IMG/VR virus record: IMGVR_UViG_3300045988_103931 | Coordinates: 10,801 to 74,800 of that record | DNA: 64,000 nt | Strand: one strand, 5' to 3' | Source: a virus | Shown: piece after piece, positions 1 to 64,000 of the stretch | Position numbering within the stretch: the first letter of the stretch is position 1 | Layout: each line of letters begins with the position of its first letter | Translations under genes and position numbers: made by a program | The notes under the pieces: model-generated | The model's database searches: none | What the model saw: the letters and a program-made list of their open reading frames with translations, nothing else | What the model was told of the DNA's origin: nothing

Positions 1-395
1 AGTACATAGTGCTGATTAAAGCCAAAATCATGCGTAACTTAGCGAACGGCAGTTATAAAGGCGTGTGCAATGCCGTGTGCGCCACATTCGGCTGTGAACA
101 AAGCGCGTTAAAGTTTGAAGAATCAACCGACCCATGCACCATTAAAGCCACGGTGTTCCCCGTAAAAGAAATCAATGCGGCGGGATTTACTGCTTCACAG
201 GCACTTGCTATTATCAAGTCACTTTTGCCCGTGTGCGTCACACTGGAAACAATCGTCGTTGACGGCACGTTTGAATTTGCGGACAGTGAGGGAGTTATAG
301 ACAATAACGCAGGATTCGCCGACGTTGAGGGCGGTACGATAGGCGGCACGTTCGGAACGGTATATGGCGGCGAAGGTTCGGAATTACCTATATAA
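1..395 (+). CDS. tail/baseplate-associated protein, 5'-truncated by window edge
   Basis: Frame 3 is open from base 3 with no upstream stop, so the GTG at 9 is probably internal. Directly precedes tail-fibre genes. Gly-rich C-terminus. Function from context only. Confidence 0.45.
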   Translation, partial: YIVLIKAKIMRNLANGSYKGVCNAVCATFGCEQSALKFEESTDPCTIKATVFPVKEINAAGFTASQALAIIKSLLPVCVTLETIVVDGTFEFADSEGVIDNNAGFADVEGGTIGGTFGTVYGGEGSELPI

Positions 396-407
396 GGAGG
401 GCGTATA

Positions 408-1034
408 ATGAGCTTCACAAATATTTTTACTGAGTGGGCAAAAAACGGAACGAAAGTAGCACCCACCTCAACCCTTGAAAGCACTGGCTTTACAGGTGGC
501 ATGAAACCTCCTGCCAGTGTTTTTAACTATATGTGGGATAAGATAGGCAAAGCAATAACGGAGCTACAAACGGCTGTGAGTGGCAAGGTAAGCACAAGCC
601 AAGGCACAACCGAAAAAGGCAAGTTTCTGTCTGTAGGAACGGACGGCAATGTAACAACGGTAGACAGTCCTGCCAACAGTTGTGTATCAAAATGGCAAGG
701 AACGGCGGCAAGCGGTAAAACGCTTACCGTTGGTACTGACGGCTATGTAACGGCGGTGGATAAGTCAAGTACAAAGGCAACCGCAACCATCGGAACAACA
801 TGGACGGGAAGTTCCGCACCGTACACACAGTCTATCAACATTACAGGTGTTACAGCTGATAATGTTGTGGAAATTTCACTACCGACAAACGCAACTGCCG
901 CGCAAGTTTCCGCATATAACGATCTTGTGTTGCAAGACGGCGGTCAAGCGACGGGGAAAATAACTCTCCGTGCGTTCGGTACGAAAAACTCAATAACCAT
1001 ACCGATTAACGTAATCATTAGGGGGGATTTATAA
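408..1034 (+). CDS. tail fibre protein
   Basis: SD AAGGAGGG upstream. N-terminal TGFTGGMKPPASVFNYMWDKIG block resembles conserved phage tail-fibre N-termini. Sits in the fibre gene cluster. Confidence 0.6.
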   Translation: MSFTNIFTEWAKNGTKVAPTSTLESTGFTGGMKPPASVFNYMWDKIGKAITELQTAVSGKVSTSQGTTEKGKFLSVGTDGNVTTVDSPANSCVSKWQGTAASGKTLTVGTDGYVTAVDKSSTKATATIGTTWTGSSAPYTQSINITGVTADNVVEISLPTNATAAQVSAYNDLVLQDGGQATGKITLRAFGTKNSITIPINVIIRGDL

Positions 1035-1726
1035 TGCCTATTCTGATCAAAGGCTCTGGCGGAAAGAAAGCCAAACTGCAACCGAAGTCAACAACGCCGA
1101 CAAAAAGCGAACAGACTATCATGCCCGACAGTGGATTTGACGGACTGAGCCAATGCAAGGTATACCCTATTCCCTCATCTTATGTTTCTCCGTCGTATAC
1201 GCAAAGCTCTAAAACATGGACACCGGGAACAAGCAATCAATATATTTCAAGCGGAACGTACTGTTCGGGACTACAGACAATCGAAGGTGATAGCAATCTC
1301 GTTGCAAGTAATATAAAAAAAGGCGTTAGCATTTTCGGAAAAACTGGGACTTACGCTCCAGAAATAGTCGAGGGCAAAGTGTATGGAAGTGGTGATTCGA
1401 TAACCATTGATATATCTTCCTTAACAAAGACACCTTACTATGTTTTTTTGGTTGCGGTAAATCCACAAAACAATGATTCTTATGTGAGAATGTTAAGCTG
1501 GCACATCGGTGATTATAGCGTCACAGCAGCGAGACTGTATCTTGGCACTTCTTCTTTCAAAGTTAAGTATCCATCTGTAACTGATTTGGATTCAACTTCA
1601 ACTCAGTTGATCTTAGAAGTAAGTAAGTTGTCATCTGCTCCGAGCGGTGACGGCTCTATTCCCGTAGAAGAAATAAAATATTTTTACACCGATACGCAGT
1701 ACGAATATGTAGTCTTTGCGCAATAA
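1034..1726 (+). CDS. hypothetical structural protein (fibre-associated)
   Basis: ATAATG overlap with the upstream fibre gene. Contains NLVASNIKKGVSIFGKTGTY block. Position between two fibre genes. Confidence 0.5.
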   Translation: MPILIKGSGGKKAKLQPKSTTPTKSEQTIMPDSGFDGLSQCKVYPIPSSYVSPSYTQSSKTWTPGTSNQYISSGTYCSGLQTIEGDSNLVASNIKKGVSIFGKTGTYAPEIVEGKVYGSGDSITIDISSLTKTPYYVFLVAVNPQNNDSYVRMLSWHIGDYSVTAARLYLGTSSFKVKYPSVTDLDSTSTQLILEVSKLSSAPSGDGSIPVEEIKYFYTDTQYEYVVFAQ

Positions 1727-1761
1727 TCCCTTAAAATATATTTTTGAAAAGGAGTATTATC

Positions 1762-3969
1762 ATGAACGAGAACGAAACAAAAGTAACTCAATCTTACAAC
1801 GAACAGCCTAACCCTCCAACAGCAGAAACAAATGCAACAAGAGAAGCGTGGGCGTGTACCACTCCCGAAATTGGTTACGGAGATTACGATACCAACGTAT
1901 CGTTGCAAAGCAAGCTCGATGATATTGATAGCACTGTTGCGGGTAAAGCCAATGCAACGCACAATCAGAGCGCAAGCACCATCACAGGACTTGCAACTGT
2001 AGCGACAAGTGGACTGTATGCAGACTTAGAGGGTTCGCCTACCTCACTTCCTGCGAACGGCGGTAATGCCGATACCGTAGACAACAAACACGCAAGTGAT
2101 TTTGCAACGGCAAGCCACACACACACACAATATGCAAGCACAAGTCACAGTCATGCTCAGAGCGACGTAACGGGTCTCACAGACGCATTAAACGGTAAAG
2201 CGAATACTAACCATACCCATAATTACGCCGCTTCTACGCACACTCACACGCTCGACAGCATATCAGAGACAACAAGCAAAAAGGTTATGACAGCAGCAGA
2301 ACGGACAAAGCTGTCAGGCATTGCAGAAAACGCGAACAACTACACACACCCCGCAAGTCATGCGGCAAGCATGATAACAGGACTTGCAACCGTGGCAACG
2401 TCGGGAAAGTACGCTGATTTAAGCGGCAAGCCTACATCAATGACACCGACAGCGCACACGCACGCGCAAAGCGATATAACGGGACTTGCAACCGCTCTGT
2501 CGGGAAAAGCAGATACCGAACATACACATGAACAGTCGGATATAACGGGACTTGCTACCGCTCTTGCAGGAAAAGCCGCTTCAAGTCATACACACAGCGC
2601 AGTTACGGCGGCGGCAAATGGCATGATGATTGCGGCTGATAAACAAAAACTTGATGGCATTGCAACGGGAGCGAACAAAACCGTTGTTGACAGCGCATTA
2701 AGCTCGACAAGCACAAACCCCGTTCAGAATAAAGTTATAAACAATGCACTGTACGGAAAAGCAAACTCAAGTCACACACACGCTCAGAGCGACGTGACAG
2801 GACTTGAGAGCGCATTAAACAACAAGGCTAATACAACACACACCCATGCGCAAACGGCTATTACAGGGCTTTCTGACGCGCTTGCAGGCAAGGCAAACAC
2901 AGACCATACGCACATACTATATCATTCTACACAGACCGTATCGTCTTACAAATTGATATACCTTGCAACTAACGGAAACGACAACAACAATGGATTTTCA
3001 CAGTCAACTCCGATGAAAACGATTAAAGGCACGCTGAAAAAGTACGCAGATAAATACAAGTTCCTTGATCTTCGTCTTGCGGATGGAACTTATACAGAAG
3101 ATATAGGCACTATAGCGTTAGACCAGTGCAATCTTTCGATAAGAAGTATCTCGGAAGACAAAGACAAAGTTACGCTGAATATGCAAACGACGATGGAGTT
3201 GAGCGTGTGTGAAATGAGAATGTACAACATGACGATCAACGTACCAATTACGGGAGTTAGAGCGATAAGTGTAAATGCAGGTGTATTCTATGCGTATGCT
3301 GTAAGGTTTAATGTCCCGATAAACTCTAATTCAAGTTGTATTAACGTATACAATGGAAGTTCCGCATTCCTGATGAACTGCATTCTCAATAGCGGCACTG
3401 GCTCGTCAACAGGCGCGTGCATTTACGGCAATCAAGCAATGATGATTAAAGCTATCAACTGCACAAGCGAAAGAACGGTTGCTACAGCATTCTATGCTCA
3501 TAACGGAACGGAAATCATCTACTCTGACACAATAACAGCAACCACAAAAACTAAGGAGACGTACTACGGCAAATGCACCGTCAGGGCGGCTAATCCAAGT
3601 ACGATTTTGTGGACTGGAGTTCTGTTCATGAACGCAAATCACACTATCACGCCAACAAAGAAGCTTTCAGATTGTCAAAACGGATGGATGTTGCTGTGGT
3701 CTGATTACGATGAGGATGGGAAGGCGGCTCAAGACGCAGACTTCGTTACAACCATGATTCCTAAAAAGAAGCCAAACGGAGGAACATGGGACGGGAAAAC
3801 ATTCCACTGCGATGTTCCGAGGTATTACGGCAGCAACACAAACGATGTAGATACAGAGAGAAGAGTAATAAAAACACTGTATATCTACAACGACAAGATA
3901 GTTGGGCACGTTGTCAACGATAAGGATGAGCGCACGGACGTTGTTCTTCGGGCGGTATATGAATATTAA
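1762..3969 (+). CDS. tail spike/fibre with His-rich fibre repeats and C-terminal beta-helix (pectate-lyase-like) domain
   Basis: ATG at 1762 with AAGGAG 8 nt upstream (the listed TTG at 1744 is less likely). Five to six HTHAQSD(I/V)TGL..AL.GKA repeats. GNDNNNGFSQSTPMKTIKG followed by Asn/Cys-rich repeats typical of right-handed beta-helix depolymerases. Confidence 0.7.
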   Translation: MNENETKVTQSYNEQPNPPTAETNATREAWACTTPEIGYGDYDTNVSLQSKLDDIDSTVAGKANATHNQSASTITGLATVATSGLYADLEGSPTSLPANGGNADTVDNKHASDFATASHTHTQYASTSHSHAQSDVTGLTDALNGKANTNHTHNYAASTHTHTLDSISETTSKKVMTAAERTKLSGIAENANNYTHPASHAASMITGLATVATSGKYADLSGKPTSMTPTAHTHAQSDITGLATALSGKADTEHTHEQSDITGLATALAGKAASSHTHSAVTAAANGMMIAADKQKLDGIATGANKTVVDSALSSTSTNPVQNKVINNALYGKANSSHTHAQSDVTGLESALNNKANTTHTHAQTAITGLSDALAGKANTDHTHILYHSTQTVSSYKLIYLATNGNDNNNGFSQSTPMKTIKGTLKKYADKYKFLDLRLADGTYTEDIGTIALDQCNLSIRSISEDKDKVTLNMQTTMELSVCEMRMYNMTINVPITGVRAISVNAGVFYAYAVRFNVPINSNSSCINVYNGSSAFLMNCILNSGTGSSTGACIYGNQAMMIKAINCTSERTVATAFYAHNGTEIIYSDTITATTKTKETYYGKCTVRAANPSTILWTGVLFMNANHTITPTKKLSDCQNGWMLLWSDYDEDGKAAQDADFVTTMIPKKKPNGGTWDGKTFHCDVPRYYGSNTNDVDTERRVIKTLYIYNDKIVGHVVNDKDERTDVVLRAVYEY

Positions 3970-4243
3970 ACGTCCAAAAAGAATTGAAACAAGCAAGCTA
4001 ATATTGATAGTATCATACGCAATGGCGGTCGCTTTGACCGCCATTGTTGTTTATGGTTCGTTCGCTTATCTTGATATGTCAAGCGTTGTGCAGATAGCAC
4101 TTGCGGCATGGGCAGAGGTTGCCGCAACAAACGTCTGGTATTACAAAAAAGCGGGCAGAGAAAACGCGCTCAAAATCTACAAATCCTTACCACAAGAAAT
4201 TAAGGATCAAGTTGATATAAATCAAATAATTAATCATGAATGA
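3959..4243 (+). CDS. small membrane protein, holin-like
   Basis: ATG 3959 overlaps the tail-spike stop. Two predicted TM helices (LILIVSYAMAVALTAIVVYGSF, VVQIALAAWAEVAATNVWYY). Lies just upstream of holin and lysin. Confidence 0.5.
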   Translation: MNIKRPKRIETSKLILIVSYAMAVALTAIVVYGSFAYLDMSSVVQIALAAWAEVAATNVWYYKKAGRENALKIYKSLPQEIKDQVDINQIINHE

Positions 4244-4253
4244 GGTGTAATAT

Positions 4254-4565
4254 ATGTTTGATGTAACTGAAATTATTTCTGGGGTTATTACAATTATAAC
4301 GGCTCTCATAACCGTATTTCTGATACCTTATCTCAAGGCGAAACTTGATGAAGCAAAAAGAAAGCGTATAAAAGAATACGTTGACGTTGCCGTGAAAGCC
4401 GCAGAACAATTATTCCCGTCTATTGACGGTGAAAAAATGGGCATAGAAAAGCTCAATTATGTAGCCAAACTGCTTGAAGCAAAAGGCATTACATTCAATG
4501 TTGAAGACGTGACTGATGATATACGTGCAATGATTGAATCGTCCGTGAACGAGTTTACAAAATAA
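4254..4565 (+). CDS. holin (LL-H/phage_holin_6-like)
   Basis: N-terminal TM (IISGVITIITALITVFLIPYL) followed by a charged helical tail with VAVKAAEQLF. Immediately upstream of the endolysin. Confidence 0.6.
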   Translation: MFDVTEIISGVITIITALITVFLIPYLKAKLDEAKRKRIKEYVDVAVKAAEQLFPSIDGEKMGIEKLNYVAKLLEAKGITFNVEDVTDDIRAMIESSVNEFTK

Positions 4566-4566
4566 C

Positions 4567-4593
4567 AACGCGCATTTTTTGCGCGTTTTTTTA
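4567..4593 (+). terminator. hairpin plus T-run (leaky terminator or attenuator before lysin)
   Basis: AACGCGCA-ttttt-TGCGCGTT followed by TTTTT. Confidence 0.55.
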
Positions 4594-4608
4594 TTGGAGG
4601 TATAAACT

Positions 4609-5448
4609 ATGGCATACAAAGTTATTGATATATCTCAGTGGAATGGGAATATTGATTGGAATAAGGCGAAAAATGAAATAGATGGGGCTATTATCCGTGC
4701 GGGTTATCGTGGATATGGTGCAGCAGGAACATTAGCAACCGACACCAAATTCAACGAGAACATGAGTAATGCCATTGCGGCGGGTGTGCCTGTCGGGGTT
4801 TACTGGCTTAGTCAGGCATTATCAGAAGCAGAAGCAAAAGCCGAAGCGGTATATCTTGTGAGTCTCATGAAGAAATACAAGGTAGCATATCCTGTTTACC
4901 TTGACAGCGAACACGGAGAAATACACGGCAACGGACGCGCCGATAAGCTCGACAAAGGTACACGAACAAAATACGCAAAAGCGTTTTTAAAAGCACTCAA
5001 AGACGCAGGATACACGGCAGGACTGTATTGCTCTGAATGGTGGTACATGAATGATATTGACGGCAAATCCATCAGTGATGATGGTTATACAGTATGGTGC
5101 GCAAACATTACGAACAAGCCTAAGATAAGCAAATATGACGCATGGCAATACACATGGAAAGGTAAAATCTCTGGTATTAACGGTGATGTAGATGTAAGTT
5201 ATTTTTACAAAAAGTTCGGTGAGAAAACAACTGCCACGGCACAAAAACCTGCCGCGAAATACTTTGTAAAAACTACTTACACGGGTGTGTCATTGGTCGA
5301 GGGATTGCGTTCTATTGGCGCACAAAACACATTCGCTTATCGCAAGCAAATAGCAAAGGCAAACGGCATTTTGAATTACACAGGAACAGCGGTTCAAAAT
5401 ACTAAATTGCTTGATTTGCTCAAAAAAGGCAAATTAATCAAACCATAA
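4609..5448 (+). CDS. endolysin, GH25 muramidase with C-terminal wall-binding domain
   Basis: YKVIDISQWNGNIDWNKAK..GAIIRAGYRG and DSEH motifs are typical of GH25 lysozymes. C-terminal RKQIAKANGILNYTGTAVQNTKLLDLLKKGKL repeat-like binding module. Confidence 0.85.
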   Translation: MAYKVIDISQWNGNIDWNKAKNEIDGAIIRAGYRGYGAAGTLATDTKFNENMSNAIAAGVPVGVYWLSQALSEAEAKAEAVYLVSLMKKYKVAYPVYLDSEHGEIHGNGRADKLDKGTRTKYAKAFLKALKDAGYTAGLYCSEWWYMNDIDGKSISDDGYTVWCANITNKPKISKYDAWQYTWKGKISGINGDVDVSYFYKKFGEKTTATAQKPAAKYFVKTTYTGVSLVEGLRSIGAQNTFAYRKQIAKANGILNYTGTAVQNTKLLDLLKKGKLIKP

Positions 5449-5452
5449 TAAA

Positions 5453-5535
5453 AAATGAAAATGAAAATGATAATGAGAATGAGAATGAAGTATCGTACCA
5501 CGATTCGTGGCACGATTCGTGCAACGATTCGCTCT
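5453..5535 (+). repeat. iteron block, copy 1 (AATGAN hexamer run plus three ~12-bp ACGATTCG-core repeats)
   Basis: aaatgaaaatgaaaatgataatgagaatgagaatgaagtatcgtaccacgat is near-identical to 39917-39975. Followed by ccacgattcgtgg / cacgattcgtg / caacgattcg. Confidence 0.8.
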
Positions 5536-5553
5536 CATACTCATAATCAGAAC

Positions 5554-5590
5554 GAAGCTCATCCGATTATATTTCGGGTGAGCTTTTTTT
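5554..5590 (+). terminator. rho-independent terminator of the lysis operon
   Basis: AAGCTCAtCCGA...TCGGgTGAGCTT long hairpin followed by TTTTTTT. Confidence 0.75.
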
Positions 5591-5630
5591 GTTGATAAAA
5601 ATATCAAAACAAGAAACAAAAAGATAACAA

Positions 5631-5652
5631 CGCGTTCATATCGTGGTAACAT
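5631..5652 (+). promoter_or_regulatory. variant promoter V0 (GCGTTCATAT box plus TGgTAACAT)
   Basis: cgcgttcatatcgTGgTAACAT shares the GCGTTCATAT box and extended -10 with V1, V2 and V3. Confidence 0.4.
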
Positions 5653-5792
5653 ATATGAGTTATACTTATAACATCACAGAGATGTGAAATATTTAAAGAA
5701 AAGAGGTAAAACCTTTCTCTTTGCTTTTAGCGCAGGTGTTTTATTATATTTTATAAGAACAGTCCGCTCATAACAAAAAATCGGCAAAACAA

Positions 5793-5827
5793 AAAATCCG
5801 TAACGAGCAATACGGATTTTTTTGTTT
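5793..5827. terminator. bidirectional hairpin terminator
   Basis: AAAATCCGTA-acgagcaa-TACGGATTTT flanked by an A-run and a T-run. Confidence 0.65.
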
Positions 5828-5837
5828 TCAATATTAA

Positions 5838-5880
5838 TTTACTTTGTGTTCATATTGAGTTCATAGTGGTGTGGTATCAT
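5838..5880 (+). promoter_or_regulatory. variant promoter V1
   Basis: TTTACTTTGTGTTCATATTGAGTTCATA...TGgTATCAT. Paralogous to 6009-6051 and 57299-57341. Confidence 0.5.
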
Positions 5881-5886
5881 ATATGT

Positions 5887-6007
5887 ACAGAGTGATGTTC
5901 CGTTTAAAAATGTCGTAGTTTTTAAAAAAACATTTTAATCTGTCCTTTCTTTCCTATTTCCCCTTGTTTGAAAAACCCACGTCCGCAGCGTGGGTTTTTC
6001 TTATTTT
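5887..6007 (+). ncRNA. candidate short transcript 1 (promoter V1 to terminator)
   Basis: About 115 nt between the -10 at 5875-5880 and terminator AAAAACCCACG-tccgcag-CGTGGGTTTTTC (5971-6003). No plausible ORF or SD. Confidence 0.3.
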
Positions 6008-6008
6008 A

Positions 6009-6051
6009 TTTACTTTGCGTTCATATCAAGTTCATATATGCATGGTATCAT
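6009..6051 (+). promoter_or_regulatory. variant promoter V2
   Basis: TTTACTTTGCGTTCATATCAAGTTCATATA..TGgTATCAT. Confidence 0.5.
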
Positions 6052-6057
6052 ATATAC

Positions 6058-6135
6058 ATGAGATGATTTTAAATCAATCTCAACTCCGATCCGAAAAGTG
6101 CCTTGCTATTGCTCTATGCAAGGTGCTTTTTTTAT
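6058..6135 (+). ncRNA. candidate short transcript 2 (promoter V2 to terminator)
   Basis: About 75 nt ending in hairpin GTGCCTTGC...GCAAGGTGC plus TTTTTTT (6098-6135). No SD or ORF. Confidence 0.3.
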
Positions 6136-6163
6136 TTTCGAAAAGAATAGCGTTTTAATAAAT

Positions 6164-6200
6164 GCCGTCTGATTTTGCAATCGGACGGTTTTATTTTTTT
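6164..6200 (+). terminator. rho-independent terminator
   Basis: GCCGTCTGA-ttttgcaa-TCGGACGG followed by TTTTATTTTTTT. Confidence 0.6.
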
Positions 6201-6206
6201 GGAATT

Positions 6207-6276
6207 GTGAACGATGATTTACAGATTGTTCACAAAATACTGTGGAATACATACCGCGGGAGAGGTATGATATAAT
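6207..6276 (+). promoter_or_regulatory. conserved promoter/operator cassette, copy A
   Basis: GTGAACGAT-GATTTACA-GATTGTTCAC inverted repeat, GGAAT, ATACC-N8-GGTAT, TATAAT. Conserved CACaAGGAA..ACAAAC leader up to ATG 6322. Confidence 0.6.
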
Positions 6277-6321
6277 CACGATAAGGAAAACACAAACACA
6301 AATCCAAAGAAGGGGAAGAAA

Positions 6322-6558
6322 ATGTATATCGGTAATAATTACATGGTAAACACAAAACTTGCAAATGGAATCTATCACAACGAATACTTCATTGACGAAA
6401 AAAGCGCGATTGCATATGCAAACGAATGCTACAAACGCGGAGACATGGAGATTGAGCTACTGCGTCGTGGGAGATGTGGCTACTACAGAATGAAAAAAAT
6501 CGTCAGAAAGTTCGCTGGAAGTCCGTTATATGAAGTTGTATACGACGATTTCCGTTGA
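6322..6558 (+). CDS. hypothetical protein (first gene of cassette-A unit)
   Basis: ATG with AAGGGGAAG SD. 78 aa. No recognisable motif. Confidence 0.6.
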   Translation: MYIGNNYMVNTKLANGIYHNEYFIDEKSAIAYANECYKRGDMEIELLRRGRCGYYRMKKIVRKFAGSPLYEVVYDDFR

Positions 6559-6579
6559 ATTTGAGAATGACGCAGACGC

Positions 6580-6648
6580 AGAGTGACCGCCGAAAGGCGG
6601 GTAATGCGAGTACCGAAAACGGTAGCGGTCACAACTCCGCAAGAAAGG
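6580..6648 (+). promoter_or_regulatory. conserved structured intergenic RNA element, copy S1
   Basis: AGAGTGA-CCGCC-gaaa-GGCGG-GTAATGCG..TACCG-aaaa-CGGTA-GCGG-tcacaact-CCGC-aAGAAAGG. Homologous to 15828-15916 and 31589-31658. Confidence 0.55.
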
Positions 6649-6658
6649 AACAAACAAA

Positions 6659-6925
6659 ATGAAATACGCAAGAAATATATACATACGCAATATATTTAGC
6701 AGTATGTACTCATTCGATTCACGGGATTCTGAATATCGCGAAATCGACCTCAAAGAAGCTACACGAAAGATGAATTCTCTCGAAAATATCTTAACGTGGT
6801 TCACAAAATATGAAACAGGAAGCGCAATAGTCTATTTACACCATAAAATTGAAAAAGAGAAAGACATTCAATATTGGAACACCATGGTTAAGGAAACAAT
6901 CGGAGAATATATTTTCTACAAATAA
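6659..6925 (+). CDS. hypothetical protein
   Basis: ATG preceded by the AGAAAGGA SD of element S1. 88 aa. Confidence 0.6.
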   Translation: MKYARNIYIRNIFSSMYSFDSRDSEYREIDLKEATRKMNSLENILTWFTKYETGSAIVYLHHKIEKEKDIQYWNTMVKETIGEYIFYK

Positions 6926-6978
6926 AGAATAAATTCACCGAACGAGAGCGGTTATTCTCCCGTAGAAAGGACTAAAAT

Positions 6979-7299
6979 ATGAAAACACGCATTATCGAAA
7001 ATATTTCAATAGCATTGTATCTTTCTTTTATAGTCTTGTGTGGAACGGCTGCATACTGGTGGGAGAACCTCACGAGCGCGGAAACATTAATAGGGTGGTG
7101 TATTTGCCTTGCCGTGCTTTTTGCCGCTGTGAGCGGTTGGAGAGCGTTTGTGAGACATGGTCTTGAAGTCATAGAATGGAGAGCAACACATAGAGCAATC
7201 CAGTATGACGCAAGAGGAAGTAGACAGGATGAAAACCACCTTGGTTACGTTTCGTCAGAATCAATACGAGAGATCAGCAAGAGAGGAAGAAATGAATAG
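6979..7299 (+). CDS. small membrane protein
   Basis: Preceded by the hairpin-SD element (6944-6970). Two TM helices (ISIALYLSFIVLCGTAAYWW, LIGWCICLAVLFAAVSGW). Confidence 0.6.
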   Translation: MKTRIIENISIALYLSFIVLCGTAAYWWENLTSAETLIGWCICLAVLFAAVSGWRAFVRHGLEVIEWRATHRAIQYDARGSRQDENHLGYVSSESIREISKRGRNE

Positions 7300-7657
7300 C
7301 TCAATATGGAAAGGAAAAGAAATAAGTGATTCACTTATTTTGAGAACAACGGAACGTTCCGCGCTAATTGCAATGCCACGTTATAGTGAGTATAGCGGAT
7401 ATACTTTTTGGCATCCTCTAAAATTAGTTCGGCGCGAATATGGCATTGTGTCTCTCAGATATACGGATGATTTTCAATTCCGTTTGCAGAAACGTGAGAA
7501 AACAAGAAAAGGGCAATGGGAACTTACGGACGAAGTTACACTAACGGCAGAAGAAATTGAGGATATTCTATCGGAAGAAGAACCACTGATATACACGCCG
7601 AAACCGTTAGAACCAGAACACGCAACAGTTGATGAAAGTTTGGTGGATGATGAGTAA
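7292..7657 (+). CDS. hypothetical protein upstream of SNF2 ATPase
   Basis: ATG 7292 with GAGAGGAAG SD overlaps the upstream stop (ATGAATAG). Earlier in-frame ATGs at 7205 and 7229 would overlap the previous gene by 70-95 nt. Confidence 0.55.
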   Translation: MNSSIWKGKEISDSLILRTTERSALIAMPRYSEYSGYTFWHPLKLVRREYGIVSLRYTDDFQFRLQKREKTRKGQWELTDEVTLTAEEIEDILSEEEPLIYTPKPLEPEHATVDESLVDDE

Positions 7658-8891
7658 TACAAAAACACAAAATCAAGCAATAGAAAAATTAGGACGATTG
7701 AAAGTTGGTGCGCTATTTATGGAGATGGGAACAGGGAAAACGAAAACCGCCCTTGATCTTATCGCGTCCAAACAAAACAAGATAGATTATACGCTTTGGA
7801 TATGCCCTTGCTCATTAAAAACGGAAATCGAATCCGAACGGCAAAAGTGGCATCCAGAATTAGAACTTGACGTTGTAGGCTGTGAGAGTATCGGCAGCAG
7901 TAACAGAATTTATCTTGAACTCATGAAAAAAGTAGAGGGAAAGCGAACATTTATCGTTGTAGATGAAAGTCTTAAAATCAAGAATCGTCACGCAAAAAGA
8001 ACGATGAGGATAACAAAGTTAGGAGAAGAAGCAAAGTATAAATTGATTCTCAACGGAACTCCTATATCGAAAAGTTATTGCGATTTGTGGACACAAATGG
8101 AATTTTTAAGTCCGAAAATACTCTCGATGTCATACAATCAATTCTACAATACATACTGCGAATATTACACGCGCGGAAAATACAAAGGAAGAATAAAGAG
8201 GTTTGTAAATATACCACACCTTATAGATAAGATATCTCCGTATGTATTTGAAGCTGCACTTGATATAAACACTCAGAAAATTTACCATACACGTTGTTAC
8301 TCAACTCCGATGGACAAATACGAAGAATACAAAGAAGAAATATTCGAACAATATTATGATAATAAAGAGGATGACTTAAATTTTAATGCGTTCTCAATGA
8401 AACTCCAAAAATATTATGGCGAACATTCCGACAGAACGGAATGCATAAATAACCTAATAGAAGAAATAGGCGATCAGGTGATTGTCTTTGTTAGATTTAT
8501 AACGAGCATTCCCGAAGGAGCGCGCAAAATCACAGGAGCTGAAAAACAGTGTGAACGCAAGAATATATTGGATTCATTCAAACGAAAAGAATTTAATGTG
8601 TTGTACATTACTTACGGTTGCGGGTCTTTTGGGCTTAACTTACAGTTTTGCAAGAATATGATATTTGCGGAACACACATGGGACTACGCTGTGAGGGAAC
8701 AAGCAGAAGCAAGAATATATAGAATGGGGCAAGGTGAGGAAGTCAATTATTACAACATGATATGTGATGGCGTGGGACTTGAGGAAATGATATTCGATTG
8801 TGTATCAAAGAAAAGCAATATGCTTGATACGGTGAAAAAAGAGATACAGAAGCACAACGGTAGTACAAAAGATTTTATCAAAACCCTATAA
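7647..8891 (+). CDS. SNF2-family ATPase/helicase
   Basis: MGTGKTKTAL (motif I), VVDESLKIKN (II), LILNGTPISKSYCDLW (III), GLNLQ....WDYAVREQAEARIYRMGQ (V/VI). Start is ATG 7647 or 7650, overlapping the upstream stop. Confidence 0.85.
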   Translation: MMSNTKTQNQAIEKLGRLKVGALFMEMGTGKTKTALDLIASKQNKIDYTLWICPCSLKTEIESERQKWHPELELDVVGCESIGSSNRIYLELMKKVEGKRTFIVVDESLKIKNRHAKRTMRITKLGEEAKYKLILNGTPISKSYCDLWTQMEFLSPKILSMSYNQFYNTYCEYYTRGKYKGRIKRFVNIPHLIDKISPYVFEAALDINTQKIYHTRCYSTPMDKYEEYKEEIFEQYYDNKEDDLNFNAFSMKLQKYYGEHSDRTECINNLIEEIGDQVIVFVRFITSIPEGARKITGAEKQCERKNILDSFKRKEFNVLYITYGCGSFGLNLQFCKNMIFAEHTWDYAVREQAEARIYRMGQGEEVNYYNMICDGVGLEEMIFDCVSKKSNMLDTVKKEIQKHNGSTKDFIKTL

Positions 8892-8893
8892 AT

Positions 8894-8959
8894 ATGAACA
8901 ACGATTTACAAATTGTTTATAAAATAATGCAGAATTAAGTGCCGCTTGTGTGGTATAAT
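8894..8959 (+). promoter_or_regulatory. conserved promoter/operator cassette, copy B
   Basis: ATGAACAAC-GATTTACA-AATTGTTTAT, GCAGAAT, GTGCCGC-ttgt-GTGGTATAAT. Confidence 0.6.
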
Positions 8960-9013
8960 ATATACAGAACAAAAGAAAAGCCTACGGGCAAAGCGAGAAA
9001 GAGAGAAAATAAA

Positions 9014-9487
9014 ATGGCAAGAGCGGTAGCAAAGTGTAAATGCGCGACGTGTGGCAAAGAGTTTGAAGTTATCAAGCGTGATATGCGCAACAGTGCAGCG
9101 GCAAGAGACTTTGAAGAATGGGCGGCTAAAAACTGTGATGAATGCTCGGAATGCTATAAAGCGAGAATTGAAACAGAGAAAGCTAAGAAATTCAACGAGA
9201 TTGACGCAGAAGTCAATTTTCCCACACTGACAGCAGTATCTGATAAGCAGTTGGCGTTTGCCAACAAGAGACGTACCGAATATGTTATAGGGCATACAGA
9301 AACAATCAAAGCAATGAGTGAGTTTCTGAAAACACTTGATAGCCGTAAACAAGAGTTGGAACGGATGTGTGCCGAACACGGGACAACATTTGAAGTGGAA
9401 TATAAAAGAACTATCGAACTATATAAGAAAGAATATACAATCCTGACAGAGACAAGCGCAGGAAAGCTCCTTGATGTTATCGCGTAA
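9014..9487 (+). CDS. Zn-ribbon protein, unknown function (first gene of the triad operon)
   Basis: ATG 9014 with GAGAGAAAAT leader, downstream of the cassette-B -10 (the listed start 8939 lies inside the promoter). CKCATCG...CDECSEC cysteine pairs. Confidence 0.6.
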   Translation: MARAVAKCKCATCGKEFEVIKRDMRNSAAARDFEEWAAKNCDECSECYKARIETEKAKKFNEIDAEVNFPTLTAVSDKQLAFANKRRTEYVIGHTETIKAMSEFLKTLDSRKQELERMCAEHGTTFEVEYKRTIELYKKEYTILTETSAGKLLDVIA

Positions 9488-9546
9488 ATAAAACAATCTA
9501 CTTGCAAAGAACTGCGCTAACGGTTTGACGGGCAGAAAGGTTGACG

Positions 9547-10407
9547 GTGTTTTATATAGGAGATTGGGATAAGCAGAAAATCATTTCCCACTACATCGAA
9601 AACAATGATGTAAAAAAAGTCTTGGTGATATACAGCAAGCAACGGAATGAATATGAAACGGGCATAGAAACCCGATATATAGAATTACATCTTGCTAAAG
9701 CACATGAGACGCACTACGAGTTATTACAGTACATAAACAGATACACGCTAATTGTTATGGATGATTTGTTAGTATCACAGCAAAGATACATGAACGAATA
9801 TAACTGTGTTGCTAACTTTGTCAATCAAACCCCGCACAGACTTGTATTTAACTATCTCCCGTTTATTGAGCAAAAAGACGATTTCATGATTCTGCTTGAC
9901 TTTTACAACAGAGTGAAATACAAGGGCGAAAGATTTGATTATGAGCTTTTCAAAGACTTCAAATACTTCATCAAGCCTGTGCATATTAAAGTCAATTTTC
10001 ATGAAGTGGAGGTAATGAATGAAGATGTAAGAAATTACAATCAGCAAAGGGATGAATTGTTCGCCGAAATCGGTCTTGCAAATCCGCAGATAATCCCTAA
10101 TAGATTATCCGCAATGTGTGGAGATGTAAAGTATAAAACCGCTCCATTCGATAAAATGATTGCGAGAAATCGGCGATATAAGAATTTAACCACATTCAAG
10201 GATTCTGCGGTTAATCCGATTCTGGAATTTCCCGTTAAAAGACAAGACTTTGTTGAGTGGATTTCAAGAACGAAACAGACGGAGATTGATGTATTAACAA
10301 GCCAGTTGAGCATGGATGAATGGTATAAACAGGATTATCTGAACTGGATAGAAAGGCTTGAAGAATTTTATGATAAGGCAAACATTTATCGGAATAAACG
10401 TAGTTGA
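9547..10407 (+). CDS. orphan protein X1 (first gene of triad 1)
   Basis: GTG 9547, 6 nt after GAAAGG. Paralogous to 12046-12765 (YIGDWDKQKI / YIGEYDKTKI; HRLVFNYLP..DDFMILLDF / HRLIFNYFP..EDFMILYDM). No motif I recognise. Confidence 0.6.
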   Translation: MFYIGDWDKQKIISHYIENNDVKKVLVIYSKQRNEYETGIETRYIELHLAKAHETHYELLQYINRYTLIVMDDLLVSQQRYMNEYNCVANFVNQTPHRLVFNYLPFIEQKDDFMILLDFYNRVKYKGERFDYELFKDFKYFIKPVHIKVNFHEVEVMNEDVRNYNQQRDELFAEIGLANPQIIPNRLSAMCGDVKYKTAPFDKMIARNRRYKNLTTFKDSAVNPILEFPVKRQDFVEWISRTKQTEIDVLTSQLSMDEWYKQDYLNWIERLEEFYDKANIYRNKRS

Positions 10408-11509
10408 AGCAACAAAGAAAAGAATCGAGTGGATTTTTGATAACTTTGAACACATAGTCGTAAGCATTAGTGGCGGGAAAGATAGCACGGTTCTTGCGTA
10501 CATGACATTGCAAGAAGCGCACAAGAGAAACCGAAAGATAGGCATTTTCTTCCTCGATGAAGAAGTGGTCTATCAAAGCACGGTAGATCAGGTGCGGTAC
10601 TTGATGGAACTTTATCCAGAAAACACGGTGAAGATGTGGTATCAATTGGAGTTTAATCTCACAAATGCCACAAGCCTTGATGAAACACAGTTTAAAGTAT
10701 GGGATAAAGACAAGCAAGATATTTGGATGAGACCGAAAGAACCGGACAGCATTACATATCCAACATGGGACTTGAGCAAAGAAACAATCCGCAACAAAAA
10801 GAAAGGTTTTGGGTTTTTCGACGCTATGGATAACTTTGTAGCCACATACACAAATACGGCATATCTAATCGGATTAAGAGCAGCCGAAAGTTTGAACAGG
10901 TGGAGAGCGGTTACAAAGTACGCAGGAATCCCAAACGTCTATTGGAGTACATACAGAAACAACGGCAATTATAACCTATATCCGCTGTACGATTGGAACT
11001 TTCAAGACATTTGGAAATATCTTTACGAAAACAAAATAAGATACTCCAAAATATACGATTATCAGTATAAAAAAGGACTTGGTATGAAAGACATGAGAGT
11101 GTCGAGTTTGATACACGAAAAGTCATTTCATTCACTTGTCGAACTTCCGGAGTTTGAGCCGGAAACATACGATAAGCTAATAATCAGAACACAGGGGGTG
11201 CAGGTCGGAAATATCTATGGCAAAGACGATTTAATGCTCAGATGTAGGAAATTGCCTAAAAATTTCAAAGATTGGATGGAATACAGAGATTTTCTGTTAT
11301 CGACTGTAAAGGAAGACGATATAAAAGCGATATTTGAAAAGCGTTTCTCGAAACAGCTTAACAACAACTACGTCGCGCGTCAGCAGTGCAAACAGCTAAT
11401 ACTGAATGACTATGAAAACAATCTTGGAATAACGAACGGCGAGGACAAACGAGAAAAAGAACTGAAATACTGGAAAGGAGTTTTATATGGTGAAAGTTAT
11501 ACAGAGTGA
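10370..11509 (+). CDS. PAPS-reductase-family PP-loop enzyme, IbrA-like (triad 1)
   Basis: VSISGGKDSTV PP-loop, IGLRAAESLNRWR, long C-terminal extension (ARQQCKQLILNDYENN). Start uncertain (ATG 10370 or TTG 10358) and overlaps X1. Confidence 0.7.
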   Translation: MIRQTFIGINVVEATKKRIEWIFDNFEHIVVSISGGKDSTVLAYMTLQEAHKRNRKIGIFFLDEEVVYQSTVDQVRYLMELYPENTVKMWYQLEFNLTNATSLDETQFKVWDKDKQDIWMRPKEPDSITYPTWDLSKETIRNKKKGFGFFDAMDNFVATYTNTAYLIGLRAAESLNRWRAVTKYAGIPNVYWSTYRNNGNYNLYPLYDWNFQDIWKYLYENKIRYSKIYDYQYKKGLGMKDMRVSSLIHEKSFHSLVELPEFEPETYDKLIIRTQGVQVGNIYGKDDLMLRCRKLPKNFKDWMEYRDFLLSTVKEDDIKAIFEKRFSKQLNNNYVARQQCKQLILNDYENNLGITNGEDKREKELKYWKGVLYGESYTE

Positions 11510-12044
11510 AAAAGGAGAAATTAAACTACCATGTTTCGATGTGGTGTTGGTTGACATTGATAAGGTTGTGGCGAATGACTACAACCCCAACCATGTCAGC
11601 GTAAAAAATATGCAGTTACTTGAAGAAAGCATTATAAGCAACGGCTTTTGTTTCCCTGTGGTAACCATACATGATGAAAAGAAAGACGAGTACATTATTA
11701 TAGACGGCTTTCACAGATACACGATATTCAAGGACTATCTAAAGGCAAAGCAGCTTCCTGTTGTTGTACTCGACCACGATTTGAGCAAACGTATGATTGC
11801 AACGGTTCAGTTTAACAGAGCAAGAGGAGTTCATCATGTGGAGCTTATGGGGGATCTTGTGAAAGCGTTGGCGGGAGAGGGAATAACAGACGAACAAATA
11901 GCTGTAAGCCTTGGAATGGAAATGGAGGAAGTGTACAGGCTGAAGCAAATCACGGGCGTTGCAGAGCTGTTTAAAAATCAGTTATACAGTCCTGCATGGG
12001 AAATGAAAGACATGGACAAGAACGTGTACTATCAGGGAGATTGA
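11487..12044 (+). CDS. ParB/Srx-fold protein, IbrB-like (triad 1)
   Basis: AAAGGAG SD. ANDYNPNHV...YIIIDGFHRY...QFNRARG, typical ParB N-terminal domain. Overlaps the upstream gene by 23 nt. Confidence 0.7.
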   Translation: MVKVIQSEKGEIKLPCFDVVLVDIDKVVANDYNPNHVSVKNMQLLEESIISNGFCFPVVTIHDEKKDEYIIIDGFHRYTIFKDYLKAKQLPVVVLDHDLSKRMIATVQFNRARGVHHVELMGDLVKALAGEGITDEQIAVSLGMEMEEVYRLKQITGVAELFKNQLYSPAWEMKDMDKNVYYQGD

Positions 12045-12045
12045 T

Positions 12046-12765
12046 ATGAAAAAAATATACATAGGAGAATACGACAAAACAAAAATTGTCAATGAATATA
12101 TCTCCGAAAACAAAATTGATAAGGTATATATTATCGGAGACGATATATCAATTGACTTTGAGAACAAGGAAAACATAAAATTTTCCGATACCATAATGTA
12201 CAAATATTTCTACAGGCTATTGCAGGAAATCAATAAGGATTCGTTAATCGTACTTAATGAGTGCTTAAAAAAGCAGAACAGATACGATTTAACATATAAC
12301 TGTATCAGACGGTATATGTTACAGACAGACCACCGCTTAATCTTCAACTATTTCCCCATCGTCAAAGAACAAGAAGATTTTATGATCTTGTACGATATGC
12401 TTCAAAACAATCCGTTCTTGAAAGAACCCTATAAATATATCACTGAATTTGAAAATGTTGAAGTTAGCAAGGTTGTATTTGATGTCAACAAAACCGACGT
12501 TGTTTTGCCAGATGAGTGTGAAGCAGAGTATGAGCGTGAAAAAGAAAACCTCATCGGCAAGGTGAATAAAGACCCCGATATAATTCCGAGAGGGTTGTTA
12601 AGATTCAGCGAAAAGAAGAAACCAAAGAACTATGACAGTTTGGCGAAAATTAAGCCAGTGATGAACGTGGCAGTAAGTCAGTTAAAGGTTGATACGTATT
12701 ATTACAACGAATTACTAAACTTTAGAAAGGAATTGACCGATGTCTTACAAAAAATACACGGATAA
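12046..12765 (+). CDS. orphan protein X2 (first gene of triad 2)
   Basis: AGGGAGA SD. Paralogue of X1. Confidence 0.6.
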   Translation: MKKIYIGEYDKTKIVNEYISENKIDKVYIIGDDISIDFENKENIKFSDTIMYKYFYRLLQEINKDSLIVLNECLKKQNRYDLTYNCIRRYMLQTDHRLIFNYFPIVKEQEDFMILYDMLQNNPFLKEPYKYITEFENVEVSKVVFDVNKTDVVLPDECEAEYEREKENLIGKVNKDPDIIPRGLLRFSEKKKPKNYDSLAKIKPVMNVAVSQLKVDTYYYNELLNFRKELTDVLQKIHG

Positions 12766-13855
12766 AACCGTGTTAGAAGCAACGAAAGAGAGAATCAGCT
12801 ACATTTTCGATGAGTTTGAAAACATCATTGTTTCTATCAGCGGGGGGAAAGACAGCGAAGTGTTGTGTTATCTTGCACTTCAAGAAGCAAGGAAAAGAGG
12901 CAGAAAGATAGGCATATTCTTTTTGGATGAAGAAGTTGTTTATAAATCCACCATAGAAATGGTGGAGTACCTCATGAGTATGTACCCCGAAAACACAAAC
13001 AGATTTTGGTTGCAAATTCCTTTTAATCTCACAAACTCAACAAGTTTCGCTGACGGGCAGGTGAATTGTTGGGAACAGGCAAAAAAACCTGTATGGATGC
13101 ACAAGAGAAGTGAGAAGAACATACTCAGAAAAACATGGTCGCATGAGACGCATATCGCAGACAAAAACAAAGGTTTTGGCTTCTACGATGTAATGTACAA
13201 CTTTGAATATTCATTTGAAAACACAGCTTTTCTTGTCGGATTAAGAGCGGACGAAAGTTTGAACCGATACAGAACAATGGTAAAGCGCAAAGGCTACAAG
13301 GACATTTACTGGAGTACAAAAAGAGCAGGAACAAATTATTCGTTTTATCCTCTTTATGACTGGGGATTCAATGATGTATGGAAGTTCATCGGAGAAAACA
13401 ATCTGAAATATCATAAGTTTTATGATTTTGCCTACAAAAAAGGAAAGCACATCAATGAGATCAGAGTGTCGAGCTTGACGCACGAAAAAAGTTTCAAGTC
13501 GATTCAAGACTTGCCCGAATTTGAGTTTGATACATACGAAAAACTATTGAAGCGTATAAAAGGCATTTCGTTTGCGCAAGAAACCGCAAAAGACAGGAAA
13601 ATGTTTAAGGTGCAGAAGCTCCCGCAGAACTATAAGTCGTGGAGAGAGTACAGAGATTTTCTACTTGCAACATACCCAGACGAAAGCAAGAAACCTATTT
13701 TTGAAAAACGATTTGCCAAGCATCTTGACAATGAATTTGTTGCAAGACAGCAGTGCAAACAGCTTGTTCTTAACGATTACGAAAATAACTTCCCGGTAAA
13801 AAACACAGAAGACCCGATTATGGAAAGAATCAATTATTGGAGGAAAGTGTTATGA
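12740..13855 (+). CDS. PAPS-reductase-family PP-loop enzyme, IbrA-like (triad 2)
   Basis: VSISGGKDSEV, VGLRADESLNRYR, ARQQCKQLVLNDYENN. Roughly half the residues are identical to 10370-11509 by eye. Confidence 0.7.
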   Translation: MSYKKYTDKTVLEATKERISYIFDEFENIIVSISGGKDSEVLCYLALQEARKRGRKIGIFFLDEEVVYKSTIEMVEYLMSMYPENTNRFWLQIPFNLTNSTSFADGQVNCWEQAKKPVWMHKRSEKNILRKTWSHETHIADKNKGFGFYDVMYNFEYSFENTAFLVGLRADESLNRYRTMVKRKGYKDIYWSTKRAGTNYSFYPLYDWGFNDVWKFIGENNLKYHKFYDFAYKKGKHINEIRVSSLTHEKSFKSIQDLPEFEFDTYEKLLKRIKGISFAQETAKDRKMFKVQKLPQNYKSWREYRDFLLATYPDESKKPIFEKRFAKHLDNEFVARQQCKQLVLNDYENNFPVKNTEDPIMERINYWRKVL

Positions 13856-14385
13856 AGATAGATATTCCGTGCCTTAACATCAAACTTGTTGACAGAGATA
13901 TGTTACAGGCGAATAATTACAACCCGAACAATGTGCCAAAGGATAAGATGGAATTGCTCAAGCAGTCGATTATCGACAATGGTTTTTGCTTTCCTATTGT
14001 AACGATTTGGAGCGAGGAAGATGAGAAGTATATCATCATTGATGGATTCCATAGATATACAATGTGTATGCCGGAGTGGTTGGACATAAAACAAGTGCCT
14101 GTCGTTGTGTTGAAACACGATTTAAGTCAGCGAATGGCAGCAACGATTCAGTTCAACAAGGCAAGGGGAGTTCATGCCGTCGACGGTGACGCAGAAATTG
14201 TTAGAAGTCTAATCGAACAGGGATTGAGCGAGGAAGAAATAAGCAAGCACCTTGGTATCGACATGGAAACCGTACTGAGATATAAGCAACTCACAGGAAT
14301 TGTTGAACTGTTCAAGAACGTTGAATATAGCAAGAGTTGGGAAGTCGGAGAGTTCGACGGAGAGGATGAAAAGGAGGATAGATAA
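13852..14385 (+). CDS. ParB/Srx-fold protein, IbrB-like (triad 2)
   Basis: GGAGGAAAG SD. ATGA overlap with the upstream stop. ANNYNPNNV...YIIIDGFHRY...QFNKARG. Confidence 0.7.
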   Translation: MKIDIPCLNIKLVDRDMLQANNYNPNNVPKDKMELLKQSIIDNGFCFPIVTIWSEEDEKYIIIDGFHRYTMCMPEWLDIKQVPVVVLKHDLSQRMAATIQFNKARGVHAVDGDAEIVRSLIEQGLSEEEISKHLGIDMETVLRYKQLTGIVELFKNVEYSKSWEVGEFDGEDEKEDR

Positions 14386-15017
14386 TGAGCAAATGGGAAT
14401 ACGGCGGCGTATATAAGAATTACGATATGGATGGAGAAATCAATATCGGCGGCGGTATCTTGAAAGTGCATAATATTTTCGATCCGCTCCCTGATTTCAT
14501 GAAAAAAGCGGATTGCATTTTCTGTGACCCGCCTTGCTCACAAGGAAACATAAACAGCTTTTACACAAAAGCCGATAGAACAGATTATCAGACGAGCTAT
14601 GACCCGTTTGAAAATCGTTTCTTTGAGTGTATAGATGAGATAAAGCCTAACACTTTGTTTGTTGAAGTGTTCGCACAAAATGCAGCGAATTTCGCGGACA
14701 GATGCAATGATAGATATGCAAATATCCATGTCTACGAAACTACTTATTATCACAAAAAAGATTGCAAGTGTTTTATCATAGCTTGTTCAAACGTCATCGA
14801 CATACATAATCTGCCGTTTGAGGACATGGACGAAGAGGACGTTATAGCGTGGATAGGAAAGAATATTAATTATGAGTGTATTGGTGATTTATGTATGGGC
14901 AGAGGACTTGTAGGATGGCACTCATATATCAACGGAAAGCCTTTTGTCGGAACGGAAATAAACAAAAAACGGCTTGCTGTGCTTATTGATAAGATAACAA
15001 AACATCCGAAAAATTGA
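14385..15017 (+). CDS. methyltransferase-like protein with DPPC motif (permuted, beta-class order)
   Basis: ATAATG coupling to ParB-2. CIFCDPPCS where amino-MTases carry (D/N/S)PP(Y/F/W). C-terminal GDLCMGRGLVG...FVGTEIN resembles the SAM-binding FxGxG motif followed by G.E motif. Confidence 0.5.
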   Translation: MSKWEYGGVYKNYDMDGEINIGGGILKVHNIFDPLPDFMKKADCIFCDPPCSQGNINSFYTKADRTDYQTSYDPFENRFFECIDEIKPNTLFVEVFAQNAANFADRCNDRYANIHVYETTYYHKKDCKCFIIACSNVIDIHNLPFEDMDEEDVIAWIGKNINYECIGDLCMGRGLVGWHSYINGKPFVGTEINKKRLAVLIDKITKHPKN

Positions 15018-15040
15018 CTATACCGCCAAAATGGTATATT
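15014..15040 (+). promoter_or_regulatory. promoter with ATACC-N8-GGTAT operator
   Basis: TTGACT, then ATACCGCCAAAATGGTAT, with TGgTATATT as an extended -10. Upstream of the XRE regulator gene. Confidence 0.55.
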
Positions 15041-15107
15041 ATGAACTAAACAAAGTAAAGAGTGTTTGCTTATCGTGAACACTCTTTAAGTCTGAAAGGG
15101 TGATACG

Positions 15108-15338
15108 ATGACGTTAAAAGAAAAAAGGATTGAATCAGGATATACACAAAGTGAACTATCAGAAAAAGCAGGAATGAGCCTTAGAACATTACAGCACTTT
15201 GAAAGAAATTATAGACTGCCAGACAAAGCGCAACTTGAAACGCTCTGCAAACTTGCAATCGTGCTTAATTGTCCGATTGACGATTTAATTGTGAACGACG
15301 ATCTGAGAGAGCTATACCGAAAAGCGAAAACACTATAA
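15108..15338 (+). CDS. XRE-family HTH transcriptional regulator
   Basis: GYTQSELSEKAGMSLRTLQHFERN is a classic HTH_3. 76 aa. Confidence 0.8.
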   Translation: MTLKEKRIESGYTQSELSEKAGMSLRTLQHFERNYRLPDKAQLETLCKLAIVLNCPIDDLIVNDDLRELYRKAKTL

Positions 15339-15352
15339 AGGGCATGGAAACA

Positions 15353-15378
15353 AAACCGACATAAACTGTCGGTTTTTG
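15353..15378 (+). terminator. rho-independent terminator
   Basis: AAACCGAC-ataaact-GTCGGTTT followed by TTG. Confidence 0.65.
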
Positions 15379-15412
15379 TGTGAGGTGAAATTTCAGAAAA
15401 TTCTCTCTAATT

Positions 15413-15477
15413 ATGAACAGTGATTTACATTTTGTTTACAAAATAATACAGAATTAATACCGCTAAAGTGGTAAAAT
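15413..15477 (+). promoter_or_regulatory. conserved promoter/operator cassette, copy C
   Basis: ATGAACAGT-GATTTACA-TTTTGTTTA, ACAGAAT, ATACCGCTAAAGTGGTAAAAT. Nearly identical to copy G over about 44 nt. Confidence 0.6.
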
Positions 15478-15532
15478 ATAATCACAAGGAAGAACAAAAC
15501 ACAAACACAAAACAGGAAGAGAGAAAGAAAAA

Positions 15533-15820
15533 ATGAAACGCATTAATTTTGATAAGAACATTAAGGCAAGCACGATTGAGAAAGCATCAAAGAAGTTTGC
15601 TGAATATCTTGCAAAAAATGGTTACGAATGGGCGGCAGAAGAAATTATTGAGAGCGTTGAGAACGGGTATTTCTATTGCTCGAACGCGACAATAGCTAAT
15701 CTTGTCAAAGGCGGCAGACCCGTTCACCCCGAAACAAGCGACTGGACATACTACTGGGGAATTGAAAACGTAGATGGTAATGCCTGGTACGCATGGTTTA
15801 TCGAAAGAGTTGAAGATTAA
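15533..15820 (+). CDS. hypothetical protein (first gene of cassette-C unit)
   Basis: Purine-rich leader/SD. 95 aa. Confidence 0.6.
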   Translation: MKRINFDKNIKASTIEKASKKFAEYLAKNGYEWAAEEIIESVENGYFYCSNATIANLVKGGRPVHPETSDWTYYWGIENVDGNAWYAWFIERVED

Positions 15821-15827
15821 TAATTGT

Positions 15828-15916
15828 AGAGTGGCGGCGGCAACGCCGTTAATGCAGTCTAACGCAGATTCAACGCATTAAAACAGTGTTAGAGCGGTCA
15901 CAACTCCGCAGAAAGG
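15828..15916 (+). promoter_or_regulatory. conserved structured intergenic RNA element, copy S2
   Basis: AGAGTG-GCGG-cggcaa-CGCC-GTTAATGC...GCATTAA...GCGG-tcacaact-CCGC-AGAAAGG. Confidence 0.55.
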
Positions 15917-15924
15917 TAAAAATC

Positions 15925-16401
15925 ATGAAACCCGAAAAAATAGAAATACACGGCAATATTTATGAGGTTTGCGACATTACTGATGGTAAAGTTTACTTGC
16001 AGTCGGTAAATGATGATTATCACATGGATTTATCATCTGAAGAATTTTGCAAATTGATGAAAAACAGAATTAAAGAGATAGACAAGATTCTCGATGATGA
16101 ATCTATCAGTGATGATGAGTTTCAAGATTTGACTGATGAAGCTAAATACTTTACCGCTTTATTAGGTAAGGTCGAAAGAGCAATGGAGTTTAGCAACGTA
16201 AAAGAAATCAAGCCAAATGAATGGACGGCGAATTTTCTGAATTCTTTCGGTGCAGTTCCTACCACTCATAACATATCCGTTAGGCAGTACGAAACGTTTA
16301 GAAAATTTAACAACGGAGATTCATTCAAGTACAACGGGTTGCGATATGATTTCGGAAAAGGGTGCGGCAATTACGCAACTCTTGTTATATCCAAACTTTA
16401 A
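15925..16401 (+). CDS. hypothetical protein
   Basis: ATG 15925, 8 nt after the S2 SD. The listed start 15886 lies inside the RNA element. Confidence 0.6.
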   Translation: MKPEKIEIHGNIYEVCDITDGKVYLQSVNDDYHMDLSSEEFCKLMKNRIKEIDKILDDESISDDEFQDLTDEAKYFTALLGKVERAMEFSNVKEIKPNEWTANFLNSFGAVPTTHNISVRQYETFRKFNNGDSFKYNGLRYDFGKGCGNYATLVISKL

Positions 16402-16453
16402 ATTAAATAAACCAAGCCGGAGTGGTTATTCTCCGCCAGAAAGGAATAAAACA

Positions 16454-16819
16454 ATGGAGTGCAAGTATTTAGATTTTGATAAGAGAGTTTGCAAAATAAC
16501 CGGCAAAGAAACTTTGATTCGTAATTGCGGCGAAAGAAACTACAGATGCCCAAAGTATGAACCAAAGTACGACCTGTTTGACAATCTGAATACAAAAAAT
16601 GAGGATGCGAAACGTGTCACAGCAGAACCACGGAAGAGGGTTCGTCGTAAGGATGTGTTCCTCGAACTGTTCCCGGACGCAAAAGTAGATATGTCCAATA
16701 CACCAACCATGCCCCCATGCTACATAGACAAAAACATACCGATAGACAGGCATATAGCTTGTACGCATGTACCCTGTGAAGAATGCATTAAAAAATATTG
16801 GAACGAAGTGGTTTGCTAA
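16454..16819 (+). CDS. Cys-rich hypothetical protein
   Basis: ATG 16454 after the hairpin-SD element (16418-16444). The listed start 16250 overlaps the previous gene. Confidence 0.55.
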   Translation: MECKYLDFDKRVCKITGKETLIRNCGERNYRCPKYEPKYDLFDNLNTKNEDAKRVTAEPRKRVRRKDVFLELFPDAKVDMSNTPTMPPCYIDKNIPIDRHIACTHVPCEECIKKYWNEVVC

Positions 16820-16871
16820 ATAAGTGTAAAATTAAACCTGTGCTATCGGGTTACGGGCAGAAAGGTATAAA

Positions 16872-17264
16872 GTGAAAAGAGTAAGTAAAATCATGATTGC
16901 GGCGGCATTAATTCTCTCAATGATGGGATGTACGCAAGCTGACATAGTATCAACAAACGTATCAAGAAATGCGGATAACTTCAATGTGTGCCGCAGAATA
17001 ACGGTTATCAATAGCCGCACAGATACGGTTATCTACGAGCTTGAAGGAGTGTTCTCACTGAGTAATGGCTATAATAACGAGCTTGAAGTTATTTGTCAGA
17101 CTGGCGAGAACGAATACAAAAAGCACTTCATTTATCTTACCGATACAGTGTTGTATGTCGTGGAAGATATGAGCGGTGCTGACGTATCTCCATATCATTA
17201 CGAAGTCACATTCTATCCGCAGATGGTTGGTGGTGTTGACGTAGATGTAAAGTGGGAGAATTAA
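16872..17264 (+). CDS. lipoprotein (possible superinfection-exclusion factor)
   Basis: GTG start after ACGGGCAGAAAGG. Signal peptide MKRVSKIMIAAALILSMMGC with a lipobox-like Cys. Confidence 0.6.
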   Translation: MKRVSKIMIAAALILSMMGCTQADIVSTNVSRNADNFNVCRRITVINSRTDTVIYELEGVFSLSNGYNNELEVICQTGENEYKKHFIYLTDTVLYVVEDMSGADVSPYHYEVTFYPQMVGGVDVDVKWEN

Positions 17265-18005
17265 ATGAAATACATATACAAACCGAAAGGCAAGGCAAAA
17301 GAGTACGGAGATTATGCAATTAACATTTACACCGGATGTCCTCACAGGTGCTATTATTGCTTTGCTCCAAGTGTTTTGCGTAAAGACAAAGAAAAGTTTC
17401 ACACTTGCGTTGAACCGCGAGAAAACATTGTAGAGGGCGTAAAAAGACAGGTGGAGCGCGAGAACATTACAGGAAAGTTAATACACCTATGTTTCATTTG
17501 TGATCCGTACCCAAAAGGATATGACAGCACACCAACAAGAGAGATAATCAAAATTCTTAAAGGTGCGGGAAATCATGTGCAGATTCTCACAAAGAATGGA
17601 TTGGACGCTGCACGTGACTTTGATTTGCTTGACGGTGATGATTGGTTCGGAGTGACTTATGCAGGATATGACGAATATGTGCTTGACAGAACATATATCC
17701 CGATTGAAGAACCGGGCGCGGGAAGTCCGCATGATAGGCTTCTTGCTCTTGCGGTAGCACACAATAGAGGAATCAAAACATGGGTATCCGCCGAACCAAT
17801 TATTAACGCTGCCGATGTACTTCAAGTCATGGAATTTGCAGATTATGTTGACCGTTGGAAAGTCGGAAAGATGAATTATCACGAATCTAATATTGACTGG
17901 GCGGCATTCGGCAGACTTGCAGAAGCAACGCTTAATTCGTTACACAAAGAATACTACATAAAAGAAAGTTTAAGAAAGGAAATGGAAAATGGCAACAAAG
18001 ACTGA
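17265..18005 (+). CDS. radical SAM protein (SplB/COG1533-like)
   Basis: TAAATG junction with the lipoprotein gene. IYTGCPHRCYYCFAP CxxxCxxC cluster motif near the N-terminus. About 246 aa. Confidence 0.7.
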   Translation: MKYIYKPKGKAKEYGDYAINIYTGCPHRCYYCFAPSVLRKDKEKFHTCVEPRENIVEGVKRQVERENITGKLIHLCFICDPYPKGYDSTPTREIIKILKGAGNHVQILTKNGLDAARDFDLLDGDDWFGVTYAGYDEYVLDRTYIPIEEPGAGSPHDRLLALAVAHNRGIKTWVSAEPIINAADVLQVMEFADYVDRWKVGKMNYHESNIDWAAFGRLAEATLNSLHKEYYIKESLRKEMENGNKD

Positions 18006-18639
18006 ACAGGTACTTGAAATTAGACTGATTGAGCTTGAAACAGTAACGCTCAAAATTGTAGGAGACACACCGCTTATCATGCACGCATGGAGTGAAAAGG
18101 CAAAGCGTGAAATGCTTGAAAAGCAGATGAAAGCAACAAAGACAAAGAGCCGTGATGCAAAGAATCCTGTAGAGGACTTCATTCGTTCTATGTATTGGCT
18201 GACACCAATGCCAACGGAAATGACAGAGGACGGATTCAATAAAGCTATCGTAGCAGGAGCAAGATTCGGTTTCCCTGTGACAGCATTCAAACAAGCTGCA
18301 ATCTCCGCTTCATATCGACTTGGATGGAGCAAAGACAAAATGTCTCTTAGAGGTGTATTCTTCATTGATGGAGACGAAAATCAGATGCTCGAAATCAAAA
18401 GTGACCCGCCGATTATGCGGGAAGATATGGTAAAGGTTGGTATGGGAACGGCAGATATTCGCTATCGTGGAGAGTTCCGTAATTGGAGCACGGATATGAA
18501 AATCACGTACAACAAAAACGGTCAGTATTCTTTGGAACAGATAATTAACATTATCAATGCGGGTGGTTTTTGCTGCGGCGTAGGCGAGTGGAGACCGGAA
18601 CGAGATGGACAGAATGGCACATTCCACGTAGCGACCTGA
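17989..18639 (+). CDS. hypothetical protein translationally coupled to the radical SAM gene
   Basis: Overlaps the rSAM gene by 17 nt. GGAAATGGAAAATGG SD region. C-terminal Gly-rich GGFCCGVGEWRPERDGQNGTF. Confidence 0.6.
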   Translation: MATKTEQVLEIRLIELETVTLKIVGDTPLIMHAWSEKAKREMLEKQMKATKTKSRDAKNPVEDFIRSMYWLTPMPTEMTEDGFNKAIVAGARFGFPVTAFKQAAISASYRLGWSKDKMSLRGVFFIDGDENQMLEIKSDPPIMREDMVKVGMGTADIRYRGEFRNWSTDMKITYNKNGQYSLEQIINIINAGGFCCGVGEWRPERDGQNGTFHVAT

Positions 18640-18644
18640 TTTTC

Positions 18645-18815
18645 GATAGGTTCGGCAGGTGAGGTGGGGTTAGGTGCGGCGAGTTCCGGTACGGTGCGGT
18701 TTGGCAGGTCTGGTAAGGTGCGGTATCGTGGGGCGCGTCTTGGCAAGGTTAGGCTCGGCAGGTATGGTATGGCGAAGTAAGGCGTGGCGCGGTTTGGCGT
18801 GGCAAGGCAGGTATG
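18645..18815 (+). repeat. G/T-rich strand-asymmetric degenerate repeat island
   Basis: GGCAGGT at 18654, 18703, 18757 and 18806 (about 50-bp period). GGTGCGG x3. My hand count for 18651-18810 is about 75 G, 37 T, 26 C and 22 A. Confidence 0.7.
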
Positions 18816-18842
18816 GATATACCAAATTAGAAAGGAGTAACT

Positions 18843-19304
18843 ATGGTTTACAGTTGGAAAGAAGCGTCGAGAATTAAAGCCGACGCACAAATAGCAGGAG
18901 AAATGTGTGAGGAACTTGAAAGAACAGTAGGACTTACACCAAAGTCATTGGTAGACGCAAACAGAGACAAAACTGCTCCATTGCACGATGAATTTGAATG
19001 GAACAACGACATTGCAGCGGACAAGTACAGAGAGACACAGGCACAGTATATCATCAGAATGCTTTGTGTCGGCACTGAAAACAAAGAAAAGCAACCGTCA
19101 AGAGCATTTTATTCAATCGTGCAAGGCGATCACAAGTACGAAAGTCTTTCGGTTATCGTTGAAAGTGATGACAAGGCAAAGAAATTATTGCAAGCGGCAT
19201 ACAAAGAGTTGATGGCATTCAAACAGAAATATGAATCACTTGCAGAATTGATTCCTGTGTTTGACATTATCGACGAAGTAACGCAAAACATTGGCGAGAG
19301 GTGA
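18843..19304 (+). CDS. conserved phage protein, unknown function
   Basis: AAAGGAG SD. HDEFEWNNDIAADKYRETQAQYIIRML block. Confidence 0.6.
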   Translation: MVYSWKEASRIKADAQIAGEMCEELERTVGLTPKSLVDANRDKTAPLHDEFEWNNDIAADKYRETQAQYIIRMLCVGTENKEKQPSRAFYSIVQGDHKYESLSVIVESDDKAKKLLQAAYKELMAFKQKYESLAELIPVFDIIDEVTQNIGER

Positions 19305-19309
19305 TAAAA

Positions 19310-19513
19310 ATGAGCAACATGGAACACCTTATCGAAAACGGTTTAACTGCCGCTGCCGAAGCGCATAAAAACGGCAAAGACGCAAGAGAAGCGTTTTATC
19401 ATGAAATGTCGTTTCACTATAACGGGAATATGCTTATGAGCACACAAATGAAAAAAGAAGAGCTATGGGAAATAGTTCAGTATGTGTTGTTTACTTGGGA
19501 GAATGGAGAGTGA
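19310..19513 (+). CDS. hypothetical protein
   Basis: ATG 19310 with GAGGTGA SD. Confidence 0.55.
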   Translation: MSNMEHLIENGLTAAAEAHKNGKDAREAFYHEMSFHYNGNMLMSTQMKKEELWEIVQYVLFTWENGE

Positions 19514-19514
19514 A

Positions 19515-19925
19515 ATGAAAACAATCTCATCTGAATTAAAAAATGTATCTGATAATTTCCGTAAACTGCTAAACGATTATGCCTATGCAAGTCAGGAATG
19601 CGCAAAACTCGATAAGAGACAGCAGGACTTACTACACGCTATCGAGTTTGGCGATTATAACGAACGAAGAAAATTAGCAACACAACTTGCGGCAGTTAGA
19701 CGTGAACGAAGAATACATAAAGATACAATGGCAGTGCTTCAACCGATGTATGATTTGCTCGGAACGGACGCAGGAAAGAAGTTTACAAATCAGCTTACAC
19801 AGACGTTAGGCAGTACAAGAAAAGCAGAACAGTATCTCGAAACAAAAAGATATTTTCCGAGAATCATGAAAAATCTTGCATTTCAAAACGGACAGAAAAT
19901 AGGAGGTTCAAATGAGCATAAGTGA
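19515..19925 (+). CDS. hypothetical coiled-coil protein
   Basis: ATG 19515 directly after the upstream TGA. GGAGAG SD. Confidence 0.55.
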   Translation: MKTISSELKNVSDNFRKLLNDYAYASQECAKLDKRQQDLLHAIEFGDYNERRKLATQLAAVRRERRIHKDTMAVLQPMYDLLGTDAGKKFTNQLTQTLGSTRKAEQYLETKRYFPRIMKNLAFQNGQKIGGSNEHK

Positions 19926-20490
19926 AGATTCAATACTCGTGAGAGAAACACTTAATAATATACAAACTCTAAAAAAGAAGTACCCGAAATTTACCTTAGA
20001 GCAGCTACCCGATGCACTTGAGATAAACGAAAAGTATGGAATCCCTATAGATGAAATAAGATACTACGGCGAATATGAATTAGTATGGAAATATAGCAGT
20101 TTTAGATTCCTCGTCTGCCACAAGTATGATCTCACAAATAAAGAGACATTCTATAAATTTGATACATCTAAATGGTATATCCGTCTCACATTCGGCAGAT
20201 GTGGAAGATTTAATTTCGTGACGGATTCAAGATGCTTATCCGATAGTCTTTATTACGAAAAAACAAACGAATTGTATCAGGCATTTCTCGAAAAACTTAT
20301 AAGCTATAGTCCGCTCGATTATGATCGCCTCAACGGAGAGTATCTGTTCACAGTAGAAAACGGCTATAGACTTTATAAGGATTTCAAAGAAATCTACGAA
20401 ACAACAAAGACAGCGATAAATAACGAGCTAAAGAATTTTAAAATAAAACAGCTGAAAGCGGAACTTGAAAAGCTTGAAACAGATAGCTAA
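19912..20490 (+). CDS. hypothetical protein
   Basis: AGGAGG SD. 192 aa. Confidence 0.6.
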   Translation: MSISEDSILVRETLNNIQTLKKKYPKFTLEQLPDALEINEKYGIPIDEIRYYGEYELVWKYSSFRFLVCHKYDLTNKETFYKFDTSKWYIRLTFGRCGRFNFVTDSRCLSDSLYYEKTNELYQAFLEKLISYSPLDYDRLNGEYLFTVENGYRLYKDFKEIYETTKTAINNELKNFKIKQLKAELEKLETDS

Positions 20491-20507
20491 CTTGTAGGAG
20501 AACGAAA

Positions 20508-20723
20508 ATGAAGATTAAATCAGGAACAAAAGTTAGAGTGACACACAAGCGTAAAGGAACCTTTACAGGATATGCGGCAGGAGATTTTGATACGGAAACA
20601 ACTGAATTTTATCCGATAAAGACGGCGCAGTTTGTAAGCGGAATGGCGAACGATTGGGATGAAGGCGAAATTATCCCTTGCAGAAACACACTGTGCAAGA
20701 TTGGAGTCTTGAAGGATGAATGA
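20508..20723 (+). CDS. hypothetical protein
   Basis: AGGAGAA SD. 71 aa. Confidence 0.55.
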   Translation: MKIKSGTKVRVTHKRKGTFTGYAAGDFDTETTEFYPIKTAQFVSGMANDWDEGEIIPCRNTLCKIGVLKDE

Positions 20724-20949
20724 GATGACAGATGACCTCAAAAACATAGAAATACCAGTCGAACAACAGACGATGGTGGAAGTTATGCGTGACTCATATG
20801 AAGATTGCAGTATGATAAAATGTGTCGGCTGTCCAGATGGAAAACGCGCACGATTCGGCATGATGAGTTGTATCCTGTTCAAATACGCACGAAAGCTTTA
20901 CGAAGCAGGATTCAGACAGACAGAGAAAGGAGCAGGCAACAATGAATAA
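20716..20949 (+). CDS. hypothetical protein
   Basis: Overlaps the upstream stop. 77 aa. Confidence 0.5.
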   Translation: MNEMTDDLKNIEIPVEQQTMVEVMRDSYEDCSMIKCVGCPDGKRARFGMMSCILFKYARKLYEAGFRQTEKGAGNNE

Positions 20950-21169
20950 CTTTATCGAACTGCACCTGTGGGATGCGGTCAAAGACAAGGGCAACACTCC
21001 CGTGTTAGTCAACATAGGCACCATAGGACAAGTAATGATAGATTACAAAGCTCCCACCATTATATATTTTGGTACGGACGACTACATCAGAGTATCGGAG
21101 ACCTACGAAGAAGTAAAGCGGCTGCTCGCGACGGTCGAGTATGTGTACAAGGAGGAAGAGAATGACTGA
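20942..21169 (+). CDS. hypothetical protein
   Basis: AGGAGCAGG SD. 75 aa. Confidence 0.55.
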   Translation: MNNFIELHLWDAVKDKGNTPVLVNIGTIGQVMIDYKAPTIIYFGTDDYIRVSETYEEVKRLLATVEYVYKEEEND

Positions 21170-21485
21170 TTGGATTAGCGTAAAAGACAAAATGCCCGAA
21201 GTAGAAGAAAGAGTGCTCTTACTCACAGTAAATGATGTGGGCGACAAAAAGTTTTACCACATTACGATAGGCATGTACGAGGACGGTGCTGTTAACGCGG
21301 AATATAGCAAATATTCGTGGGATGAGAGCGCATATTACAGCATAATTGATTATGACGAGGAAAAAGATGCAGACTTTGTATGTAAAGGATGGTGGGAGAT
21401 GGGCGAGTATTCTGAAAAAGTCGCTTGGATTGATGATGAAGTTATAGGGTGGTTGCCGTTGCCGTCAGATCCACAGGAGGAATAG
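21162..21485 (+). CDS. DUF551-like protein
   Basis: ATG 21162 with GGAGGAAGAG SD. WISVKDKMPE...VIGWLPLP pattern typical of DUF551. Confidence 0.55.
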   Translation: MTDWISVKDKMPEVEERVLLLTVNDVGDKKFYHITIGMYEDGAVNAEYSKYSWDESAYYSIIDYDEEKDADFVCKGWWEMGEYSEKVAWIDDEVIGWLPLPSDPQEE

Positions 21486-21486
21486 A

Positions 21487-21831
21487 ATGGATGAATTTCG
21501 CAAGGAAACAACACCACGCGCAAGGAAAGAGCATAAATGCGACCTGTGTCACGGGACAATACCAAAAGGCGAAAGATATGTGCATATTACACAGTCAGAC
21601 AGCGGAGATATCTTCGACTTCAAATATCATATAGGGTGCAGCAACTTAGTAGAACGATACGTAAGAAACGAAGGCGGCTACGTTGACGATTTTAAAGAGT
21701 ATAACGTAATCGAGGATATATTCGATAGGGTTTGTTTTGATTGTGTCCATAGAACAGGATGTGAAATACCGAACACAAGATATTGCGAAATTGCTACCTG
21801 CCCTCACGTTGTGGAAAGGTATCTGAGATGA
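21487..21831 (+). CDS. Cys/His-rich hypothetical protein
   Basis: AGGAGGAATAG SD. HKCDLCHG...CFDCVH. Confidence 0.55.
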   Translation: MDEFRKETTPRARKEHKCDLCHGTIPKGERYVHITQSDSGDIFDFKYHIGCSNLVERYVRNEGGYVDDFKEYNVIEDIFDRVCFDCVHRTGCEIPNTRYCEIATCPHVVERYLR

Positions 21832-22295
21832 CCTATAAACGCTATTGGGAACGCAACGGAACTCGTCGACCGTTTCCTCCGTTGTATGAAGCTATGAAAG
21901 CATACGGAGACGTAATGTACAAAGTGCCGGAGTACGTCGAGCCGAAACACTGTAAATGGTGCGGACAACCTCTGAGCGGCAGACGGACAAGTTTCTGCTC
22001 AAACGAATGCAGTAAAAAGTTTAATAGACTTACAGTTTGGCAAAGAGGACGTAACGCTTACTCACTAAGGATTCTGTACCGCGATAACTTCACTTGTCAG
22101 GACTGCGGCGAGTTTCACGCTTTCAAAAACGAGTTCGGAATTTTCGTTCCAATAGACGACGGGAAACTAAATGTACATCATATAGTGCCAGTATCAGAAG
22201 GCGGCGGCGACGAGCCGACAAATCTTGTCACGCTCTGCATAAGCTGCCATCTCAAAAGGCACGGAAAGAAAGAGAGAACGAAAAATGGAGATTAA
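21828..22295 (+). CDS. HNH endonuclease
   Basis: ATGA overlap. CQDCGEFH...LNVHHIVPVSEGGGDEPTNLVTLCISCHLKRH. Confidence 0.8.
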   Translation: MTYKRYWERNGTRRPFPPLYEAMKAYGDVMYKVPEYVEPKHCKWCGQPLSGRRTSFCSNECSKKFNRLTVWQRGRNAYSLRILYRDNFTCQDCGEFHAFKNEFGIFVPIDDGKLNVHHIVPVSEGGGDEPTNLVTLCISCHLKRHGKKERTKNGD

Positions 22296-22605
22296 AGAGG
22301 TTATAGAACAGCTCGAAAGTCTGTTACACGAAGCGCAGTATAACGTGGCTTGCAGTCCTGAAGAATATATGTATCAACGAGACGTAGAAGCACTCGAAAG
22401 CGCGATAAATATCCTAAAACACATTCCAATCGCTGACGTTACACCCGTAACTCACGCACGGTGGATTGATAACGGACGCGGCGGGTACGCTCATGCGTAT
22501 TTCTGCGGTAACTGCGGATGGATTGACGGACATCCGATGGAGGATAGACATAAATACTGCCCGAGCTGCGGCGCGATAATGGACGAAAGCGAGGATGAAG
22601 AATGA
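22285..22605 (+). CDS. Zn-ribbon protein
   Basis: CGNCGW...CPSCG. 106 aa. Confidence 0.55.
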   Translation: MEIKEVIEQLESLLHEAQYNVACSPEEYMYQRDVEALESAINILKHIPIADVTPVTHARWIDNGRGGYAHAYFCGNCGWIDGHPMEDRHKYCPSCGAIMDESEDEE

Positions 22606-22621
22606 CAAGAGTGGTGAGAGT

Positions 22622-23041
22622 ATGGGAGTAACAATATACGCAAAGGGTGTTGACCGTTCTTTCGACTGCGGATATATCGGCTTCGCACATCTCCGAAACA
22701 GAATATGCGAAGTGTACGACAAAGACCTGTACAACGTCTATTCCGACATGAAGATGTGCGCATTGTATACATCCGAATGGACAGCGAAAATCAACGCCAT
22801 TTGCAATTTAAAACAGTTTCCAGACGAAGATAAAGACATTCTTGACTTCTTCTTCGAATCCGACTGCGAGGGCAAAATATCCTATAAGACCTGCAAGAAA
22901 ATCTACGACTTAATCAAAGACATTGACTTTGAGGGCAGAATATTTACCTATGCGGCACGTTCGGACAGCAAAGACTACGAACATTTAAAAGAATTTTTGA
23001 ACGAATGCTACCGAAAAAGAGTTAGTATGAGGTGGGGCTAA
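22622..23041 (+). CDS. hypothetical protein
   Basis: ATG 22622 after GGTGAGAG. Confidence 0.5.
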   Translation: MGVTIYAKGVDRSFDCGYIGFAHLRNRICEVYDKDLYNVYSDMKMCALYTSEWTAKINAICNLKQFPDEDKDILDFFFESDCEGKISYKTCKKIYDLIKDIDFEGRIFTYAARSDSKDYEHLKEFLNECYRKRVSMRWG

Positions 23042-23400
23042 TGACGTGCAGAAAAGGCAGATACTGTATAACTTGCCGGAGTGGATTAAGAGGTATATGG
23101 ATTGAAGAAAAGACAGGCTATATCATAGACGATAAATTCGGATTCACAAAAAACGAACAAGGCTTCTATAGACCAACAGAAATAGAAACTGGAGTTTTCA
23201 TAAATGCGCCCGAAGGACTTAAATACAGTCTTGTACAGTCATATCAAAGCGTAAAGCGTTGTTTTGATGAACATCCGGGAGCTTTGGAAGCTTATAAGAG
23301 AAAAAGAGACACTAAGAAAGCCATGAAAATGATAGCAGAATACTGGGAGAAAAGCAATGACACGCAAGAGATACATAAAACTGCTGATGGGACGAGATAG
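23041..23400 (+). CDS. hypothetical protein
   Basis: TAATG overlap with the upstream gene. Confidence 0.5.
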   Translation: MTCRKGRYCITCRSGLRGIWIEEKTGYIIDDKFGFTKNEQGFYRPTEIETGVFINAPEGLKYSLVQSYQSVKRCFDEHPGALEAYKRKRDTKKAMKMIAEYWEKSNDTQEIHKTADGTR

Positions 23401-23794
23401 GTTCAACCGAAATGAAGCGAGATTACTTGCCGAAAGTGTACAAGTAATGCAAAGGTTTGCGGATAGGGTAAACCACATAGCGAAAAGCAGCGGTAAGCAA
23501 TACCGAGAAACATGGAGGGGCTATGCGTGGAACTGGAATCACAGAGATGAAGCTGAAACGGGAATAATAGTCAAATACTATGGCAAGGCTTATTGTCACC
23601 ACTGCCGCAAAGTTGTGCCACACGGATTACAAGACAAAGAACATACTTATTCGACAGGCAGGCTCGAATTTACGTATATCGAACGTGCGATATTTTGTGA
23701 CAAATGCGGAGAGCCGCTTTATGTAAGCGCAATCAATTATGAAAACGCAGAATCAAAACCGACAACATACTTAAAGGAGAAAAGAAAAGCATGA
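23357..23794 (+). CDS. hypothetical protein with MTRKRYIKLLMG N-terminal module and C-terminal Zn-ribbon
   Basis: N-terminus paralogous to 23791-24027 and 42269-42454. CHHC...CDKCG. Confidence 0.55.
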   Translation: MTRKRYIKLLMGRDRFNRNEARLLAESVQVMQRFADRVNHIAKSSGKQYRETWRGYAWNWNHRDEAETGIIVKYYGKAYCHHCRKVVPHGLQDKEHTYSTGRLEFTYIERAIFCDKCGEPLYVSAINYENAESKPTTYLKEKRKA

Positions 23795-24027
23795 CAAAGA
23801 AAAGATTCATTAAACTTTTGATGGGGGAATTACGCTATTCCCGAAACGAAGCGAGATATTATGCAGAGAAAGTACAACTCTGGGATGAAATCGCAAGCAC
23901 AAACAATTCCACATTTAAAAGCATTGGAGACAAAACAAGAGAAATTCCCGTGCCGTATATCGCACTTTACGGATTGTGCAAAAGAGAAAAGGAGATGGAG
24001 AAAGGAGAACAACATGGACGCGATTGA
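23791..24027 (+). CDS. hypothetical protein with MTKKRFIKLLMG N-terminal module
   Basis: ATGA overlap. Paralogous N-terminus. Confidence 0.55.
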   Translation: MTKKRFIKLLMGELRYSRNEARYYAEKVQLWDEIASTNNSTFKSIGDKTREIPVPYIALYGLCKREKEMEKGEQHGRD

Positions 24028-24130
24028 GTTTTTGAAAGAAAAAAAGAGAATGTATAAAACCATTTGCAATTGTGATGAGCGCAATCTTTACAAAGAAAAG
24101 GAAAATTACTGGCTTGCGGAGGTTGACTAA
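24014..24130 (+). CDS. small hypothetical protein (38 aa)
   Basis: AAAGGAGAAC SD, 4 nt before ATG 24014. Confidence 0.4.
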   Translation: MDAIEFLKEKKRMYKTICNCDERNLYKEKENYWLAEVD

Positions 24131-24577
24131 ATGCGATGCAAAATAAGCGATTGCTTCAACTGCCCCTATCCCGACTGCATTAACGACACACCGCCGAAAG
24201 TCAAAAGCAAGAGAGCAAAAGAATATGAAAAAGAGTGGGCGAGAAAGAAACGCAAAGAATGCGCAGAGAAAGGCATATGCACAATATGTTTTAAAAGACC
24301 TGCCACTCAGGGATATAAAACTTGCAATGAATGCAGAACACGTACGAATCGTCAGCGGAAAGAACTTTACCGAGCCGCGACAGGTTGCACCCCGCGTTTT
24401 CTTTACGACGGAATAAACCTATGCTCGAAGTGTGGCAAACGTCCTCCAATGGAAGGTCACAAAATGTGCCAACAGTGCTATTCAAATAATAAATCGCCGT
24501 TTCCACTAAAAAACAATCAAAACAAAGCGTTCCGCGAGGAAATAGATGGATTCTGGAATGGGTACAAAAAGCAATGA
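24131..24577 (+). CDS. multi-Zn-finger protein
   Basis: Repeated C..C pairs (CTICF..CNEC, CSKCG..CQQC). Confidence 0.55.
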   Translation: MRCKISDCFNCPYPDCINDTPPKVKSKRAKEYEKEWARKKRKECAEKGICTICFKRPATQGYKTCNECRTRTNRQRKELYRAATGCTPRFLYDGINLCSKCGKRPPMEGHKMCQQCYSNNKSPFPLKNNQNKAFREEIDGFWNGYKKQ

Positions 24578-24602
24578 ACCCATAAAAAACAGATCACTCA
24601 AT

Positions 24603-24668
24603 TGTGAATTCCTATTTACATTTTGTTTACAAAATATCGTAGAATTAGTGCCGCAAAAGAGGTATAAT
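24603..24668 (+). promoter_or_regulatory. conserved promoter/operator cassette, copy D
   Basis: TGTGAATTCCT-ATTTACA-TTTTGTTTACAAAAT, GTAGAAT, GTGCCGCAAAAGAGGTATAAT. Confidence 0.55.
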
Positions 24669-24712
24669 ATATACATACAAAAAAGAAAACAAAATCGCGG
24701 AGGAAATAAGAC

Positions 24713-24970
24713 ATGAGCGCAATTGAAATGATTAAGGTACAGATTGAGGGGCTGAAATTCGATATCGAGTACGATACAAAGCAACTTGATGAGTTGGTGA
24801 AGCAATTCAAAGAAAGAACGCAGAGACTTGGCGCAGTGGAAATCATAGCATGGGATGTAGCTTTCGATCAGAAGAGAATTTCTGATTTTTACGTCAGGGT
24901 TAAAAACGAGACGGAAATGCTACAGAGGTTGCAGAATATCGTTGATAACGCAAAGGAGGAACAGGCATGA
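24713..24970 (+). CDS. hypothetical coiled-coil protein
   Basis: GGAGGAAATAAG SD. Confidence 0.6.
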   Translation: MSAIEMIKVQIEGLKFDIEYDTKQLDELVKQFKERTQRLGAVEIIAWDVAFDQKRISDFYVRVKNETEMLQRLQNIVDNAKEEQA

Positions 24971-25323
24971 GCTACGATATTGGGTTCAAGGTAAAGGTTG
25001 ATGGGGCGGACATTTACGTCCCCGTTGGGAATTGTGAAGCCAACACCACATGGAACGTCCGAAAAATGATTGTGGAATCGACCGGGCTTGAATGGAAGAA
25101 TGAAGAAAACAACGGTTTGTGCGTTGACGTTATCCCGAAAATCAAGCACGGCTATGAAGAACTTTGCAATCACCCAGAAAAATACAGGCAATACAATTCT
25201 CCGAACGGTTGGGGGACTGTAGAAACAACAAAAGGGTTCTTCAAGTGTATTTTAGACGCATGGGAATATATTGTTCGATGGCATGAGGAATTATTGCCTT
25301 ACGCAACATTCTGGATTGAATAA
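24967..25323 (+). CDS. hypothetical protein
   Basis: ATGA overlap. 118 aa. Confidence 0.6.
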   Translation: MSYDIGFKVKVDGADIYVPVGNCEANTTWNVRKMIVESTGLEWKNEENNGLCVDVIPKIKHGYEELCNHPEKYRQYNSPNGWGTVETTKGFFKCILDAWEYIVRWHEELLPYATFWIE

Positions 25324-25353
25324 ATATTGTGAAGAAACGAAACGGAGCAATTG

Positions 25354-25539
25354 ATGAAAGAAAGAAAACACTATATGTTTTGCTGTGACTGCGGATATGC
25401 GTTTAAGGAAGATGAGATTTTCAAAAAAGTATATACAAATACTGCGATTTGCTTGTGCCGGGAATGTGCGTTGAAATTGGCGCGGGAAATCAAGGATGAA
25501 TACGTGAAAACGACTGCTGAAGTGAGTGAAAAGAGGTAA
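25354..25539 (+). CDS. small Zn-ribbon protein
   Basis: ACGGAG SD. CCDCG...CRECA. Confidence 0.5.
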   Translation: MKERKHYMFCCDCGYAFKEDEIFKKVYTNTAICLCRECALKLAREIKDEYVKTTAEVSEKR

Positions 25540-25544
25540 ACACT

Positions 25545-26108
25545 GTGAAAAAAATTATTGTTCCAATTATCGTTGTTGCAATGCTCATGACCTCTTGTGA
25601 GATCGATACGTCAAGCGTAACTACGACAAGCGAACAGGATATAAATGCAACGATTGGAATCGGCGATAAACTCGCATCGAACCAAGCAACGCCGACAGAT
25701 ATTGATTATTCTTTGGAAAGATACAACCTTATCAAACGTGCATATTGGGTTAATGGTCAGCGTGAAAAGGCTAATACGCTTGTTTGTGAGATTCAAAAGC
25801 CACTTGGGTATATCGTCCTCTTTACCGATTCCGGCGCAGTCGTGGGCAGCTTCATTGTTGACGGAAAGGTTTCAAGCCTAAATAGCTATCTCACGCCAGA
25901 CAGCGAATACTACGAGCAGGAAACATTTTATAATGGAATTACATATGGAAATGAATGGCTTCCTGACGTTGACGGTTCATATGGCGAAAATGATTCCGGT
26001 ATATTCTTCTTTACACCTGACGGGAAATATATCGAATGGACTGGCACATACCTATATTCCGATATTCCGTTTATCGTAGAAGACCCGATTGTGAAGATTG
26101 GAGAATGA
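25545..26108 (+). CDS. lipoprotein
   Basis: GTG start. Signal peptide MKKIIVPIIVVAMLMTSC (lipobox). Confidence 0.6.
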   Translation: MKKIIVPIIVVAMLMTSCEIDTSSVTTTSEQDINATIGIGDKLASNQATPTDIDYSLERYNLIKRAYWVNGQREKANTLVCEIQKPLGYIVLFTDSGAVVGSFIVDGKVSSLNSYLTPDSEYYEQETFYNGITYGNEWLPDVDGSYGENDSGIFFFTPDGKYIEWTGTYLYSDIPFIVEDPIVKIGE

Positions 26109-26109
26109 T

Positions 26110-26523
26110 ATGAAACAAGGGAACATATTAAAGATTTTAGCATATGTGCTATTTGCTCTTGCTGCACTTCAAATGATACTCGCTGTCGTTCTTTTGTTGA
26201 ATAGCTGTTCTCCTGCTGGCGTTGCGATTTGGAATACATATGATTATGCCGTGAAAAAGACTGACGATGCAACAAGCTACAACACAAAAAAGAAAGTAGA
26301 AGATTCATGCCGTTCAATGATCGCGTCATATGAATCTGACAAGCTGACATGGGAGCAATACAAAGATTCAGACAACGAAGAAAAGCAGTCATGGGCAGAA
26401 CAGGCTAAAATGAGAGCAAACAAAACAGCTGCAACCTATAATAATTACATTCTTGAAAATAGTTTCGTGTGGGATGGGAATGTACCGAAAGACATAAACA
26501 AAGAGCTTGAATATTTGGAGTAA
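26110..26523 (+). CDS. membrane-anchored protein or lipoprotein
   Basis: ATG 26110 with GGAGAA SD. Hydrophobic N-terminus ending LLLNSC. Confidence 0.55.
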   Translation: MKQGNILKILAYVLFALAALQMILAVVLLLNSCSPAGVAIWNTYDYAVKKTDDATSYNTKKKVEDSCRSMIASYESDKLTWEQYKDSDNEEKQSWAEQAKMRANKTAATYNNYILENSFVWDGNVPKDINKELEYLE

Positions 26524-26534
26524 GGATAACAACG

Positions 26535-26675
26535 ATGAGCTTTTCAAGAAAACTAAGGCGCAAAGGGAAGCACACACTAAGATGCTGTGGTTCGCAAATG
26601 ACGTATAAAGATGGTTACGGTTATGTGTGTGAAAAGTGCGGGAAATTGAAAAAGGACAAACGCCATGAAGATTGA
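26535..26675 (+). CDS. small Zn-ribbon protein (46 aa)
   Basis: Below the 60-aa track cutoff. ATG 26535. RCCGS...CEKCG. The end overlaps the next start. Confidence 0.4.
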   Translation: MSFSRKLRRKGKHTLRCCGSQMTYKDGYGYVCEKCGKLKKDKRHED

Positions 26676-26928
26676 GAAATGCAAAATCTGTGGATCGATG
26701 GCAATATGGATGAACAGAATAGTGACCGGACACGGATATTTCGCAGAGTGCAGTGAATGCCATTGGTGTGCAAAAAAGAAGTTGACAGAACACGGCGCGT
26801 GGAGAGCGTGGAATAAAGCGATGCGCACTGTGAATTGCAATAATTGCCGGAAGTGGGGGACAGATGAATGCCCAAATTCGGCACTGTGCTATGATTCTGT
26901 CTGTAAACCGTATTTTGAAAGGAAATGA
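26665..26928 (+). CDS. Lar-like restriction-alleviation family protein (tentative)
   Basis: KCKICGS...AECSECHWC....AWRAWNKA matches the CxxCG...C..C...A..AWN pattern of Lar-family proteins. Confidence 0.45.
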   Translation: MKIEKCKICGSMAIWMNRIVTGHGYFAECSECHWCAKKKLTEHGAWRAWNKAMRTVNCNNCRKWGTDECPNSALCYDSVCKPYFERK

Positions 26929-26960
26929 AAAAAGGCGGGGATTATTCCCCGCCTTTGTTG
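26929..26960. terminator. bidirectional terminator between the convergent early operon and the lysogeny module
   Basis: AAAGGCGGGGA-ttatt-CCCCGCCTTT. Confidence 0.75.
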
Positions 26961-27245
26961 TCATTCCGCTGTGACTAATTTCTTTTCAAGTTTATCAAGA
27001 TATATTTTGTAAAATACATAGTCATTGTTGTTGTTGAATACAATGTCCTTACTGTGAATAATCAAAGCGAAAACGTCTTGTTCAACGATAACTTTATTTA
27101 TTGCTTCATGAAATTTCGTTCCGTCAAAATCAAGGACTTTTCCGACGATTGAATAACCATATCGTTTTGCAAGTGTGGCACATTGATTGTATTGTTCGTA
27201 CACGCTTATATCATCATTTTTCTTTGCGTAAATCACACAATTCAT
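26961..27245 (-). CDS. degenerate resolvase-catalytic-domain-like protein (catalytic Ser absent)
   Basis: ATG 27245 has AAAGGAG 8 nt upstream (the listed GTG 27266 is less likely). CVIYAKKNDD....QCATLAKRYGYSIVGKVLDFDG mimics the serine-recombinase N-terminus, but YAKKND replaces YxRxS. Confidence 0.5.
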   Translation of the reverse strand: MNCVIYAKKNDDISVYEQYNQCATLAKRYGYSIVGKVLDFDGTKFHEAINKVIVEQDVFALIIHSKDIVFNNNNDYVFYKIYLDKLEKKLVTAE

Positions 27246-27272
27246 GGTTTTTTCTCCTTTGCTCACGCATTT

Positions 27273-28817
27273 TTATTGCCTGTTTATTTTCGCGTAAAAG
27301 AAAACATTCGGCTGCCGGAATGAATTGTTATACTCCATATCCCCATTAGGGGAGACGATGAGCGTAATATCAATGCTTTCGTCGCTGATAATGATTGATT
27401 CTACAAATTTATCAAAAATCGTTTTTAACACTTCATCGTCTGTATCGTCGGAGATGGATAACATTTTGTTTAGGTAATCGACTATCATTGAATGCGTCAA
27501 GGTTAATTTCGTTTGACGTTCAATATTGTATATTTGTTGTTCTACTTCTTGCAGTTCGTTTTCTTTCTCGCTGATATGCTCCGCAAGAAACGAATCGCTG
27601 ACTATTCTTTTTGCTCTTAGATCGATCAATTCTTTCATTTCGGATTTCAATGCAGATGAACGAGATTTTAACTGTTTGAGTTTGTCCTTTTGTTCGGTCG
27701 GGTTTTCTCCCAATATTTTAAGCATTTCGTTTGCAATGCTGTAAATAGATTTTTCGTTTAATATGTGACGCTTTATTTCTTTCATTGTGATTTCTTCTAA
27801 ATAGTCTTTTCTGATTCTTTTGCAAGAACAAGTGTGATAGTCTTTGCTTTGCGAACAGACATAATATTTATAATCGTATTTTTTCCCGTTCTGCATACTG
27901 CCGGAACGGATACCGAAATAGTGACTTCCGCAGTTGGCACATCTGATCTTTCCTGTCAAAGCATAAAGCTCTTTCCTCTTTCGCGGTCTAACGCCTTTTT
28001 GCGTGCTGTGCCGATATTGTACTCTGTCCCATAGTTCTTTATCTATTATAGGCGGTATTATATCATGCACAATTATTGGCTCATGCCCTTGCGCACTGTA
28101 CCTTAGTACGCCGATATAAAAATCATTTCTAAGCATTCTTGCTATCGTTTGTATGCTAAAATATTTCCCGCGCCTTGTGAATGCTCCATTGTCTTTGAGA
28201 TATGTCTGTAAATATCTAAGAGAATAATTATCGGCATACAACTCAAATATCTTGTTTACGATTTTACTTTCAAATTCATCTGGAACATACTTCTTTCTTG
28301 TTTTCTTGCCGTGTTGTACAACCTCTAATTTGTAACCATATGGAACTGTACCACCCGCGAAAAATCCCTCTGACACCATTTCCCGCATTGCGCTTTTAAC
28401 GTGGTCGCTGATAACGGCACTTTGATATTCGTCTATGTTTGCCATAACACCAATCATTAGTTTGCCTGACGATGTTTCATCGTCTACCATTTGCGTTACG
28501 GATATGAGTTTAACGCCGTGCTTCTTAAACAACTGGCGATATTTGTGACTTTCGTAAGCATTCCGAAAAATACGGCTGAATTTGTAGACTACAACAACGT
28601 CAATCATTCCGTTTTTAACGTCCCGTATCAATTCATGAAACGCTTCACGCCCTGCAACTTTCGTCCCTGTTATAGCTTGATCTATATATGTTTTTGTGAG
28701 TGGCATATCGTTTTTGTCTAAATATGCTTGGCACTCTGTTAGCTGATATTCAATAGAGAAACCATCGTCTTGTTTCGTGTCTGAATATCTTCCATATATC
28801 CCTGTCCTTTTGTTCAT
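27273..28817 (-). CDS. int: large serine recombinase (integrase)
   Basis: GIYGRYSDTKQ (catalytic Ser), VVVYKFSRIFRN, recombinase domain, Zn-ribbon CANCGSHY...YYVCS, C-terminal coiled coil. 514 aa. Confidence 0.9.
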   Translation of the reverse strand: MNKRTGIYGRYSDTKQDDGFSIEYQLTECQAYLDKNDMPLTKTYIDQAITGTKVAGREAFHELIRDVKNGMIDVVVVYKFSRIFRNAYESHKYRQLFKKHGVKLISVTQMVDDETSSGKLMIGVMANIDEYQSAVISDHVKSAMREMVSEGFFAGGTVPYGYKLEVVQHGKKTRKKYVPDEFESKIVNKIFELYADNYSLRYLQTYLKDNGAFTRRGKYFSIQTIARMLRNDFYIGVLRYSAQGHEPIIVHDIIPPIIDKELWDRVQYRHSTQKGVRPRKRKELYALTGKIRCANCGSHYFGIRSGSMQNGKKYDYKYYVCSQSKDYHTCSCKRIRKDYLEEITMKEIKRHILNEKSIYSIANEMLKILGENPTEQKDKLKQLKSRSSALKSEMKELIDLRAKRIVSDSFLAEHISEKENELQEVEQQIYNIERQTKLTLTHSMIVDYLNKMLSISDDTDDEVLKTIFDKFVESIIISDESIDITLIVSPNGDMEYNNSFRQPNVFFYAKINRQ

Positions 28818-28836
28818 TATGTTTCTCCCTTGCTGT

Positions 28837-29160
28837 TTACTCTTCCATCCGCAAATACAAGCGCATTATCTCTTTGTATAACCTCTCTCGCTCTTCTTTT
28901 GGAATGCCTTCATTCAGAAATACACTCTTTGCTCGGCTCAACAGCTCAAATCCCTCATCCTGCGTTTCTACGCCAAAGTAAGAAAGACCGACTTTGTAAA
29001 ACTCCGCAAACCGTTTCAGGTCGGATAAATGTGGTGAGCGCCGACCGCACTCATAATTGCTGATTGTTGCGCGACTTATTCCGAGCTTTTCGGACAATTC
29101 TTGCTGAGTTAATTTTCTCCCCTTTCTCAAAGTTTTTAATTTTTCTCCAATGAAACACAT
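28837..29160 (-). CDS. CI-like XRE-family repressor
   Basis: LTQQELSEKLGISRATISNYECG HTH. GGAGGTGA SD. Upstream of int and divergent from the early genes. Confidence 0.8.
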   Translation of the reverse strand: MCFIGEKLKTLRKGRKLTQQELSEKLGISRATISNYECGRRSPHLSDLKRFAEFYKVGLSYFGVETQDEGFELLSRAKSVFLNEGIPKEERERLYKEIMRLYLRMEE

Positions 29161-29199
29161 TGATTACATCACCTCCCATATGATACATCATAGCACATT

Positions 29200-29292
29200 C
29201 TACAATGTGTTTCAAATTGTAATCATTTTATAAAAAATAATCGAATATATGAAACATTTACCATTGAACGAGAAACAAATATTCGTATAATC
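29200..29292. promoter_or_regulatory. immunity-region divergent promoter/operator region
   Basis: Rightward TTGAAC-16-TATAAT (29264-29291). GAAACA(T/A)(T/A)T half-sites at 29251 and 29272, and inverted at 29208. Confidence 0.55.
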
Positions 29293-29340
29293 ATATTCAT
29301 AGGTCACAAAATACTGAATAATGTAACGAGGTGTAACATT

Positions 29341-29538
29341 TTGAAAAGCGTAAGAAAACACACCATTCATGATAGACTGTCGATTGATATTGCGTTAGCT
29401 GAAAACGCAAAAACCACAGAAGATAGGAAAGCATTAGCTTATCAAGCAATCGGTGCGGCGGAAATTGCCGTTGAATTTGACTTAATTACATACATGGAAT
29501 TTGAGGGTTACATAAATAGCATATTTTCGATTTTATGA
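29341..29538 (+). CDS. hypothetical protein (first rightward gene)
   Basis: TTG start, 8 nt after GAGGTG. 65 aa. No obvious HTH. Confidence 0.45.
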   Translation: MKSVRKHTIHDRLSIDIALAENAKTTEDRKALAYQAIGAAEIAVEFDLITYMEFEGYINSIFSIL

Positions 29539-29589
29539 GGGCGATTGCCCTTTGCTTTAACTCCGCCTTGCGTCGTTTTGTTAGCAAAT

Positions 29590-29655
29590 ATGAACATTGA
29601 TTTACAAAATGTTCACACAAAAACTGTAGAAACAATACCGCTGTTGTGGTATAAT
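29590..29655 (+). promoter_or_regulatory. conserved promoter/operator cassette, copy E
   Basis: ATGAACATT-GATTTACA-AAATGTTCA (perfect inverted repeat), GTAGAAA, ATACCGCTGTTGTGGTATAAT. Confidence 0.6.
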
Positions 29656-29704
29656 ATAGGTACAGTAAAGGAAAGCAAAACGCACGATAGAGAGGAAAAG
29701 AAAA

Positions 29705-29929
29705 ATGAAAAAATTTGAAGTTGGAAAGTCCTACAGCATGAGAAGCGCGTGTGATCATAATTGCGTATGGACGTACACAGTGACCGAAAGAACAGCACAG
29801 ACAATTACAATCAGTGATGGCAAGGTTAGCAAGAAATGCAGAATCTCAAAAGACGTTTCCGAATACAGGAACGCCGAAACCGTTTACCCGTTGGGCAAAT
29901 ATTCAATGTGTCCTTCGTTGACCGCTTGA
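29705..29929 (+). CDS. hypothetical protein
   Basis: Purine-rich SD. 74 aa. Confidence 0.6.
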   Translation: MKKFEVGKSYSMRSACDHNCVWTYTVTERTAQTITISDGKVSKKCRISKDVSEYRNAETVYPLGKYSMCPSLTA

Positions 29930-29968
29930 ATGCGTCACAACGAAACAAATATAAGAAAGGTGATTAAA

Positions 29969-30133
29969 ATGAAAAGCATTTATATCAAGATCGAGAAAGA
30001 CGAAATGTGCGGCTATACGGTGTATGTCAACGGCGAGGTGCTTCTTGAATGCCTTGCGGAAGATGAAGTGGAAGGAATCACCGTAAAAGAGATTGCGGAA
30101 ATGCACGAGAAATACGAAAGCGGTGAACTGTAA
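29969..30133 (+). CDS. hypothetical protein
   Basis: ATG 29969 after AAAGGTGA. The listed start 29930 lies inside the TAATGCGTCAC motif. Confidence 0.5.
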   Translation: MKSIYIKIEKDEMCGYTVYVNGEVLLECLAEDEVEGITVKEIAEMHEKYESGEL

Positions 30134-30360
30134 TGCTTATAAGAGACAAGGACAGTGCAGAGGGATATATTCACCTCTGCGCCGATAGTCACAAATACAC
30201 GAAAAAGGCACTTGCGGAAAGGTTGCAAATTAAGTTGCACGATGTTACAGCTTATACGTTGATAGATGGCAAAAATGGCGTTGATATGGTGCGCATTAAG
30301 TATTGCCCGTATTGCGGAGTAGAGATCGAGAAAGACGAATACGAAAAGGGGAACTTATAA
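30133..30360 (+). CDS. hypothetical protein with C-terminal Zn-ribbon
   Basis: TAATG overlap. CPYCG. Confidence 0.55.
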   Translation: MLIRDKDSAEGYIHLCADSHKYTKKALAERLQIKLHDVTAYTLIDGKNGVDMVRIKYCPYCGVEIEKDEYEKGNL

Positions 30361-31262
30361 TGAGATATTACGAAATTGACGAAACGGCTGCAAGACGTGG
30401 GCGCGAATTGTGGAGCTTTTCCGAATACAAGAACGGCAGCAAAACATCGGAATACAGAGCGCAAGTTGATGAGGTATACAAAATCGTTGATGAACTTCCT
30501 GACGGTCTGAAAGAAAAAGGGGCGGCAATGGCTGAAAGATACGCCCGCCGCCTTGCTGAATGGTATAACAAGCAATTCCGCATTGAAGCGATGTGTCCAT
30601 CGGTTATGATTAGCGGCGGTAGCAACTTCCCCGTGAGAAAGAAAGAAAAACAGAACGCCGCGCAAGATAATCATTATCAGTTATACAATAAAATTCAGCA
30701 GATTCCAGAGAGAATCAAAAGACTTGCGAGAGGTTCAAATATCATTAAATCGGGAGATGCTGACGCATTGGAACAGCTTCAAAAGAAAGTCGAGAAAGCA
30801 GAAGAATTACAGGCAGAAATGAAAGCCGTAAACGCCTATTACAGAAAGAATAAGACGCTTAAAGGGTATAAGGACTATACCGACGAAAAGGCGGCAAAAC
30901 TCGATGAAGCGATCAAGGAGAGCATGTGGGGAGTTCCATTCCCTCCGTATGAGTTGACAAACAACAATGCGAAAATCAGAAACACAAAGGCAAGAATCGC
31001 GGAGCTTGAACGGCTGAAAGAATCCGCAAAAGATACAGAAGAACAGACTGACGAATATAGCACGGATTTGTTTAGAGTGGTGGAGAATACGGAGATCATG
31101 CGCTTGCAGTTGTTCTTTGGCGAAAAGCCAGACGCAGATACAAGAGCCGTGCTAAAGAAGAACGGATTTCGATTCGCGCCGTCACAGAACAATGCTTGGC
31201 AACGTCAGTTGAACGCGAATGGCAAGTACGCATTGAAGCGAGTAATTGAAGAACTCTCTTAA
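30360..31262 (+). CDS. DUF3560-like protein (tentative)
   Basis: TAATG overlap. C-terminal LKKNGFRFAPSQNNAWQRQL resembles the GF.W......W motif of plasmid/phage DUF3560 proteins. Confidence 0.5.
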   Translation: MRYYEIDETAARRGRELWSFSEYKNGSKTSEYRAQVDEVYKIVDELPDGLKEKGAAMAERYARRLAEWYNKQFRIEAMCPSVMISGGSNFPVRKKEKQNAAQDNHYQLYNKIQQIPERIKRLARGSNIIKSGDADALEQLQKKVEKAEELQAEMKAVNAYYRKNKTLKGYKDYTDEKAAKLDEAIKESMWGVPFPPYELTNNNAKIRNTKARIAELERLKESAKDTEEQTDEYSTDLFRVVENTEIMRLQLFFGEKPDADTRAVLKKNGFRFAPSQNNAWQRQLNANGKYALKRVIEELS

Positions 31263-31280
31263 AACAAAATGTATGTAATT

Positions 31281-31345
31281 ATGAACACGGTTTTACAATC
31301 TGTTTACAAAATAATACAGAAACGATACCTCAAATGCGGTATAAT
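31281..31345 (+). promoter_or_regulatory. conserved promoter/operator cassette, copy F
   Basis: ATGAACACG-GTTTTACA-ATCTGTTTA, ACAGAAA, ATACCTCAAATGCGGTATAAT. Confidence 0.6.
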
Positions 31346-31393
31346 ATAGTCACAAGGAAAGAACAAAACAAACCGCAGAAAGAGAGAAAGAAA

Positions 31394-31585
31394 ATGAAAG
31401 AATTTAGAATCAAGGGAACATGGTACACCGTAAAAGCAAATTGCATTAGACAGGCATTGAAGAAACTGGTGGACGAAGATGGAGACTTTACCTACACTCC
31501 ACACTGGTACACAAGAAGCAATCGGAAATCGTGGGCTGAATTTGAAACAAGCTACGGTTATCGCGGAATCGTCGAAGAGGTATAA
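31394..31585 (+). CDS. hypothetical protein (first gene of cassette-F unit)
   Basis: ATG 31394 after the AGAGAGAAAGAAA leader. The listed start 31334 lies in the promoter. Confidence 0.55.
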   Translation: MKEFRIKGTWYTVKANCIRQALKKLVDEDGDFTYTPHWYTRSNRKSWAEFETSYGYRGIVEEV

Positions 31586-31588
31586 AGC

Positions 31589-31658
31589 AGAGTGGCGGCG
31601 GCAACGCCGTTAATGCACACAACGAAAGTTGTACGGTCACAAGTCCGAAATTGGAGGG
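31589..31658 (+). promoter_or_regulatory. conserved structured intergenic RNA element, copy S3
   Basis: AGAGTG-GCGG-cggcaa-CGCC-GTTAATGCAC-ACAAC-gaaa-GTTGT-ACGG-tcacaagt-CCG..GGAGGG. Confidence 0.55.
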
Positions 31659-31665
31659 TAAAACA

Positions 31666-31800
31666 ATGAAATGGAAGATTTTCAAAAGCGCAGATGAATA
31701 TGTGATTATCAGAGCAGACAGCTTTGACGAAGCACTTGCAAAGGCGAGAAAGATCGACAAGTCATATTGCGCAGGATATGTAGTTGATGATGATGAATAA
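31666..31800 (+). CDS. small hypothetical protein (44 aa)
   Basis: Below the track cutoff. ATG 7 nt after GGAGGG. MKWKIFKSADEYVIIRADSFDEALAKARK... Confidence 0.5.
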   Translation: MKWKIFKSADEYVIIRADSFDEALAKARKIDKSYCAGYVVDDDE

Positions 31801-31841
31801 AATGCGTCACAACGAAACATTTAAGTTGGAGGTGATAACAC

Positions 31842-32123
31842 ATGAACAAGATTACAGACGGCAACAGGAAATTCTTATCGGAGTTGGTAGCAAGGCTTGC
31901 ATTCGAAGATTTTTATCAAGCGAACAAAGAGAATGATAAGAAGCCGTTTAGAAAAGACGGCACAAAGCCGTATACACCATATAGCTTGTCAGACGAAACG
32001 AATGAAGCGATAGAAATGCTCCATATCGCGCAGAAACTTGAAAACACGCCGGAAGAAGTGGAAATTGTAAAATCCTATATTCTTAAAGCGCGACTTATTA
32101 GAAACGAATTGAGATACAAATAA
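31842..32123 (+). CDS. hypothetical protein
   Basis: GGAGGTGA SD. Confidence 0.6.
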   Translation: MNKITDGNRKFLSELVARLAFEDFYQANKENDKKPFRKDGTKPYTPYSLSDETNEAIEMLHIAQKLENTPEEVEIVKSYILKARLIRNELRYK

Positions 32124-32201
32124 CAGTCGAAACGGCGTAATGCCGTCTCGCGTGATTAGCTACACGCGACTGATGAGATAGGCTAAAGAAAGGATGATTA
32201 T

Positions 32202-32411
32202 ATGCGTGTAAACCTAAAAGTTTTGCGCGTGAGAATGAATCTAAATCAAGCGGAAATGGCTGAAAAATGCGGCATAGGCAGAGTTGCATACTCCGCAATT
32301 GAGAGAGGGGATCGCGGCGGTTCAATGGAGTTCTGGAAGAGATTGCAGAACGCATTTAGCGTTCCCGATGAAAAAATGTTTTCTCTTATGAGGGATGAAG
32401 AAAGGAATTGA
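32202..32411 (+). CDS. XRE-family HTH protein
   Basis: MNLNQAEMAEKCGIGRVAYSAIERG. Confidence 0.7.
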   Translation: MRVNLKVLRVRMNLNQAEMAEKCGIGRVAYSAIERGDRGGSMEFWKRLQNAFSVPDEKMFSLMRDEERN

Positions 32412-32412
32412 T

Positions 32413-32754
32413 ATGGAACACATAGTACAGTTTGCGGTAGGCATTGATGATGAGGGAATTAGAAAACGCATTATCGAAACATCGGAAAAGCAGATAATTG
32501 ATAGGCTATACGAGGAATGCAAGAGTGCTGTTATCGGGAAATCTCGGCGATATTGGAACTTCGAGAACAAGGACGAAAAAATTAAAATTGTGCTTAATGA
32601 TCTTGTGTTTGAAGCGGTTGACAAAATGGTAACCGAGCACAAGGACGAGATTATTGATAATGCGTCGAAAATACTTGCTGACCGTATCGGTCGGACAAAA
32701 GCGGCGAGGGAAACTTTTAGAAACATAGTGGAGAGTGAAGTGAGTGAGAAATGA
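32413..32754 (+). CDS. hypothetical protein
   Basis: ATG 32413 directly after the upstream TGA. AAAGGAA SD. Confidence 0.55.
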   Translation: MEHIVQFAVGIDDEGIRKRIIETSEKQIIDRLYEECKSAVIGKSRRYWNFENKDEKIKIVLNDLVFEAVDKMVTEHKDEIIDNASKILADRIGRTKAARETFRNIVESEVSEK

Positions 32755-32855
32755 ACGTAAAGTCATAGTTCGATTAGTGGAAAGCGGAGAGGTACATAAC
32801 GGCAGACTGTTGGCAGAGTATTTTGCCCAAAAGATAAAAGGAAGAGGTGTAACAA

Positions 32856-33056
32856 ATGAAGATTTATAAAGACATTTACGGGTTTCAGGCTATGGACGAA
32901 ATCAGGAAAGAAAAGGACGTATATGTAATTGACAAAGAAGACCGCGAGGTTTATTGCATGAACACTATGCGTGTGGCTGATTTTATCAACATTGTAAACA
33001 GTGACAACGATAACGATAGATTTTCGTTTTATATAATCGAAGAAACGAATGAATAA
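32856..33056 (+). CDS. hypothetical protein
   Basis: GGAAGAGGTG SD. Confidence 0.55.
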   Translation: MKIYKDIYGFQAMDEIRKEKDVYVIDKEDREVYCMNTMRVADFINIVNSDNDNDRFSFYIIEETNE

Positions 33057-33071
33057 GAAAGGGATATAAAA

Positions 33072-33695
33072 ATGGATGGTATCAAAAACATTTATGAAAA
33101 AATGTCCGCTATTACAGCAGAATTGCAGACAGTAGCAAAGAATCTCACTGTTCAGCAGACCAAAACATCATCGTACAAGGCGGTGTCTGAACGTGATGTA
33201 TTGGACGCTGTAAAACCTCTTGAAGCAAAATATGGCGTGTACAGCTATCCAGTAAGCCGCAAAATCCTTGAAAGCAATATGCTTGAAAGTGAAAGCACGT
33301 ACAATGGAAATACCACAAAGAAAACAACATTCATGACAAGAATCGAAACAGTGTATCGGTTTGTGAATGTAGATAAGCCCGACGAATACATAGAAACAAC
33401 CACTTTTGCAGAGGGCATTGACACACAGGACAAAGGTAGCGGAAAGGCTATGACGTACTCCGATAAGTACGCCCTTATGAAAGCCTACAAGATTTCTACA
33501 GGTGATGACCCCGATCAGACAGCAAGCGAAGAAACAAAGTACACGCAGAAGCCGAAACAGGCAACGCCACGCGAGAAACTTATTGCCAAGCTGAAAGAAA
33601 AAGGTATCGACGCGACAGCATATGCAAAAGAACACAGCTTAACGACACACACAACGGCAGAAGAGTTTGAAAGACTTCTTGCGGAATTGGGGTGA
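33072..33695 (+). CDS. ERF-family single-strand annealing protein
   Basis: AVKPLEAKYGVYSYPV...GSGKAMTYSDKYALMKAYKISTGDDPD matches the conserved ERF core by eye. Confidence 0.7.
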   Translation: MDGIKNIYEKMSAITAELQTVAKNLTVQQTKTSSYKAVSERDVLDAVKPLEAKYGVYSYPVSRKILESNMLESESTYNGNTTKKTTFMTRIETVYRFVNVDKPDEYIETTTFAEGIDTQDKGSGKAMTYSDKYALMKAYKISTGDDPDQTASEETKYTQKPKQATPREKLIAKLKEKGIDATAYAKEHSLTTHTTAEEFERLLAELG

Positions 33696-33699
33696 TTGA

Positions 33700-34608
33700 A
33701 TGGAATACGACGTAACAATAGACAGAGAATCATGGATCGGCGGCAGCGATGTGGGAGCGATAATGAATTTAAGCCCATTCAAAACAAGATACACGTTGCT
33801 TCTTGAAAAAGCAGGACTTAAAGAAATCGAATCAATTCCAACACGTTACACGGTGTATGGAAACAAAATCGAAAGCAAAATCAGAGATTATATCAACGAG
33901 ACTTATTCAACGAATTTCCAACCGAACCGCAAATATTCTGGTGACTTGCGGCTACACTGCGACGGCGATAACGGAGATGAAATTCTTGAAATCAAGTCAA
34001 CGTCACATATCTATGAAGACGTAAACGACTACAAATTATATCTTGTTCAGTTGCTTCTTTACACCAAAGAATACGGATACTCTCATTGTAAGTTGGCGGT
34101 GTATAACAGACCAGAAGATTTGAACGAAACTTTTGATTCTTCAAGACTGCAAGTGTTTGAGATAGATTTGAACGATTACGCTGACCTAATCGCTGAAATC
34201 TATAGCGCACTGGATTTGTTCAGAAAAGACCTTGCACGGCTTAAAGAAAATCCGCTTTTGTCTGAGGAGGATTTTCAGCCAACAGAAGTTATAACTTTAT
34301 CTAATCAAGTGCTTGCATTCGAAAGAAAGATAGCAGAATACAAGGCACTTGAAGAAGATTACAAACGAGTTAAACAGCAACTTTATGAAGCAATGCAAAA
34401 GCACGATGTAAAGAGTTGGACTACCGTAAACGGCGTTAAAGTTACGAGAGTTGACGGTTCAGAACCGATAACCGAAACGGTAACGGAGTTTGACGAAAAG
34501 CAATTTAAAAAGGATTGCCCAGACGAATACGAAAAGTATTGTGTTACACGAGAAAAGAAAGTTAAGGGTAGAAGTGGCTTTATAAAAATTACACTGCCTA
34601 AAGGCTAA
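33700..34608 (+). CDS. YqaJ-like PD-(D/E)xK recombination exonuclease
   Basis: WIGGSDVGAIMNLSPFKTRYTLLLEKAG and DGD..DEILEIKST. Adjacent to the SSAP. Confidence 0.75.
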   Translation: MEYDVTIDRESWIGGSDVGAIMNLSPFKTRYTLLLEKAGLKEIESIPTRYTVYGNKIESKIRDYINETYSTNFQPNRKYSGDLRLHCDGDNGDEILEIKSTSHIYEDVNDYKLYLVQLLLYTKEYGYSHCKLAVYNRPEDLNETFDSSRLQVFEIDLNDYADLIAEIYSALDLFRKDLARLKENPLLSEEDFQPTEVITLSNQVLAFERKIAEYKALEEDYKRVKQQLYEAMQKHDVKSWTTVNGVKVTRVDGSEPITETVTEFDEKQFKKDCPDEYEKYCVTREKKVKGRSGFIKITLPKG

Positions 34609-34623
34609 AGGAGTAGATGACAA

Positions 34624-34875
34624 ATGTATAAAGGAATTAGCTATAATGTGGAGTTCAAATCACGTCCAAAGAAATCTAAATACAATATGGAGTTTGCTGC
34701 AACGCATGATTTTCTTGCTTCTGATCACAAGAATGTATGCCTTGAATACAACGACCAGAGAGAAGTTAAAAATGCGTATCAAGCGATATATGCTTATATA
34801 CAAAAAGCGCGTCAGCCGTTAAAAGTGGCAACGCGCGGAAAATGCATTATCATCACAAAAGAATCGAAAGAATAA
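34624..34875 (+). CDS. hypothetical protein
   Basis: AAAGGAG SD. Confidence 0.55.
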   Translation: MYKGISYNVEFKSRPKKSKYNMEFAATHDFLASDHKNVCLEYNDQREVKNAYQAIYAYIQKARQPLKVATRGKCIIITKESKE

Positions 34876-35105
34876 TGGATAGAAAAAAATACTTGGATAT
34901 GTGTTGCGAATGCTCAAAGCTGCCGAAAGGCATAATGGGCATTCCAAGGCAAGTTCCGGAACATCTCATAATAAACTACAATGATATATCGTTTTATCCC
35001 TATCAGTATATATTGTCTTATGACAACGGGCAGATCAAACATTATGCAGTATTGCACGATTTACGAGCAAACAGTGTGGTACAAGCCGATTTAACGAGAT
35101 TGTGA
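34875..35105 (+). CDS. hypothetical protein
   Basis: TAATG overlap at 34873-34877. Confidence 0.5.
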   Translation: MDRKKYLDMCCECSKLPKGIMGIPRQVPEHLIINYNDISFYPYQYILSYDNGQIKHYAVLHDLRANSVVQADLTRL

Positions 35106-35117
35106 GGTGAAACGACA

Positions 35118-35312
35118 TTGACACAGTACGAAAAAATAGAACGCTTATACAATGTTAAACTTGAACGCTACATCAAAAACGGAATTGAAATTTCCGATGA
35201 ACTGAATGATGTTTTGTATGAAGAAGCAATTCAGGAAACGCTCGCAAAGTGTTATATCAATGAGAAAGGGCGGATAAATGGAAATAAAGTTAGACGGCAA
35301 AAAGATACTTGA
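35118..35312 (+). CDS. hypothetical protein
   Basis: TTG start after GAGGTGA. Confidence 0.5.
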   Translation: MTQYEKIERLYNVKLERYIKNGIEISDELNDVLYEEAIQETLAKCYINEKGRINGNKVRRQKDT

Positions 35313-35508
35313 AGAAGCTATGGCAAATGTTGAACTTGAAATTGGCATGACGCTGAAAGAAGCGGTGGAGAAGCAGATTCCGAAAGAGCCGCTACCCTAT
35401 AAAGGGTGGGAGGGGAAATGCCCTACTTGTGGAGTGATATTTGTTGATAGGTTGACAAATTATTGTGGTAATTGTGGTCAAAAACTTTTGTGGAAACGAG
35501 GTGATTGA
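35278..35508 (+). CDS. Zn-ribbon protein
   Basis: CPTCG...CGNCG. Start ambiguous (ATG 35278 or 35320). Confidence 0.5.
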   Translation: MEIKLDGKKILEEAMANVELEIGMTLKEAVEKQIPKEPLPYKGWEGKCPTCGVIFVDRLTNYCGNCGQKLLWKRGD

Positions 35509-35790
35509 ATGGGCTGTAACTGCAAGGATATGCAACGGGAAATAACCGATTACAAAAAGCAGATCGATGATTTAAGAGAATGCTTTATCAAAAGAATGAC
35601 CGTTGACAGCGAAACGAACGACCGCCGCCGAGAAGATTATAATGAAGCGATATTTTTTGATAACGGCGCGGGAGAATACAAGCAAGTATTTTGCGATACA
35701 ACAATGGAAATGGTGCTTGATTGTTTTGACAATGCCGTTAAAGATTGGCGAAAACATTTCTGTGATGTAGAAAATTGCAATAGGAAATGA
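35509..35790 (+). CDS. hypothetical protein
   Basis: TGAATG junction. Confidence 0.55.
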   Translation: MGCNCKDMQREITDYKKQIDDLRECFIKRMTVDSETNDRRREDYNEAIFFDNGAGEYKQVFCDTTMEMVLDCFDNAVKDWRKHFCDVENCNRK

Positions 35791-35799
35791 GGTAAGTAA

Positions 35800-35954
35800 A
35801 TGAACTACACGGCGAAAATGTTAAAAGCTCTGTATGATATCATCGAACTGCTGAAAGACATTAAAAGGCAGAACAATACCATCATTCACAGGCTTGAAAG
35901 CATTGACGAAATTAACGCAGAAGCGCATGGATATGTGTTAAAGAAGGATAGCGA

Positions 35955-35958
<4 letters not shown>
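35800..35958 (+). CDS. small hypothetical protein (52 aa)
   Basis: Below the track cutoff. GAGGTAAG SD. ATGA overlap with the next gene. Confidence 0.45.
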
Positions 35959-36953
<995 letters not shown>

Positions 36954-36982
36954 TGCGTCATCATGAAACATTATGGCAATTT

Positions 36983-37047
36983 GTGAACAGTGATTTACAT
37001 TTTGTTTACAAAATAATACAGAATCAATACCTCTCACGCGGTATAAT
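36983..37047 (+). promoter_or_regulatory. conserved promoter/operator cassette, copy G
   Basis: GTGAACAGT-GATTTACA-TTTTGTTTA, ACAGAAT, ATACCTCTCACGCGGTATAAT. Confidence 0.6.
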
Positions 37048-37077
37048 ATAGATACAAAGAAAGAGAGGTAATACAAC

Positions 37078-37380
37078 ATGACAAACGCAGAAATCATCTA
37101 CAGAACAAGCATAGACCTTGTAAAAGCAGGTAAGTTGAACATGGTAACGGTGAACGGAGAAGAAATGCCCGAACCGATACATACATTTCAGGCGTGGAAG
37201 TCAATGGGCTACAGCGTAAAGAAAGGAGAAAAGTCAGATATAAAAATCACGATTTGGAAACACGCAAGCAAGATGGCTGAGAACGAAGAAACGCATGAGG
37301 AAACAGAAAAATCCTCAATGTTTATGAAGACAGCGGCATTCTTCAAATTCTCTCAGGTAGAAAAGATTAAAGCTAATTAA
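37078..37380 (+). CDS. ArdC-N-like ssDNA-binding domain protein (tentative)
   Basis: HTFQAWKSMGYSVKKGEKS resembles the F..W...G..V.KGEK motif of the ArdC/DUF1738 N-terminal domain. Confidence 0.4.
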   Translation: MTNAEIIYRTSIDLVKAGKLNMVTVNGEEMPEPIHTFQAWKSMGYSVKKGEKSDIKITIWKHASKMAENEETHEETEKSSMFMKTAAFFKFSQVEKIKAN

Positions 37381-37420
37381 CCGAGCGGGAGCGGTTATTC
37401 TCCCGTAGAAAGGTTTTAAA

Positions 37421-38047
37421 ATGAGTAAGTTTAAAGTTGGAGACAGAGTTAGGAATATTGGCTATGCATGTGACGGACTGAGCATTGGAGACACGGGGAC
37501 GATTGTAGGGGTTATAAAAGACTCTGTAGCTCATTGGGATTACGCTGTGCAACTTGATAAAGGACGATGGAATTTCCATAATTGCGGCGGCAAGGCGAAA
37601 AACGATCATGGTTTGTATTTCTATGAAAAAGACCTTGCACTGATAGAAGGTGAACAGGAATTCAAGTTAATTATCACGTCAAAGGGTGATGGAACAACGG
37701 CAAAACTTATACACGGCAAAGAAGTTGCACGTGAAGTCGAAGTAAAACGCTACCATAAAGACGAATACAGCGAAAGAGCGGCAATCGCAGCAGTTGTGGA
37801 TAAGATGTTTCCCTCGGTGTTGACAAGTAAACAGCCGAAGATATATTTCACGGGGAAAGTGGTGTGTATTGAGGATAACCCTAATCACGCATGGACATTA
37901 GTGCCGAATTTCCGTAAAGGTTGCATATACGAAATAGACGACGGAATTTTAATGGGCGAAAGGGCAGGCGGGATTCTGTGCATTGTTAATGTAGAGGACT
38001 TAAACACAAGAAGCGAACGTTACAAATTCATTGAGCTAAAGGAGTGA
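37421..38047 (+). CDS. hypothetical protein
   Basis: Preceded by the hairpin-SD element (37387-37413). 208 aa. Confidence 0.6.
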   Translation: MSKFKVGDRVRNIGYACDGLSIGDTGTIVGVIKDSVAHWDYAVQLDKGRWNFHNCGGKAKNDHGLYFYEKDLALIEGEQEFKLIITSKGDGTTAKLIHGKEVAREVEVKRYHKDEYSERAAIAAVVDKMFPSVLTSKQPKIYFTGKVVCIEDNPNHAWTLVPNFRKGCIYEIDDGILMGERAGGILCIVNVEDLNTRSERYKFIELKE

Positions 38048-38050
38048 GCA

Positions 38051-38248
38051 ATGAAAAAAACAGTGAATGAATGCGTGGATTGCGGTTTACCTTGTTTGGG
38101 CAAAAGTTGCCCGAACTACTCCGTAACACGTTATTATTGCGACAAATGCGGAGACGAAGCACCGTTGTATCATTATGACGGAAAAGAATTATGTATCGAA
38201 TGTATCAAAGAATTATTAGAGAAAGTTGAGGGCAGTGAAAATGCTTAA
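38051..38248 (+). CDS. Zn-ribbon protein
   Basis: CVDCG..CLGKSC...CDKCG. Confidence 0.55.
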   Translation: MKKTVNECVDCGLPCLGKSCPNYSVTRYYCDKCGDEAPLYHYDGKELCIECIKELLEKVEGSENA

Positions 38249-38672
38249 CAAATGGATTGGAATGGGAAGACTTACAGCAAAACCGGAGTTAAAAACAACT
38301 CCGAGTGGAACAAGCGTGACATCGTTCACTATCGCCGTTGATCGCGATTATAAGTCTCAGAACGGCGAGAAAGCAACAGATTTTCTGAACATAGTTGCTT
38401 GGAGACAGACAGCGGAATTTATCACCAAATACTTTGACAAGGGAAATCTTATTTTGATTGAGGGGTCAGTCAATGTGCGCTCATACGAAGACCAGAGCGG
38501 TCAAAAACGCTATATAACTGAGATAATGGCAGATAAGGCACAATTCACTGGCGAAAAGAAAGAAACAACACAGAAAGCAGCGTATACGCCTGAATCTTAT
38601 TCGGCAAACACTAAGCAGGAGAGTGCGCCGCAATTTGAAGAGATAAAAGATGACGAGGATTTGCCGTTCTGA
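38241..38672 (+). CDS. ssb: single-stranded DNA-binding protein
   Basis: MLNKWIGMGRLTAKPELKTTPSG.SVTSFTIAV OB-fold N-terminus and acidic tail DDEDLPF. Confidence 0.9.
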   Translation: MLNKWIGMGRLTAKPELKTTPSGTSVTSFTIAVDRDYKSQNGEKATDFLNIVAWRQTAEFITKYFDKGNLILIEGSVNVRSYEDQSGQKRYITEIMADKAQFTGEKKETTQKAAYTPESYSANTKQESAPQFEEIKDDEDLPF

Positions 38673-38803
38673 TACATCAGAACAGCGTGTGGACGTATTT
38701 AATGCGTGACAGGTACAAATAACAGGGCGAAGAGAAATGCGCTTACAAAGCGTTAGAGAAGATTGTAGGCTGTCCTAACAGGCTTAACGGGGAGAAGAGA
38801 AAA

Positions 38804-39253
38804 ATGAAAAAGAATTTCAAAACATTGATTGAGTGCGCACCGTTAATTGCAGCCGCTTGCATAGTGGGAATATTATGGTTTGATGGCGCAGAATCGACAG
38901 TAGCAGAATCAAATATAAGCGAGAGCGTAAAACAGGAAACACACGTTGAACTTTCTGTTAAAGAAACGCTTGCTGAAAAGAACGCACGCAAAAGCGCGGA
39001 AATGTATATTAAGACTGTGCCGCTTTCGTACAGCGGTTTAATATCTCAGTTAGAGTTTGATGGATATTCCAAAGAAGAAGCCACCTACGGAGCGGATCAG
39101 TGCGGCGCTGATTGGTTTGCAGAAGCTACAGAATGCGCACAAAACTATCTTGACACTATGGGAATGTCACGGACGGAGTTGTATAATCAGCTCGAATACG
39201 AGGGGTTCACCGATGAACAAATAGAACACGCGCTCGAAGAAGTTGGTTATTGA
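38804..39253 (+). CDS. Ltp-like surface lipoprotein (superinfection exclusion candidate)
   Basis: Signal peptide/lipobox LIAAAC. Two repeats of the Ltp-type module (SGLISQLEFDGYSKEEATYGADQ / RTELYNQLEYEGFTDEQIEHALEE). Confidence 0.65.
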   Translation: MKKNFKTLIECAPLIAAACIVGILWFDGAESTVAESNISESVKQETHVELSVKETLAEKNARKSAEMYIKTVPLSYSGLISQLEFDGYSKEEATYGADQCGADWFAEATECAQNYLDTMGMSRTELYNQLEYEGFTDEQIEHALEEVGY

Positions 39254-39326
39254 CGTTTAAGGTGATACGAAATGAAACTATTTACAAATAAGTAATAACA
39301 TAACGAAGAAATGTTAATAAAGTGTT

Positions 39327-39455
39327 TGGTATAATTTCATTACAAGGTTGTAGTTAGAAGTTGCGGTCTGGCTACGACTAAGATGAATAACTGCAACCTT
39401 AGCCTTTGGGGTATATCGAGCCGCAACCTTGATATATTCCGAAGGTTTTTATTTT
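39327..39455 (+). promoter_or_regulatory. extended -10 promoter plus structured leader/attenuator upstream of the replication genes
   Basis: TGgTATAAT (39327-39335). Repeated AAGGTTG / GCAACCTT segments allow alternative pairings. AACCTT-N11-AAGGTT plus TTTTTATTTT at 39425-39455. Confidence 0.45.
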
Positions 39456-39471
39456 GAGAGGGTGAATAAGC

Positions 39472-40344
39472 ATGGGAATAAAAAGGGTTGTAGATGTGGA
39501 TTTTTGGAATGACGAAAAAGTCATGGATATGTTTTCGCCAGAAGACAAGCTGTTCATGCTTTATCTTCTCACGAATCCGCATACAACACAGCTTGGTATA
39601 TACGCAATAAATCCCAAACACATGGCATTTGAAATAGGGTATAGCGTAGAGGTTATAAATGTATTGCTTGACAGATTTGAAAGCAAATACGGAATGATAA
39701 AGTATTCGACACAGACAAAAGAAATTGCTATAAAAAACTTTTTGCGTCACAGCATTATCAAAGGTGGCAAACCTGTTGAGGATTGCTTATTAAAAGAGTT
39801 GGCAAAGGTCAAAGATAAGTCATTGCTTCAATTTGTGTACAACGGAATAAGCGGCAAAGAATCATTGAACGTGACCGTAAAGAAAATTCTCGTAATCTTA
39901 AATAATGAAATTCAAAATGAAAATGAAAATGATAATGATAATGAGAATGAGAATGAAGTATCGTACCACGATACGCTAACGAATCGTGCCACGAATCGTG
40001 AAGAACCCAAAAAAGAGGAAAAAGAAGTCCGTCATAAATATGGTGAATACAAAAATGTTTTGCTCTCAGACAATGATATGGAAAAGCTCAAAGCAGAGTT
40101 TCCGCAAGACTATAAGGAACGTATAGAACGGTTGAGCGGATACATAGCACAGTCGGGAAAAACATATAAAAGTCACCTTGCGACAATAAGAAACTGGGCA
40201 AGAAAAGATAAAGAAAAGAACACACAAACCAACACGCAGACAATAAACGGAAAAGAATATGAGTTGAAAAACGGCAAATATTATATTAAAGGCGGTAGCG
40301 GGATAGCGGTTGACCCGTATGCAAAAGACGAATTGCCTTTTTAG
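39472..40344 (+). CDS. replisome organiser (DnaD-like replication initiation protein)
   Basis: N-terminal FWNDEKVMDMFSPEDKLFMLYLLTNPHTTQLGIY phage replisome-organiser block. Low-complexity NENEND linker carrying iterons. C-terminal YKSHLATIRNWARKD DnaD-type motif. Confidence 0.75.
   Translation: MGIKRVVDVDFWNDEKVMDMFSPEDKLFMLYLLTNPHTTQLGIYAINPKHMAFEIGYSVEVINVLLDRFESKYGMIKYSTQTKEIAIKNFLRHSIIKGGKPVEDCLLKELAKVKDKSLLQFVYNGISGKESLNVTVKKILVILNNEIQNENENDNDNENENEVSYHDTLTNRATNREEPKKEEKEVRHKYGEYKNVLLSDNDMEKLKAEFPQDYKERIERLSGYIAQSGKTYKSHLATIRNWARKDKEKNTQTNTQTINGKEYELKNGKYYIKGGSGIAVDPYAKDELPF
39917..40000 (+). repeat. iteron block, copy 2 (putative origin inside the organiser gene)
   Basis: Same AATGAN hexamer run and gaatgagaatgaagtatcgtaccacgat as 5453-5505. 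Followed by three ~12-bp repeats with ACGA(T/A)(A/T)CG core (CACGAATCGTG is the reverse complement of CACGATTCGTG in copy 1). Confidence 0.75.
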
Positions 40345-40357
40345 GAGAGTGTAGACA

Positions 40358-41224
40358 ATGGCTCTTGAAAGCATAATAGAGAACATGATCGAAAGGTCAG
40401 GGCACGTTATACCACGAAACGAGGGTGACTATATCGGAGAAGATGGTCTATTATACTGCGGGAACTGTCACACACGGAAACAAACAGAAATAGAGGTGTT
40501 TGGCAAGAAACGCCGTCCATATTGCCTTTGCAAATGCGAAATGCGGAAAAAGGAGGAACAAGAAAAAGCAGAAAAAGAAGCTATAAAACAAAAAGAGTTT
40601 CAGGAACAAGTCAAAAAAATGCGTAGTGTAGGATTTCCAGAGGGCGACAAAATGGCAAACTGGACGTTTGAAAACGATGATATGGCTAACAAAGTCTTAA
40701 CAGAAGCAATGAAAAACTATGTCGCTAATTTCAAAGAGATGCAAGAACGAGGTAAAGGGTTGCTTTTGTGGGGAGAAAAAGGGACAGGAAAAACATTCGC
40801 CGCTTGCGAAGTAGCAAATGCTTTGATTGATAAAGGCTATCCCGTGTTAGCCACTAACTTTGCAAGGCTTACGAATACGTTACAGGGAATGTATGAGGGG
40901 AAGCAAGATTACATAGATAACCTTAATAAATTTGCACTTTTGGTTATTGACGATCTTGGCGCAGAACGTAAAACCGATTTTATGCAAGAAATGGTTTGGA
41001 ATATCGTTGACAGCCGAAGCAGAGCGGGATTGCCTATGATAATAACCACAAACCTCACAATAGATGAAATAAAAAATCCTGACGGAATAGGGTGCGGCAG
41101 AATATACGACAGAATAATAGAACGCTGCCATCCCATTAATGTGAAAGGAGTGAACAGAAGAAAGAAAAAGGCAGGAGCGGAATATCTTGATATGCAGAAA
41201 TTGCTTGGGCTGACCGACAACTAA
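40358..41224 (+). CDS. DnaC/IstB-like AAA+ helicase loader
   Basis: LLLWGEKGTGKTF (Walker A), LLVIDDLGAE (Walker B), N-terminal CGNC Zn-motif. Confidence 0.85.
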   Translation: MALESIIENMIERSGHVIPRNEGDYIGEDGLLYCGNCHTRKQTEIEVFGKKRRPYCLCKCEMRKKEEQEKAEKEAIKQKEFQEQVKKMRSVGFPEGDKMANWTFENDDMANKVLTEAMKNYVANFKEMQERGKGLLLWGEKGTGKTFAACEVANALIDKGYPVLATNFARLTNTLQGMYEGKQDYIDNLNKFALLVIDDLGAERKTDFMQEMVWNIVDSRSRAGLPMIITTNLTIDEIKNPDGIGCGRIYDRIIERCHPINVKGVNRRKKKAGAEYLDMQKLLGLTDN

Positions 41225-41238
41225 CGAAAGGAATAAAA

Positions 41239-41463
41239 ATGAACGAAAAAATAAAAGAAGAACTGGATGCTGAGGATTTGTACGCATATATGACTGAGAA
41301 CTTCCCTGATTATCCGTGTAAAAAATGCGCAAAAAGCAACAAAATGCAATGTGCAACGGCGGTGAGAAAAACAAATGGATGTTTAGCCTATGAATTGTGG
41401 TTTAAATACACATGGCGAGAAATCCGAAATGCGTTGAAAAGGAGCGGAAATGAGAAAGCATGA
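41239..41463 (+). CDS. hypothetical protein
   Basis: AAAGGAA SD. 74 aa. Confidence 0.55.
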   Translation: MNEKIKEELDAEDLYAYMTENFPDYPCKKCAKSNKMQCATAVRKTNGCLAYELWFKYTWREIRNALKRSGNEKA

Positions 41464-41689
41464 AAAAGAACTTGCTTACATAGAAAAGCAGCTTAAAAAA
41501 GCAAAAATCCATTACAAGACAGCAACAAAGCAAAATGATCATGTGGGAGCGGAGAATCTCAAAAATACTATAGGGATTCTTGAAAACATAAGAATTGCTT
41601 TGGGCGGTGACGTTGGCGTTGAAAATTGCCCGATGTGCGGGAGTATGTATTGTGTTGATAATCCTCACAAATGCGGAAAGGATGTGTAA
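41450..41689 (+). CDS. hypothetical protein with C-terminal Cys motif
   Basis: AAAGGAGCGG SD. CPMCG..C. Confidence 0.55.
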   Translation: MRKHEKELAYIEKQLKKAKIHYKTATKQNDHVGAENLKNTIGILENIRIALGGDVGVENCPMCGSMYCVDNPHKCGKDV

Positions 41690-41795
41690 TAAATGGCTGA
41701 AAGATGTGTTTGCTGTGGTAAAGAAATTCCCGACGAACCGCATGATAGAGTTTTTGTGTGGAATGTTCTTTGCTGTATATGGGAGATAAGACACC

Positions 41796-42101
41796 ATGAA
41801 AGTGAAAATACCTCCGAAGTTAACTAATAAACAAGAAAAAGCAATGACGGTTGAAATTAACCGTCAAATAGTGGAACAACAGAAAGCGTGGGATAGAGCT
41901 TATGAAGCAATGATTGCTTATACGTTGTATGCTCACTATGGCTTCACCTGCAAGAAACTGTTAAACTTCCGAAAATTCTTTAAGCAGGAATATAAAGAAC
42001 TTCAAGAAAAATTTTTGATGGATGATACATACCCCGCAGAGTATGAGCTAAAAAAGATTGGGTATGATGTTGGAAAGATTATGGAGAACGACAATGATTA
42101 A
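41796..42101 (+). CDS. hypothetical protein
   Basis: 101 aa, co-directional. Confidence 0.55.
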   Translation: MKVKIPPKLTNKQEKAMTVEINRQIVEQQKAWDRAYEAMIAYTLYAHYGFTCKKLLNFRKFFKQEYKELQEKFLMDDTYPAEYELKKIGYDVGKIMENDND

Positions 42102-42291
42102 AACACGCAATACATACTATCGCGCAGCAAATCAACCGCAAATATTAAGCAAAGAAAAGAAGCACGCAAAACGCAAAGAAAAAAACTATGAATCGGTGCA
42201 AATATGTTTGGACTGCACCAAAAAGAAATGTTGCGGCACAAAAGAATGCTTTGAGAGGATGAAAAGCAATGACACGAAAGAAAGCGATTAA
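42094..42291 (+). CDS. hypothetical basic protein
   Basis: ATG 42094 with GGAGAA SD. Confidence 0.5.
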   Translation: MIKTRNTYYRAANQPQILSKEKKHAKRKEKNYESVQICLDCTKKKCCGTKECFERMKSNDTKESD

Positions 42292-42454
42292 GCACCTTAT
42301 GAGCATAGGATACTCCATAAATGACGCACGGAGTATTGTCTGTTACGGAAATGCTCACGGAATGACCAATTTTGATGTTGCCGTAAGCTCATATAAAATA
42401 GCAAGAGAACTTGATTTAGACCCCGCAAATTGCAAAAGAGTTTTAAGAGGATAA
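42269..42454 (+). CDS. hypothetical protein with MTRKKAIKHLMS N-terminal module
   Basis: N-terminus paralogous to 23357 and 23791. Confidence 0.5.
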   Translation: MTRKKAIKHLMSIGYSINDARSIVCYGNAHGMTNFDVAVSSYKIARELDLDPANCKRVLRG

Positions 42455-42458
42455 AACA

Positions 42459-43202
42459 ATGATTAAAGTAGAAAACATTGAAGTCTTTGGTTGGGAAGCT
42501 GCTATTCGTGGTATGAGGAATCCAATGAACTCATGGGAGAAAAGTGATAGCAGATGGTACTCGATAGGAACACCGGGGACTAATCCAGCAGCCGACAACG
42601 ATAGATGTTTAAGAGAAAAATATTGTATCGGTGAAAATGATTTGAAGCTCATGAAGAACCTCCGAAAAGCCGGAACAGACCATAGGAAGTACCTTCGCAT
42701 GATTAATGTAACTATGGATATAACAGCACCGCTGTACTGGTGGAAAGAGTACGATACATACAAAATCGGAACAGTTGCGAATTCATGCTCAACTATTCAT
42801 AAGATAGCGGATAAAGAATTTACGTCGGATGATTTTAGTCATGAGCATTTACTAAATATGACTAATAATGACGCAGGAGATGCTATTTTTCTTAATGACG
42901 CACCTAACATCAGAGTAGATGCTGACGATCTTATGGGGTTGATAATCAACGTCCTTAACTACTATCGAAGAAGATACCTCAAAACCAAAGATAAGCGTTA
43001 TTGGTGGCAGCTTATCCAGCTTCTTCCTGCATCCTATAATCAGCGTCGAACGGTTCAGCTCAATTATGAAGTTCTTTTGAATATGTACCATGCACGAAAG
43101 AATCATAAACTTGATGAATGGGTTGAGTTTTGCAAAGTCATAGAAGTACTGCCATATTTTAAAATCATTTGTTTGAACAATGAGGATATTGAGAATGTAT
43201 GA
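42459..43202 (+). CDS. divergent ThyX-like (FAD-dependent thymidylate synthase family) protein
   Basis: GTDHRKYLRMINVTMDITAPLYWWKEYDTYKIG..NSCSTIHK parallels the ThyX core, but the canonical RHR..S motif is not evident. Confidence 0.45.
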   Translation: MIKVENIEVFGWEAAIRGMRNPMNSWEKSDSRWYSIGTPGTNPAADNDRCLREKYCIGENDLKLMKNLRKAGTDHRKYLRMINVTMDITAPLYWWKEYDTYKIGTVANSCSTIHKIADKEFTSDDFSHEHLLNMTNNDAGDAIFLNDAPNIRVDADDLMGLIINVLNYYRRRYLKTKDKRYWWQLIQLLPASYNQRRTVQLNYEVLLNMYHARKNHKLDEWVEFCKVIEVLPYFKIICLNNEDIENV

Positions 43203-43698
43203 CGAAAGTCTTGTTACAGATAATTTAAACCTCGCACGATATGTTGCAAGAAAGTATCTCAACACTGGAATGGAATACGATGATTTAGAATCAATTGCTT
43301 TCATAGGACTTATAAAAGCGGCTAAAAGTTTTGATGAAAGCAAAGGCTATACATTTTCTACATATTCTGTACGTTGTATCGAAAACGAGATAAGATACTG
43401 TCTGAGGAAGAAAAGCATACGCGCCGAATCATTAGAAGAACCGATACAAGACAATCAGATTCTCGCCGACACCGTTAAAGATGAAACTGATACTTTGGAT
43501 GAATTTGTAATAAGAGAAACGTTGAAGTGTGCAATAAATGAATTAAATGATAGAGAAAGATTTATCGTTAATATGCTTTACTTCAAAAATCCACCGTTGA
43601 CGCAACAGGAAGTTGCTCAAAAATTAAACACAAATCAATCTCAAGTGAGTAAAACGCTCAAACGCGCGTTAAATAAGATTAGGGAATATGTGACGTAA
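43195..43698 (+). CDS. sigma-70 family sigma factor (regions 2 and 4)
   Basis: DDLESIAFIGLIKAAKSFDESKGYTFSTYSVRCIENEI (region 2). LTQQEVAQKLNTNQSQVSKTLKRALNKI (region 4 HTH). Confidence 0.85.
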   Translation: MYDESLVTDNLNLARYVARKYLNTGMEYDDLESIAFIGLIKAAKSFDESKGYTFSTYSVRCIENEIRYCLRKKSIRAESLEEPIQDNQILADTVKDETDTLDEFVIRETLKCAINELNDRERFIVNMLYFKNPPLTQQEVAQKLNTNQSQVSKTLKRALNKIREYVT

Positions 43699-43717
43699 TG
43701 AAACATAAAACGATGAG

Positions 43718-44122
43718 GTGATACGATTGCTATATTTTTTCGCCATAAGAAGAAAACTGCCGTCTCTCAATACCGTAATATCCAAAAACAGAACAAATAG
43801 ATATATGGGCGCAAAATTCAAAGCGGATATTGAAGAAGCTATCGGTTGGGATATTAAGCAAGCGTTGACACAACACACGTTAGAGCCTATCACAGAACCG
43901 TGTGATATATTGATAGACTTCTATGAATCCACAATCCGTAGAGACGTAGATAACATACAGAGTGCACAGAAATTCATTCTTGACGCTATGGTAAAAAACG
44001 GAGTGTTGAAAAACGATAATCGAAAATGGGTTAAACAGATATATCACGAAATCCATGATGATTCAGAAGATTGGGTTAACGTGACAATAAAATCAGCAGG
44101 AAAAATGAAAATTGTTATTTAA
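43718..44122 (+). CDS. rusA: RusA-family Holliday-junction resolvase
   Basis: RRDVDNIQSAQKFILDAMVKNGVLKNDNRKWV is typical of RusA. Start is GTG 43718 or TTG 43727 after GAGGTG. Confidence 0.75.
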   Translation: MIRLLYFFAIRRKLPSLNTVISKNRTNRYMGAKFKADIEEAIGWDIKQALTQHTLEPITEPCDILIDFYESTIRRDVDNIQSAQKFILDAMVKNGVLKNDNRKWVKQIYHEIHDDSEDWVNVTIKSAGKMKIVI

Positions 44123-44137
44123 AAGAAAGGGCTAAAC

Positions 44138-44551
44138 ATGAGAATTAAGTTGGACGAATTTGCTTTCATGCCATTAAGAGCTTACAAGAACGACGCGGGG
44201 CTTGACTTGCGTGCGCCTTATGACGTGTGGCTCGATAGAGAATCATACACCACCATAGACACTGGGGTTCATGTAGAACTGCCACAAGGAACGGTAGGGA
44301 TGTTGAAAAGCAAAAGCGGATTGAATGTAAAACATGGAATTGTAAGCGAAGGAGTTATAGATCAAGGGTACACGGGTTCTATCGTTGTGAAGCTGTACAA
44401 TCACGGCAGTTCTGCTTATAGGATTCATGCAGGAGATAAGATAACACAGCTTGTTATAGTGCCTGTTGTTATCCCAGAAGAAATTGAGGTTGTGGACACA
44501 CTCGAAACAACAGAACGAGGTAATGACGGCTTTGGCAGCACAGGAAAATGA
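44138..44551 (+). CDS. dut: dUTP diphosphatase
   Basis: NDAGLDLRA, GMLKSKSGL, IDQGYTGSI, RGNDGFGSTG, the five trimeric dUTPase motifs. Confidence 0.9.
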   Translation: MRIKLDEFAFMPLRAYKNDAGLDLRAPYDVWLDRESYTTIDTGVHVELPQGTVGMLKSKSGLNVKHGIVSEGVIDQGYTGSIVVKLYNHGSSAYRIHAGDKITQLVIVPVVIPEEIEVVDTLETTERGNDGFGSTGK

Positions 44552-44565
44552 AAGAGGTGGCGTAA

Positions 44566-44991
44566 GTGAAACAATTGGATGAAATAATTGAATTGCGGCG
44601 TGATATAAATAGCATTATCGAACGGCTTTCGGAACTAAAACAAATGACGCAACCGAGAGTACAAACAATTACCGATATGCCCCGTGGCGGCGGTGATAGA
44701 AAAAATGTCATAGAAGAATACATAATAAAGTCGGAAAGACTAAGCAAAAAACTTGATGATAAGAAACATGAGCTTGAAAAGAAATGGACGGTTGTCAAAG
44801 ACCTTTCACAAAAAGCACAACTCACAGAAGCGCAACAGGAGATGATAAAAGCGAGGTTCTATAATGCCTTGCCGTGGAAAAAATGCGTAGAAGTCATGAA
44901 AAAATTATATCCTACAACGGTATGGTCTGAGCAAAAATTATTCCGTATGTATTATGGCGTATTATCTAAGTTTAATAAAACAAAAATATGA
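44566..44991 (+). CDS. late-gene transcriptional regulator-like protein (ArpU/RinA/DUF1492-type, tentative)
   Basis: GTG after GAGGTGG. ITDMPRGGGDRKNVIEEYI and LTEAQQEMIKARF resemble Firmicute phage late activators. Confidence 0.4.
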   Translation: MKQLDEIIELRRDINSIIERLSELKQMTQPRVQTITDMPRGGGDRKNVIEEYIIKSERLSKKLDDKKHELEKKWTVVKDLSQKAQLTEAQQEMIKARFYNALPWKKCVEVMKKLYPTTVWSEQKLFRMYYGVLSKFNKTKI

Positions 44992-45011
44992 AATATTGTG
45001 AAAAATAGCAA

Positions 45012-45040
45012 TAGACAAAAAGTTAATAATATGATAAAAT
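45012..45040 (+). promoter_or_regulatory. sigma-A-type promoter
   Basis: TAGACA-17 nt-TAAAAT. Confidence 0.5.
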
Positions 45041-45096
45041 GTTATTGTGGAATAACAATATAAACATAATTTGTTTTTCATATTCTCTCTTTCTTG

Positions 45097-45128
45097 AACC
45101 CTGTCGAAGATATCGGCGGGGTTTTCTT
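45097..45128 (+). terminator. terminator/attenuator about 85 nt downstream of the promoter
   Basis: AACCCTGTCGA-agata-TCGGCGGGGTT (two G.U pairs that work only in the + strand RNA) followed by TTCTT. Confidence 0.5.
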
Positions 45129-45238
45129 ATGATTATTTTTCGGTTTTAAGGGTGTTAACGCTATGAAATGTCAGGGGCGGGAGACGGTAGCGTATATAGG
45201 GGTAAATGTTTGCAACAAAAAACGGCACAGGAGTGATA

Positions 45239-45745
45239 TTGTTGCAAATAGTCAAAATAAAAGTAGAGGATTTAACACCGTATGCAAACAACACAAAAAA
45301 ACATACGGCAGAACAAATTGAGCAAATCAAAAGCAGTATAATGAAGTTCGGGAATAATGACCCGATAGCGATATCAGGGAGTGAAAACCAAATTATAGAG
45401 GGGCATGGACGGTATATCGCATTAAAAGAGTTAGGGCATAGTGAAGCGTTGTGCATTCGGTTAGACCATCTTAACGAAAGTGAACGCAAAGCCTATGCAA
45501 TTGCTCACAACAAAATCAATGCTAACACTGGTTTTGATATGGAACTGCTCAAAGAAGAAATGGAGAGTTTGCAAGACGTTGACTTTGATCTTGAACTTAC
45601 CGCTTTTGCTGATTGGGAACTTGATAACTTATTGAATCCAGTGTCTGATGAAGATTTACAGGATTTTTTTGTTGAAAAAGAACCGAAAGAAAAAGAACCA
45701 AAGAAAACAAAATGCCCATCGTGCGGCTGTGAGTTTGAATTATGA
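45239..45745 (+). CDS. ParB N-terminal-domain protein (DpdB-like candidate) with C-terminal Zn-ribbon
   Basis: IKVEDLTPYANNTKKH...IIEGHGRYIALKELG...AYAIAHNK. CPSCGC at the C-terminus. Start is TTG 45239 or 45242 after AGGAG (the listed ATG 45206 is possible). Confidence 0.7.
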   Translation: MLQIVKIKVEDLTPYANNTKKHTAEQIEQIKSSIMKFGNNDPIAISGSENQIIEGHGRYIALKELGHSEALCIRLDHLNESERKAYAIAHNKINANTGFDMELLKEEMESLQDVDFDLELTAFADWELDNLLNPVSDEDLQDFFVEKEPKEKEPKKTKCPSCGCEFEL

Positions 45746-46479
45746 AACTCTGTCTTGCAGGAACAAGCGGGGTATACGAGAGTACAAGACCGCACTTAAA
45801 ACAAGTCCCGTATTTATTGGAGAGCTTTTATTATTTTTGCCCTTTTCAGAAACCTTTAATTAAAAGTGCTGATTTGTTTTTGCTCGACAGTGGCGCATTT
45901 ACATTCATGAACGGGGCGAAAGGCAAAGTTAATTGGGATGACTACATAAACAAGTATATATCGTTCATAAACGAGAATGACGTTGAACATTATTTTGAGC
46001 TTGATATTGACGTTATTGTTGGGTATGAAGAAGTAAGGCGCATACGAACTAAAATAGAAAGAGAGACGGGGAAGAAAGCCGTTCCGGTGTGGCACAAATC
46101 AAGAGGAATGGATGAATTCAAAAGGCTTGTGAATGATTATGACTATATAGCAATCGGGGGATTTGCTATTAAGCATATCAAACGCAATGAATACCCTATT
46201 ATCAAGAGGATGGTGCAATACGCCTATGATAACGGAGTAAAAGTTCATGGTTTGGGATTCACGCCAAAAGAAGTTACACAATACAAATTTTATTCGGTCG
46301 ATAGCACAACGTGGCTGAGTTGTCGGAGGTTTGGCAGCTTGTTCGTTTATAATAACGGACAAATGAAAATGATAACGCCGAAAAACCATGGAACACGGAA
46401 AGACAAACAAAGAGAGATTGAGCTATTAACTCTCAAAGAGTGGATAAAATATCAAAAATATCTCAGTAGGAGTTGTTGA
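45742..46479 (+). CDS. dpdA: DpdA-like DNA-guanine transglycosylase (TGT superfamily)
   Basis: ATGA overlap with the ParB gene. FLLDSGAFTF (catalytic Asp motif), IAIGG, VHGLGF, YSVDSTTW. Followed by QueF-like and YhhQ-like genes. Confidence 0.6.
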   Translation: MKLCLAGTSGVYESTRPHLKQVPYLLESFYYFCPFQKPLIKSADLFLLDSGAFTFMNGAKGKVNWDDYINKYISFINENDVEHYFELDIDVIVGYEEVRRIRTKIERETGKKAVPVWHKSRGMDEFKRLVNDYDYIAIGGFAIKHIKRNEYPIIKRMVQYAYDNGVKVHGLGFTPKEVTQYKFYSVDSTTWLSCRRFGSLFVYNNGQMKMITPKNHGTRKDKQREIELLTLKEWIKYQKYLSRSC

Positions 46480-46482
46480 CAT

Positions 46483-46794
46483 TTGATAGAGAACACGCAA
46501 CAAGTGAATTTGATTGAAGCAGACAAACAAATCGTTTTATACTGCCCTATCGGAAAAGATTATTATACGGCGATTGTAAACATTGAGTTTATCCCGAATG
46601 AGTATTATATGGACTACATCAAACTCGATCAATTTCTTAATAGATTGAGCGGACTGAGCCTAACAATTGAAGATGCTGCAAGAGATATTTACGATGAATT
46701 GCGGAGTTACAGACCGTCAAAAGCGAAAGTTACGATTGAAGCATTTAGCAACACTCACCTACACGTCAAGGTAACAAAGGGTGATAACATTTGA
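46483..46794 (+). CDS. QueF-like T-fold protein (preQ0 reductase or QueF-L-type amidinotransferase)
   Basis: LYCPIGKDYYTAIVNIEFIPNEYYMDYIKLDQFL parallels QueF CP.TGQPD...Y.P....ESKSLKLYL. The catalytic Cys is kept and the NADPH (QueF) motif is degenerate. Only 103 aa. Confidence 0.5.
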   Translation: MIENTQQVNLIEADKQIVLYCPIGKDYYTAIVNIEFIPNEYYMDYIKLDQFLNRLSGLSLTIEDAARDIYDELRSYRPSKAKVTIEAFSNTHLHVKVTKGDNI

Positions 46795-47429
46795 GGAAGA
46801 CGCAAGAATCTTTAAATATGCTAACAATTGTATTTATCGTATCGCTTGTTATCTCAAACGTAATAACAGGCAAGGTCATTGATACTGGGATAACATTATT
46901 CGGAAATGCAGTGACGATAGCAGGAGCGGTTATCTGCTATCCAGTGTGTTATCTTATCACGGACATTGTTGGCGAGGTATGGGGCAAACGTGAAGCAAAC
47001 AAAATTGTAAGATACGGCTTTATCGGTCAGGTGATAGCAACACTCATTGTTATTATTACAACCTACACGCCGTATATCGATTCTGAAATGCAAGCGGCAT
47101 ATGTAAAGCTATTGGGGCAGAACTGGGTGTTCGTTGTGGGCAGTCTATCGGCTTACCTTGTTAGTCAGTATCTGGATGTTCACATATTCCACAAACTTAA
47201 AAGCAAGAGCAATAAACATAAATGGTTGAGAAACAACGCAAGTACAATGTTATCTCAATTTGTAGATACAGCGATTTTTATTACTATTGCTTTCGGGTTT
47301 GGGTTTGGATGGATATTCGATAATCAAATTGCATTATTTAATATGCTCATTGGGCAATACGTCATTAAGTTATTTATTGCCATTCTGGACACTCCATTCT
47401 TCTATTATTTCACAAGAGAGCGGCGTTAA
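46791..47429 (+). CDS. yhhQ: queuosine-precursor transporter (YhhQ/DUF165 family)
   Basis: Six or more TM segments. YPVCYLITDIVGEVWG, SQYLDVHIFHKLK....WLRNNASTMLSQFVDTAIFITIAF match the YhhQ pattern (Q.LDV.VF, WLR..ST, DT..F..IAF). Confidence 0.75.
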   Translation: MRKTQESLNMLTIVFIVSLVISNVITGKVIDTGITLFGNAVTIAGAVICYPVCYLITDIVGEVWGKREANKIVRYGFIGQVIATLIVIITTYTPYIDSEMQAAYVKLLGQNWVFVVGSLSAYLVSQYLDVHIFHKLKSKSNKHKWLRNNASTMLSQFVDTAIFITIAFGFGFGWIFDNQIALFNMLIGQYVIKLFIAILDTPFFYYFTRERR

Positions 47430-47466
47430 TGCGTCGCTTTGAAACATTTGAACGAGGTATTATTAT

Positions 47467-48261
47467 ATGCTGTCAGATTTTGATATGATAATTCATAATT
47501 ATCAAATGAATAAGGATATGCTTATCATTCCCGTGTCAGATGTTCATTTAGGAAGCAGGGAACATTTACGCGGAGAATGGAAGAAGTTTTGCGCAGATGT
47601 ATTGAAGCAAGACAATGTATTTATCACACTCGGTGGCGATCTGATTAACAACGCTACCCGTTCAAGTGTTTCGAACATATTTGAAGAAACAATGCGTCCC
47701 TCTGAGCAGAAAAAGGAAATGGCAGAAATGCTTAAACCTTTAGCAGAAGCGGGACGCATTCTTTGTGCTGTCAGAGGTAATCACGAAAAGAGAAGTGGCA
47801 AAGACGCGGACGATGACCCTATGTATGATATTATGGCAAAACTTGATCTTGAAGATATATACAGAGAAAACGTAGCGTTTTTAAAAATCTGTATGGGAGA
47901 TAAAAACGGAGACGGCAAAACAAATCCCACATACTGTTTAGCGCTCACTCACGGCGCGGGTGGTGGCATATACACTGGCGCAGCCGTAAACAGAAATGAA
48001 CGCTTCGGAACTATAATAGACGGCATAGACGGACTTATAGTAGGGCATACACACAAGGGAGCTATAACAAAGCCGATGAAGATATTTGTTGATAAATTCA
48101 ATAACAAGATATCATACAAACAATATGTTGTTATATCTTCCGTGCCGTGGTTGCAATATGGCGGTTATGCTCTTGCCAAAATGATGATACCCGCAACGAG
48201 TGGAGAACCGCAGATAATGAAATTACATAGAAACGAGAAAAAGATAGAACTTACTTGGTAA
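47467..48261 (+). CDS. calcineurin-like metallophosphoesterase
   Basis: VSDVHLG, GGDLIN, RGNHE, VGHTH motifs. Confidence 0.75.
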   Translation: MLSDFDMIIHNYQMNKDMLIIPVSDVHLGSREHLRGEWKKFCADVLKQDNVFITLGGDLINNATRSSVSNIFEETMRPSEQKKEMAEMLKPLAEAGRILCAVRGNHEKRSGKDADDDPMYDIMAKLDLEDIYRENVAFLKICMGDKNGDGKTNPTYCLALTHGAGGGIYTGAAVNRNERFGTIIDGIDGLIVGHTHKGAITKPMKIFVDKFNNKISYKQYVVISSVPWLQYGGYALAKMMIPATSGEPQIMKLHRNEKKIELTW

Positions 48262-48280
48262 TAACAAAGGAGGGGAGGGC

Positions 48281-48808
48281 GTGGCAAACGATAAAACTAA
48301 ACTGACTGATAAGCAAAAGCTATTTGTACAGGAACTTATCAAGAATGGATATAATGCCACACAAGCCGCTCTTGCCGCAGGATATAGCAAATCTTCTGCT
48401 TACGCACAAGGTTCAAGGCTGCTGAAAAATGTTGAGGTTTTGAAATATAAAGATGAATTGTTGACAAGTCTACAACAACCCGCAATAGCAACGATAGAGG
48501 AAATATTACAATACTACACAAGGGTAATGCGCCGCGAGGAAAAAGAGAGTGTTGTTGTCACGATAAAAGAAAAAGTATCTGGGATGGTGCTGAACCCAGA
48601 TACGGGCAAGAGAGAACGGAAGACAGTAGAAAAAGAAAAAGCGGAGATTGTTGAAATTCCTACAAAGGTATCGGACGCAAACAAAGCTGCTGAAATGCTC
48701 GGCAAGAACTATGGTATATGGACTGATAAAGTTAATGTTGAGACAGAGGATAAGGAAATCAACATAAACATAAGGGCGGCAACACCGGAAGACATGGAAG
48801 AAGCGTGA
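48281..48808 (+). CDS. terS: terminase small subunit
   Basis: GTG after GGAGGGGAGGG. LTDKQKLFVQELIKNGYNATQAALAAGYSKSSAYAQGSRLLKN (Terminase_2 HTH). Confidence 0.85.
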   Translation: MANDKTKLTDKQKLFVQELIKNGYNATQAALAAGYSKSSAYAQGSRLLKNVEVLKYKDELLTSLQQPAIATIEEILQYYTRVMRREEKESVVVTIKEKVSGMVLNPDTGKRERKTVEKEKAEIVEIPTKVSDANKAAEMLGKNYGIWTDKVNVETEDKEININIRAATPEDMEEA

Positions 48809-48815
48809 TTAAGGT

Positions 48816-50042
48816 ATGAATATATCGGTTGCAATCAATCCGGCATATATGCCGTATCTTGACAAACCGCAGTTTATGCAAATATTCTATGGCGGTTCTT
48901 CATCCGGCAAGAGTTTTTTTATATGTCAGAAAATTGTGTTAGATAACCTTGCGGGAGTTAACTGGCTTGTGTGCCGTAACGTTGGCAGAACGATACGAAA
49001 GAGCGTATACAACGAAATATGCAAAGCCATATCAAGAATGGGACTTAAAGAGTATTTCAAGGTTAATGCGTCTGATATGGTTATCACCAACAAACTGAAT
49101 GGAAAACAGATATTGTTCACTGGATTGGATGACCCCGAAAAGGTAAAGAGTATAACACCCGCTGACGGTGTGCTTGAACGTGTCTTTGTGGAAGAAGCCA
49201 CAGAGGTTAAACGTCAAGCTATTTTGCAATTAAAGAAACGTCTGCGTGGTCGATCGCCAAAAAGCAAATGTATTATTTTAGCCTTTAACCCGATACTCAA
49301 AACACATTTTATATACAAGGATTTTTTTGGCGGTTGGCAGGACGATAAAACAGTCTATGAAGATAGGGATTTGTTAATTGTCAAGACAACATACAAGGAT
49401 AACATATTCCTAACCGAAGACGATAGACGATTACTTGAAGATGAAACAGACCCATATTTCTATAACGTTTATACATTAGGAAATTGGGGCGTGCTTGGAC
49501 ACGTCATTTTCAAGAATTGGCGTGTTGAGAATATACAAGAACAGATTCCGAACTTTGATAGAGTGCATCAAGGCTGCGACTTTGGTTTTTCTGATGACCC
49601 GAACGCATTGATAAAAGTACATCTCGACAAGGCACACAAAAAGATATATGTGTATGACGAATGGTATCGAGCGGGAATGAATGACGATGAATTATTGAGG
49701 GTATGCAGAAACTTCTGTGGAAATCAATATCTCATATGCGATAGTGCAGAACCTAAAACGATAGATTTTCTTGCTGCAAACAATATTAAAGCAGTTGGAG
49801 CGGTAAAGGGAGCAGACAGCATAAACCGTGGCATACGTTGGCTGCAAAGCTATGAAATCGTAATTGATGTACATTGCCAAAATTTCAAAAATGAGATTGA
49901 GCAATACCATTGGAAAGAGGACAAATACGGCAATGCAATGGCAATACCTGTGGATGAGAACAACCACTTGATAGACGCATTAAGATATGCCTTAAATGAC
50001 GAAATACTTGCGGCAGAAGTAAAAGCAGGAAAGAGATTCTAA
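48816..50042 (+). CDS. terL: terminase large subunit (PBSX/Terminase_3-like)
   Basis: IFYGGSSSGKSF Walker A, VFVEEATE Walker B-like, C-terminal nuclease DxD..NHLIDALRY. Confidence 0.9.
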   Translation: MNISVAINPAYMPYLDKPQFMQIFYGGSSSGKSFFICQKIVLDNLAGVNWLVCRNVGRTIRKSVYNEICKAISRMGLKEYFKVNASDMVITNKLNGKQILFTGLDDPEKVKSITPADGVLERVFVEEATEVKRQAILQLKKRLRGRSPKSKCIILAFNPILKTHFIYKDFFGGWQDDKTVYEDRDLLIVKTTYKDNIFLTEDDRRLLEDETDPYFYNVYTLGNWGVLGHVIFKNWRVENIQEQIPNFDRVHQGCDFGFSDDPNALIKVHLDKAHKKIYVYDEWYRAGMNDDELLRVCRNFCGNQYLICDSAEPKTIDFLAANNIKAVGAVKGADSINRGIRWLQSYEIVIDVHCQNFKNEIEQYHWKEDKYGNAMAIPVDENNHLIDALRYALNDEILAAEVKAGKRF

Positions 50043-50044
50043 TT

Positions 50045-50185
50045 ATGTGCAACCATATATGGAAAAAAGCATTCGAGAACTATGTGTGCGTTCGGTGCGG
50101 ACTTACCCGTTTGCCAGACGGACGCATATTTTTTGATAGGGGATTACCGAATTACAAAGCAAGTAAAAAAAGGAGAAAGAAATGA
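50045..50185 (+). CDS. small Cys-containing basic protein (46 aa)
   Basis: Below the track cutoff. Fills the terL-to-next-gene gap exactly. ATGA overlap with 50182. Confidence 0.4.
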   Translation: MCNHIWKKAFENYVCVRCGLTRLPDGRIFFDRGLPNYKASKKRRKK

Positions 50186-50451
50186 ACGAACAAGATTTTT
50201 ACAAGATGGTAAAGAATGCTGTTGTTGAGTATGCTAACAAGCACCTTGACAAAACAGACAAAGCGCAAATTACGCCTGATGATGTGTTTATCGTTTGGAT
50301 GTGTAAAACATTACAAAACAGCAAGGCTCTTGCGTCCACTACATTGTTTGATGGTATGTACTACGAAGTGACATACAACGGGGATAAACATGAATACTAT
50401 TTTGACGCATATAAGAAGTGGGATAATTTTGCGGTTAAAATCGGTGAATGA
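50182..50451 (+). CDS. hypothetical protein
   Basis: AAAGGAGAAAG SD. 89 aa. Confidence 0.6.
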   Translation: MNEQDFYKMVKNAVVEYANKHLDKTDKAQITPDDVFIVWMCKTLQNSKALASTTLFDGMYYEVTYNGDKHEYYFDAYKKWDNFAVKIGE

Positions 50452-50472
50452 AATCGGTAGGGCGGTGAGAAA

Positions 50473-51951
50473 ATGACAAGAAACGAGATGGAGCTATATC
50501 CGAATTTCACAGGTGAGCTTGAAGCCATTCGCGAAACCGGAATAACAAAAGAGATTCTGCAAAAGATTATCCAAAAGCATAGACCGAACTCACTTTACAA
50601 CCGCCGTCTGTATAACAGATACAAGGCGATCTATGGCGGTGTGCCGATATTCGATAGGCAACCGCGCTATGAAGAAGAAAACCCGATCAATAATAGAATA
50701 AACAATGACTTTTTCAGTGAGATAGTAGATTTCAAAACAGGATACTTTGCAGGAGAGCCTATTTCATACAGCTACAGTGAAACGGATGAATCGGAAGAAT
50801 CCACAGGCGGTGTACAAGGTGTGGATAAAGCCGCAGAAGCATTGACCGACTTCACGACACGGAACAATATGTTCGGCATTGATATGGAAATAACAAAGAA
50901 TGCAAGTATCTATGGATACTCTGGCAGACTGTTCTATATCGACAAAGAGGGCATGGAACGGGTAATGCCTGTACCCGGTTATGAAACTATTATTCTCTCT
51001 GATACAAAGATAGCAGAGCCGGAATACGCTGTCAGGTATTATGAGGTCTCTGACATAAACGATACAAAGCAATGGATAGTAGAGTTTTACGATGATAAGA
51101 ACGTAACCACCTACAAGGGCGATTTAGGCTCTCTGGCGGAGATGGAAACACGTCCGCATATGTTTGACTATTGCCCGTTGCAAGGCATAGCAAATAACGC
51201 TGAACGCATGGGAGATGCTGAAAAGGTTCTTGAACTGATAGACGGCTATGACCGCGCTGTGTCTGACTGCTCCAACGAGATTGAAGCATTTGTTCATGCC
51301 TTGATGGTTGTCGGCGTGAATGTTGATGATGAAGTCATAACTAAAGCACAGAAAAGCGGAGTTCTTATTATTCCACAAGTTGGCTCTAATGTAGTGAATG
51401 ACCCTGTAAAGTGGGTGACGAAGAACATAGACGATGCTTTTTCCGAACACCATTTGCAACGGTTAGAGGATAACATATACAGATTCTCAAAAACGCCAAA
51501 CCTTAACAAAGACCTGTTCAGTAGTTCAAGCGGAAAAGCATTGAAATTCCGGTTGCACCAGTTGGAAACGAAAAGCGCAATGTTTGAGAGTTGCATGATG
51601 GATGCTGCTATTCATATGTGGCGTTTGCTTTCGTCCAGTTGGGCGAAAAAAGGAATCAAATTCGACCCGCTTCAAGTGGTTATGGATTTCAAGAGAAATT
51701 TCCCCACAGAGGTTTTGGAGAATGCGCAAGCTGCACAGGCTCTTATTGCCGCAGGACTGTCTAAGAAACAGGCATGGGCGATTGCTATTCCAGAAGTTGA
51801 CGATCCAGACTATGCGGAAGAAATGGCAAACGCTGAAAAGGAAGATAACATGGCGTTGTATGAAGCCGCTCAACAGGGATTTAATGATTCGGGCGATGAA
51901 CAAGATGAGCCAGACGAAAAAGACGAGCAAAAGAAGCAGGAGGGAATATGA
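50473..51951 (+). CDS. portal protein (SPP1 gp6-like)
   Basis: 492 aa. NRRLYNRYKAIYGGVPIFDR....NNRINNDFFSEIVDFKTGYFAGEPISY is typical of SPP1-family portals. Acidic C-terminus. Follows terL. Confidence 0.85.
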   Translation: MTRNEMELYPNFTGELEAIRETGITKEILQKIIQKHRPNSLYNRRLYNRYKAIYGGVPIFDRQPRYEEENPINNRINNDFFSEIVDFKTGYFAGEPISYSYSETDESEESTGGVQGVDKAAEALTDFTTRNNMFGIDMEITKNASIYGYSGRLFYIDKEGMERVMPVPGYETIILSDTKIAEPEYAVRYYEVSDINDTKQWIVEFYDDKNVTTYKGDLGSLAEMETRPHMFDYCPLQGIANNAERMGDAEKVLELIDGYDRAVSDCSNEIEAFVHALMVVGVNVDDEVITKAQKSGVLIIPQVGSNVVNDPVKWVTKNIDDAFSEHHLQRLEDNIYRFSKTPNLNKDLFSSSSGKALKFRLHQLETKSAMFESCMMDAAIHMWRLLSSSWAKKGIKFDPLQVVMDFKRNFPTEVLENAQAAQALIAAGLSKKQAWAIAIPEVDDPDYAEEMANAEKEDNMALYEAAQQGFNDSGDEQDEPDEKDEQKKQEGI

Positions 51952-52169
51952 TTAAACGCACAATTAAAGAAACTATCCGTGAGTATGACAAAGACGGCAA
52001 GGTGATTCGTGAAACAATTACAGAAACGTCGGAGTATGATAACACTGCTTACTGCCTGACTTGTCCTCATGGTCAGCCTGTCACTATAACCAATACGCCT
52101 ATACGCGATACGTCAGATTGGATAAAAGTGACTTGTACAAATTCAGCAACGACAAATTATGAACACTGA
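51948..52169 (+). CDS. hypothetical protein
   Basis: ATGA overlap with the portal gene. Confidence 0.55.
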   Translation: MIKRTIKETIREYDKDGKVIRETITETSEYDNTAYCLTCPHGQPVTITNTPIRDTSDWIKVTCTNSATTNYEH

Positions 52170-52223
52170 TTTACAAAGTGTTCATAAAATAACATAGAAT
52201 CCATACCGCGAAAAAGGTATAAT
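52159..52223 (+). promoter_or_regulatory. conserved promoter/operator cassette, copy H (inside the morphogenesis module)
   Basis: ATGAACACT-GATTTACA-AAGTGTTCAT (perfect 9-bp inverted repeat), ATAGAAT, ATACCGCGAAAAAGGTATAAT. Overlaps the 3' end of 51948-52169. Confidence 0.6.
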
Positions 52224-52448
52224 ATAATCACAAGGAAAAAGAACAACCCCCGAAGAAAGAACCGGGGGCGCGGATACAATCGCTGTCGTGGACGAGTTGA
52301 AAAGCACCGTCCAGCCGAAGCCGCTGAGAAATCGGGTAGGTGAGGTTGATAGTTGCACTGGCTATCACATGATATGCAGGACAACGAAGCGAATTAAAGA
52401 GCCGTAGACGGGTTGTTCTTGAATACTTGCTCATATGGAGGTGATATA

Positions 52449-54059
52449 TTGCCGGAATCGAAAACAAGTCTTGCGAAAATGCTGCATGACATACGCAGGA
52501 TTGAAGAAAATCGGGAAATACTCACTAAAAAGAAAATACAGGAAATATATCACTCTCTTATGGATGATCTTGATGCATTTCTTGCCAAAGAGTATAAGAA
52601 GTACGCCGATGAAGATGGGCGGCTGTACATGACTTATCTTGATAGCAAGAGACAAAGAGCAAAGTTTCTACAAGAGATTGTAGAGAATGTGGACAGCATA
52701 ACGCCTGACCTGAAAAAGACAATGATGAACCTTGTAAACAAGACTTATGAGGAATGCTACAAGGGAATGTCTGAGACGGTCGTACAAGCCACTACAGCGG
52801 AAAACGTTGCGGGGGTGAGTAAAAACCTTGCCGTTCGTCCAGAGGTGTTAAAACAGGCTGTAGACAACAATATAAGCAAGCTGACCTTGCCACAAGTCAT
52901 GCAAAAGCATAGAGCGGAAATAATCTATCAGATTCAGCAGGAATTGAATATCGGTCTGATGAACGGGGATCGATATGAGCGCATGGCTAAACGCATTTCG
53001 GAACGTGTAGGCGTGAGTATGAGCAAAGCAAATAACATTGTCAGAACAGAATCACACCGAAACATAGAAAGCGGAATGATGGATTGCGCCGAACGGCTCG
53101 ACAGTAAATTAAAAGGCAGTGATTTGATTTATGCGGCAACATGGCGAACGATGAAAGATAATCGCGTCCGTCCGCAAGTGCGCAGACGTACAAAACACGG
53201 TTGGAGAACAAGCTATAGCAAAAATGGCGCAAACCACATGAAAATGGAGGGCGTTACTGTCAGAGTTGGTGAACTGTTTGATTTGGGCGACGGTGTGAAA
53301 GCAAAAGCACCAAGTAAAAGCGGTGTAGCTGCTCATGATTGCAATTGCCGTTGTTATTTGGAATATAACCTCATGACTGTTGAAGAATTTGCCAAAGCAA
53401 CAGGACAGAGTGTTGATAAAATCGAATCAAAATACAATATGGTTCAGTCTGCTACGGAAGATAGTTTGCGGGAGCGGATGAACGATAATGGAATAACTGA
53501 TTTAAAACTACAAGACACAATCCGCAAAGGTAAATTTGATGAAGCTATTCAAACGGCAAAGAAAGCAAACAGAAATGGTGCTTGTGTTGATACTCATCCT
53601 ATGAAAGATTTGAGAAAGTACAAAACATTTCTTTCAAAGGACGGAATGGCGGGTGTAGCTGTAAAGCCTGACGGAGATATAACGGCTGTATTCAAGAATA
53701 GCAATTCAAATGCCAAAGGCGCGGTAAACGATCTGATTATAACCGCAAGAGCAAACGGCGGCACGAAAATGGATTGCTACGGTCAATTCCTTGTAAATGC
53801 TTATGAGCAGTGCGGTTATGTGCCTGTTGCAAGAGTGCCGTTTAATGCTGATTATGTAAGTGACCCGTATTTACTGGAAAAGAAATTCGATGTATTTGTC
53901 ATGATGAAGAACAGCGACGATATCGAAACAGTAATCAAAAAGAATGGTGCAAAAGCCTATAAGTTGTCAAGTGCTGAAGACCTTGCTAAAGTGAAAACAA
54001 TTACAGATTATGACGAAGCGCTTGAATATAGGGATAAACTTTTAAGCAAACAGAAATGA
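52449..54059 (+). CDS. head morphogenesis protein (SPP1 gp7/Mu F-like) with extra C-terminal domain
   Basis: TTG 52449 after GGAGGTGA. NIVRTESHRNIESG...ATWRTMKDNRVRP...HMKMEG Mu-F core. About 190-aa C-terminal domain (GVAVKPDGDITAVFKN...GGTKMDCYG) of unknown function. Confidence 0.75.
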   Translation: MPESKTSLAKMLHDIRRIEENREILTKKKIQEIYHSLMDDLDAFLAKEYKKYADEDGRLYMTYLDSKRQRAKFLQEIVENVDSITPDLKKTMMNLVNKTYEECYKGMSETVVQATTAENVAGVSKNLAVRPEVLKQAVDNNISKLTLPQVMQKHRAEIIYQIQQELNIGLMNGDRYERMAKRISERVGVSMSKANNIVRTESHRNIESGMMDCAERLDSKLKGSDLIYAATWRTMKDNRVRPQVRRRTKHGWRTSYSKNGANHMKMEGVTVRVGELFDLGDGVKAKAPSKSGVAAHDCNCRCYLEYNLMTVEEFAKATGQSVDKIESKYNMVQSATEDSLRERMNDNGITDLKLQDTIRKGKFDEAIQTAKKANRNGACVDTHPMKDLRKYKTFLSKDGMAGVAVKPDGDITAVFKNSNSNAKGAVNDLIITARANGGTKMDCYGQFLVNAYEQCGYVPVARVPFNADYVSDPYLLEKKFDVFVMMKNSDDIETVIKKNGAKAYKLSSAEDLAKVKTITDYDEALEYRDKLLSKQK

Positions 54060-54068
54060 GGTGTTTTG

Positions 54069-54263
54069 ATGGCAGAAATTAAAAGTTTGAAAATCAAACA
54101 GAAAATCTCTGAATTGCGGAAGAAATATCACAGCAACAAAGACGCGCAAGAAGAGATAGACAGAGCCGTTGAAACTGCTTTGTATCATGAGAAACATGGA
54201 GAAGATGATAAGGCATTGAATCATATACAGGCTTTAGAAGATTTTCTTTATGATTGGTATTAA
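54069..54263 (+). CDS. hypothetical protein
   Basis: GAGGTG SD. 64 aa. Confidence 0.5.
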   Translation: MAEIKSLKIKQKISELRKKYHSNKDAQEEIDRAVETALYHEKHGEDDKALNHIQALEDFLYDWY

Positions 54264-54347
54264 ATAACTCGACCTGAGCAAGTCGATAAACTACTCCATA
54301 TTTACTTTCCTTTCTTGACGGAACGGTGAAATTAAGACGTTCCGTTT

Positions 54348-54418
54348 AGGGCGTTAGAATAATGGCAATTCACGTGGCTTTGACCCACGTCAAACAAGTT
54401 CGAATCTTGTACGCCCTG
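54348..54418 (+). tRNA. tRNA-Gln (anticodon UUG)
   Basis: Hand-folded cloverleaf. Acceptor AGGGCGT/ACGCCCT, D GAAT/ATTC, anticodon stem CGTGG/CCACG with loop CTTTGAC, T arm ACAAG-TTCGAAT-CTTGT. Confidence 0.8.
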
Positions 54419-54423
54419 TTCAT

Positions 54424-54499
54424 GCTGACGTAGCGCAATTGGTAGCGCACATGACTTTTAATCATGGAGTTGTGGGTTCAAATCCCATCGTCAGTACCA
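54424..54499 (+). tRNA. tRNA-Lys (anticodon UUU), CCA encoded
   Basis: Acceptor GCTGACG/CGTCAGT, D GCGC/GCGC, anticodon stem CATGA/TCATG with loop CTTTTAA, T arm GTGGG-TTCAAAT-CCCAT, then ACCA. Confidence 0.8.
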
Positions 54500-54603
54500 A
54501 ATCCCCGTTTCCGGAGCGGGCACGTGAGTACAGATTAGGTATTCCGACAGAGTACGGAGAGAGCGTGATTCCAATGTCAATCATGCAGAAAGCTCTGTCA
54601 CAC

Positions 54604-54675
54604 GGGATATTAGCTCAGTTGGCAGAGCACATGGCTGTTAACCATGTAGCAGAGGTTCGATTCCTTTATATCCCG
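54604..54675 (+). tRNA. tRNA-Asn (anticodon GUU)
   Basis: Acceptor GGGATAT/ATATCCC, D GCTC-AGTTGGCA-GAGC, anticodon stem CATGG/CCATG with loop CTGTTAA, T arm AGAGG-TTCGATT-CCTTT. Confidence 0.8.
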
Positions 54676-54708
54676 TTGGACTTTTGTCCAGAATATTCCA
54701 GAAAACTC

Positions 54709-54737
54709 TTGACAAGTGAAAGTTATTGTGGTATAAT
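54709..54737 (+). promoter_or_regulatory. consensus sigma-A promoter
   Basis: TTGACA-17 nt-TATAAT with TGg extended -10. Between tRNA-Asn and tRNA-Trp. Confidence 0.7.
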
Positions 54738-54789
54738 GTGTTAGAATGGATAATTATTGAAATTATTACATCTATTCATCGTGACAAAC

Positions 54790-54861
54790 AAGGGCATAGT
54801 TTAACGTAAAACATCGGTCTCCAAAATCGAAAGATGGTGGGTTCAAATCCCTCTGCCTTTG
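54790..54861 (+). tRNA. tRNA-Trp (anticodon CCA), atypical
   Basis: Acceptor AAGGGCA/TGCCTTT (one G.U), short D arm GTTT-AACGTA-AAAC, anticodon stem TCGGT/ATCGA with loop CTCCAAA, T arm GTGGG-TTCAAAT-CCCTC (one U.U mismatch). Confidence 0.55.
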
Positions 54862-54914
54862 TTACGATGATATAAATAATAGCTCGTCTGCCATGAGCAG
54901 AAGGAGTTCCTAAA

Positions 54915-54945
54915 GACGTTTTGCCTTTGCAAAGCGTTTTTTGTT
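54915..54945 (+). terminator. rho-independent terminator after the tRNA cluster
   Basis: GACGTTTTGC-ctt-TGCAAAGCGT followed by TTTTTTG. Confidence 0.65.
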
Positions 54946-54956
54946 TATAAGGTAAA

Positions 54957-54990
54957 GTGAGGACTGATCTATAAGGTTAGTCCTCTTTTG
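54957..54990 (+). terminator. second hairpin terminator
   Basis: GAGGACT-N13-AGTCCTC followed by TTTTG. Confidence 0.55.
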
Positions 54991-55061
54991 CATATATTTT
55001 TACGGTTCATCTATATGGTGAATCCATACTGTTCTATACGGACAAAAACGGAGGTAAAACT

Positions 55062-55763
55062 ATGAATCTTGAAAAAATACAGAAAATGCTTGCTGATGGG
55101 CGCATTACACAGGAAGAATACGATGAATTTGTAAAAACGCTTCCTGTTGATGAAACCACCGAACAAAAGCCGTCAGAAACGGAAGAACAAGAGCCTGAAA
55201 GCAAAGCTGAACCGATTGATTATGACAAACTTGATAAGATTCTCCAAAGCCGTCTCGATAGAGCTATGGCACAGGAGCGCAAGAAAAGCGCAGACTTGCA
55301 GAAACAGCTCGAAAGAATACAGCGAGAAAAGCTGACGGATGAAGAATTGAGAAATGTCGAAATCGAAGAAAAGGAAAAAGCTATCGCCGAGAGAGAAAAG
55401 GCTATTACAGACAAGGAAAACCGTCTGTATGCAGTGAAAGCTATCAAAGAAGCGGGTCTTGATGATGGCAGTGATATGTCATTGGCTCTTGTAGATTTTG
55501 TTATGGGAGCGGATGAAACAGAAATCAACGATAGAGTAAAGAGTTTCAAGAAACTGTTTACTTCCGCAGTAGACAAAGCAGTAAATGCAGAGGTCACAAA
55601 ACGATTTAAAGACGCAGGAAGACAGCCGCAACAGGGCAACACTCTGAACGGTGGCAAAAATCCGTATACGAAAGAACAATTCAATCTTTCGGAACAAATG
55701 CGGATAGAGATTGAGAACCCCGAACTCGCAACACAGCTCAAAGCGGCGGCGGGGGTTAAATGA
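55062..55763 (+). CDS. capsid scaffolding protein (DUF4355-like)
   Basis: GGAGGTAAAAC SD. Acidic, coiled-coil rich. KLDKILQSRLDRAMAQERKK. Upstream of the major capsid gene. Confidence 0.7.
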   Translation: MNLEKIQKMLADGRITQEEYDEFVKTLPVDETTEQKPSETEEQEPESKAEPIDYDKLDKILQSRLDRAMAQERKKSADLQKQLERIQREKLTDEELRNVEIEEKEKAIAEREKAITDKENRLYAVKAIKEAGLDDGSDMSLALVDFVMGADETEINDRVKSFKKLFTSAVDKAVNAEVTKRFKDAGRQPQQGNTLNGGKNPYTKEQFNLSEQMRIEIENPELATQLKAAAGVK

Positions 55764-56125
55764 TGAAAGCGAACATTTTAGGAGCTGAATACGAAATAGT
55801 CTTCAAAGACTATGAAGAGGACACCGAATTTACCAAAAGGGGATTATGCGGATATTGTGATTCAATAGAACATATTATCTGCATTGGAAAATTCCAGTCT
55901 TTTCCCGGTTGGGAGGAAGAAACACAAGAGCGCTGTGAGAAACAGCAAAAGCTCACAATGCGTCATGAAATTATTCATGCGTTTTTCAGTGAAAGCGGAT
56001 TGCAAGACAGCAGTGGCGTGATTGATGATATCGGGTGGTCACAGAACGAAGAAATGGTTGATTACTTTGCTATTCAGTTTCCGAAAATTCAAAAGGTGTT
56101 CAAAGATTTGAATATCGACACATGA
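55760..56125 (+). CDS. HExxH-motif protein between scaffold and capsid genes
   Basis: ATGA overlap. TMRHEIIHAFFSESG (HExxH) and CGYCDS. Confidence 0.55.
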   Translation: MMKANILGAEYEIVFKDYEEDTEFTKRGLCGYCDSIEHIICIGKFQSFPGWEEETQERCEKQQKLTMRHEIIHAFFSESGLQDSSGVIDDIGWSQNEEMVDYFAIQFPKIQKVFKDLNIDT

Positions 56126-56139
56126 GAACAACATTACAT

Positions 56140-56166
56140 AGCACCCGATGAGGTGCTTTATTTATT
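56140..56166 (+). terminator. hairpin plus T-rich tract upstream of the capsid gene
   Basis: AGCACC-cgatga-GGTGCT followed by TTATTTATT. Confidence 0.45.
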
Positions 56167-56178
56167 GGAGGTAAAATA

Positions 56179-57297
56179 ATGGCTGATAATTACACCGTAT
56201 ATGCAAATATGCAAGTAGTACCGAGCAAGTTTTCTCAGTACACAATAGACAGAACAACCGCGCTTTCTATGCTCGTTAGAAGCGGCATTGCCACTTCTGA
56301 CGCAACAGTAGCGCAACTTATTAACGGCACTCCGCAGGGTGGTAGATTTATTACTCTCCCTCACTACAATGCTCTCGGCGGTGACGATGATGTATTCTCC
56401 GAAACCGCTCTTGAAGTAAGCAACGTAACAACTGACGCTGCAAACGCTACTCTGCTTATGAGACAGAAAGCGTGGGGCGCAACAGACCTTGCGCACGTTC
56501 TCGGTGGCTCAGACCCGATGGCTGCTATAGCCAACCTTGTTTCTGACTGGTGGCTTGAAAAGGAACAGGCTATTTATCTGTCTGTTCTCAAAGGTGTTCT
56601 TGACCCGACTTCTGGTGCGCTGAAAGCTCACGTAAACGACATTTCTGGTGGTACTGGTGCTGCTGCAAACATTAGTGTTGGTGCGGCTCTTGATACTAAA
56701 CAGGCTCTGGGCGATCATTACAATTCTCTCGGCGTTGTGTTCATGCATTCTGCAACATATACACAGCTTCAGAAGAATCAGGATATTGCGACCGAATATG
56801 ACGCAACACTCCAGATTAAGATTGAAACATATCTTGGCTATCGCGTTATCGTTGATGACGGTCTGCCTTACTACAGCTGGACAAAGGACAACGCAAACGG
56901 CACTGTAACCATTACAGACGCTAACCTTGCACAGTATCAGGCACACTGCCTTGAAACTCTCGCAAAGGACGATAAGGTAAAGGCGATTGCAAACCCGATT
57001 TACGACACCTATTTCGTCGGTCAGGGTTGCTTCATTCGTCAGGATGGCACTCCGCAGGGCTTCGTCGGCACTGAGACTGACCGTGACAAGCTCGCCGCAA
57101 AGGACGTGCTTATTAACCGTCGTTGCATGGTTATACACCCCAGAGGACTTTCGTGGAACGTAAGCGCAACATATCCGTCTGGTATTTACTATCCGACAAA
57201 TGCAATGCTTGCTACTCCGGGCAACTGGGCACTCAAGACTGATCACAAGAAGTGCGCTATGGCTATGCTCAGACATAAGCTGAATCAGTCCACTTAA
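56179..57297 (+). CDS. major capsid protein (HK97-fold)
   Basis: GGAGGTAAAAT SD. 372 aa. Strongly biased codon use and higher GC than the neighbouring genes. LMRQKAWGATDLAHVLGGSDPMAAIANLVSDWW block. Position after the scaffold gene. Confidence 0.8.
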   Translation: MADNYTVYANMQVVPSKFSQYTIDRTTALSMLVRSGIATSDATVAQLINGTPQGGRFITLPHYNALGGDDDVFSETALEVSNVTTDAANATLLMRQKAWGATDLAHVLGGSDPMAAIANLVSDWWLEKEQAIYLSVLKGVLDPTSGALKAHVNDISGGTGAAANISVGAALDTKQALGDHYNSLGVVFMHSATYTQLQKNQDIATEYDATLQIKIETYLGYRVIVDDGLPYYSWTKDNANGTVTITDANLAQYQAHCLETLAKDDKVKAIANPIYDTYFVGQGCFIRQDGTPQGFVGTETDRDKLAAKDVLINRRCMVIHPRGLSWNVSATYPSGIYYPTNAMLATPGNWALKTDHKKCAMAMLRHKLNQST

Positions 57298-57298
57298 G

Positions 57299-57341
57299 TT
57301 TACATTGCGTTCATATTGAGTTAAAACTCATATAGTATAAT
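57299..57341 (+). promoter_or_regulatory. variant promoter V3
   Basis: TTTACATTGCGTTCATATTGAGTT...TATAAT. Paralogous to V1 and V2 at 5.8-6.05 kb. Confidence 0.5.
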
Positions 57342-57441
57342 AATGATAGCGGATAGTGATAGCTACACGACAAGGGCGGTAATCCCTGCCGCCCTTCCGC
57401 TAACTTTTATTATATTGACAGGGATATGTAATGGGAAACAT

Positions 57442-58068
57442 ATGGGATACATTGACTTGACTGGTAGGAGATTTGGTAAACTTGTTGTTATAGAGAAAAC
57501 GGAATTAAGAGCATCAAACGGCAGTGTAATATGGCGGTGCAAATGCGATTGTGGGAACGAAATGACAACGGCATCCAAAAATCTTTTGAGCGGGAACTCC
57601 AAAAGTTGCGGTTGCCGAAATTACGAAACCAAAAACGCGAAGCACGGCTTATCTGGCAAAAAAATCTATTCCATTTGGGACGCTATGATGTCAAGGTGCT
57701 ATAATATCAACCAAAAGAGCTATAAAGACTACGGCGCAAGAGGGATAAGCGTGTGCGACGAATGGCATGACCCAAAGGCGTTTGTAGAATGGAGCAAGGT
57801 GAGTGGATATAAAGAGGGCTTATCTATCGACAGGATAGACGTAAATGGGAAATACGAGCCGTCAAATTGCCGTTGGGCAACGAGGATAGAACAAGCCAAC
57901 AACAAGCGAAGCAGTCATCTTATAACGTATAACGGCAAAACGCAAACAGTTAAGCAGTGGGCTAACGAAATTGGTATAAAATATCAAACGTTGCTTATGA
58001 GATTAAACGAAAGAGGATGGAGCGTTGAAAAAGCTCTAACAGAACAAGTACACAAAGGGACAAAATAA
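57442..58068 (+). CDS. free-standing DNA-binding/homing-endonuclease-like protein
   Basis: ATG 57442. LTGRRFGKLVV....WRCKCDCGN....SCGC...HGLSGKKIYSIWDAMMSRC...YGARGISVCDEW...SIDRIDVNGKYEPSNCRWAT. Has its own promoter and terminator. Confidence 0.55.
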   Translation: MGYIDLTGRRFGKLVVIEKTELRASNGSVIWRCKCDCGNEMTTASKNLLSGNSKSCGCRNYETKNAKHGLSGKKIYSIWDAMMSRCYNINQKSYKDYGARGISVCDEWHDPKAFVEWSKVSGYKEGLSIDRIDVNGKYEPSNCRWATRIEQANNKRSSHLITYNGKTQTVKQWANEIGIKYQTLLMRLNERGWSVEKALTEQVHKGTK

Positions 58069-58072
58069 AACG

Positions 58073-58096
58073 AAGCACCTTTAAAGGTGCTTTTTG
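58073..58096 (+). terminator. rho-independent terminator
   Basis: AAGCACCTTT/AAAGGTGCTT palindrome followed by TTTGT. Confidence 0.7.
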
Positions 58097-58260
58097 TATT
58101 GGAGGGATTATTATTTCACTCACATTTTGGAATCAGAAAAGGCGTAACGCTGCTGCTATCCTAAGAATGCAGGAAGAAGCGGCGCGAGAAGCAGAAGAAG
58201 TGGCAAAGGAAGAAGCGACAAAGGAAGAAGAAAAACCTCAAACAAAGAGAGGTAGAAAAA

Positions 58261-58602
58261 ATGCTGACAGCGGAACAGATAGCGGCTCTTAATCTTGGCG
58301 TTGACACAGACGCGAAAACCGTTATAACAATCAACGTCGCGCTTGAATGGATTCAAGATCATACAACAATAGATACGTCCGATATTGACAAACTTCCGGC
58401 TTGCGCAAAACTTTTCATGATAAAGTTTGCCGAAATCGGCAGTATACAAAGTGGCGTCGTATCGGAAAGTATCGAGGGACTGTCGCTTAGTTACGGTGAA
58501 AGCAATAAATCTGGCATGATATGGGACGCTGCATATGAACTGCTTGGCGCGTATGTAAAAAGTCCTGTTAGATTTGTTGCAGCACAAGATCGATGGAAAT
58601 AA
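58261..58602 (+). CDS. head-tail connector (gp6-like DNA-packaging/connector protein)
   Basis: MLTAEQIAALNLGVDTDAK..I...LEWIQ pattern of Phage_connect_1 proteins. Lies after the capsid gene. Confidence 0.6.
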   Translation: MLTAEQIAALNLGVDTDAKTVITINVALEWIQDHTTIDTSDIDKLPACAKLFMIKFAEIGSIQSGVVSESIEGLSLSYGESNKSGMIWDAAYELLGAYVKSPVRFVAAQDRWK

Positions 58603-58646
58603 TCATTTTCGTGACCTCACGAAAATGAAACAAGTGAGGTGTATTC

Positions 58647-59147
58647 ATGGGTGTTAAATACAAAGTTGATTCAAACTTCATTCCAGAAATAAAAGCGAAT
58701 ATGAAGTCTATGAAAGCGAGAACGGTAACAATCGGCGCGCTTGAAGGTGAATCTGCTTGGCTTGCAGGAATCCATGAGTATGGCTGTGAAATTCGTGTAA
58801 CGCCGAAAATGCGTGCGTATCTTCATGGTCAAGGTTTGCATCTTAAAGACAGCACGACTGTTATAAAAATTCCCGAAAGATCATTCCTGCGTAGTACGTT
58901 TGATTCGGAGAACGACAGAATCATGAAACAAACTGAACGGGCAATCGGTCAAGTTGCATCTGGTGCTATGTCTGTAGATGATATGCTCGATCTTTGCGGG
59001 CAACAGTTTGCTACCGCAATAAAAGGCAAGATTGTTGAAATATCATCCCCGCCGAACCACCCGTACACTGTTGAACAAAAAGGAAGCAGCAATCCTCTTG
59101 TTGATACTGGTGGTCTTGTAGAATCTATCACATGGAAAGTAGAGTAA
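58647..59147 (+). CDS. head-tail joining protein (HK97 gp10-like)
   Basis: GAGGTG SD. SSNPLVDTGGLVESITWKV C-terminal motif. Confidence 0.55.
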   Translation: MGVKYKVDSNFIPEIKANMKSMKARTVTIGALEGESAWLAGIHEYGCEIRVTPKMRAYLHGQGLHLKDSTTVIKIPERSFLRSTFDSENDRIMKQTERAIGQVASGAMSVDDMLDLCGQQFATAIKGKIVEISSPPNHPYTVEQKGSSNPLVDTGGLVESITWKVE

Positions 59148-59151
59148 ACGT

Positions 59152-59520
59152 ATGCCGAAATATTTTAACTTTGATAATCTCATAAAAAAATATAGCACTA
59201 CCTTTACCGTTATTTTTCCTGCTGATGGATATTATGATGATTCTGGTGACTGGGTAGATGGTGCTGAAACAAAGCAAACTATGACGGGGGCTATAATCTC
59301 TCATAGGGCTTCTAAAGTCTTTCAGAGCGGTGGAACACTTACGCAACAGGATAGGGCATTGTATGTGTTAAACCCGCTCACAGACGCTTTAAAACGTGCG
59401 AGAATCGTTCATGACGGCAAGGAATACCGAATAGGTGATGAGCTTGAAAACAGCGAGTTTACAGGGGTGTATTGCTACACTTTAAAATATGTCAGTGTGT
59501 TTGATGGAGGTGGTGAATAG
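59152..59520 (+). CDS. head closure/neck protein
   Basis: Size and position in the connector block. 122 aa. Confidence 0.45.
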   Translation: MPKYFNFDNLIKKYSTTFTVIFPADGYYDDSGDWVDGAETKQTMTGAIISHRASKVFQSGGTLTQQDRALYVLNPLTDALKRARIVHDGKEYRIGDELENSEFTGVYCYTLKYVSVFDGGGE

Positions 59521-60389
59521 TGGTTGATATTGAAGCATTACGGTCAGTAGTAGCAAAGGGATTAAAGCAATATCTCGGTTGCCCAGTGATAAAGAGCAAT
59601 CAGAACGCGCTGCCGCCTAAATATCCGTACTGCTCGTATACCGTAACAACCGTAGCAACCGAAAACAACGGCACATATGGCGAATGGGAAGACGGAGTGG
59701 CGCGAAAAGGCGTGAACACTGTATGGAGTATAACAGTGAACTCCGATGATAACGCCGAAAGCGCTACATTGGCGAATAAAGCGCGGGAATGGCTCGATTA
59801 TGCGGGAACTGTATATTTGAACGACAAAGGGGTGGTTGTTCAAGCGGTCACTGCCATAACAAACCGTGATAATGTGTTGACAAGTGATTATGAATATCGC
59901 AATGGTTTTGACTGTTTCTTCTGGTGCTATGACACGGTTGAAATGCCTGATGTTGACACAATCGGCACTGTACAGCTTGGCGGAAAAGAAATCAAGCCCG
60001 AAGACTATGAAGATATCATAACCGAATTGAACCGCAAGCTTGATGAAGCTAATGCAGATTTTGAGAATATCAGAAATGCAATAGCGGAAAAAGGAATTAG
60101 CATTGACGAAACTACTCCTACAAGCCTATATGCGGAAAAGATTGGCGAGATTACAGGTGGCGTAACAGATACCGCGCTGTCCGAAACAAGCACTAACCCA
60201 GTGCAAAACAAGGTTATTACGTCGGCATTGAAAAATCTTGATCATAGTAAGCTCAAAAACCTTGACGTGATAGATCAACACCCCATCAAAGCAATAAAAG
60301 GGCTAACAACGGAACTCAACGAAAAAATAGAAGAGATTCCGACGCTTAGCAACCGTGAAATTGAGAATATAATTAACAGTTTCGTATAA
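59520..60389 (+). CDS. neck/terminator-like protein with C-terminal fibre segment
   Basis: GTG after GGAGGTGG. C-terminal LSETSTNPVQNKVITSAL motif shared with the fibres at 1762 and 60402. Confidence 0.5.
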   Translation: MVDIEALRSVVAKGLKQYLGCPVIKSNQNALPPKYPYCSYTVTTVATENNGTYGEWEDGVARKGVNTVWSITVNSDDNAESATLANKAREWLDYAGTVYLNDKGVVVQAVTAITNRDNVLTSDYEYRNGFDCFFWCYDTVEMPDVDTIGTVQLGGKEIKPEDYEDIITELNRKLDEANADFENIRNAIAEKGISIDETTPTSLYAEKIGEITGGVTDTALSETSTNPVQNKVITSALKNLDHSKLKNLDVIDQHPIKAIKGLTTELNEKIEEIPTLSNREIENIINSFV

Positions 60390-60401
60390 GGAGGCTGACT
60401 A

Positions 60402-61238
60402 ATGGCGAAATACTTAGACGATAATGGTCTGCTTTACTTGTGGAGCAAAATCAAGGACGCATTCGTGAAGAAAGAAACAGGCAAGGCACTTTCAACAAAC
60501 GATTACACTACTGCCGAAAAAGAGAAACTTGCGGGGATTGAAGCGGGAGCGAATAAAACAACAATCGTTGACAACTTGACAAGTGAATCCACCACATCGG
60601 CTCTATCTGCGGCGCAAGGCAAGGCATTAAAAGCAAGCATTGATAGTATCACAACCGATATTGGCGCACTGGGTGGCGGTGATATGATGAAAGCCACCTA
60701 TGATACTGACGGTGACGGCATAGTTGATGACGCTGAAAAGTTGGGTGGTCAAGCCCCGTCCTACTATGCCAAAGCAAGTGACGTTCCGACTATTGATAGC
60801 GCACTGTCTGGAACATCAACGAACCCCGTGCAGAATAAAGCCGTTCATGCTGCACTTGCAGGAAAAGCAAATACCGCAACGACACTTGAGGGATATGGCA
60901 TTACTGATGCATACAAAAAGACGGAAGTATATGCAAAAACAGAAGTATACACACAAACTGAAACCGACACCAAAATTTCAACAGCGGTTGCGAACGCAGG
61001 ACACCTGAAACGCACTATCGTTGATGCACTTCCCGCTGTAGGAAACGCAGACGCAAACACCATTTACATGAAAACGGAAGACCCTGACAGTTCGGACAAT
61101 AAATACGTTGAATGGATGGTTATCAACGGCGCATGGGAAAAGGTTGGAACGTCTGACGTTGACTTGAGCGGTTATCTGCAAAAAACAGAAGTAACGGCTA
61201 TCACTAACGGCGAGATTGATATAGTGGTAGCGTCGTAA
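60402..61238 (+). CDS. fibre protein (neck/head or tail fibre)
   Basis: AAGGAGG SD. MAKYLDDNGLLYLWSKIK, LSTNDYTTAEKEKLAGIEAGANKT, LSGTSTNPVQNKAVHAAL. Confidence 0.6.
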   Translation: MAKYLDDNGLLYLWSKIKDAFVKKETGKALSTNDYTTAEKEKLAGIEAGANKTTIVDNLTSESTTSALSAAQGKALKASIDSITTDIGALGGGDMMKATYDTDGDGIVDDAEKLGGQAPSYYAKASDVPTIDSALSGTSTNPVQNKAVHAALAGKANTATTLEGYGITDAYKKTEVYAKTEVYTQTETDTKISTAVANAGHLKRTIVDALPAVGNADANTIYMKTEDPDSSDNKYVEWMVINGAWEKVGTSDVDLSGYLQKTEVTAITNGEIDIVVAS

Positions 61239-61250
61239 GGAGGGAGCTAT

Positions 61251-61985
61251 ATGGCAAAATACCTTGACGATACAGGTCTTTCGCATTTTTGGAGCAAAAT
61301 CAAAGCCTTGTTTGTGCCACAAACGAGAACGGTAAATGGCAAGGCTTTATCCTCTAATATCGCGTTGACAGCTACCGATGTAGGTGCGCTTGATAAAGAT
61401 TATGCGCCGCCAGTCACACTAATTGAGAACACAGATCAAACGAAAAAGAAGCCGCTCCGCTCGTTAGATAGTGGTACATATGTACTCAAAGGTTATTTCA
61501 CCTCTTATGCGGGAGGAACTGAATCATACACATTCAGTACTGGAATGTTAGTGGCAATAGTCAAAACCACAAGTGTGTCATATGTGCAAATTTTCTATGC
61601 AAAAGGCAACACCGTTCAATATCTGGAAATTTCAGATGAAGATGTCATAAGAAATGACGCAAAGCTCACAATCGTGGAATCAACAGCAAACAAGGTAACT
61701 GCCATTGATGGTGATGCAGATGATTATCAATATCCGTCAGCGAAAGCAGTTTACGATATAACAAATGGCAAACTCGACAAGGCGGGTGGCACTATGACGG
61801 GAAGGCTGATTTTGTCGGGAATGCCGACCCGTTTAAATGACGCTGCAAGTAAAGCTTATGTCGACATCAAAACTGGCGGTCTTCCGACAAATTATGTTGA
61901 GGAGACATGGACTTTCGCCCTTGAGGATGGTTCGGAAGTCGCGAAGACGGTTTTAGTGTACGACGCATCGGGAGCGCTTGACTGA
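61251..61985 (+). CDS. fibre protein paralogue
   Basis: AGGAGGGAG SD. N-terminus MAKYLDDTGLSHFWSKIK paralogous to 60402. Confidence 0.55.
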   Translation: MAKYLDDTGLSHFWSKIKALFVPQTRTVNGKALSSNIALTATDVGALDKDYAPPVTLIENTDQTKKKPLRSLDSGTYVLKGYFTSYAGGTESYTFSTGMLVAIVKTTSVSYVQIFYAKGNTVQYLEISDEDVIRNDAKLTIVESTANKVTAIDGDADDYQYPSAKAVYDITNGKLDKAGGTMTGRLILSGMPTRLNDAASKAYVDIKTGGLPTNYVEETWTFALEDGSEVAKTVLVYDASGALD

Positions 61986-61986
61986 T

Positions 61987-62373
61987 ATGGCGGATTTTAA
62001 TTTTAAAGGCGTGACGGCTATTAGGTTGCCGGAGGGACTTGTTACAGAGGTTAAGGACGCAGAAGGAAACTTGCTGTGGCGTTCAAACGCAAACTCATGG
62101 ACGCTTAAAGAAGCCGCGATAGAAACGCTGATTGAAACTATAGCTAACACGCCTCGTATAACGTGCTACTCGACGATAGATGTCAGCAGTAACGGAACAA
62201 TCACGCTATCGGGAAGAGGCTTAGTATTACCAACTACAATGAACGCGACGTATCCCTATTATAAGGGGACAAACGGCATTATTTGCCGTCGCTCGCGTAG
62301 TGTAACAAGCGGAACGGGATTCGAACGCAAAATCGCTATATACGGCTATGTCATCACGGCGGTGCAGGAGTAA
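61987..62373 (+). CDS. hypothetical structural protein
   Basis: ATG 61987 directly after the upstream TGA. Confidence 0.5.
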   Translation: MADFNFKGVTAIRLPEGLVTEVKDAEGNLLWRSNANSWTLKEAAIETLIETIANTPRITCYSTIDVSSNGTITLSGRGLVLPTTMNATYPYYKGTNGIICRRSRSVTSGTGFERKIAIYGYVITAVQE

Positions 62374-62463
62374 AACACATGGAAATTACAATCAACGCGC
62401 AAACGCTTATTACTGTGGCGGCGGTGCTATCAGCGAGGATAAGTTGATTAAAGGGGGAAAAAC

Positions 62464-62643
62464 ATGGACGAAGGAAATGTGGTTGTAATTGATAATCTTG
62501 TTTCCACAAGTAGAACTGACGCGCTTTCGGCACGGCAAGGAAAAATCTTGAATGAAAAGATTGTAAACATTGAATCAATAATCGATGATGTTGCAACCGA
62601 TAACGACATTGACGCAATTTTCACAAATAACGCATCGAACTAA
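62464..62643 (+). CDS. small fibre-related protein (59 aa)
   Basis: Below the track cutoff. AAAGGGGGAAAAAC SD. DNLVSTSRTDALSARQGKIL matches DNLTSESTTSALSAAQGKAL in 60402-61238. Confidence 0.5.
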   Translation: MDEGNVVVIDNLVSTSRTDALSARQGKILNEKIVNIESIIDDVATDNDIDAIFTNNASN

Positions 62644-62668
62644 ATTTATAAATTCGGAGGAACATTTC

Positions 62669-63196
62669 ATGTTTATCAAACTTGCTCAACTCACACGATT
62701 CTGGACTAACGCAAAGAACTACATTGCGGACGGCTATGTGGCGAAGGAAACAGGTAGGGGGCTGTCTACAAACGATTTGACAGCCACACTGAAAACAAAC
62801 TATGACGCAGCTTATACGCATTCTCGGACAAACCACGCACCCGCAGGAGCGCAAGCAAACGTCATTGAAACAATCAAGCTCAATGGAACGGCATTAACGC
62901 CCTCAAGCAAGGCGGTCAATATCACCGTTCCGACAAAAGTTTCTGAACTCTCTGACGCTAACGATTATGCGAAGAAGTCACAACTCGGCAACGTCTATAA
63001 GTATTCTGGTTCTGTTGCGAATTATGCTGCTCTGCCCACACTGGGTGCGCTTGGAGCAAATGACCCCGCTCCCGTATATGACTGCGCCGATACAGGCAAA
63101 AACTACGCATGGAACGGAACTGCATGGGATGATTTGGGCGGTACATTTTCCTTGGATGTTGCTACAGACGCACAGATTGACGCTCTCTTTGAGTGA
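62669..63196 (+). CDS. fibre/structural protein
   Basis: ATG 62669 after GGAGGAAC. GLSTNDLTATLKTNYDAAY fibre motif. Confidence 0.55.
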   Translation: MFIKLAQLTRFWTNAKNYIADGYVAKETGRGLSTNDLTATLKTNYDAAYTHSRTNHAPAGAQANVIETIKLNGTALTPSSKAVNITVPTKVSELSDANDYAKKSQLGNVYKYSGSVANYAALPTLGALGANDPAPVYDCADTGKNYAWNGTAWDDLGGTFSLDVATDAQIDALFE

Positions 63197-63215
63197 GTGA
63201 AAGGGAGGCATGATA

Positions 63216-63842
63216 ATGCCCATTGTCGATTTAAACGGGCTGAATCGCTTTCTGAGCAAGGTAAAAACGCTTATCAATGAAAAGATAGCAAATATCAGCA
63301 CACCGACACCGTGGAAATACTCATACAACACAGCGGGTGATGTTTTGGGATTGGTGCGAGATGTTGAAGCGCACTCCGTAACCAAAAGCGTTTTGCCGTA
63401 TGCGGTTGAAGCTACTGGAGTGACGGATGAAGCAAACGCATATCACGACACCACGAATGAAACGTATGCGTCAATGCCAACAGGAACGGACAGTCGAACA
63501 GCAAAGATATATATCGACACACAGATACCTCAAACGGTATCGAACGCGACTATATTATTTAAAATCGGTACAAGCAACATCTCACAGGCTGTATGGAACG
63601 AGAGGAAGTACACTGTTAAATGTGGCGGCGTAACGCTTGCACATGGTGATTTTCCACTCAAAACAATGGGAACGGTCATAACCGTAACAGGAACGCTCAC
63701 ATCGCCGATTATTGAGATAGATATCACGGCAAAGACAACCGTAGATCAGTATGTCAGAATATTCGGTGCGCAAATGAACGCCACTTATACAGCCACAAAA
63801 GAGTGGATATCGTTAATACGAAATAATCAACTTGCGAAATAA
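63216..63842 (+). CDS. hypothetical structural protein
   Basis: ATG 63216, 8 nt after AAGGGAGG. Confidence 0.5.
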   Translation: MPIVDLNGLNRFLSKVKTLINEKIANISTPTPWKYSYNTAGDVLGLVRDVEAHSVTKSVLPYAVEATGVTDEANAYHDTTNETYASMPTGTDSRTAKIYIDTQIPQTVSNATILFKIGTSNISQAVWNERKYTVKCGGVTLAHGDFPLKTMGTVITVTGTLTSPIIEIDITAKTTVDQYVRIFGAQMNATYTATKEWISLIRNNQLAK

Positions 63843-63863
63843 AAATGAATAGGAGAAATCAAC

Positions 63864-64000
63864 ATGACGTGGGAAATACTTGCGGCACTAATTACAATAG
63901 TCGGCTGCCTTGTTACTCTCGGCACGGTGCTTGTCAAGGTCACAAACAAGCTAACACAAACACTGACTGGACTTGATGATACTCTGAAGAATCTTCAAAG
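63864..64000 (+). CDS. membrane-anchored protein, 3'-truncated by window edge
   Basis: AGGAGA SD. N-terminal TM WEILAALITIVGCLVTLGTVLV. ORF is still open at the window end. Confidence 0.45.
   Translation, partial: MTWEILAALITIVGCLVTLGTVLVKVTNKLTQTLTGLDDTLKNLQ

Follow-up and report, generated by a model that had tools for sequence, protein, structure and literature searches.

The DNA analysed here, referred to as the window, is a stretch of 64,000 nucleotides of viral origin (positions 10,801 to 74,800 of IMG/VR record IMGVR_UViG_3300045988_103931). The gene and translation table of the window confirmed the positions of ten genes given in the initial annotation, including two colinear triads, whose successive proteins are termed A, B and C (unit 1, A1 to C1; unit 2, A2 to C2). 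The motifs SGGKDS, GLRA(A/D)ESLNR, ARQQCKQL(I/V)LNDYENN and IIIDGFHRY, as well as the sequence blocks common to the A proteins, were likewise found in the translations. The features of the locus are as follows.

6216..6239, + strand: promoter-like cassette copy, exact match to GATTTACARATTGTTYAYAAAATA
7205..7657, + strand: g150, 150 aa (phrog_27058, E 1.5e-16)
7647..8891, + strand: small SNF2-family ATPase, 414 aa (PF00176, E 8e-15; PF00271, E 2.5e-9; phrog_62, E 6e-81)
8903..8958, + strand: promoter-like cassette (core 8903-8926) with a TGnTATAAT extended -10, heading the operon
9014..9487, + strand: Zn-ribbon protein, 157 aa (CxCxxC…CxxCxxC in the translation; weak Zn_ribbon_8 match)
9547..10407, + strand: A1, SNF2-like pseudo-ATPase of unit 1, 286 aa (AF2 pLDDT 92.8; Foldseek; hhalign)
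10358..11509, + strand: B1, IbrA/YbdN-family PP-loop ATP pyrophosphatase of unit 1 (PF01507, E 5e-14; PF11922, E 1e-11; phrog_2302, E 1e-87)
11487..12044, + strand: C1, ParB-N + HTH protein of the IbrB/YbdM family, unit 1 (phrog_2159, E 1.5e-57)
12046..12765, + strand: A2, SNF2-like pseudo-ATPase of unit 2, 239 aa (alignment to A1 and the A family)
12740..13855, + strand: B2, IbrA/YbdN-family PP-loop enzyme of unit 2 (PF01507, E 1e-16; PF11922, E 6.5e-8)
13837..14385, + strand: C2, ParB-N + HTH protein of the IbrB/YbdM family, unit 2 (ParB_N, 29.1 bits, gathering score 26.3; phrog_2159, E 2e-52)
14385..15017, + strand: minimal beta-class N6/N4 DNA-methyltransferase-like (MT-like) protein with motif IV DPPC, 210 aa (family profile)
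15108..15338, + strand: Xre-type HTH protein (phrog_8 and phrog_3, E 1e-10)

The majority of junctions in the gene run 7205-15017 overlap by 1-50 nt; C1 and A2 lie 1 base apart. The tightly coupled operon was supported, with the promoter-like cassette core at 8903-8926 at its head and TGTGGTATAAT read downstream of it at 8948-8958; eight + strand intergenic copies of this cassette occur in the window, versus none expected by chance. The copy at 6216-6239 heads an upstream transcription unit of three small ORFs, g150 and the SNF2 gene, and is joined by the 86-nt repeat D2 with the copy at 15409-15494. Because the next cassette after the operon is found only at 15422, the operon extends past the MT-like gene, where its end had been placed, to the Xre-type HTH gene, the final one ahead of that cassette, which is also kept downstream of the MT gene in locus L002 (68% identity). 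The operon is positioned in an accessory region with lysis genes on one side and the integrase on the other, a typical site of lysogen-expressed morons, and its carrier is a temperate gut phage.

The initial identification of an SNF2 protein was borne out by the PF00176 and PF00271 matches, and its catalytic motifs are intact: the alignment of cassette-linked SNF2 proteins shows no variation at G28/G30/K31 of Walker A, at D106/E107 of motif II or at Q352/R356/R359/G361/Q362 of motif VI. Judged by these motifs, the protein is predicted to be catalytically competent, and it is present as a single copy common to both units. It resembles the helicase modules ZorD, DpdE and DrmD. The upstream gene g150 is kept 5′ of SNF2 in L001, L002, L003 and L005. 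The Zn-ribbon protein is a recurring accessory component; a homologue is present in L002, and it resembles the N-terminus of 406 aa proteins, 38% identical to each other, that lie 5′ of SNF2 in L012 and L019 (E 1.6e-4).

The first gene of each triad had been regarded as an orphan without a recognisable motif, a reading overturned by structure prediction and profile comparison. Almost all of the listed Foldseek matches of the A1 model in PDB and BFVD were SNF2/SF2 ATPase cores, and hhalign aligned A1 with the cassette SNF2 profile at a probability of 82% (E 1e-5), bringing motifs II and III of the two into line. These results indicated that the A family has a predicted SWI2/SNF2 two-lobe fold and is homologous to the cassette-linked small SNF2 ATPases. 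A1 carries GDWDKQ where SNF2 has GTGKT, and the motif V/VI region is missing; A is thus a degenerate SNF2 paralogue in which the Walker A loop and the arginine region of motifs V/VI have disappeared. A2 aligns with the A family with a deletion in lobe 2, and many of its 342 homologues are ~240 aa long. The fold matches of A also included RapA, a bacterial SNF2 protein that recycles RNA polymerase.

Both B proteins exceed the gathering scores of PF01507 and PF11922, in agreement with the PP-loop, IbrA-like assignment made earlier, and share the family architecture PAPS_reduct + DUF3440; E. coli K-12 ybdNM, which is chromosomal, belongs to the same IbrA/IbrB families as B and C. In the B1 model (AF2 pLDDT 92.9), the N-terminal ~240 aa match the folds of CysH, APS reductase, FMN adenylyltransferase (FMNAT), CysD and TilS. 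The motifs SGGKDS and GxRxxESxxR are invariant across 44 diverse IbrA-like proteins, which suggests that the family has kept its ATP pyrophosphatase or adenylyl-transfer chemistry. In contrast to CysH, which has a C-terminal catalytic Cys, no such residue is present in the B family, and this contradicts B being an ordinary PAPS reductase. Moreover, the family alignment contained no conserved cysteine at all, which disfavours both CysH-type sulfate reduction and DndC-type phosphorothioation. The parallel with Dnd drawn at the outset is thereby weakened, and, in line with the accompanying remark that no cysteine desulfurase is visible in the window, none was found in the neighbourhood of the operon.

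The ParB/IbrB-like assignment was borne out: C2 scores above the ParB_N gathering score, and C1 falls just under it (E 1e-4) but is supported through phrog_2159; PDB sequence matches of C1 were the serine kinase SerK, Noc and ParB. The boxes ANxYNPN, DG(F/Y)HR and N(R/K)ARGxH are conserved in C. The MT-like protein, described earlier as a permuted methyltransferase-like protein, proved to be of the beta class: its translation contains FCDPPC, its family profile matches M1.HpyAVI/DpnA (5hek, E 2e-3), MboIIA and CcrM, and 15 of 20 family members match PF01555. F46, D48, P49 and P50 are invariant, as are D168, C170, G172 and G174 with FVGTE. The fourth position of motif IV is typically aromatic in methylases but Cys, Trp or Gly in this family, and the protein of the window is under every Pfam threshold; owing to these two features it may be inactive or act on another substrate. 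It is a single copy common to both units and has no target-recognition domain.

The cassette is not peculiar to this phage. The A-B-C-MT order is constant in more than 10 independent loci, carried by Bacillota phages, T4-like lytic phages, a Methylococcaceae phage, an Acidobacteria prophage, a Clostridiales MAG and a bacterial chromosome, and single-copy cassettes have a wide distribution across phages of several phyla. A small SNF2 gene adjoins most of these loci, and IbrA/IbrB pairs without A also adjoin a small SNF2 gene in Flavobacterium phage FCL-2 and Lactobacillus phage phiAQ113. The general unit is [Zn-ribbon protein]–small SNF2–A–B–C–mini-methylase. It is widespread yet uncharacterised in the searchable literature, where, as in PADLOC, no characterised system of this layout was found, consistent with the earlier statement on the duplicated triad and its cap; PADLOC system models gave only weak partial domain matches. 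The identities between the units, 56% for B, 54% for C and 33% for A (over 187 aa, E 5e-27), agree with the by-eye estimate of about half for the enzyme and ParB pairs and much less for the first genes. The two C proteins diverge most in the HTH region (44% identity, versus 56% in the N domain). In the trees of A, B and C alike, unit 1 is grouped with single-copy cassettes, including those of T4-like lytic phages, and unit 2 forms a separate lineage, B2 being a distinct clade in the NJ tree; other phages and one bacterial chromosome carry this second lineage by itself. The congruence of the three trees favours cognate complexes. Both units are under purifying selection (dS saturated, dN 0.04-0.27), so both have been maintained, as proposed; the trees point to two diverged lineages stacked in this phage instead of a recent in-place duplication. 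Since each cassette type is found alone with its own MT gene elsewhere, two sequence contexts fit better than two chemical steps, the other option raised originally. The T4-like contigs carry the cassette within the replication gene cluster, and terminase genes adjoin it in FCL-2, Gadjet and Taranis, positions that would suit a system working on phage DNA ahead of packaging.

Domain content and context lead us to infer, tentatively and at somewhat less than an even chance, a DNA-modification system that is ATP-dependent, is directed to particular sequences and has two specificities, and by which the phage would mark its own DNA against restriction or defence. Two cognate A-B-C sets would work with the SNF2 translocase, Zn-ribbon protein and MT-like protein in common. 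C would bind NTP and recognise DNA sites; A, without P-loop or arginine fingers, would be a non-catalytic DNA-binding adaptor coupling the unit to DNA, and perhaps also to the live SNF2 motor. B would spend ATP to adenylylate, and so activate, a DNA oxygen belonging to a base carbonyl or to a phosphate; once activated, the group would stay or be displaced by a nucleophile not derived from an enzyme cysteine. The mini-methylase would employ the same targeting complex, the two stacked units would confer two sequence specificities, and self-marked replicating phage DNA would escape host restriction or defence. Supportively, all of the five recurrent proteins except B (SNF2, A, C and MT) belong to DNA-acting families, and B combines its nearest folds with retained ATP chemistry. 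The conserved A-B-C-MT order, the adjacent small SNF2, the congruent trees, the HTH divergence of C, the solitary cassettes with MT and the replication and terminase positions point the same way. Against it, E. coli IbrAB is required for prophage eib gene expression, a regulatory and not a protective role and the only family phenotype known to us; one chromosomal cassette has no phage genes near it and ybdNM is chromosomal; the operon lies in a moron-like region; the cassette encodes no nucleophile donor or tailoring enzyme; and the MT-like protein has the motif IV oddity and reaches no Pfam threshold.

Phage "PAPS reductases" are usually annotated as auxiliary metabolic enzymes that boost host sulfate assimilation, a reading common in the literature and suggested by PF01507 and CysH as the best sequence and fold matches of B. 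It is barely credible for B1 and B2, since, besides the missing catalytic cysteine, the profile search placed them in the IbrA/YbdN family with only 30-38 bits for the CysH/PAPS-reductase NCBIfam models versus cut-offs of 154-254, the fold match is limited to the N-terminal ~240 residues, and they are constantly accompanied by ParB, SNF2 and methylase proteins and not by sulfur-metabolism genes. The system could instead act on something other than DNA, with B and C as steps of a pathway on a small molecule, RNA or protein, in which C phosphorylates a substrate as a ParB/Srx-fold kinase and B adenylylates the resulting phosphate, yielding a nucleotide-linked metabolite or signal, or a modified tRNA. 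In NCBIfam and PDB sequence searches C1 is matched best by SerK and SbnI, serine kinases of the ParB/Srx fold, and B is close in fold to enzymes including FMN adenylyltransferase and CysD, which move AMP onto a phosphate or a sulfate, and the tRNA enzymes TilS, NcsA and TtuA; this nevertheless appears quite improbable, given that C has an HTH and every ParB box, that the constant partners are of SNF2 and DNA-methylase type, and that the surroundings of the cassette contain no conserved gene for transport or metabolism.

A role in prophage defence or superinfection exclusion, modelled on the restriction-modification, Dnd, Dpd and BREX systems, would have lysogen DNA marked as self and an effector encoded elsewhere attack unmarked incoming DNA. 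The moron position with its own promoter cassette, the likeness of SNF2 to ZorD, DpdE and DrmD, the small island formed by the chromosomal cassette, and the ParB-like and PAPS-reductase-like proteins of Dnd, Dpd and BREX type 4 would suit such a role. We consider it unlikely, as none of the loci examined pairs the cassette with a conserved nuclease or other effector, the PADLOC matches are weak and partial, and the carriers include strictly lytic-looking T4-like phages and the lytic phage FCL-2. Lastly, the databases annotate the family as "co-activator of prophage gene expression", and the IbrB-type ParB/HTH proteins might load on specific phage DNA sites and, with SNF2, remodel nucleoid-protein or RNA-polymerase complexes, so that silenced or late phage genes are switched on while the PP-loop enzyme and methylase supply an epigenetic or cofactor step. 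This fairly unlikely but not negligible explanation accords with the ParB N domain and HTH kept in C, RapA among the fold matches of A and the Xre-type HTH gene at the operon end, as well as with the Taranis pair between RinA-like activator and terminase genes and the PhiR5_2 pair downstream of antirepressor genes. However, a plain transcription factor would need neither an invariant ATP-pyrophosphatase site nor an always-linked methylase-like gene, the cassette lies within the replication gene cluster of T4-like lytic phages, and it would be strange for a single regulatory switch to have two units in parallel. Regulation and DNA modification are compatible, as a DNA mark could itself alter expression.

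Comparison of the window operon with related loci (L002-L025) shows that a larger, conserved cassette is built around the IbrA/IbrB pair (a PP-loop enzyme followed by a ParB-like protein) and also holds a minimal methylase-like protein, an SNF2 motor and a second, dead member of the SNF2 family. In the window the pair is present twice, as genes B and C of two units (A1-B1-C1 and A2-B2-C2), each of which begins with the SNF2-like gene A; the methyltransferase-like gene MT caps the operon. The + strand gene map of the initial annotation was matched by the ORF list, and all the motifs that it quoted were found in the operon translations. The features are as follows, the genes being taken from the ORF list and the last line from a sequence repeat.

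7205-7657, + strand, g150, a 150 aa protein upstream of SNF2
7647-8891, + strand, SNF2, the small motor ATPase
9014-9487, + strand, Zn-ribbon protein
9547-10407, + strand, A1
10358-11509, + strand, B1
11487-12044, + strand, C1
12046-12765, + strand, A2
12740-13855, + strand, B2
13837-14385, + strand, C2
14385-15017, + strand, MT-like protein
15108-15338, + strand, Xre-type HTH protein
6216, 8903, 15422, 24613, 29599, 31290, 36992 and 52168, + strand, copies of GATTTACARATTGTTYAYAAAATA

The gene junctions, previously described as overlapping by 1-50 nt, do so in most cases, with the 3' ends of B1 and B2 overlapped by C1 and C2, but not at C1/A2, where the genes lie one base apart. Identities between the units are 56% for B1/B2, 54% for C1/C2 and 33% for A1/A2, in agreement with an estimate by eye of about half for B and C and much less for the first genes. 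The promoter element recognized ahead of the operon (cassette B of the initial annotation) is one of eight + strand intergenic copies in the window of the 24-nt promoter-like cassette GATTTACARATTGTTYAYAAAATA, against 0 expected by chance. In the two copies read directly, those at 6216 and 8903, a TGnTATAAT-type -10 follows ~20-25 nt after GATTTACARATTGTTYAYAAAATA. The copies stand ahead of early-region as well as structural-region units, which points to a regulator site that they have in common or to a promoter architecture peculiar to this phage. Two transcription units are delimited by them in the operon region, one running from 6216 to SNF2 and the other from 8903 to the HTH gene, with the next copy at 15422.

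Three + strand matches to the type-P5 twister ribozyme (Rfam RF02684; gathering score 37.6 bits) were also observed, at 6577-6640 (52.1 bits), 15825-15909 (37.8 bits) and 31586-31648 (49.9 bits), all inside + strand transcription units; one lies between small ORFs 5' of g150 and SNF2 and another just 3' of the unit that adjoins the operon. In the displayed alignments, those of 6577-6640 and 15825-15909, the core GCAGAG / UAAUGC / CGGUCNCAA is conserved, and such self-cleaving ribozymes may process polycistronic phage mRNAs. In the non-coding gap from the endolysin gene to the operon, a 60-nt element, TTTACTTTGYGTTCATAT…GGTATCATATAT, is repeated in two copies (5825-5884 and 5996-6055, 78% identical), each directly 3' of a terminator-like hairpin (5791-5822 and 5970-6000).

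The hmmscan check proposed for the PP-loop proteins gave matches in both B1 and B2 to PAPS_reduct (PF01507) and then DUF3440 (PF11922), all above the gathering scores (53.1 and 45.0 bits for B1, 61.7 and 33.0 bits for B2; cut-offs 22.5 and 25). With these two domains, an intact PP-loop and an adjoining ParB_N gene, B1 and B2 belong to the IbrA/YbdN family. An exhaustive search for IbrA-like proteins returned 1,577 cluster representatives, 243 of them at E<=1e-30, and conservation was assessed on a diverse set of 44, among them proteins of FCL-2, Taranis and S. thermophilus phages and the IbrA of an E. coli phage. The invariant residues were S38, G40, K41 and D42 of the PP-loop SGGKDS, together with D67, E69, G172, E177, R181, D212, D217, Y233 and R247. 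No cysteine was conserved, no column carrying Cys in more than 15 of the 44 sequences, and some members carry one Cys. The AlphaFold model of B (pLDDT 92.9) matched the folds of CysH, APS reductase, FMN adenylyltransferase/FAD synthase, CysD, TilS, NcsA and LarE, with the matches confined to ~240 residues at the N-terminus. No counterpart of the helical DUF3440 part was found among solved structures, nor did the B1 sequence match any PDB entry.

CysH requires a C-terminal catalytic cysteine, and the scores of B against the CysH/PAPS-reductase NCBIfam models were 30-38 bits against cut-offs of 154-254. DndC requires Fe-S and relay cysteines (PMC10853773). Against the Dnd-type model TIGR03183, B scored ~22 bits with a cut-off of 290. 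Because the IbrA-like family has no conserved Cys, B falls outside both CysH and DndC. An assimilatory PAPS/APS reductase was rejected, as the catalytic Cys (ECGLH-type motif) is missing and the NCBIfam scores are far under the cut-offs. The missing cysteine likewise excludes reading B as a sulfate-assimilation AMG, an explanation whose probability is practically negligible, and contradicts placement of the PP-loop proteins in ordinary sulfate assimilation, the outcome that the initial annotation had named as refuting its proposal. Phosphorothioation is disfavoured, since B has neither the Fe-S nor the relay cysteines and the genes scanned yielded no desulfurase: consistent with what had been seen in the window, neither a cysteine desulfurase nor another donor was detected in the operon or the scanned downstream genes, nor DndD or DndE among the operon proteins and scanned neighbours. 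Judged from its sequence, B is without the cysteines required for any known PAPS-reductase-family or Dnd-type chemistry. With the chemistry of CysH and DndC ruled against, what remains is that shared across the fold, and by analogy B would catalyse adenylylation, the transfer of the ATP alpha-phosphate to a substrate oxygen.

The first gene of each triad, in which no motif had been recognized and which has no Pfam match, was identified by fold and profile comparison as an SNF2 paralogue. The structure of A, like that of B, is a prediction, modelled with AlphaFold from an alignment of 24 A-family proteins (pLDDT 92.8). Using Foldseek against the PDB, the matches listed were almost solely SWI2/SNF2 and related SF2 ATPase cores, including INO80, the Sulfolobus Rad54-like protein, ISWI, CHD1 and RapA, with E down to 1e-5 and a query-normalised TM-score of <=0.60; the BFVD viral library gave the same picture, with TM-scores up to 0.66 among SNF2/SF2 helicase matches. 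The model thus predicts for A the SNF2 two-lobe RecA-like fold with SNF2-specific inserts. By hhalign, the A profile matched that of the cassette-adjacent small SNF2 proteins (probability 82%, E 1e-5, 170 columns), in an alignment that pairs motif II with TLIVMDDLL of A and motif III with HRLVFNYLPF. Significance required the SNF2 profile, the single sequences of the phiAQ113 and FCL-2 SNF2 proteins giving no significant match (E 0.086 and 0.19).

A does not preserve the SNF2 ATPase motifs, namely GxGKT of Walker A, DExx of motif II and the arginine fingers of motif VI. In a global alignment, G-D-W-D-K-Q of A stands opposite G-T-G-K-T of the motor, and the second Gly of Walker A is replaced by a nearly invariant Asp throughout the A family; motif II reads D(D/N/E), with NE in A2; and the alignment ends ahead of motifs V and VI, in which real SNF2 proteins carry the invariant Q352, R356, R359, G361 and Q362. 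A2 is a shortened A with part of lobe 2 deleted. These results indicated that A is a dead SNF2 paralogue; since Walker A is replaced and motifs V and VI are missing, it is predicted to bind DNA or partner proteins, and we infer that it does not hydrolyse ATP.

The ParB/Srx-like identity given to the third triad gene was confirmed. C2 falls in Pfam ParB_N and C1 just under its threshold, and C1 matches phrog_2159 at E 1e-57. The proteins are 182-185 aa long and carry the three ParB N-domain boxes (I-III; ANxYNPN, DG(F/Y)HR and N(R/K)ARGxH, kept in 17 sequences) and a C-terminal HTH, ending ~25 residues past it; they have no dimerisation domain, and the operon has no ParA-like gene. The best sequence matches among solved structures are ParB/Srx-fold serine kinases, Noc and ParB, and C1 and C2 also match the ParB part of phrog_498 'DNA methyltransferase' (E 1e-10 to 4e-13). 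C1 and C2 are 44% identical in the HTH region and 56% in the N domain. In cluster B mycobacteriophages, represented by Mycobacterium phage Gadjet (L020, 1-4471), a PAPS-reductase-like gp4 and a ParB-like gp5 lie at the left genome end, and gp1 is a second ParB-like gene; the large terminase gene, gp6, begins within gp5, and no small terminase gene is annotated among genes 1-10. Whether IbrB-type proteins take part in packaging-site recognition in these phages is a question raised by this arrangement.

The permuted, methyltransferase-like character assigned to the cap is probable. Its family shares the invariant blocks F-x-D-P-P and, later, D-x-C-M-G-x-G(xxG) and F-V-G-T-E, so that motif IV precedes motif I, with C, W or G as the fourth residue of motif IV. 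The window MT protein alone has no Pfam match; PF01555 was found at E<=1 in 15 of 20 MT homologues (best 1.3e-5), and the family profile matches M1.HpyAVI/DpnA, MboIIA and CcrM, the PDB profile match being weak (E 2e-3). The cap is probably a minimal beta-class amino-methyltransferase-like protein, which, given the fourth residue of motif IV, may be inactive. SNF2-rel_dom and Helicase_C matches in Pfam confirmed an SNF2 ATPase directly upstream of the operon. This motor is exchangeable: L003 has an SNF2 with no more than 35% identity to that of the window, against 77-91% for its adjoining B and C genes. In L012 and L019 the Zn-ribbon protein is found again, in a form of 406 aa, ahead of SNF2.

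The full double layout is repeated in L002, L003 and L005. Far from being confined to the window, the triad and cap occur as single A-B-C-MT sets in many other loci, in the same order and usually after a small SNF2 (L004, L011 in a Clostridiales MAG, L012, L024 and L025); the Acidobacteria prophage L018 and the Methylococcaceae phage L019 also fit this layout. The order is A-B-[homing HNH]-C-x-MT, within the replication cluster, in large T4-like contigs that also encode RegA, a clamp loader and a family B polymerase. A bacterial chromosome carries one cassette, flanked by maf and an RND pump, in surroundings that contain no phage genes. When GTDB representative genomes were scanned with the A profile, just one locus was detected, in a Clostridiales MAG. 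In Flavobacterium phage FCL-2 and in phiAQ113, IbrA/IbrB pairs without A are still directly preceded by a small SNF2. The helicase and methylase association of the pairs in PBC5 and Gaia is known from annotation only, and neither the 'methyltransferase' of Bacillus phage PBC5 (compared with MT, A and SNF2 of the window) nor the 298 aa 'helicase' of mycobacteriophage Gaia (likewise) showed detectable kinship. Some cassettes that are colinear in all other respects contain inserted mobile or extra genes. In the T4-like contigs (L013-L015, 12029-12670), B is separated from C by a NUMOD4/HNH_3 homing-endonuclease gene, and in L019 (10863-11405) by an RNase_T-like exonuclease gene; in L024 (10325-10690), an HNH gene comes after MT.

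Against the orthologues in L002 and L003, synonymous sites are saturated and dN is 0.04-0.27, and therefore all six A, B and C genes are under purifying selection. An assembly artefact was rejected, as the double layout recurs in L002, L003 and L005 (61-95% orthologue identity) and dS is saturated; the view of the triads as old, maintained duplicate sets thus holds. A recent tandem duplication is not supported. Simple neighbour-joining trees of A, B and C were mutually consistent and placed unit 1 with the T4-like and other single cassettes and unit 2 in its own deeper clade, and L016, L018 and L019 are unit-2-like, being 64-75% identical to C2 and 49-53% to C1. Given the congruent trees and the unit-2-like loci, the two units are two old cassette lineages evolving as cognate sets, which the window phage lineage has stacked, keeping one SNF2 and one MT.

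IbrA/IbrB of E. coli prophage-like elements and the paralogous K-12 pair YbdN/YbdM have the same two-gene core of overlapping genes, a PAPS_reduct + DUF3440 enzyme and then a small ParB_N protein, and B1 is 30% identical to PhiR5_2 IbrA (E 3e-37). However, the E. coli pairs are without an adjoining SNF2, A or mini-methylase, whereas in the window the pair is present twice and forms part of a cassette of 4-6 genes. DndBCDE, SspABCD and BREX type 4 BrxP resemble the window in joining a PAPS-reductase-family PP-loop ATPase, a ParB-superfamily DndB and an ATP-driven DNA-handling protein, and their product is a DNA modification, phosphorothioation. In contrast to the IbrA-like family, in which no Cys is conserved, DndC binds a [4Fe-4S] cluster through three Cys and also has a Cys dyad (PMC10853773); B matches the PADLOC DndC model weakly (E 1e-7 to 1e-9), and the Dnd partners desulfurase, DndD and DndE were not detected among the cassette genes or the scanned neighbours. 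In Dpd islands, the ParB-like ATPase DpdB and the SNF2-type helicase DpdE stand beside a DNA-modifying enzyme, as in the window, whose SNF2 gives partial DpdE matches in PADLOC; that enzyme is the TGT-like DpdA, whereas here it is a PP-loop protein. Neither a DpdA/TGT homologue nor a preQ0 pathway gene was found among the ten operon proteins (Pfam, NCBIfam, PADLOC), and membership in Dpd (DpdA + DpdB + DpdC) was rejected for lack of a DpdA-type match among them.

Phage and plasmid polyvalent proteins and ParB-methylase fusions (DarB-like, anti-restriction) are mobile-element proteins reported to unite modules of three kinds: ParB, DNA methylase and SNF2 helicase (PMC5512222). Those of the window are separate small proteins, to which a PP-loop enzyme and an inactivated SNF2 paralogue are added; no virion-delivery signal is evident in the window cassette. 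The TRD-less beta-class methyltransferases of the M1.HpyAVI/DpnA type (232-240 aa, against 210 aa for MT) share the order of motif IV then I and are the best PDB sequence-profile matches of MT, yet weak ones (E 2e-3), and have DPPY as motif IV where the MT family has DPP(C/W/G). The view that no characterised system has this layout was upheld, no description of the cassette being found in the open literature (subscription-only literature lay outside the search) or in PADLOC.

Four of the five recurrent cassette proteins are from DNA-acting families, the cassette adjoins replication or packaging genes in lytic phages, the three unit-specific genes (A, B and C) co-evolve, and each unit type is found alone elsewhere. 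On these grounds we favour an ATP-dependent machine that modifies DNA in a sequence-targeted way and has two specificities, a reading to which we give slightly less than an even chance; a small-molecule or RNA substrate is very unlikely. In a more specific form, which we regard as doubtful, A-B-C-MT would lay down an unprecedented, ATP-needing and sulfur-free DNA mark: an adenylylation-activated substitution or a stable adenylylation, on base or backbone. The IbrB-type ParB/HTH subunit C would read the sequence context, the dead SNF2 paralogue A would be a dedicated DNA adaptor, and the two stacked cassettes would give two independent marks in one phage. Of the alternatives offered by the initial annotation for the paired units, two sequence contexts are favoured and two sequential chemical steps disfavoured, because each cassette type occurs alone.

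A regulatory role, as 'co-activator' of gene expression, matches the sole known phenotype of the family and is compatible with a DNA mark; to our knowledge, only a regulatory phenotype or annotation exists for IbrA/IbrB and YbdN/YbdM, and the functional class 'co-activator of prophage gene expression' is annotation only. We consider this role unlikely. That the operon is a lysogen-protecting defence module with an unseen effector is quite unlikely; PADLOC gave weak partial matches only and no complete system, the matches being to DndC, to ZorD/DpdE helicase parts, to AbiEi (A, E 3e-4) and to mad2 (MT, E 2e-3).

IbrA/IbrB-type pairs are common, with 223 matching records among cultured phages besides the 243 cluster representatives, and the E. 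coli K-12 copy is ybdNM. Their usual annotation is either 'PAPS reductases' of sulfur metabolism or 'co-activators of prophage gene expression'; papers naming the phage genes cast them as virulence-related or as sulfur AMGs, and the open literature, to which the search extended, yielded no functional study of the phage pairs. The present analysis corrects the widespread PAPS-reductase annotation of IbrA-like proteins and defines a compact 4-6 gene unit open to cloning and test, of which the window holds a natural two-specificity version for comparing cognate with non-cognate parts. If the DNA-modification reading is true, it would be new chemistry in phage-host conflict and a possible tool for sequence-targeted DNA marking; its more specific form would also be the first mechanism for the long-unexplained IbrAB/YbdNM family in E. 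coli and hundreds of phages.

The window covers most of a temperate SPP1-like siphovirus, and contigs with identical proteins reach ~75-78 kb. The order is tail fibre, endolysin, operon region, many small genes and a serine integrase (minus strand), followed by primase, RecE-like, DnaD, DnaC, terminase, portal and capsid; the operon therefore lies in an accessory zone between lysis and integration, the genome place at which phiAQ113 (Lactobacillus) and S. thermophilus phage 94 carry their IbrA/IbrB pairs. No near-identical cultured phage was found by megablast of a 7.9 kb region against 50,697 phage records, and the cultured phages with the closest portal proteins, none above 37% identity, all infect Bacillota. 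A radical SAM protein encoded ~2 kb past the operon (17265-18005; PF04055, E 1e-9; phrog_13321) gave no match in a PDB sequence search; its gene overlaps the start of 17989-18639 (phrog_4652 protein) and is absent from single-copy cassettes elsewhere. Four tRNA genes (Gln-TTG, Lys-TTT, Asn-GTT and Trp-CCA) are clustered at 54347-54862 between head-morphogenesis genes. The 130 aa protein at 16872-17264, with a predicted lipoprotein-like N-terminus, matches Pfam Phage_VG64 (E 6e-46), the Mycobacterium phage VG64 family, which is unexpected for a Bacillota-type phage.

What the first reader, a model, noticed from the sequence alone, without database searches (positions are those of the whole stretch)
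45206..47429. Import-dependent 7-deazaguanine DNA-modification module: ParB-like, DpdA-like, QueF-like and YhhQ-like genes
Seen, four coupled genes:
- A ParB N-terminal-domain protein (EGHGRY) with a Zn-ribbon.
- A TGT-superfamily protein with LDSGAF and VDSTTW motifs (DpdA-like).
- A 103-aa QueF-like T-fold protein.
- A clear YhhQ/DUF165 queuosine-precursor transporter.

Established: phage DpdA enzymes swap guanine in DNA for preQ0-type bases to evade restriction. DpdB (ParB-like) assists DpdA in bacterial dpd systems. YhhQ imports preQ0/preQ1.

Inference: I see no FolE/QueD/QueE/QueC genes in these 64 kb. The phage would therefore depend on host or imported precursor and make its own inner-membrane transporter during infection. 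That is an unusual salvage-based route to DNA hypermodification.
Basis: partly seen in the sequence, partly recalled or inferred. Interest (0 to 1): 0.75.

Follow-up and report, generated by a model that had tools for sequence, protein, structure and literature searches.

The report
Import-fed phage deazaguanine DNA-modification cassette
A roughly 75-kb temperate gut phage carries a four-gene cassette (ParB-like, DpdA-like, a small uncharacterised QueF-L-like protein, and a YhhQ-type importer) that most likely swaps guanines in its DNA for an imported 7-deazaguanine base; the import idea is already published, and the new part is the small protein family, which always sits next to the importer.

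Summary
The four genes are real, co-oriented and overlapping.
- **ParB-like (45206/45242-45745):** PHROG 620, E 5e-51.
- **DpdA-like (45742-46479):** PHROG 887, E 7e-52. It has a TGT-like fold, and its catalytic motifs align with Salmonella DpdA Asp95/Phe99 and Leu236/Asp256.
- **103-aa T-fold (46483-46794):** the model superposes on archaeosine synthase QueF-L (TM 0.88).
- **YhhQ/QPTR transporter (46791-47429):** TIGR00697, E 1.5e-42.

No FolE, QueD, QueE or QueC is detectable in the window. The unseen ~10.5 kb of the genome holds tail genes, so dependence on salvaged or host precursor is supported.

That idea is not new. Papers from 2016 and 2019 proposed it, and Fusobacterium phage phiFN37 has the same gene order with a DpdC-like protein in the third slot.

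The new part is the 103-aa protein.
- It belongs to an unstudied family of 269 clusters found on phage or prophage-like contigs.
- The family keeps the QueF/QueF-L catalytic Cys and the base-anchoring Glu but lacks the NADPH motif.
- It is acidic, unlike the tRNA-binding QueF-L.
- In 27 of 28 loci its gene abuts a queuosine-precursor transporter gene (YhhQ, or QueT once), with a DpdA-like gene nearby.

I read it as a preQ0-capturing or preQ0-converting partner of the importer. The final DNA base is unknown. This is a new variant of a known kind.

The parts
44566..44991 (+). Upstream 141-aa regulator-like gene; context only, not part of the core cassette
   Evidence: PHROG 36 'transcriptional regulator', E 1e-7. 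Homologous genes precede the cassette in relatives.
45012..45040 (+). Promoter-like site in the 214-nt gap upstream of the cassette (weak evidence)
   Evidence: TAGACA-17-TAAAAT with an extended TG, 10 of 12 matches. The number of such sites in the region is no higher than in shuffles.
45096..45124 (+). 12-bp GC-rich hairpin followed by a T-run, between the promoter-like site and the ParB-like start. It may terminate the upstream gene or act as a leader or attenuator.
   Evidence: Terminator-like scan. No Rfam family, including preQ1 riboswitches, matches 44500-47500 at E<=1.
45206..45745 (+). ParB/Srx N-terminal-domain protein (179 aa as listed; probably 167 aa from TTG 45242). It has an EGHGR nucleotide-binding-type motif, an acidic tail and a C-terminal CPSCGC knuckle. 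Predicted accessory NTPase or DNA-loading partner of DpdA.
   Evidence: PHROG 620 E 4.8e-51; Pfam ParB_N 9.5e-4, below cutoff. 4-nt overlap with the DpdA-like gene. The ParB-DpdA pair recurs in phiFN37, Sonali, L017, L023, L024 and L034.
45742..46479 (+). DpdA-like guanine transglycosylase (245 aa, pI 9.3)
   Evidence: PHROG 887 E 7.2e-52. tblastn hits 188 phage records annotated as queuine tRNA-ribosyltransferase or DpdA. AF2 pLDDT 90.7; best Foldseek hits are bacterial TGT, E 2.5e-5. The broad profile's best PDB hit is Salmonella DpdA 7UI4, with D49/F53 aligned to Asp95/Phe99 and L171/D187 to Leu236/Asp256.
46483..46794 (+). 103-aa acidic T-fold protein of the QueF/QueF-L superfamily, lacking the NADPH motif. 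Near-invariant residues across the family: N4, C21, G24, Y28, D44, Y45, E63, H92.
   Evidence: AF2 pLDDT 92.2. Foldseek top 13 hits are QueF-L 5jyx/5k0p, E 4e-7, TM 0.88, rmsd 1.6 A. Profile A2 against PDB: QueF-L E 1e-5. Family of 269 representative clusters. Conservation. Median pI 4.97. Adjacent to a transporter gene in 27 of 28 loci.
46791..47429 (+). YhhQ/QPTR (COG1738) queuosine-precursor transporter, 212 aa
   Evidence: Pfam Vut_1 4e-48 over the full model; TIGR00697 'queuosine precursor transporter' 1.5e-42, score 145.7 against a cutoff of 50.95.
47467..48261 (+). Metallophosphoesterase between the cassette and the small terminase gene; a variable neighbour, not core
   Evidence: Pfam Metallophos 5.4e-8; PHROG 7339. 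Present in L007 and L010 but absent in L008, L009 and L011-L014.

Best explanation
The cassette is a salvage-fed system that exchanges guanine in DNA for a 7-deazaguanine base.

Shown computationally:
- Four overlapping genes sit just upstream of the terminase genes.
- The ~75-kb genome has no detectable FolE, QueD, QueE or QueC.
- The small T-fold gene is almost always flanked by a DpdA-like gene and a queuosine-precursor transporter gene.

Inferred mechanism:
1. The cassette is expressed together with, or just before, the packaging genes.
2. The YhhQ-type permease imports preQ0, or a closely related 7-deazaguanine base, from the gut environment. Gut Bacillota hosts usually lack QueDECF.
3. 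The acidic T-fold protein binds the free base and forms a covalent thioimide between Cys21 and the nitrile, as QueF and QueF-L do. It then either passes the base to DpdA, acting as a cytoplasmic sink that pulls import and shields preQ0 from host enzymes, or converts the nitrile without NADPH to an amide or amidine.
4. The basic DpdA-like enzyme uses the D49 and D187 pair to swap guanines in replicated phage DNA for that base, assisted by the ParB-like NTPase-type protein.
5. The modified DNA resists host restriction.

My probabilities for the sub-claims:
- The cassette modifies DNA with a 7-deazaguanine: about 0.75.
- The precursor is imported or host-derived rather than phage-made: about 0.8.
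- The T-fold binds preQ0 through Cys21: about 0.6.
- The T-fold acts on the free base rather than on DNA: about 0.55.
- The final base is unresolved (dPreQ0, dG+, dADG or another).
For: - Gene identities.
- The catalytic Asp, Phe and Leu motifs of Salmonella DpdA (PMC10164549) align with invariant residues of the window protein.
- No preQ0 synthesis genes by Pfam over 1-58.6 kb or by tblastn with Sonali QueC, QueD, QueE and FolE against the window and 14 loci.
- The window's radical SAM protein belongs to the PA0069 / 'mobile pair B' family, not QueE.
- The unseen part of the genome is sheath, tube, tape-measure and baseplate genes. Contigs of 74.8-75.5 kb match window plus tail region.
- Census of 28 loci: the T-fold gene abuts a transporter gene in 27 (YhhQ 26, QueT 1). 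A DpdA-like gene is found wherever upstream sequence is available.
- The YhhQ-to-QueT swap occurs in the same slot.
- phiFN37 has ParB, DpdA, a DUF6884/YaaA-like protein and YhhQ in the same order. Bacterial DpdC is DUF328 (PMC5699537).
- The T-fold keeps Cys21 and Glu63, both aligned with QueF-L.
- The family is acidic (median net charge -5), while DpdA has pI 9.3.
- One member is fused to three TM-like segments.
- Gut Bacillota mostly lack QueDECF (PMC11130926).
- QueF-L binds free preQ0 as a stable thioimide (PMC5485725).
Against: - There is no experimental evidence that this phage's DNA is modified.
- NCBIfam's DpdA equivalog model barely touches the protein (E 2.5e-3, 16.7 bits against a cutoff of 200), and Pfam gives no hit.
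- The Asp that serves as general acid/base in QueF and QueF-L (Asp28) aligns with an invariant Tyr in this family. The His of the QueF/QueF-L 'HE' pair is Ile here. The chemistry may therefore differ from any known member, or the protein may only bind the base.
- Charge is a crude proxy for DNA binding.
- YhhQ-family substrate range varies (preQ0/preQ1 in E. coli, queuine in Chlamydia; PMC11130926), so the imported base is not known.
- Some relatives carry a QueC-like gene between DpdA and the T-fold. That hints the imported compound could be an earlier intermediate in those phages.
- The host genome, and so its own preQ0 capacity, is unknown.
Confidence: 0.6

Rival explanations
1. The T-fold is a true functional equivalent of archaeal QueF-L. 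DpdA first inserts imported preQ0 into DNA. The T-fold then converts DNA-bound dPreQ0 to 2'-deoxyarchaeosine (dG+) using free ammonium. This would be a third phage route to dG+, besides Gat-QueC and ArcS-type enzymes.
For: - QueF-L is the best structural match (TM 0.88, rmsd 1.6 A, same length) and the best sequence match (E 1e-5).
- The catalytic Cys is conserved and the NADPH motif is absent.
- The gene occupies the slot that holds a DpdC-like, DNA-acting nitrile-converting protein in phiFN37.
- QueF-L acts on preQ0 that is already in nucleic acid (PMC5485725).
Against: - The family is acidic (93% of members have pI < 7), whereas QueF-L uses a large positive surface to bind tRNA. That is my recollection of the structure paper's abstract; I could not read the paper.
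- The general acid/base Asp is not conserved at the aligned position.
- The gene is tied to the transporter rather than to DpdA.
- One member is membrane-anchored.
Confidence: 0.2
2. The T-fold is the substrate-binding half of a split nitrile reductase, or some other NADPH-independent converter, that turns imported preQ0 into preQ1. DpdA then inserts preQ1, giving dPreQ1 in DNA.
For: - Three close family members are labelled QueF by JGI.
- All phage QueF proteins characterised so far are reductases, and Vibrio phage VH7D DpdA2 prefers preQ1 (PMC10516641).
- In L020 a Zn-dependent alcohol-dehydrogenase-family oxidoreductase lies in the cluster.
- BFVD holds a 459-aa 'alcohol dehydrogenase' protein with a T-fold-like segment.
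Against: - The window cassette has no oxidoreductase partner.
- The NADPH motif E(S/L)K(S/A)hK(L/Y)(Y/F/W) is replaced by a conserved PDY motif.
- Pfam and NCBIfam QueF models do not hit.
- The profile does not reach B. subtilis QueF in the PDB at E<=1.
Confidence: 0.1
3. The cassette acts on tRNA rather than DNA. The phage imports a queuosine precursor and uses its TGT-like enzyme to modify host or phage tRNAs and tune translation.
For: - The enzyme is TGT-like by fold.
- The phage encodes a tRNA-Asn(GUU), which belongs to a class of tRNAs that receive queuosine.
- PMC6884629 raised the possibility that phages boost Q levels.
Against: - The best sequence-level PDB match is the DNA-guanine transglycosylase DpdA, not a tRNA TGT.
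- At 245 aa the protein has no room for the tRNA-binding and Zn subdomains of TGT (360-380 aa).
- It is translationally coupled to a ParB-type DNA-associated protein, as in the bacterial DpdA/DpdB pair (PMC10164549).
- Detectable relatives include phage lineages with experimentally modified DNA (PMC6884629).
Confidence: 0.06
4. The transporter is incidental, for example a moron or a gene that benefits the lysogen's own Q salvage. The DpdA uses preQ0 made by the host, and the T-fold gene has an unrelated role.
For: - The phage is temperate (serine recombinase and cI-like repressor), so lysogenic-conversion genes are plausible.
- PMC6884629 found no correlation between phage YhhQ and any pathway group.
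Against: - The T-fold and transporter genes are adjacent in 27 of 28 loci from very different phages, including ones with PolA or PolIII-alpha replication modules. Where upstream sequence exists, a DpdA-like gene accompanies them.
- An unrelated Q-precursor transporter (QueT) replaces YhhQ in the same slot.
- The genes overlap and sit inside the lytic gene block next to the terminase genes, not near the lysogeny module.
Confidence: 0.04

Closest known systems
Bacterial Dpd modification module DpdA/DpdB/DpdC of Salmonella Montevideo (PMC10164549), with yhhQ embedded in some dpd clusters (PMC5699537)
   Same: - A TGT-family DNA transglycosylase is paired with a ParB-superfamily protein.
- A third gene follows that is expected to deal with the preQ0 nitrile.
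- A preQ0 transporter is sometimes embedded in the cluster.
- The catalytic Asp95/Phe99 and Leu236/Asp256 motifs align.
   Different: - The window DpdA is 245 aa against roughly 406-416 aa, so it lacks the large Ins8 insertion.
- It scores far below the NCBIfam DpdA cutoff.
- The ParB-like protein is only 167-179 aa, with no DndB/SspE-like C-terminal domain.
- The third gene is a T-fold, not DUF328.
- No restriction genes (dpdD to dpdK) accompany the cassette.
Phage DpdA systems such as 9g, CAjan, Rosebush and Vid5 (PMC6884629, PMC10516641). That these Queuovirinae-type phages carry the DpdA1 subfamily is my own knowledge.
   Same: - A phage-encoded DpdA is expected to insert a 7-deazaguanine after replication to evade restriction.
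- tblastn finds these phages at 25-27% identity, and both fall in PHROG 887.
   Different: - Those phages with heavily modified DNA carry folE, queD, queE and queC, sometimes with Gat-QueC, ArcS or QueF.
- This phage carries none of them. It has a transporter and a NADPH-less T-fold instead.
- I did not resolve subfamily membership (DpdA1 to DpdA4).
Fusobacterium phage phiFN37 (OR492271), genes CDS0147-CDS0144
   Same: - Same order and orientation: ParB-like, TGT/DpdA-like (36% identity), one small gene, then YhhQ (43% identity).
- It also has a PAPS-reductase plus ParB pair elsewhere in the genome.
   Different: The third gene is a basic 144-aa DUF6884/YaaA-like (DpdC-like) protein, not the acidic T-fold.
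Archaeosine synthase QueF-L of Pyrobaculum calidifontis (PDB 5JYX, 5K0P; PMC5485725)
   Same: - Same size and T-fold (TM 0.88, rmsd 1.6 A).
- Cys21 is at the identical position, and the base-anchoring Glu is conserved.
- Neither has an NADPH motif.
   Different: - Only about 20% identity.
- The general acid/base Asp28 is replaced by an invariant Tyr, and the His before the Glu is replaced by Ile.
- The family has its own invariant residues: N4, D44, Y45 and H92.
- It is acidic rather than basic.
- It is encoded next to a transporter on phage or prophage-like contigs, not in crenarchaeal tRNA-modification contexts.
NADPH-dependent nitrile reductase QueF (B. subtilis YkvM, PDB 4F8B) and the phage QueF proteins of PMC10516641
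   Same: Same superfamily, and the same catalytic Cys and Glu. The family is acidic like an enzyme acting on a free base; that comparison rests on my own knowledge.
   Different: - No NADPH motif and no N-terminal extension (103 aa against 145-165 aa).
- No Pfam or NCBIfam QueF hit.
- The structural match is weaker (E 1e-4) than for QueF-L.
YhhQ/QPTR (COG1738) and QueT/QrtT queuosine-precursor transporters (PMC5372724, PMC11130926)
   Same: Full-length, above-cutoff match to TIGR00697 and Vut_1. A distant relative has QueT in the equivalent position.
   Different: It is phage-encoded and fixed next to the T-fold gene. It has no preQ1 riboswitch, unlike many bacterial yhhQ and queT genes; that contrast is my own knowledge. 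Substrate specificity is unknown.

Membership tests
DpdA (DNA-guanine transglycosylase, TGT superfamily) | TIM-barrel fold of the TGT type | tested here: met
   AF2 model pLDDT 90.7. The best Foldseek PDB hits are Z. mobilis TGT (E 2.5e-5, TMq 0.63). Human and mouse TGT and arcTGT also match, and generic TIM barrels are interleaved among the hits.
DpdA (DNA-guanine transglycosylase, TGT superfamily) | General acid/base Asp95 with gating Phe99, and nucleophile Asp256 preceded by Leu236 (PMC10164549) | tested here: met
   Profile A5 aligns 'llDSGaF' with 7UI4 'MGDCGAF', and 'VHgLG...SvDStsW' with 'VHLLG...SIDSTT'. With the 20-residue tag offset these are Asp95/Phe99 and Leu236/Asp256. D49, F53 and D187 are invariant and L171 is nearly invariant (at least 90%) in 16 very divergent homologs.
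DpdA (DNA-guanine transglycosylase, TGT superfamily) | Base-recognition Asp130 and His181 | tested here: inconclusive
   H118 is invariant, and an Asp in the ELDID segment (D88 or D90) is always present at comparable spacing. HMMER did not align these segments to 7UI4.
DpdA (DNA-guanine transglycosylase, TGT superfamily) | Scores above the curated NCBIfam DpdA equivalog cutoff (bacterial-type DpdA) | tested here: not met
   NF041059 E 2.5e-3, 16.7 bits against a cutoff of 200. The protein is therefore not a bacterial-type DpdA orthologue. It groups with phage DpdA in PHROG 887.
DpdA (DNA-guanine transglycosylase, TGT superfamily) | Exchanges guanine in DNA for preQ0 or a related base | not testable with these tools
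   This needs LC-MS of virion DNA or an in vitro exchange assay.
QueF-L (archaeosine synthase, amidinotransferase) | Single-domain T-fold of about 105-110 aa, homologous to QueF-L | tested here: met
   Foldseek top 13 hits are 5jyx/5k0p, TM 0.88, rmsd 1.6 A over 102 columns. Profile A2 against PDB sequences gives QueF-L at E 1e-5.
QueF-L (archaeosine synthase, amidinotransferase) | Catalytic Cys21 that forms the thioimide with preQ0 | tested here: met
   C21 aligns with QueF-L Cys21. It is present in 142 of 144 distant family members.
QueF-L (archaeosine synthase, amidinotransferase) | Conserved Asp acting as general acid/base (Asp28 in QueF-L, Asp62 in QueF; PMC5485725) | tested here: not met
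   The aligned position is Tyr28, in 122 of 144 members. An Asp two residues earlier (D26) is present in only about half of the family. Another invariant residue, D44 or H92, might substitute, but that is untested.
QueF-L (archaeosine synthase, amidinotransferase) | Absence of the NADPH-binding motif | tested here: met
   The window has MDYIKLDQFL where QueF has E(S/L)K(S/A)hK(L/Y)(Y/F/W). The family consensus there is IPDY.
QueF-L (archaeosine synthase, amidinotransferase) | Positively charged surface for a nucleic-acid substrate | tested here: not met
   Net charge is -4 and pI 5.0. The family median net charge is -5, and 93% of 233 members have pI < 7. The QueF-L fragment has pI 8.4. This is sequence-level only; no surface calculation was done.
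QueF-L (archaeosine synthase, amidinotransferase) | Homodecamer; converts preQ0 in nucleic acid to G+ using NH4+ | not testable with these tools
   This needs biochemistry or multimer modelling.
QueF (NADPH-dependent preQ0 reductase) | NADPH motif, plus a match to the curated QueF models | tested here: not met
   No Pfam or NCBIfam hit at E<=0.01. The motif is absent. The profile does not reach the QueF chains in the PDB at E<=1.
YhhQ/QPTR (COG1738) queuosine-precursor transporter | Full-length match above the curated cutoffs | tested here: met
   PF02592 4e-48 (positions 2-151 of 152). TIGR00697 1.5e-42, 145.7 bits against a cutoff of 50.95.
YhhQ/QPTR (COG1738) queuosine-precursor transporter | Transports preQ0 and/or preQ1 | not testable with these tools
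   Specificity differs between members (PMC11130926). The E. coli-type model NF008406 scores below its cutoff (60.8 against 252).
DpdB (ParB-superfamily ATPase partner of DpdA) | ParB/Srx-type N-terminal NTPase domain with a DGQQR / GxxR-type motif | tested here: inconclusive
   A ParB_N-type domain is present (PHROG 620 5e-51; Pfam 9.5e-4, below cutoff). An EGHGR motif lies at the expected place. NTPase activity is untested.
DpdB (ParB-superfamily ATPase partner of DpdA) | C-terminal alpha-helical DndB/SspE-like domain (PMC10164549) | tested here: not met
   The protein is only 167-179 aa, and PHROG ParB models cover residues 13-178. No room is left for such a domain. No DpdB or DndB family appears among the NCBIfam hits.

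The most novel reading that the evidence does not exclude
The 103-aa protein founds a new functional class within the QueF/QueF-L superfamily. It would be an importer-coupled protein, found on phage and prophage-like contigs, that covalently traps free preQ0 as it enters the cell. It then either channels the base to DpdA or converts the nitrile by chemistry not seen in QueF or QueF-L, using the family-specific D44, Y45 and H92 residues. That could yield a 7-deazaguanine derivative, or a route to one, not yet described in phage DNA. Phages of hosts that cannot make queuosine precursors could then hypermodify their DNA using only bases scavenged from the gut community.
Probability: 0.3. Interest if true: 0.8.

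Novelty: new variant of a known kind. Interest (0 to 1): 0.6.

Why it matters
7-Deazaguanine DNA modifications are a major way for phages to evade restriction. All characterised cases rely on preQ0 synthesis encoded by the phage or supplied by the host.

This cassette gives a concrete, widespread and testable example of the route that has so far only been hypothesised: a transporter, a base-handling protein and a transglycosylase. It occurs in phages of gut and rumen anaerobes whose hosts typically cannot make the precursor.

It also ties phage DNA modification to cross-feeding of queuosine precursors in microbiomes.

Finally, it identifies an uncharacterised enzyme family of 269 clusters. [quoted passage not shown] The product of this family could be dG+, dADG or something new.

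Tried and rejected
- **Megablast of the cassette against 50,697 GenBank phages:** no hit.
- **tblastn of the window T-fold and of a divergent member (L015) against the same collection:** no hit at E<=0.01. No deposited phage genome in that collection detectably carries this family.
- **Pfam, PHROG and NCBIfam on the T-fold:** nothing. Identification needed a structure prediction and a deep profile.
- **Radical SAM at 17265-18005 as a hidden QueE:** rejected. It belongs to the PA0069 / Rv2578c / 'mobile pair protein B' family. The radical SAM in relatives L008 and L009 is NrdG.
- **T-fold as a minimal FolE or QueD:** rejected. GTP cyclohydrolase I matches are fold-level only (E about 1e-4, on much longer targets), and the Cys/Glu pattern is that of QueF/QueF-L.
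- **preQ1 riboswitch or other Rfam element upstream of the cassette:** none at E<=1.
- **Closing the genome from the 3' side:** the proteins at 62585-63196 and 63210-63842 are not on record. L036 ends at its contig end. The circle is therefore closed only by matching sizes and by the tail-gene loci L003-L006.
- **The search for related loci with the divergent alignment A2:** failed for lack of a conserved stretch. Subgroup alignments A1 and A4 were used instead.
- **The QueF-L structure paper (PMC5167649):** not available. I used the biochemistry paper PMC5485725 instead.
- **DpdA close-homolog profile A3 against PDB sequences:** nothing. Only the broader profile A5 reached 7UI4.
- **DpdA subfamily assignment (DpdA1 to DpdA4):** not resolved.

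Full report
**1. The observation**

The window is almost the whole genome of a temperate myovirus-like phage.
- Tail fibre, holin and GH25 lysin genes lie at 1-5.4 kb.
- A block of accessory genes lies at 7.2-26 kb.
- A serine recombinase and a cI-like repressor are on the minus strand at 27.3-29.2 kb.
- Early genes occupy 30-45 kb, and terminase, portal and head genes run from 48.3 kb onward.

The four flagged ORFs are real and packed like an operon.
- ParB-like (45206-45745) overlaps DpdA-like (45742-46479) by 4 nt.
- The 103-aa ORF (46483-46794) starts 11 nt after an AGGAG.
- It overlaps the YhhQ-like ORF (46791-47429) by 4 nt.

The relatives' gene calls (167 aa) imply that the ParB-like gene starts at TTG 45242. 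The claimed Zn-ribbon is only a single C-terminal CPSCGC knuckle.

**2. Identities**

*ParB-like.* PHROG 620, E 4.8e-51. Pfam ParB_N reaches only 9.5e-4, below its cutoff.

*YhhQ.* Pfam Vut_1 4e-48 and TIGR00697 'queuosine precursor transporter' 1.5e-42, both above cutoff.

*DpdA-like.*
- No Pfam hit, and only a trace of the NCBIfam bacterial DpdA model.
- PHROG 887, E 7.2e-52.
- tblastn hits 188 phage records annotated as queuine tRNA-ribosyltransferase or DpdA.
- 4,845 homologous clusters.
- The AlphaFold model (pLDDT 90.7) is closest to bacterial TGT (E 2.5e-5).
- A profile of divergent homologs has Salmonella DNA-guanine transglycosylase DpdA (7UI4) as its best PDB hit.
- In that alignment LLDSGAF falls on the Asp95/Phe99 motif and HGLG...SVDSTTW on Leu236/Asp256 (residue roles from PMC10164549).
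- D49, F53, H118 and D187 are invariant and L171 is nearly invariant across these homologs.

*103-aa protein.*
- No library hit.
- Its best PDB sequence match is archaeosine synthase QueF-L. The E-value is 0.03 with the single sequence and 1e-5 with a 72-sequence profile.
- The AlphaFold model (pLDDT 92.2, beta-beta-alpha-alpha-beta-beta) superposes on QueF-L at TM 0.88 and rmsd 1.6 A over its full length.
- That is ahead of the reductase QueF and of GTP cyclohydrolase I.

**3. No de novo pathway**

- Pfam scans of all ORFs from 1 to 58.6 kb found no FolE, QueD, QueE, QueC or QueF. The remaining 5.4 kb is made up of structural genes.
- tblastn with the annotated QueC, QueD, QueE and FolE of Arthrobacter phage Sonali found nothing in the window or in 14 related loci.
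- The only radical SAM protein in the window belongs to the PA0069 / 'mobile pair B' family.
- Contigs that carry a protein identical to window 408-1034 show sheath, tube, tape-measure and baseplate genes upstream of window position 1.
- Independent assemblies give contigs of 74,756 to 75,463 bp. That matches the window plus about 10.5 kb of tail genes.

The phage as a whole therefore appears to lack preQ0 synthesis genes.

**4. Comparative genomics**

- Close relatives (L007-L014, L016) keep ParB, DpdA, T-fold and YhhQ directly upstream of the small terminase gene.
- Fusobacterium phage phiFN37 has the same order. Its third gene is a basic DUF6884/YaaA-like protein.
- Bacterial DpdC, which converts dPreQ0 to dADG in DNA, is DUF328, the YaaA family (PMC5699537, PMC10164549).
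- The T-fold family is large. It has 70 close clusters and 269 representative clusters in a library of 1.8 billion proteins, nearly all 99-115 aa long.
- I collected 28 loci carrying a family member, including the window. They come from very different phages, including ones with PolA or PolIII-alpha, and a 222-kb contig.
- In 27 of the 28, the T-fold gene is immediately next to a queuosine-precursor transporter gene. The remaining contig ends before that position. A DpdA-like gene is present wherever upstream sequence exists.
- In L017 (Eubacterium maltosivorans type, WP_195540484.1) the transporter is the unrelated QueT (PF06177, 3.9e-27). This non-orthologous replacement is the strongest argument that the slot's function is import of a queuosine precursor.
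- Some relatives insert a short QueC-like gene between DpdA and the T-fold.
- One ORF (P0213) joins a QueC C-terminal motif to the T-fold. Another (P0247) joins three TM-like segments to it.

**5. What the T-fold is and is not**

- Across the family, N4, C21, G24, Y28, D44, Y45, E63 and H92 are nearly invariant.
- C21 aligns with the thioimide-forming Cys21 of QueF-L, and E63 with the Glu that anchors the base.
- The NADPH motif that PMC10516641 reports in all phage QueF proteins it examined is absent here. That paper also states that no phage QueF sequence aligned with QueF-L. This family therefore lies outside what has been described.
- It is not a plain QueF-L either. The general acid/base Asp (PMC5485725) aligns with an invariant Tyr, and the neighbouring His is replaced by Ile.
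- The family is acidic: median net charge -5, median pI 5.0, and 93% of members below pI 7. The QueF-L fragment has pI 8.4, and the window's DpdA has pI 9.3.

The acidity, the fixed position next to the transporter and the membrane-anchored variant together favour action on the free, imported base. QueF-L itself binds free preQ0 as a stable but unreactive thioimide (KD 8 uM, PMC5485725). That makes a capture or hand-off role chemically plausible. Conversion of the nitrile to an amide or amidine is the main alternative.

**6. Regulation**

- No riboswitch or other Rfam element lies in or upstream of the cassette.
- The 214-nt gap upstream holds a promoter-like site and a strong hairpin with a T-run.
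- The gene before the gap is regulator-like (PHROG 36).

The position next to the terminase genes suggests expression with the late or packaging genes. This is an inference.

**7. Comparison with what is known**

- The salvage idea was published for bacterial dpd clusters containing yhhQ (PMC5699537).
- Gut Bacillota mostly lack QueDECF and depend on salvage (PMC11130926). Close homologs of the cassette come from Clostridia and Acutalibacteraceae MAGs and from human, pig and rumen metagenomes.
- Automated pipelines have occasionally labelled related proteins 'QueF' (JGI). A structurally similar virome protein in BFVD (16% identity to the window model) is labelled 'Archeaosine synthase'.
- I found no study of the family in the literature library.

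**8. Verdict**

What is new is a conserved triad of DpdA, an NADPH-less acidic QueF-L-like T-fold and a queuosine-precursor importer, spread across uncultured phages. I classify it as a new variant of a known kind, with interest about 0.6. It would rank higher if the T-fold turns out to perform new chemistry or to couple import to DNA insertion.

Noticed in passing
window 6577-6640, 15825-15909, 31586-31648 (+): Three matches to the Type-P5 twister ribozyme (RF02684), at 52.1, 37.8 and 49.9 bits against a gathering score of 37.6. All are on the coding strand, in intergenic or low-coding stretches of the phage genome.
   Followed up: no
window 54347-54862 (+): Cluster of four tRNA genes, Gln(UUG), Lys(UUU), Asn(GUU) and Trp(CCA), between the Mu-F-like head gene and the scaffold gene. 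tRNA-Asn(GUU) belongs to the queuosine-modified class of tRNAs, which bears slightly on the tRNA-target rival.
   Followed up: partly
window 7629-15017 (+): A second block that looks related to DNA modification or anti-defence. It holds an SNF2 helicase (7629-8891), two tandem PAPS-reductase+DUF3440 genes (10358-11509 and 12740-13855, 56% identical) each followed by a ParB-like gene (11487-12044, 13837-14385), and a gene at 14385-15017 that looked methyltransferase-like to me by eye but had no Pfam hit. Phage phiFN37 also has a PAPS-reductase plus ParB pair near its DpdA cassette.
   Followed up: partly
window 16872-18005 (+): A Phage_VG64-domain protein (PF25682, 4.5e-44) is followed by a radical SAM protein of the PA0069 / Rv2578c / 'radical SAM mobile pair protein B' family. 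It is not QueE. Its function is unknown.
   Followed up: partly
L011 5271-6035, L015 5422-5985, L016 7448-8035, L028 1-582, L029 605-1168, L020 7367-8122: Some relatives carry a short QueC-like PP-loop gene (about 187 aa; PF06508 1.8e-13 to 3.6e-16, below the TIGR00364 cutoff). In most it lies between DpdA and the T-fold; in L020 it follows YhhQ. The window lacks it. It hints that these phages import an earlier intermediate, or that QueC-like and T-fold proteins work together.
   Followed up: partly
L017 4769-5107; also L018, L019, L022, L023, L034: A recurrent gene of about 112-140 aa lies between ParB and DpdA, or just upstream of DpdA. It has no Pfam or NCBIfam hit. By eye its 'PHRHVF' segment resembles the QueD/PTPS His motif. 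The label 'QueD-like' is mine and is untested.
   Followed up: no
L020 8122-9084; BFVD entry A0A6J5LEZ6: A Zn-dependent alcohol-dehydrogenase-family oxidoreductase lies inside the L020 cluster (T-fold, YhhQ, QueC, ADH, DpdA). A 459-aa viral 'alcohol dehydrogenase' in BFVD has a T-fold-like segment. Together they may point to a split nitrile-reductase variant.
   Followed up: no
L018 5181-5990 and L019 5187-5996: The 269-aa proteins in the DpdA slot of the PolIII-alpha phages are not linked to the window DpdA by phmmer and have no Pfam or NCBIfam hit. By eye they show 'LMDNG' and 'GCDSAF' motifs. They may be a further divergent DpdA subfamily.
   Followed up: partly
L007 4850-5326, L008 4834-5295, L009 4874-5335; L010 2371-2886: Near the cassette, close relatives carry a dGTP/dATP diphosphohydrolase N-domain protein (PF18909, MazZ-like) or a ThyX, in addition to the dUTPase. 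The window keeps only the dUTPase (44138-44551). Nucleotide-pool genes therefore vary in this module.
   Followed up: no
window 45041-45241 (+): A leader of about 200 nt lies between a promoter-like site and the ParB-like start. It contains a 12-bp GC-rich hairpin plus a T-run (45096-45124). No Rfam family matches. It could be the terminator of the upstream regulator gene or an attenuator controlling the cassette.
   Followed up: partly
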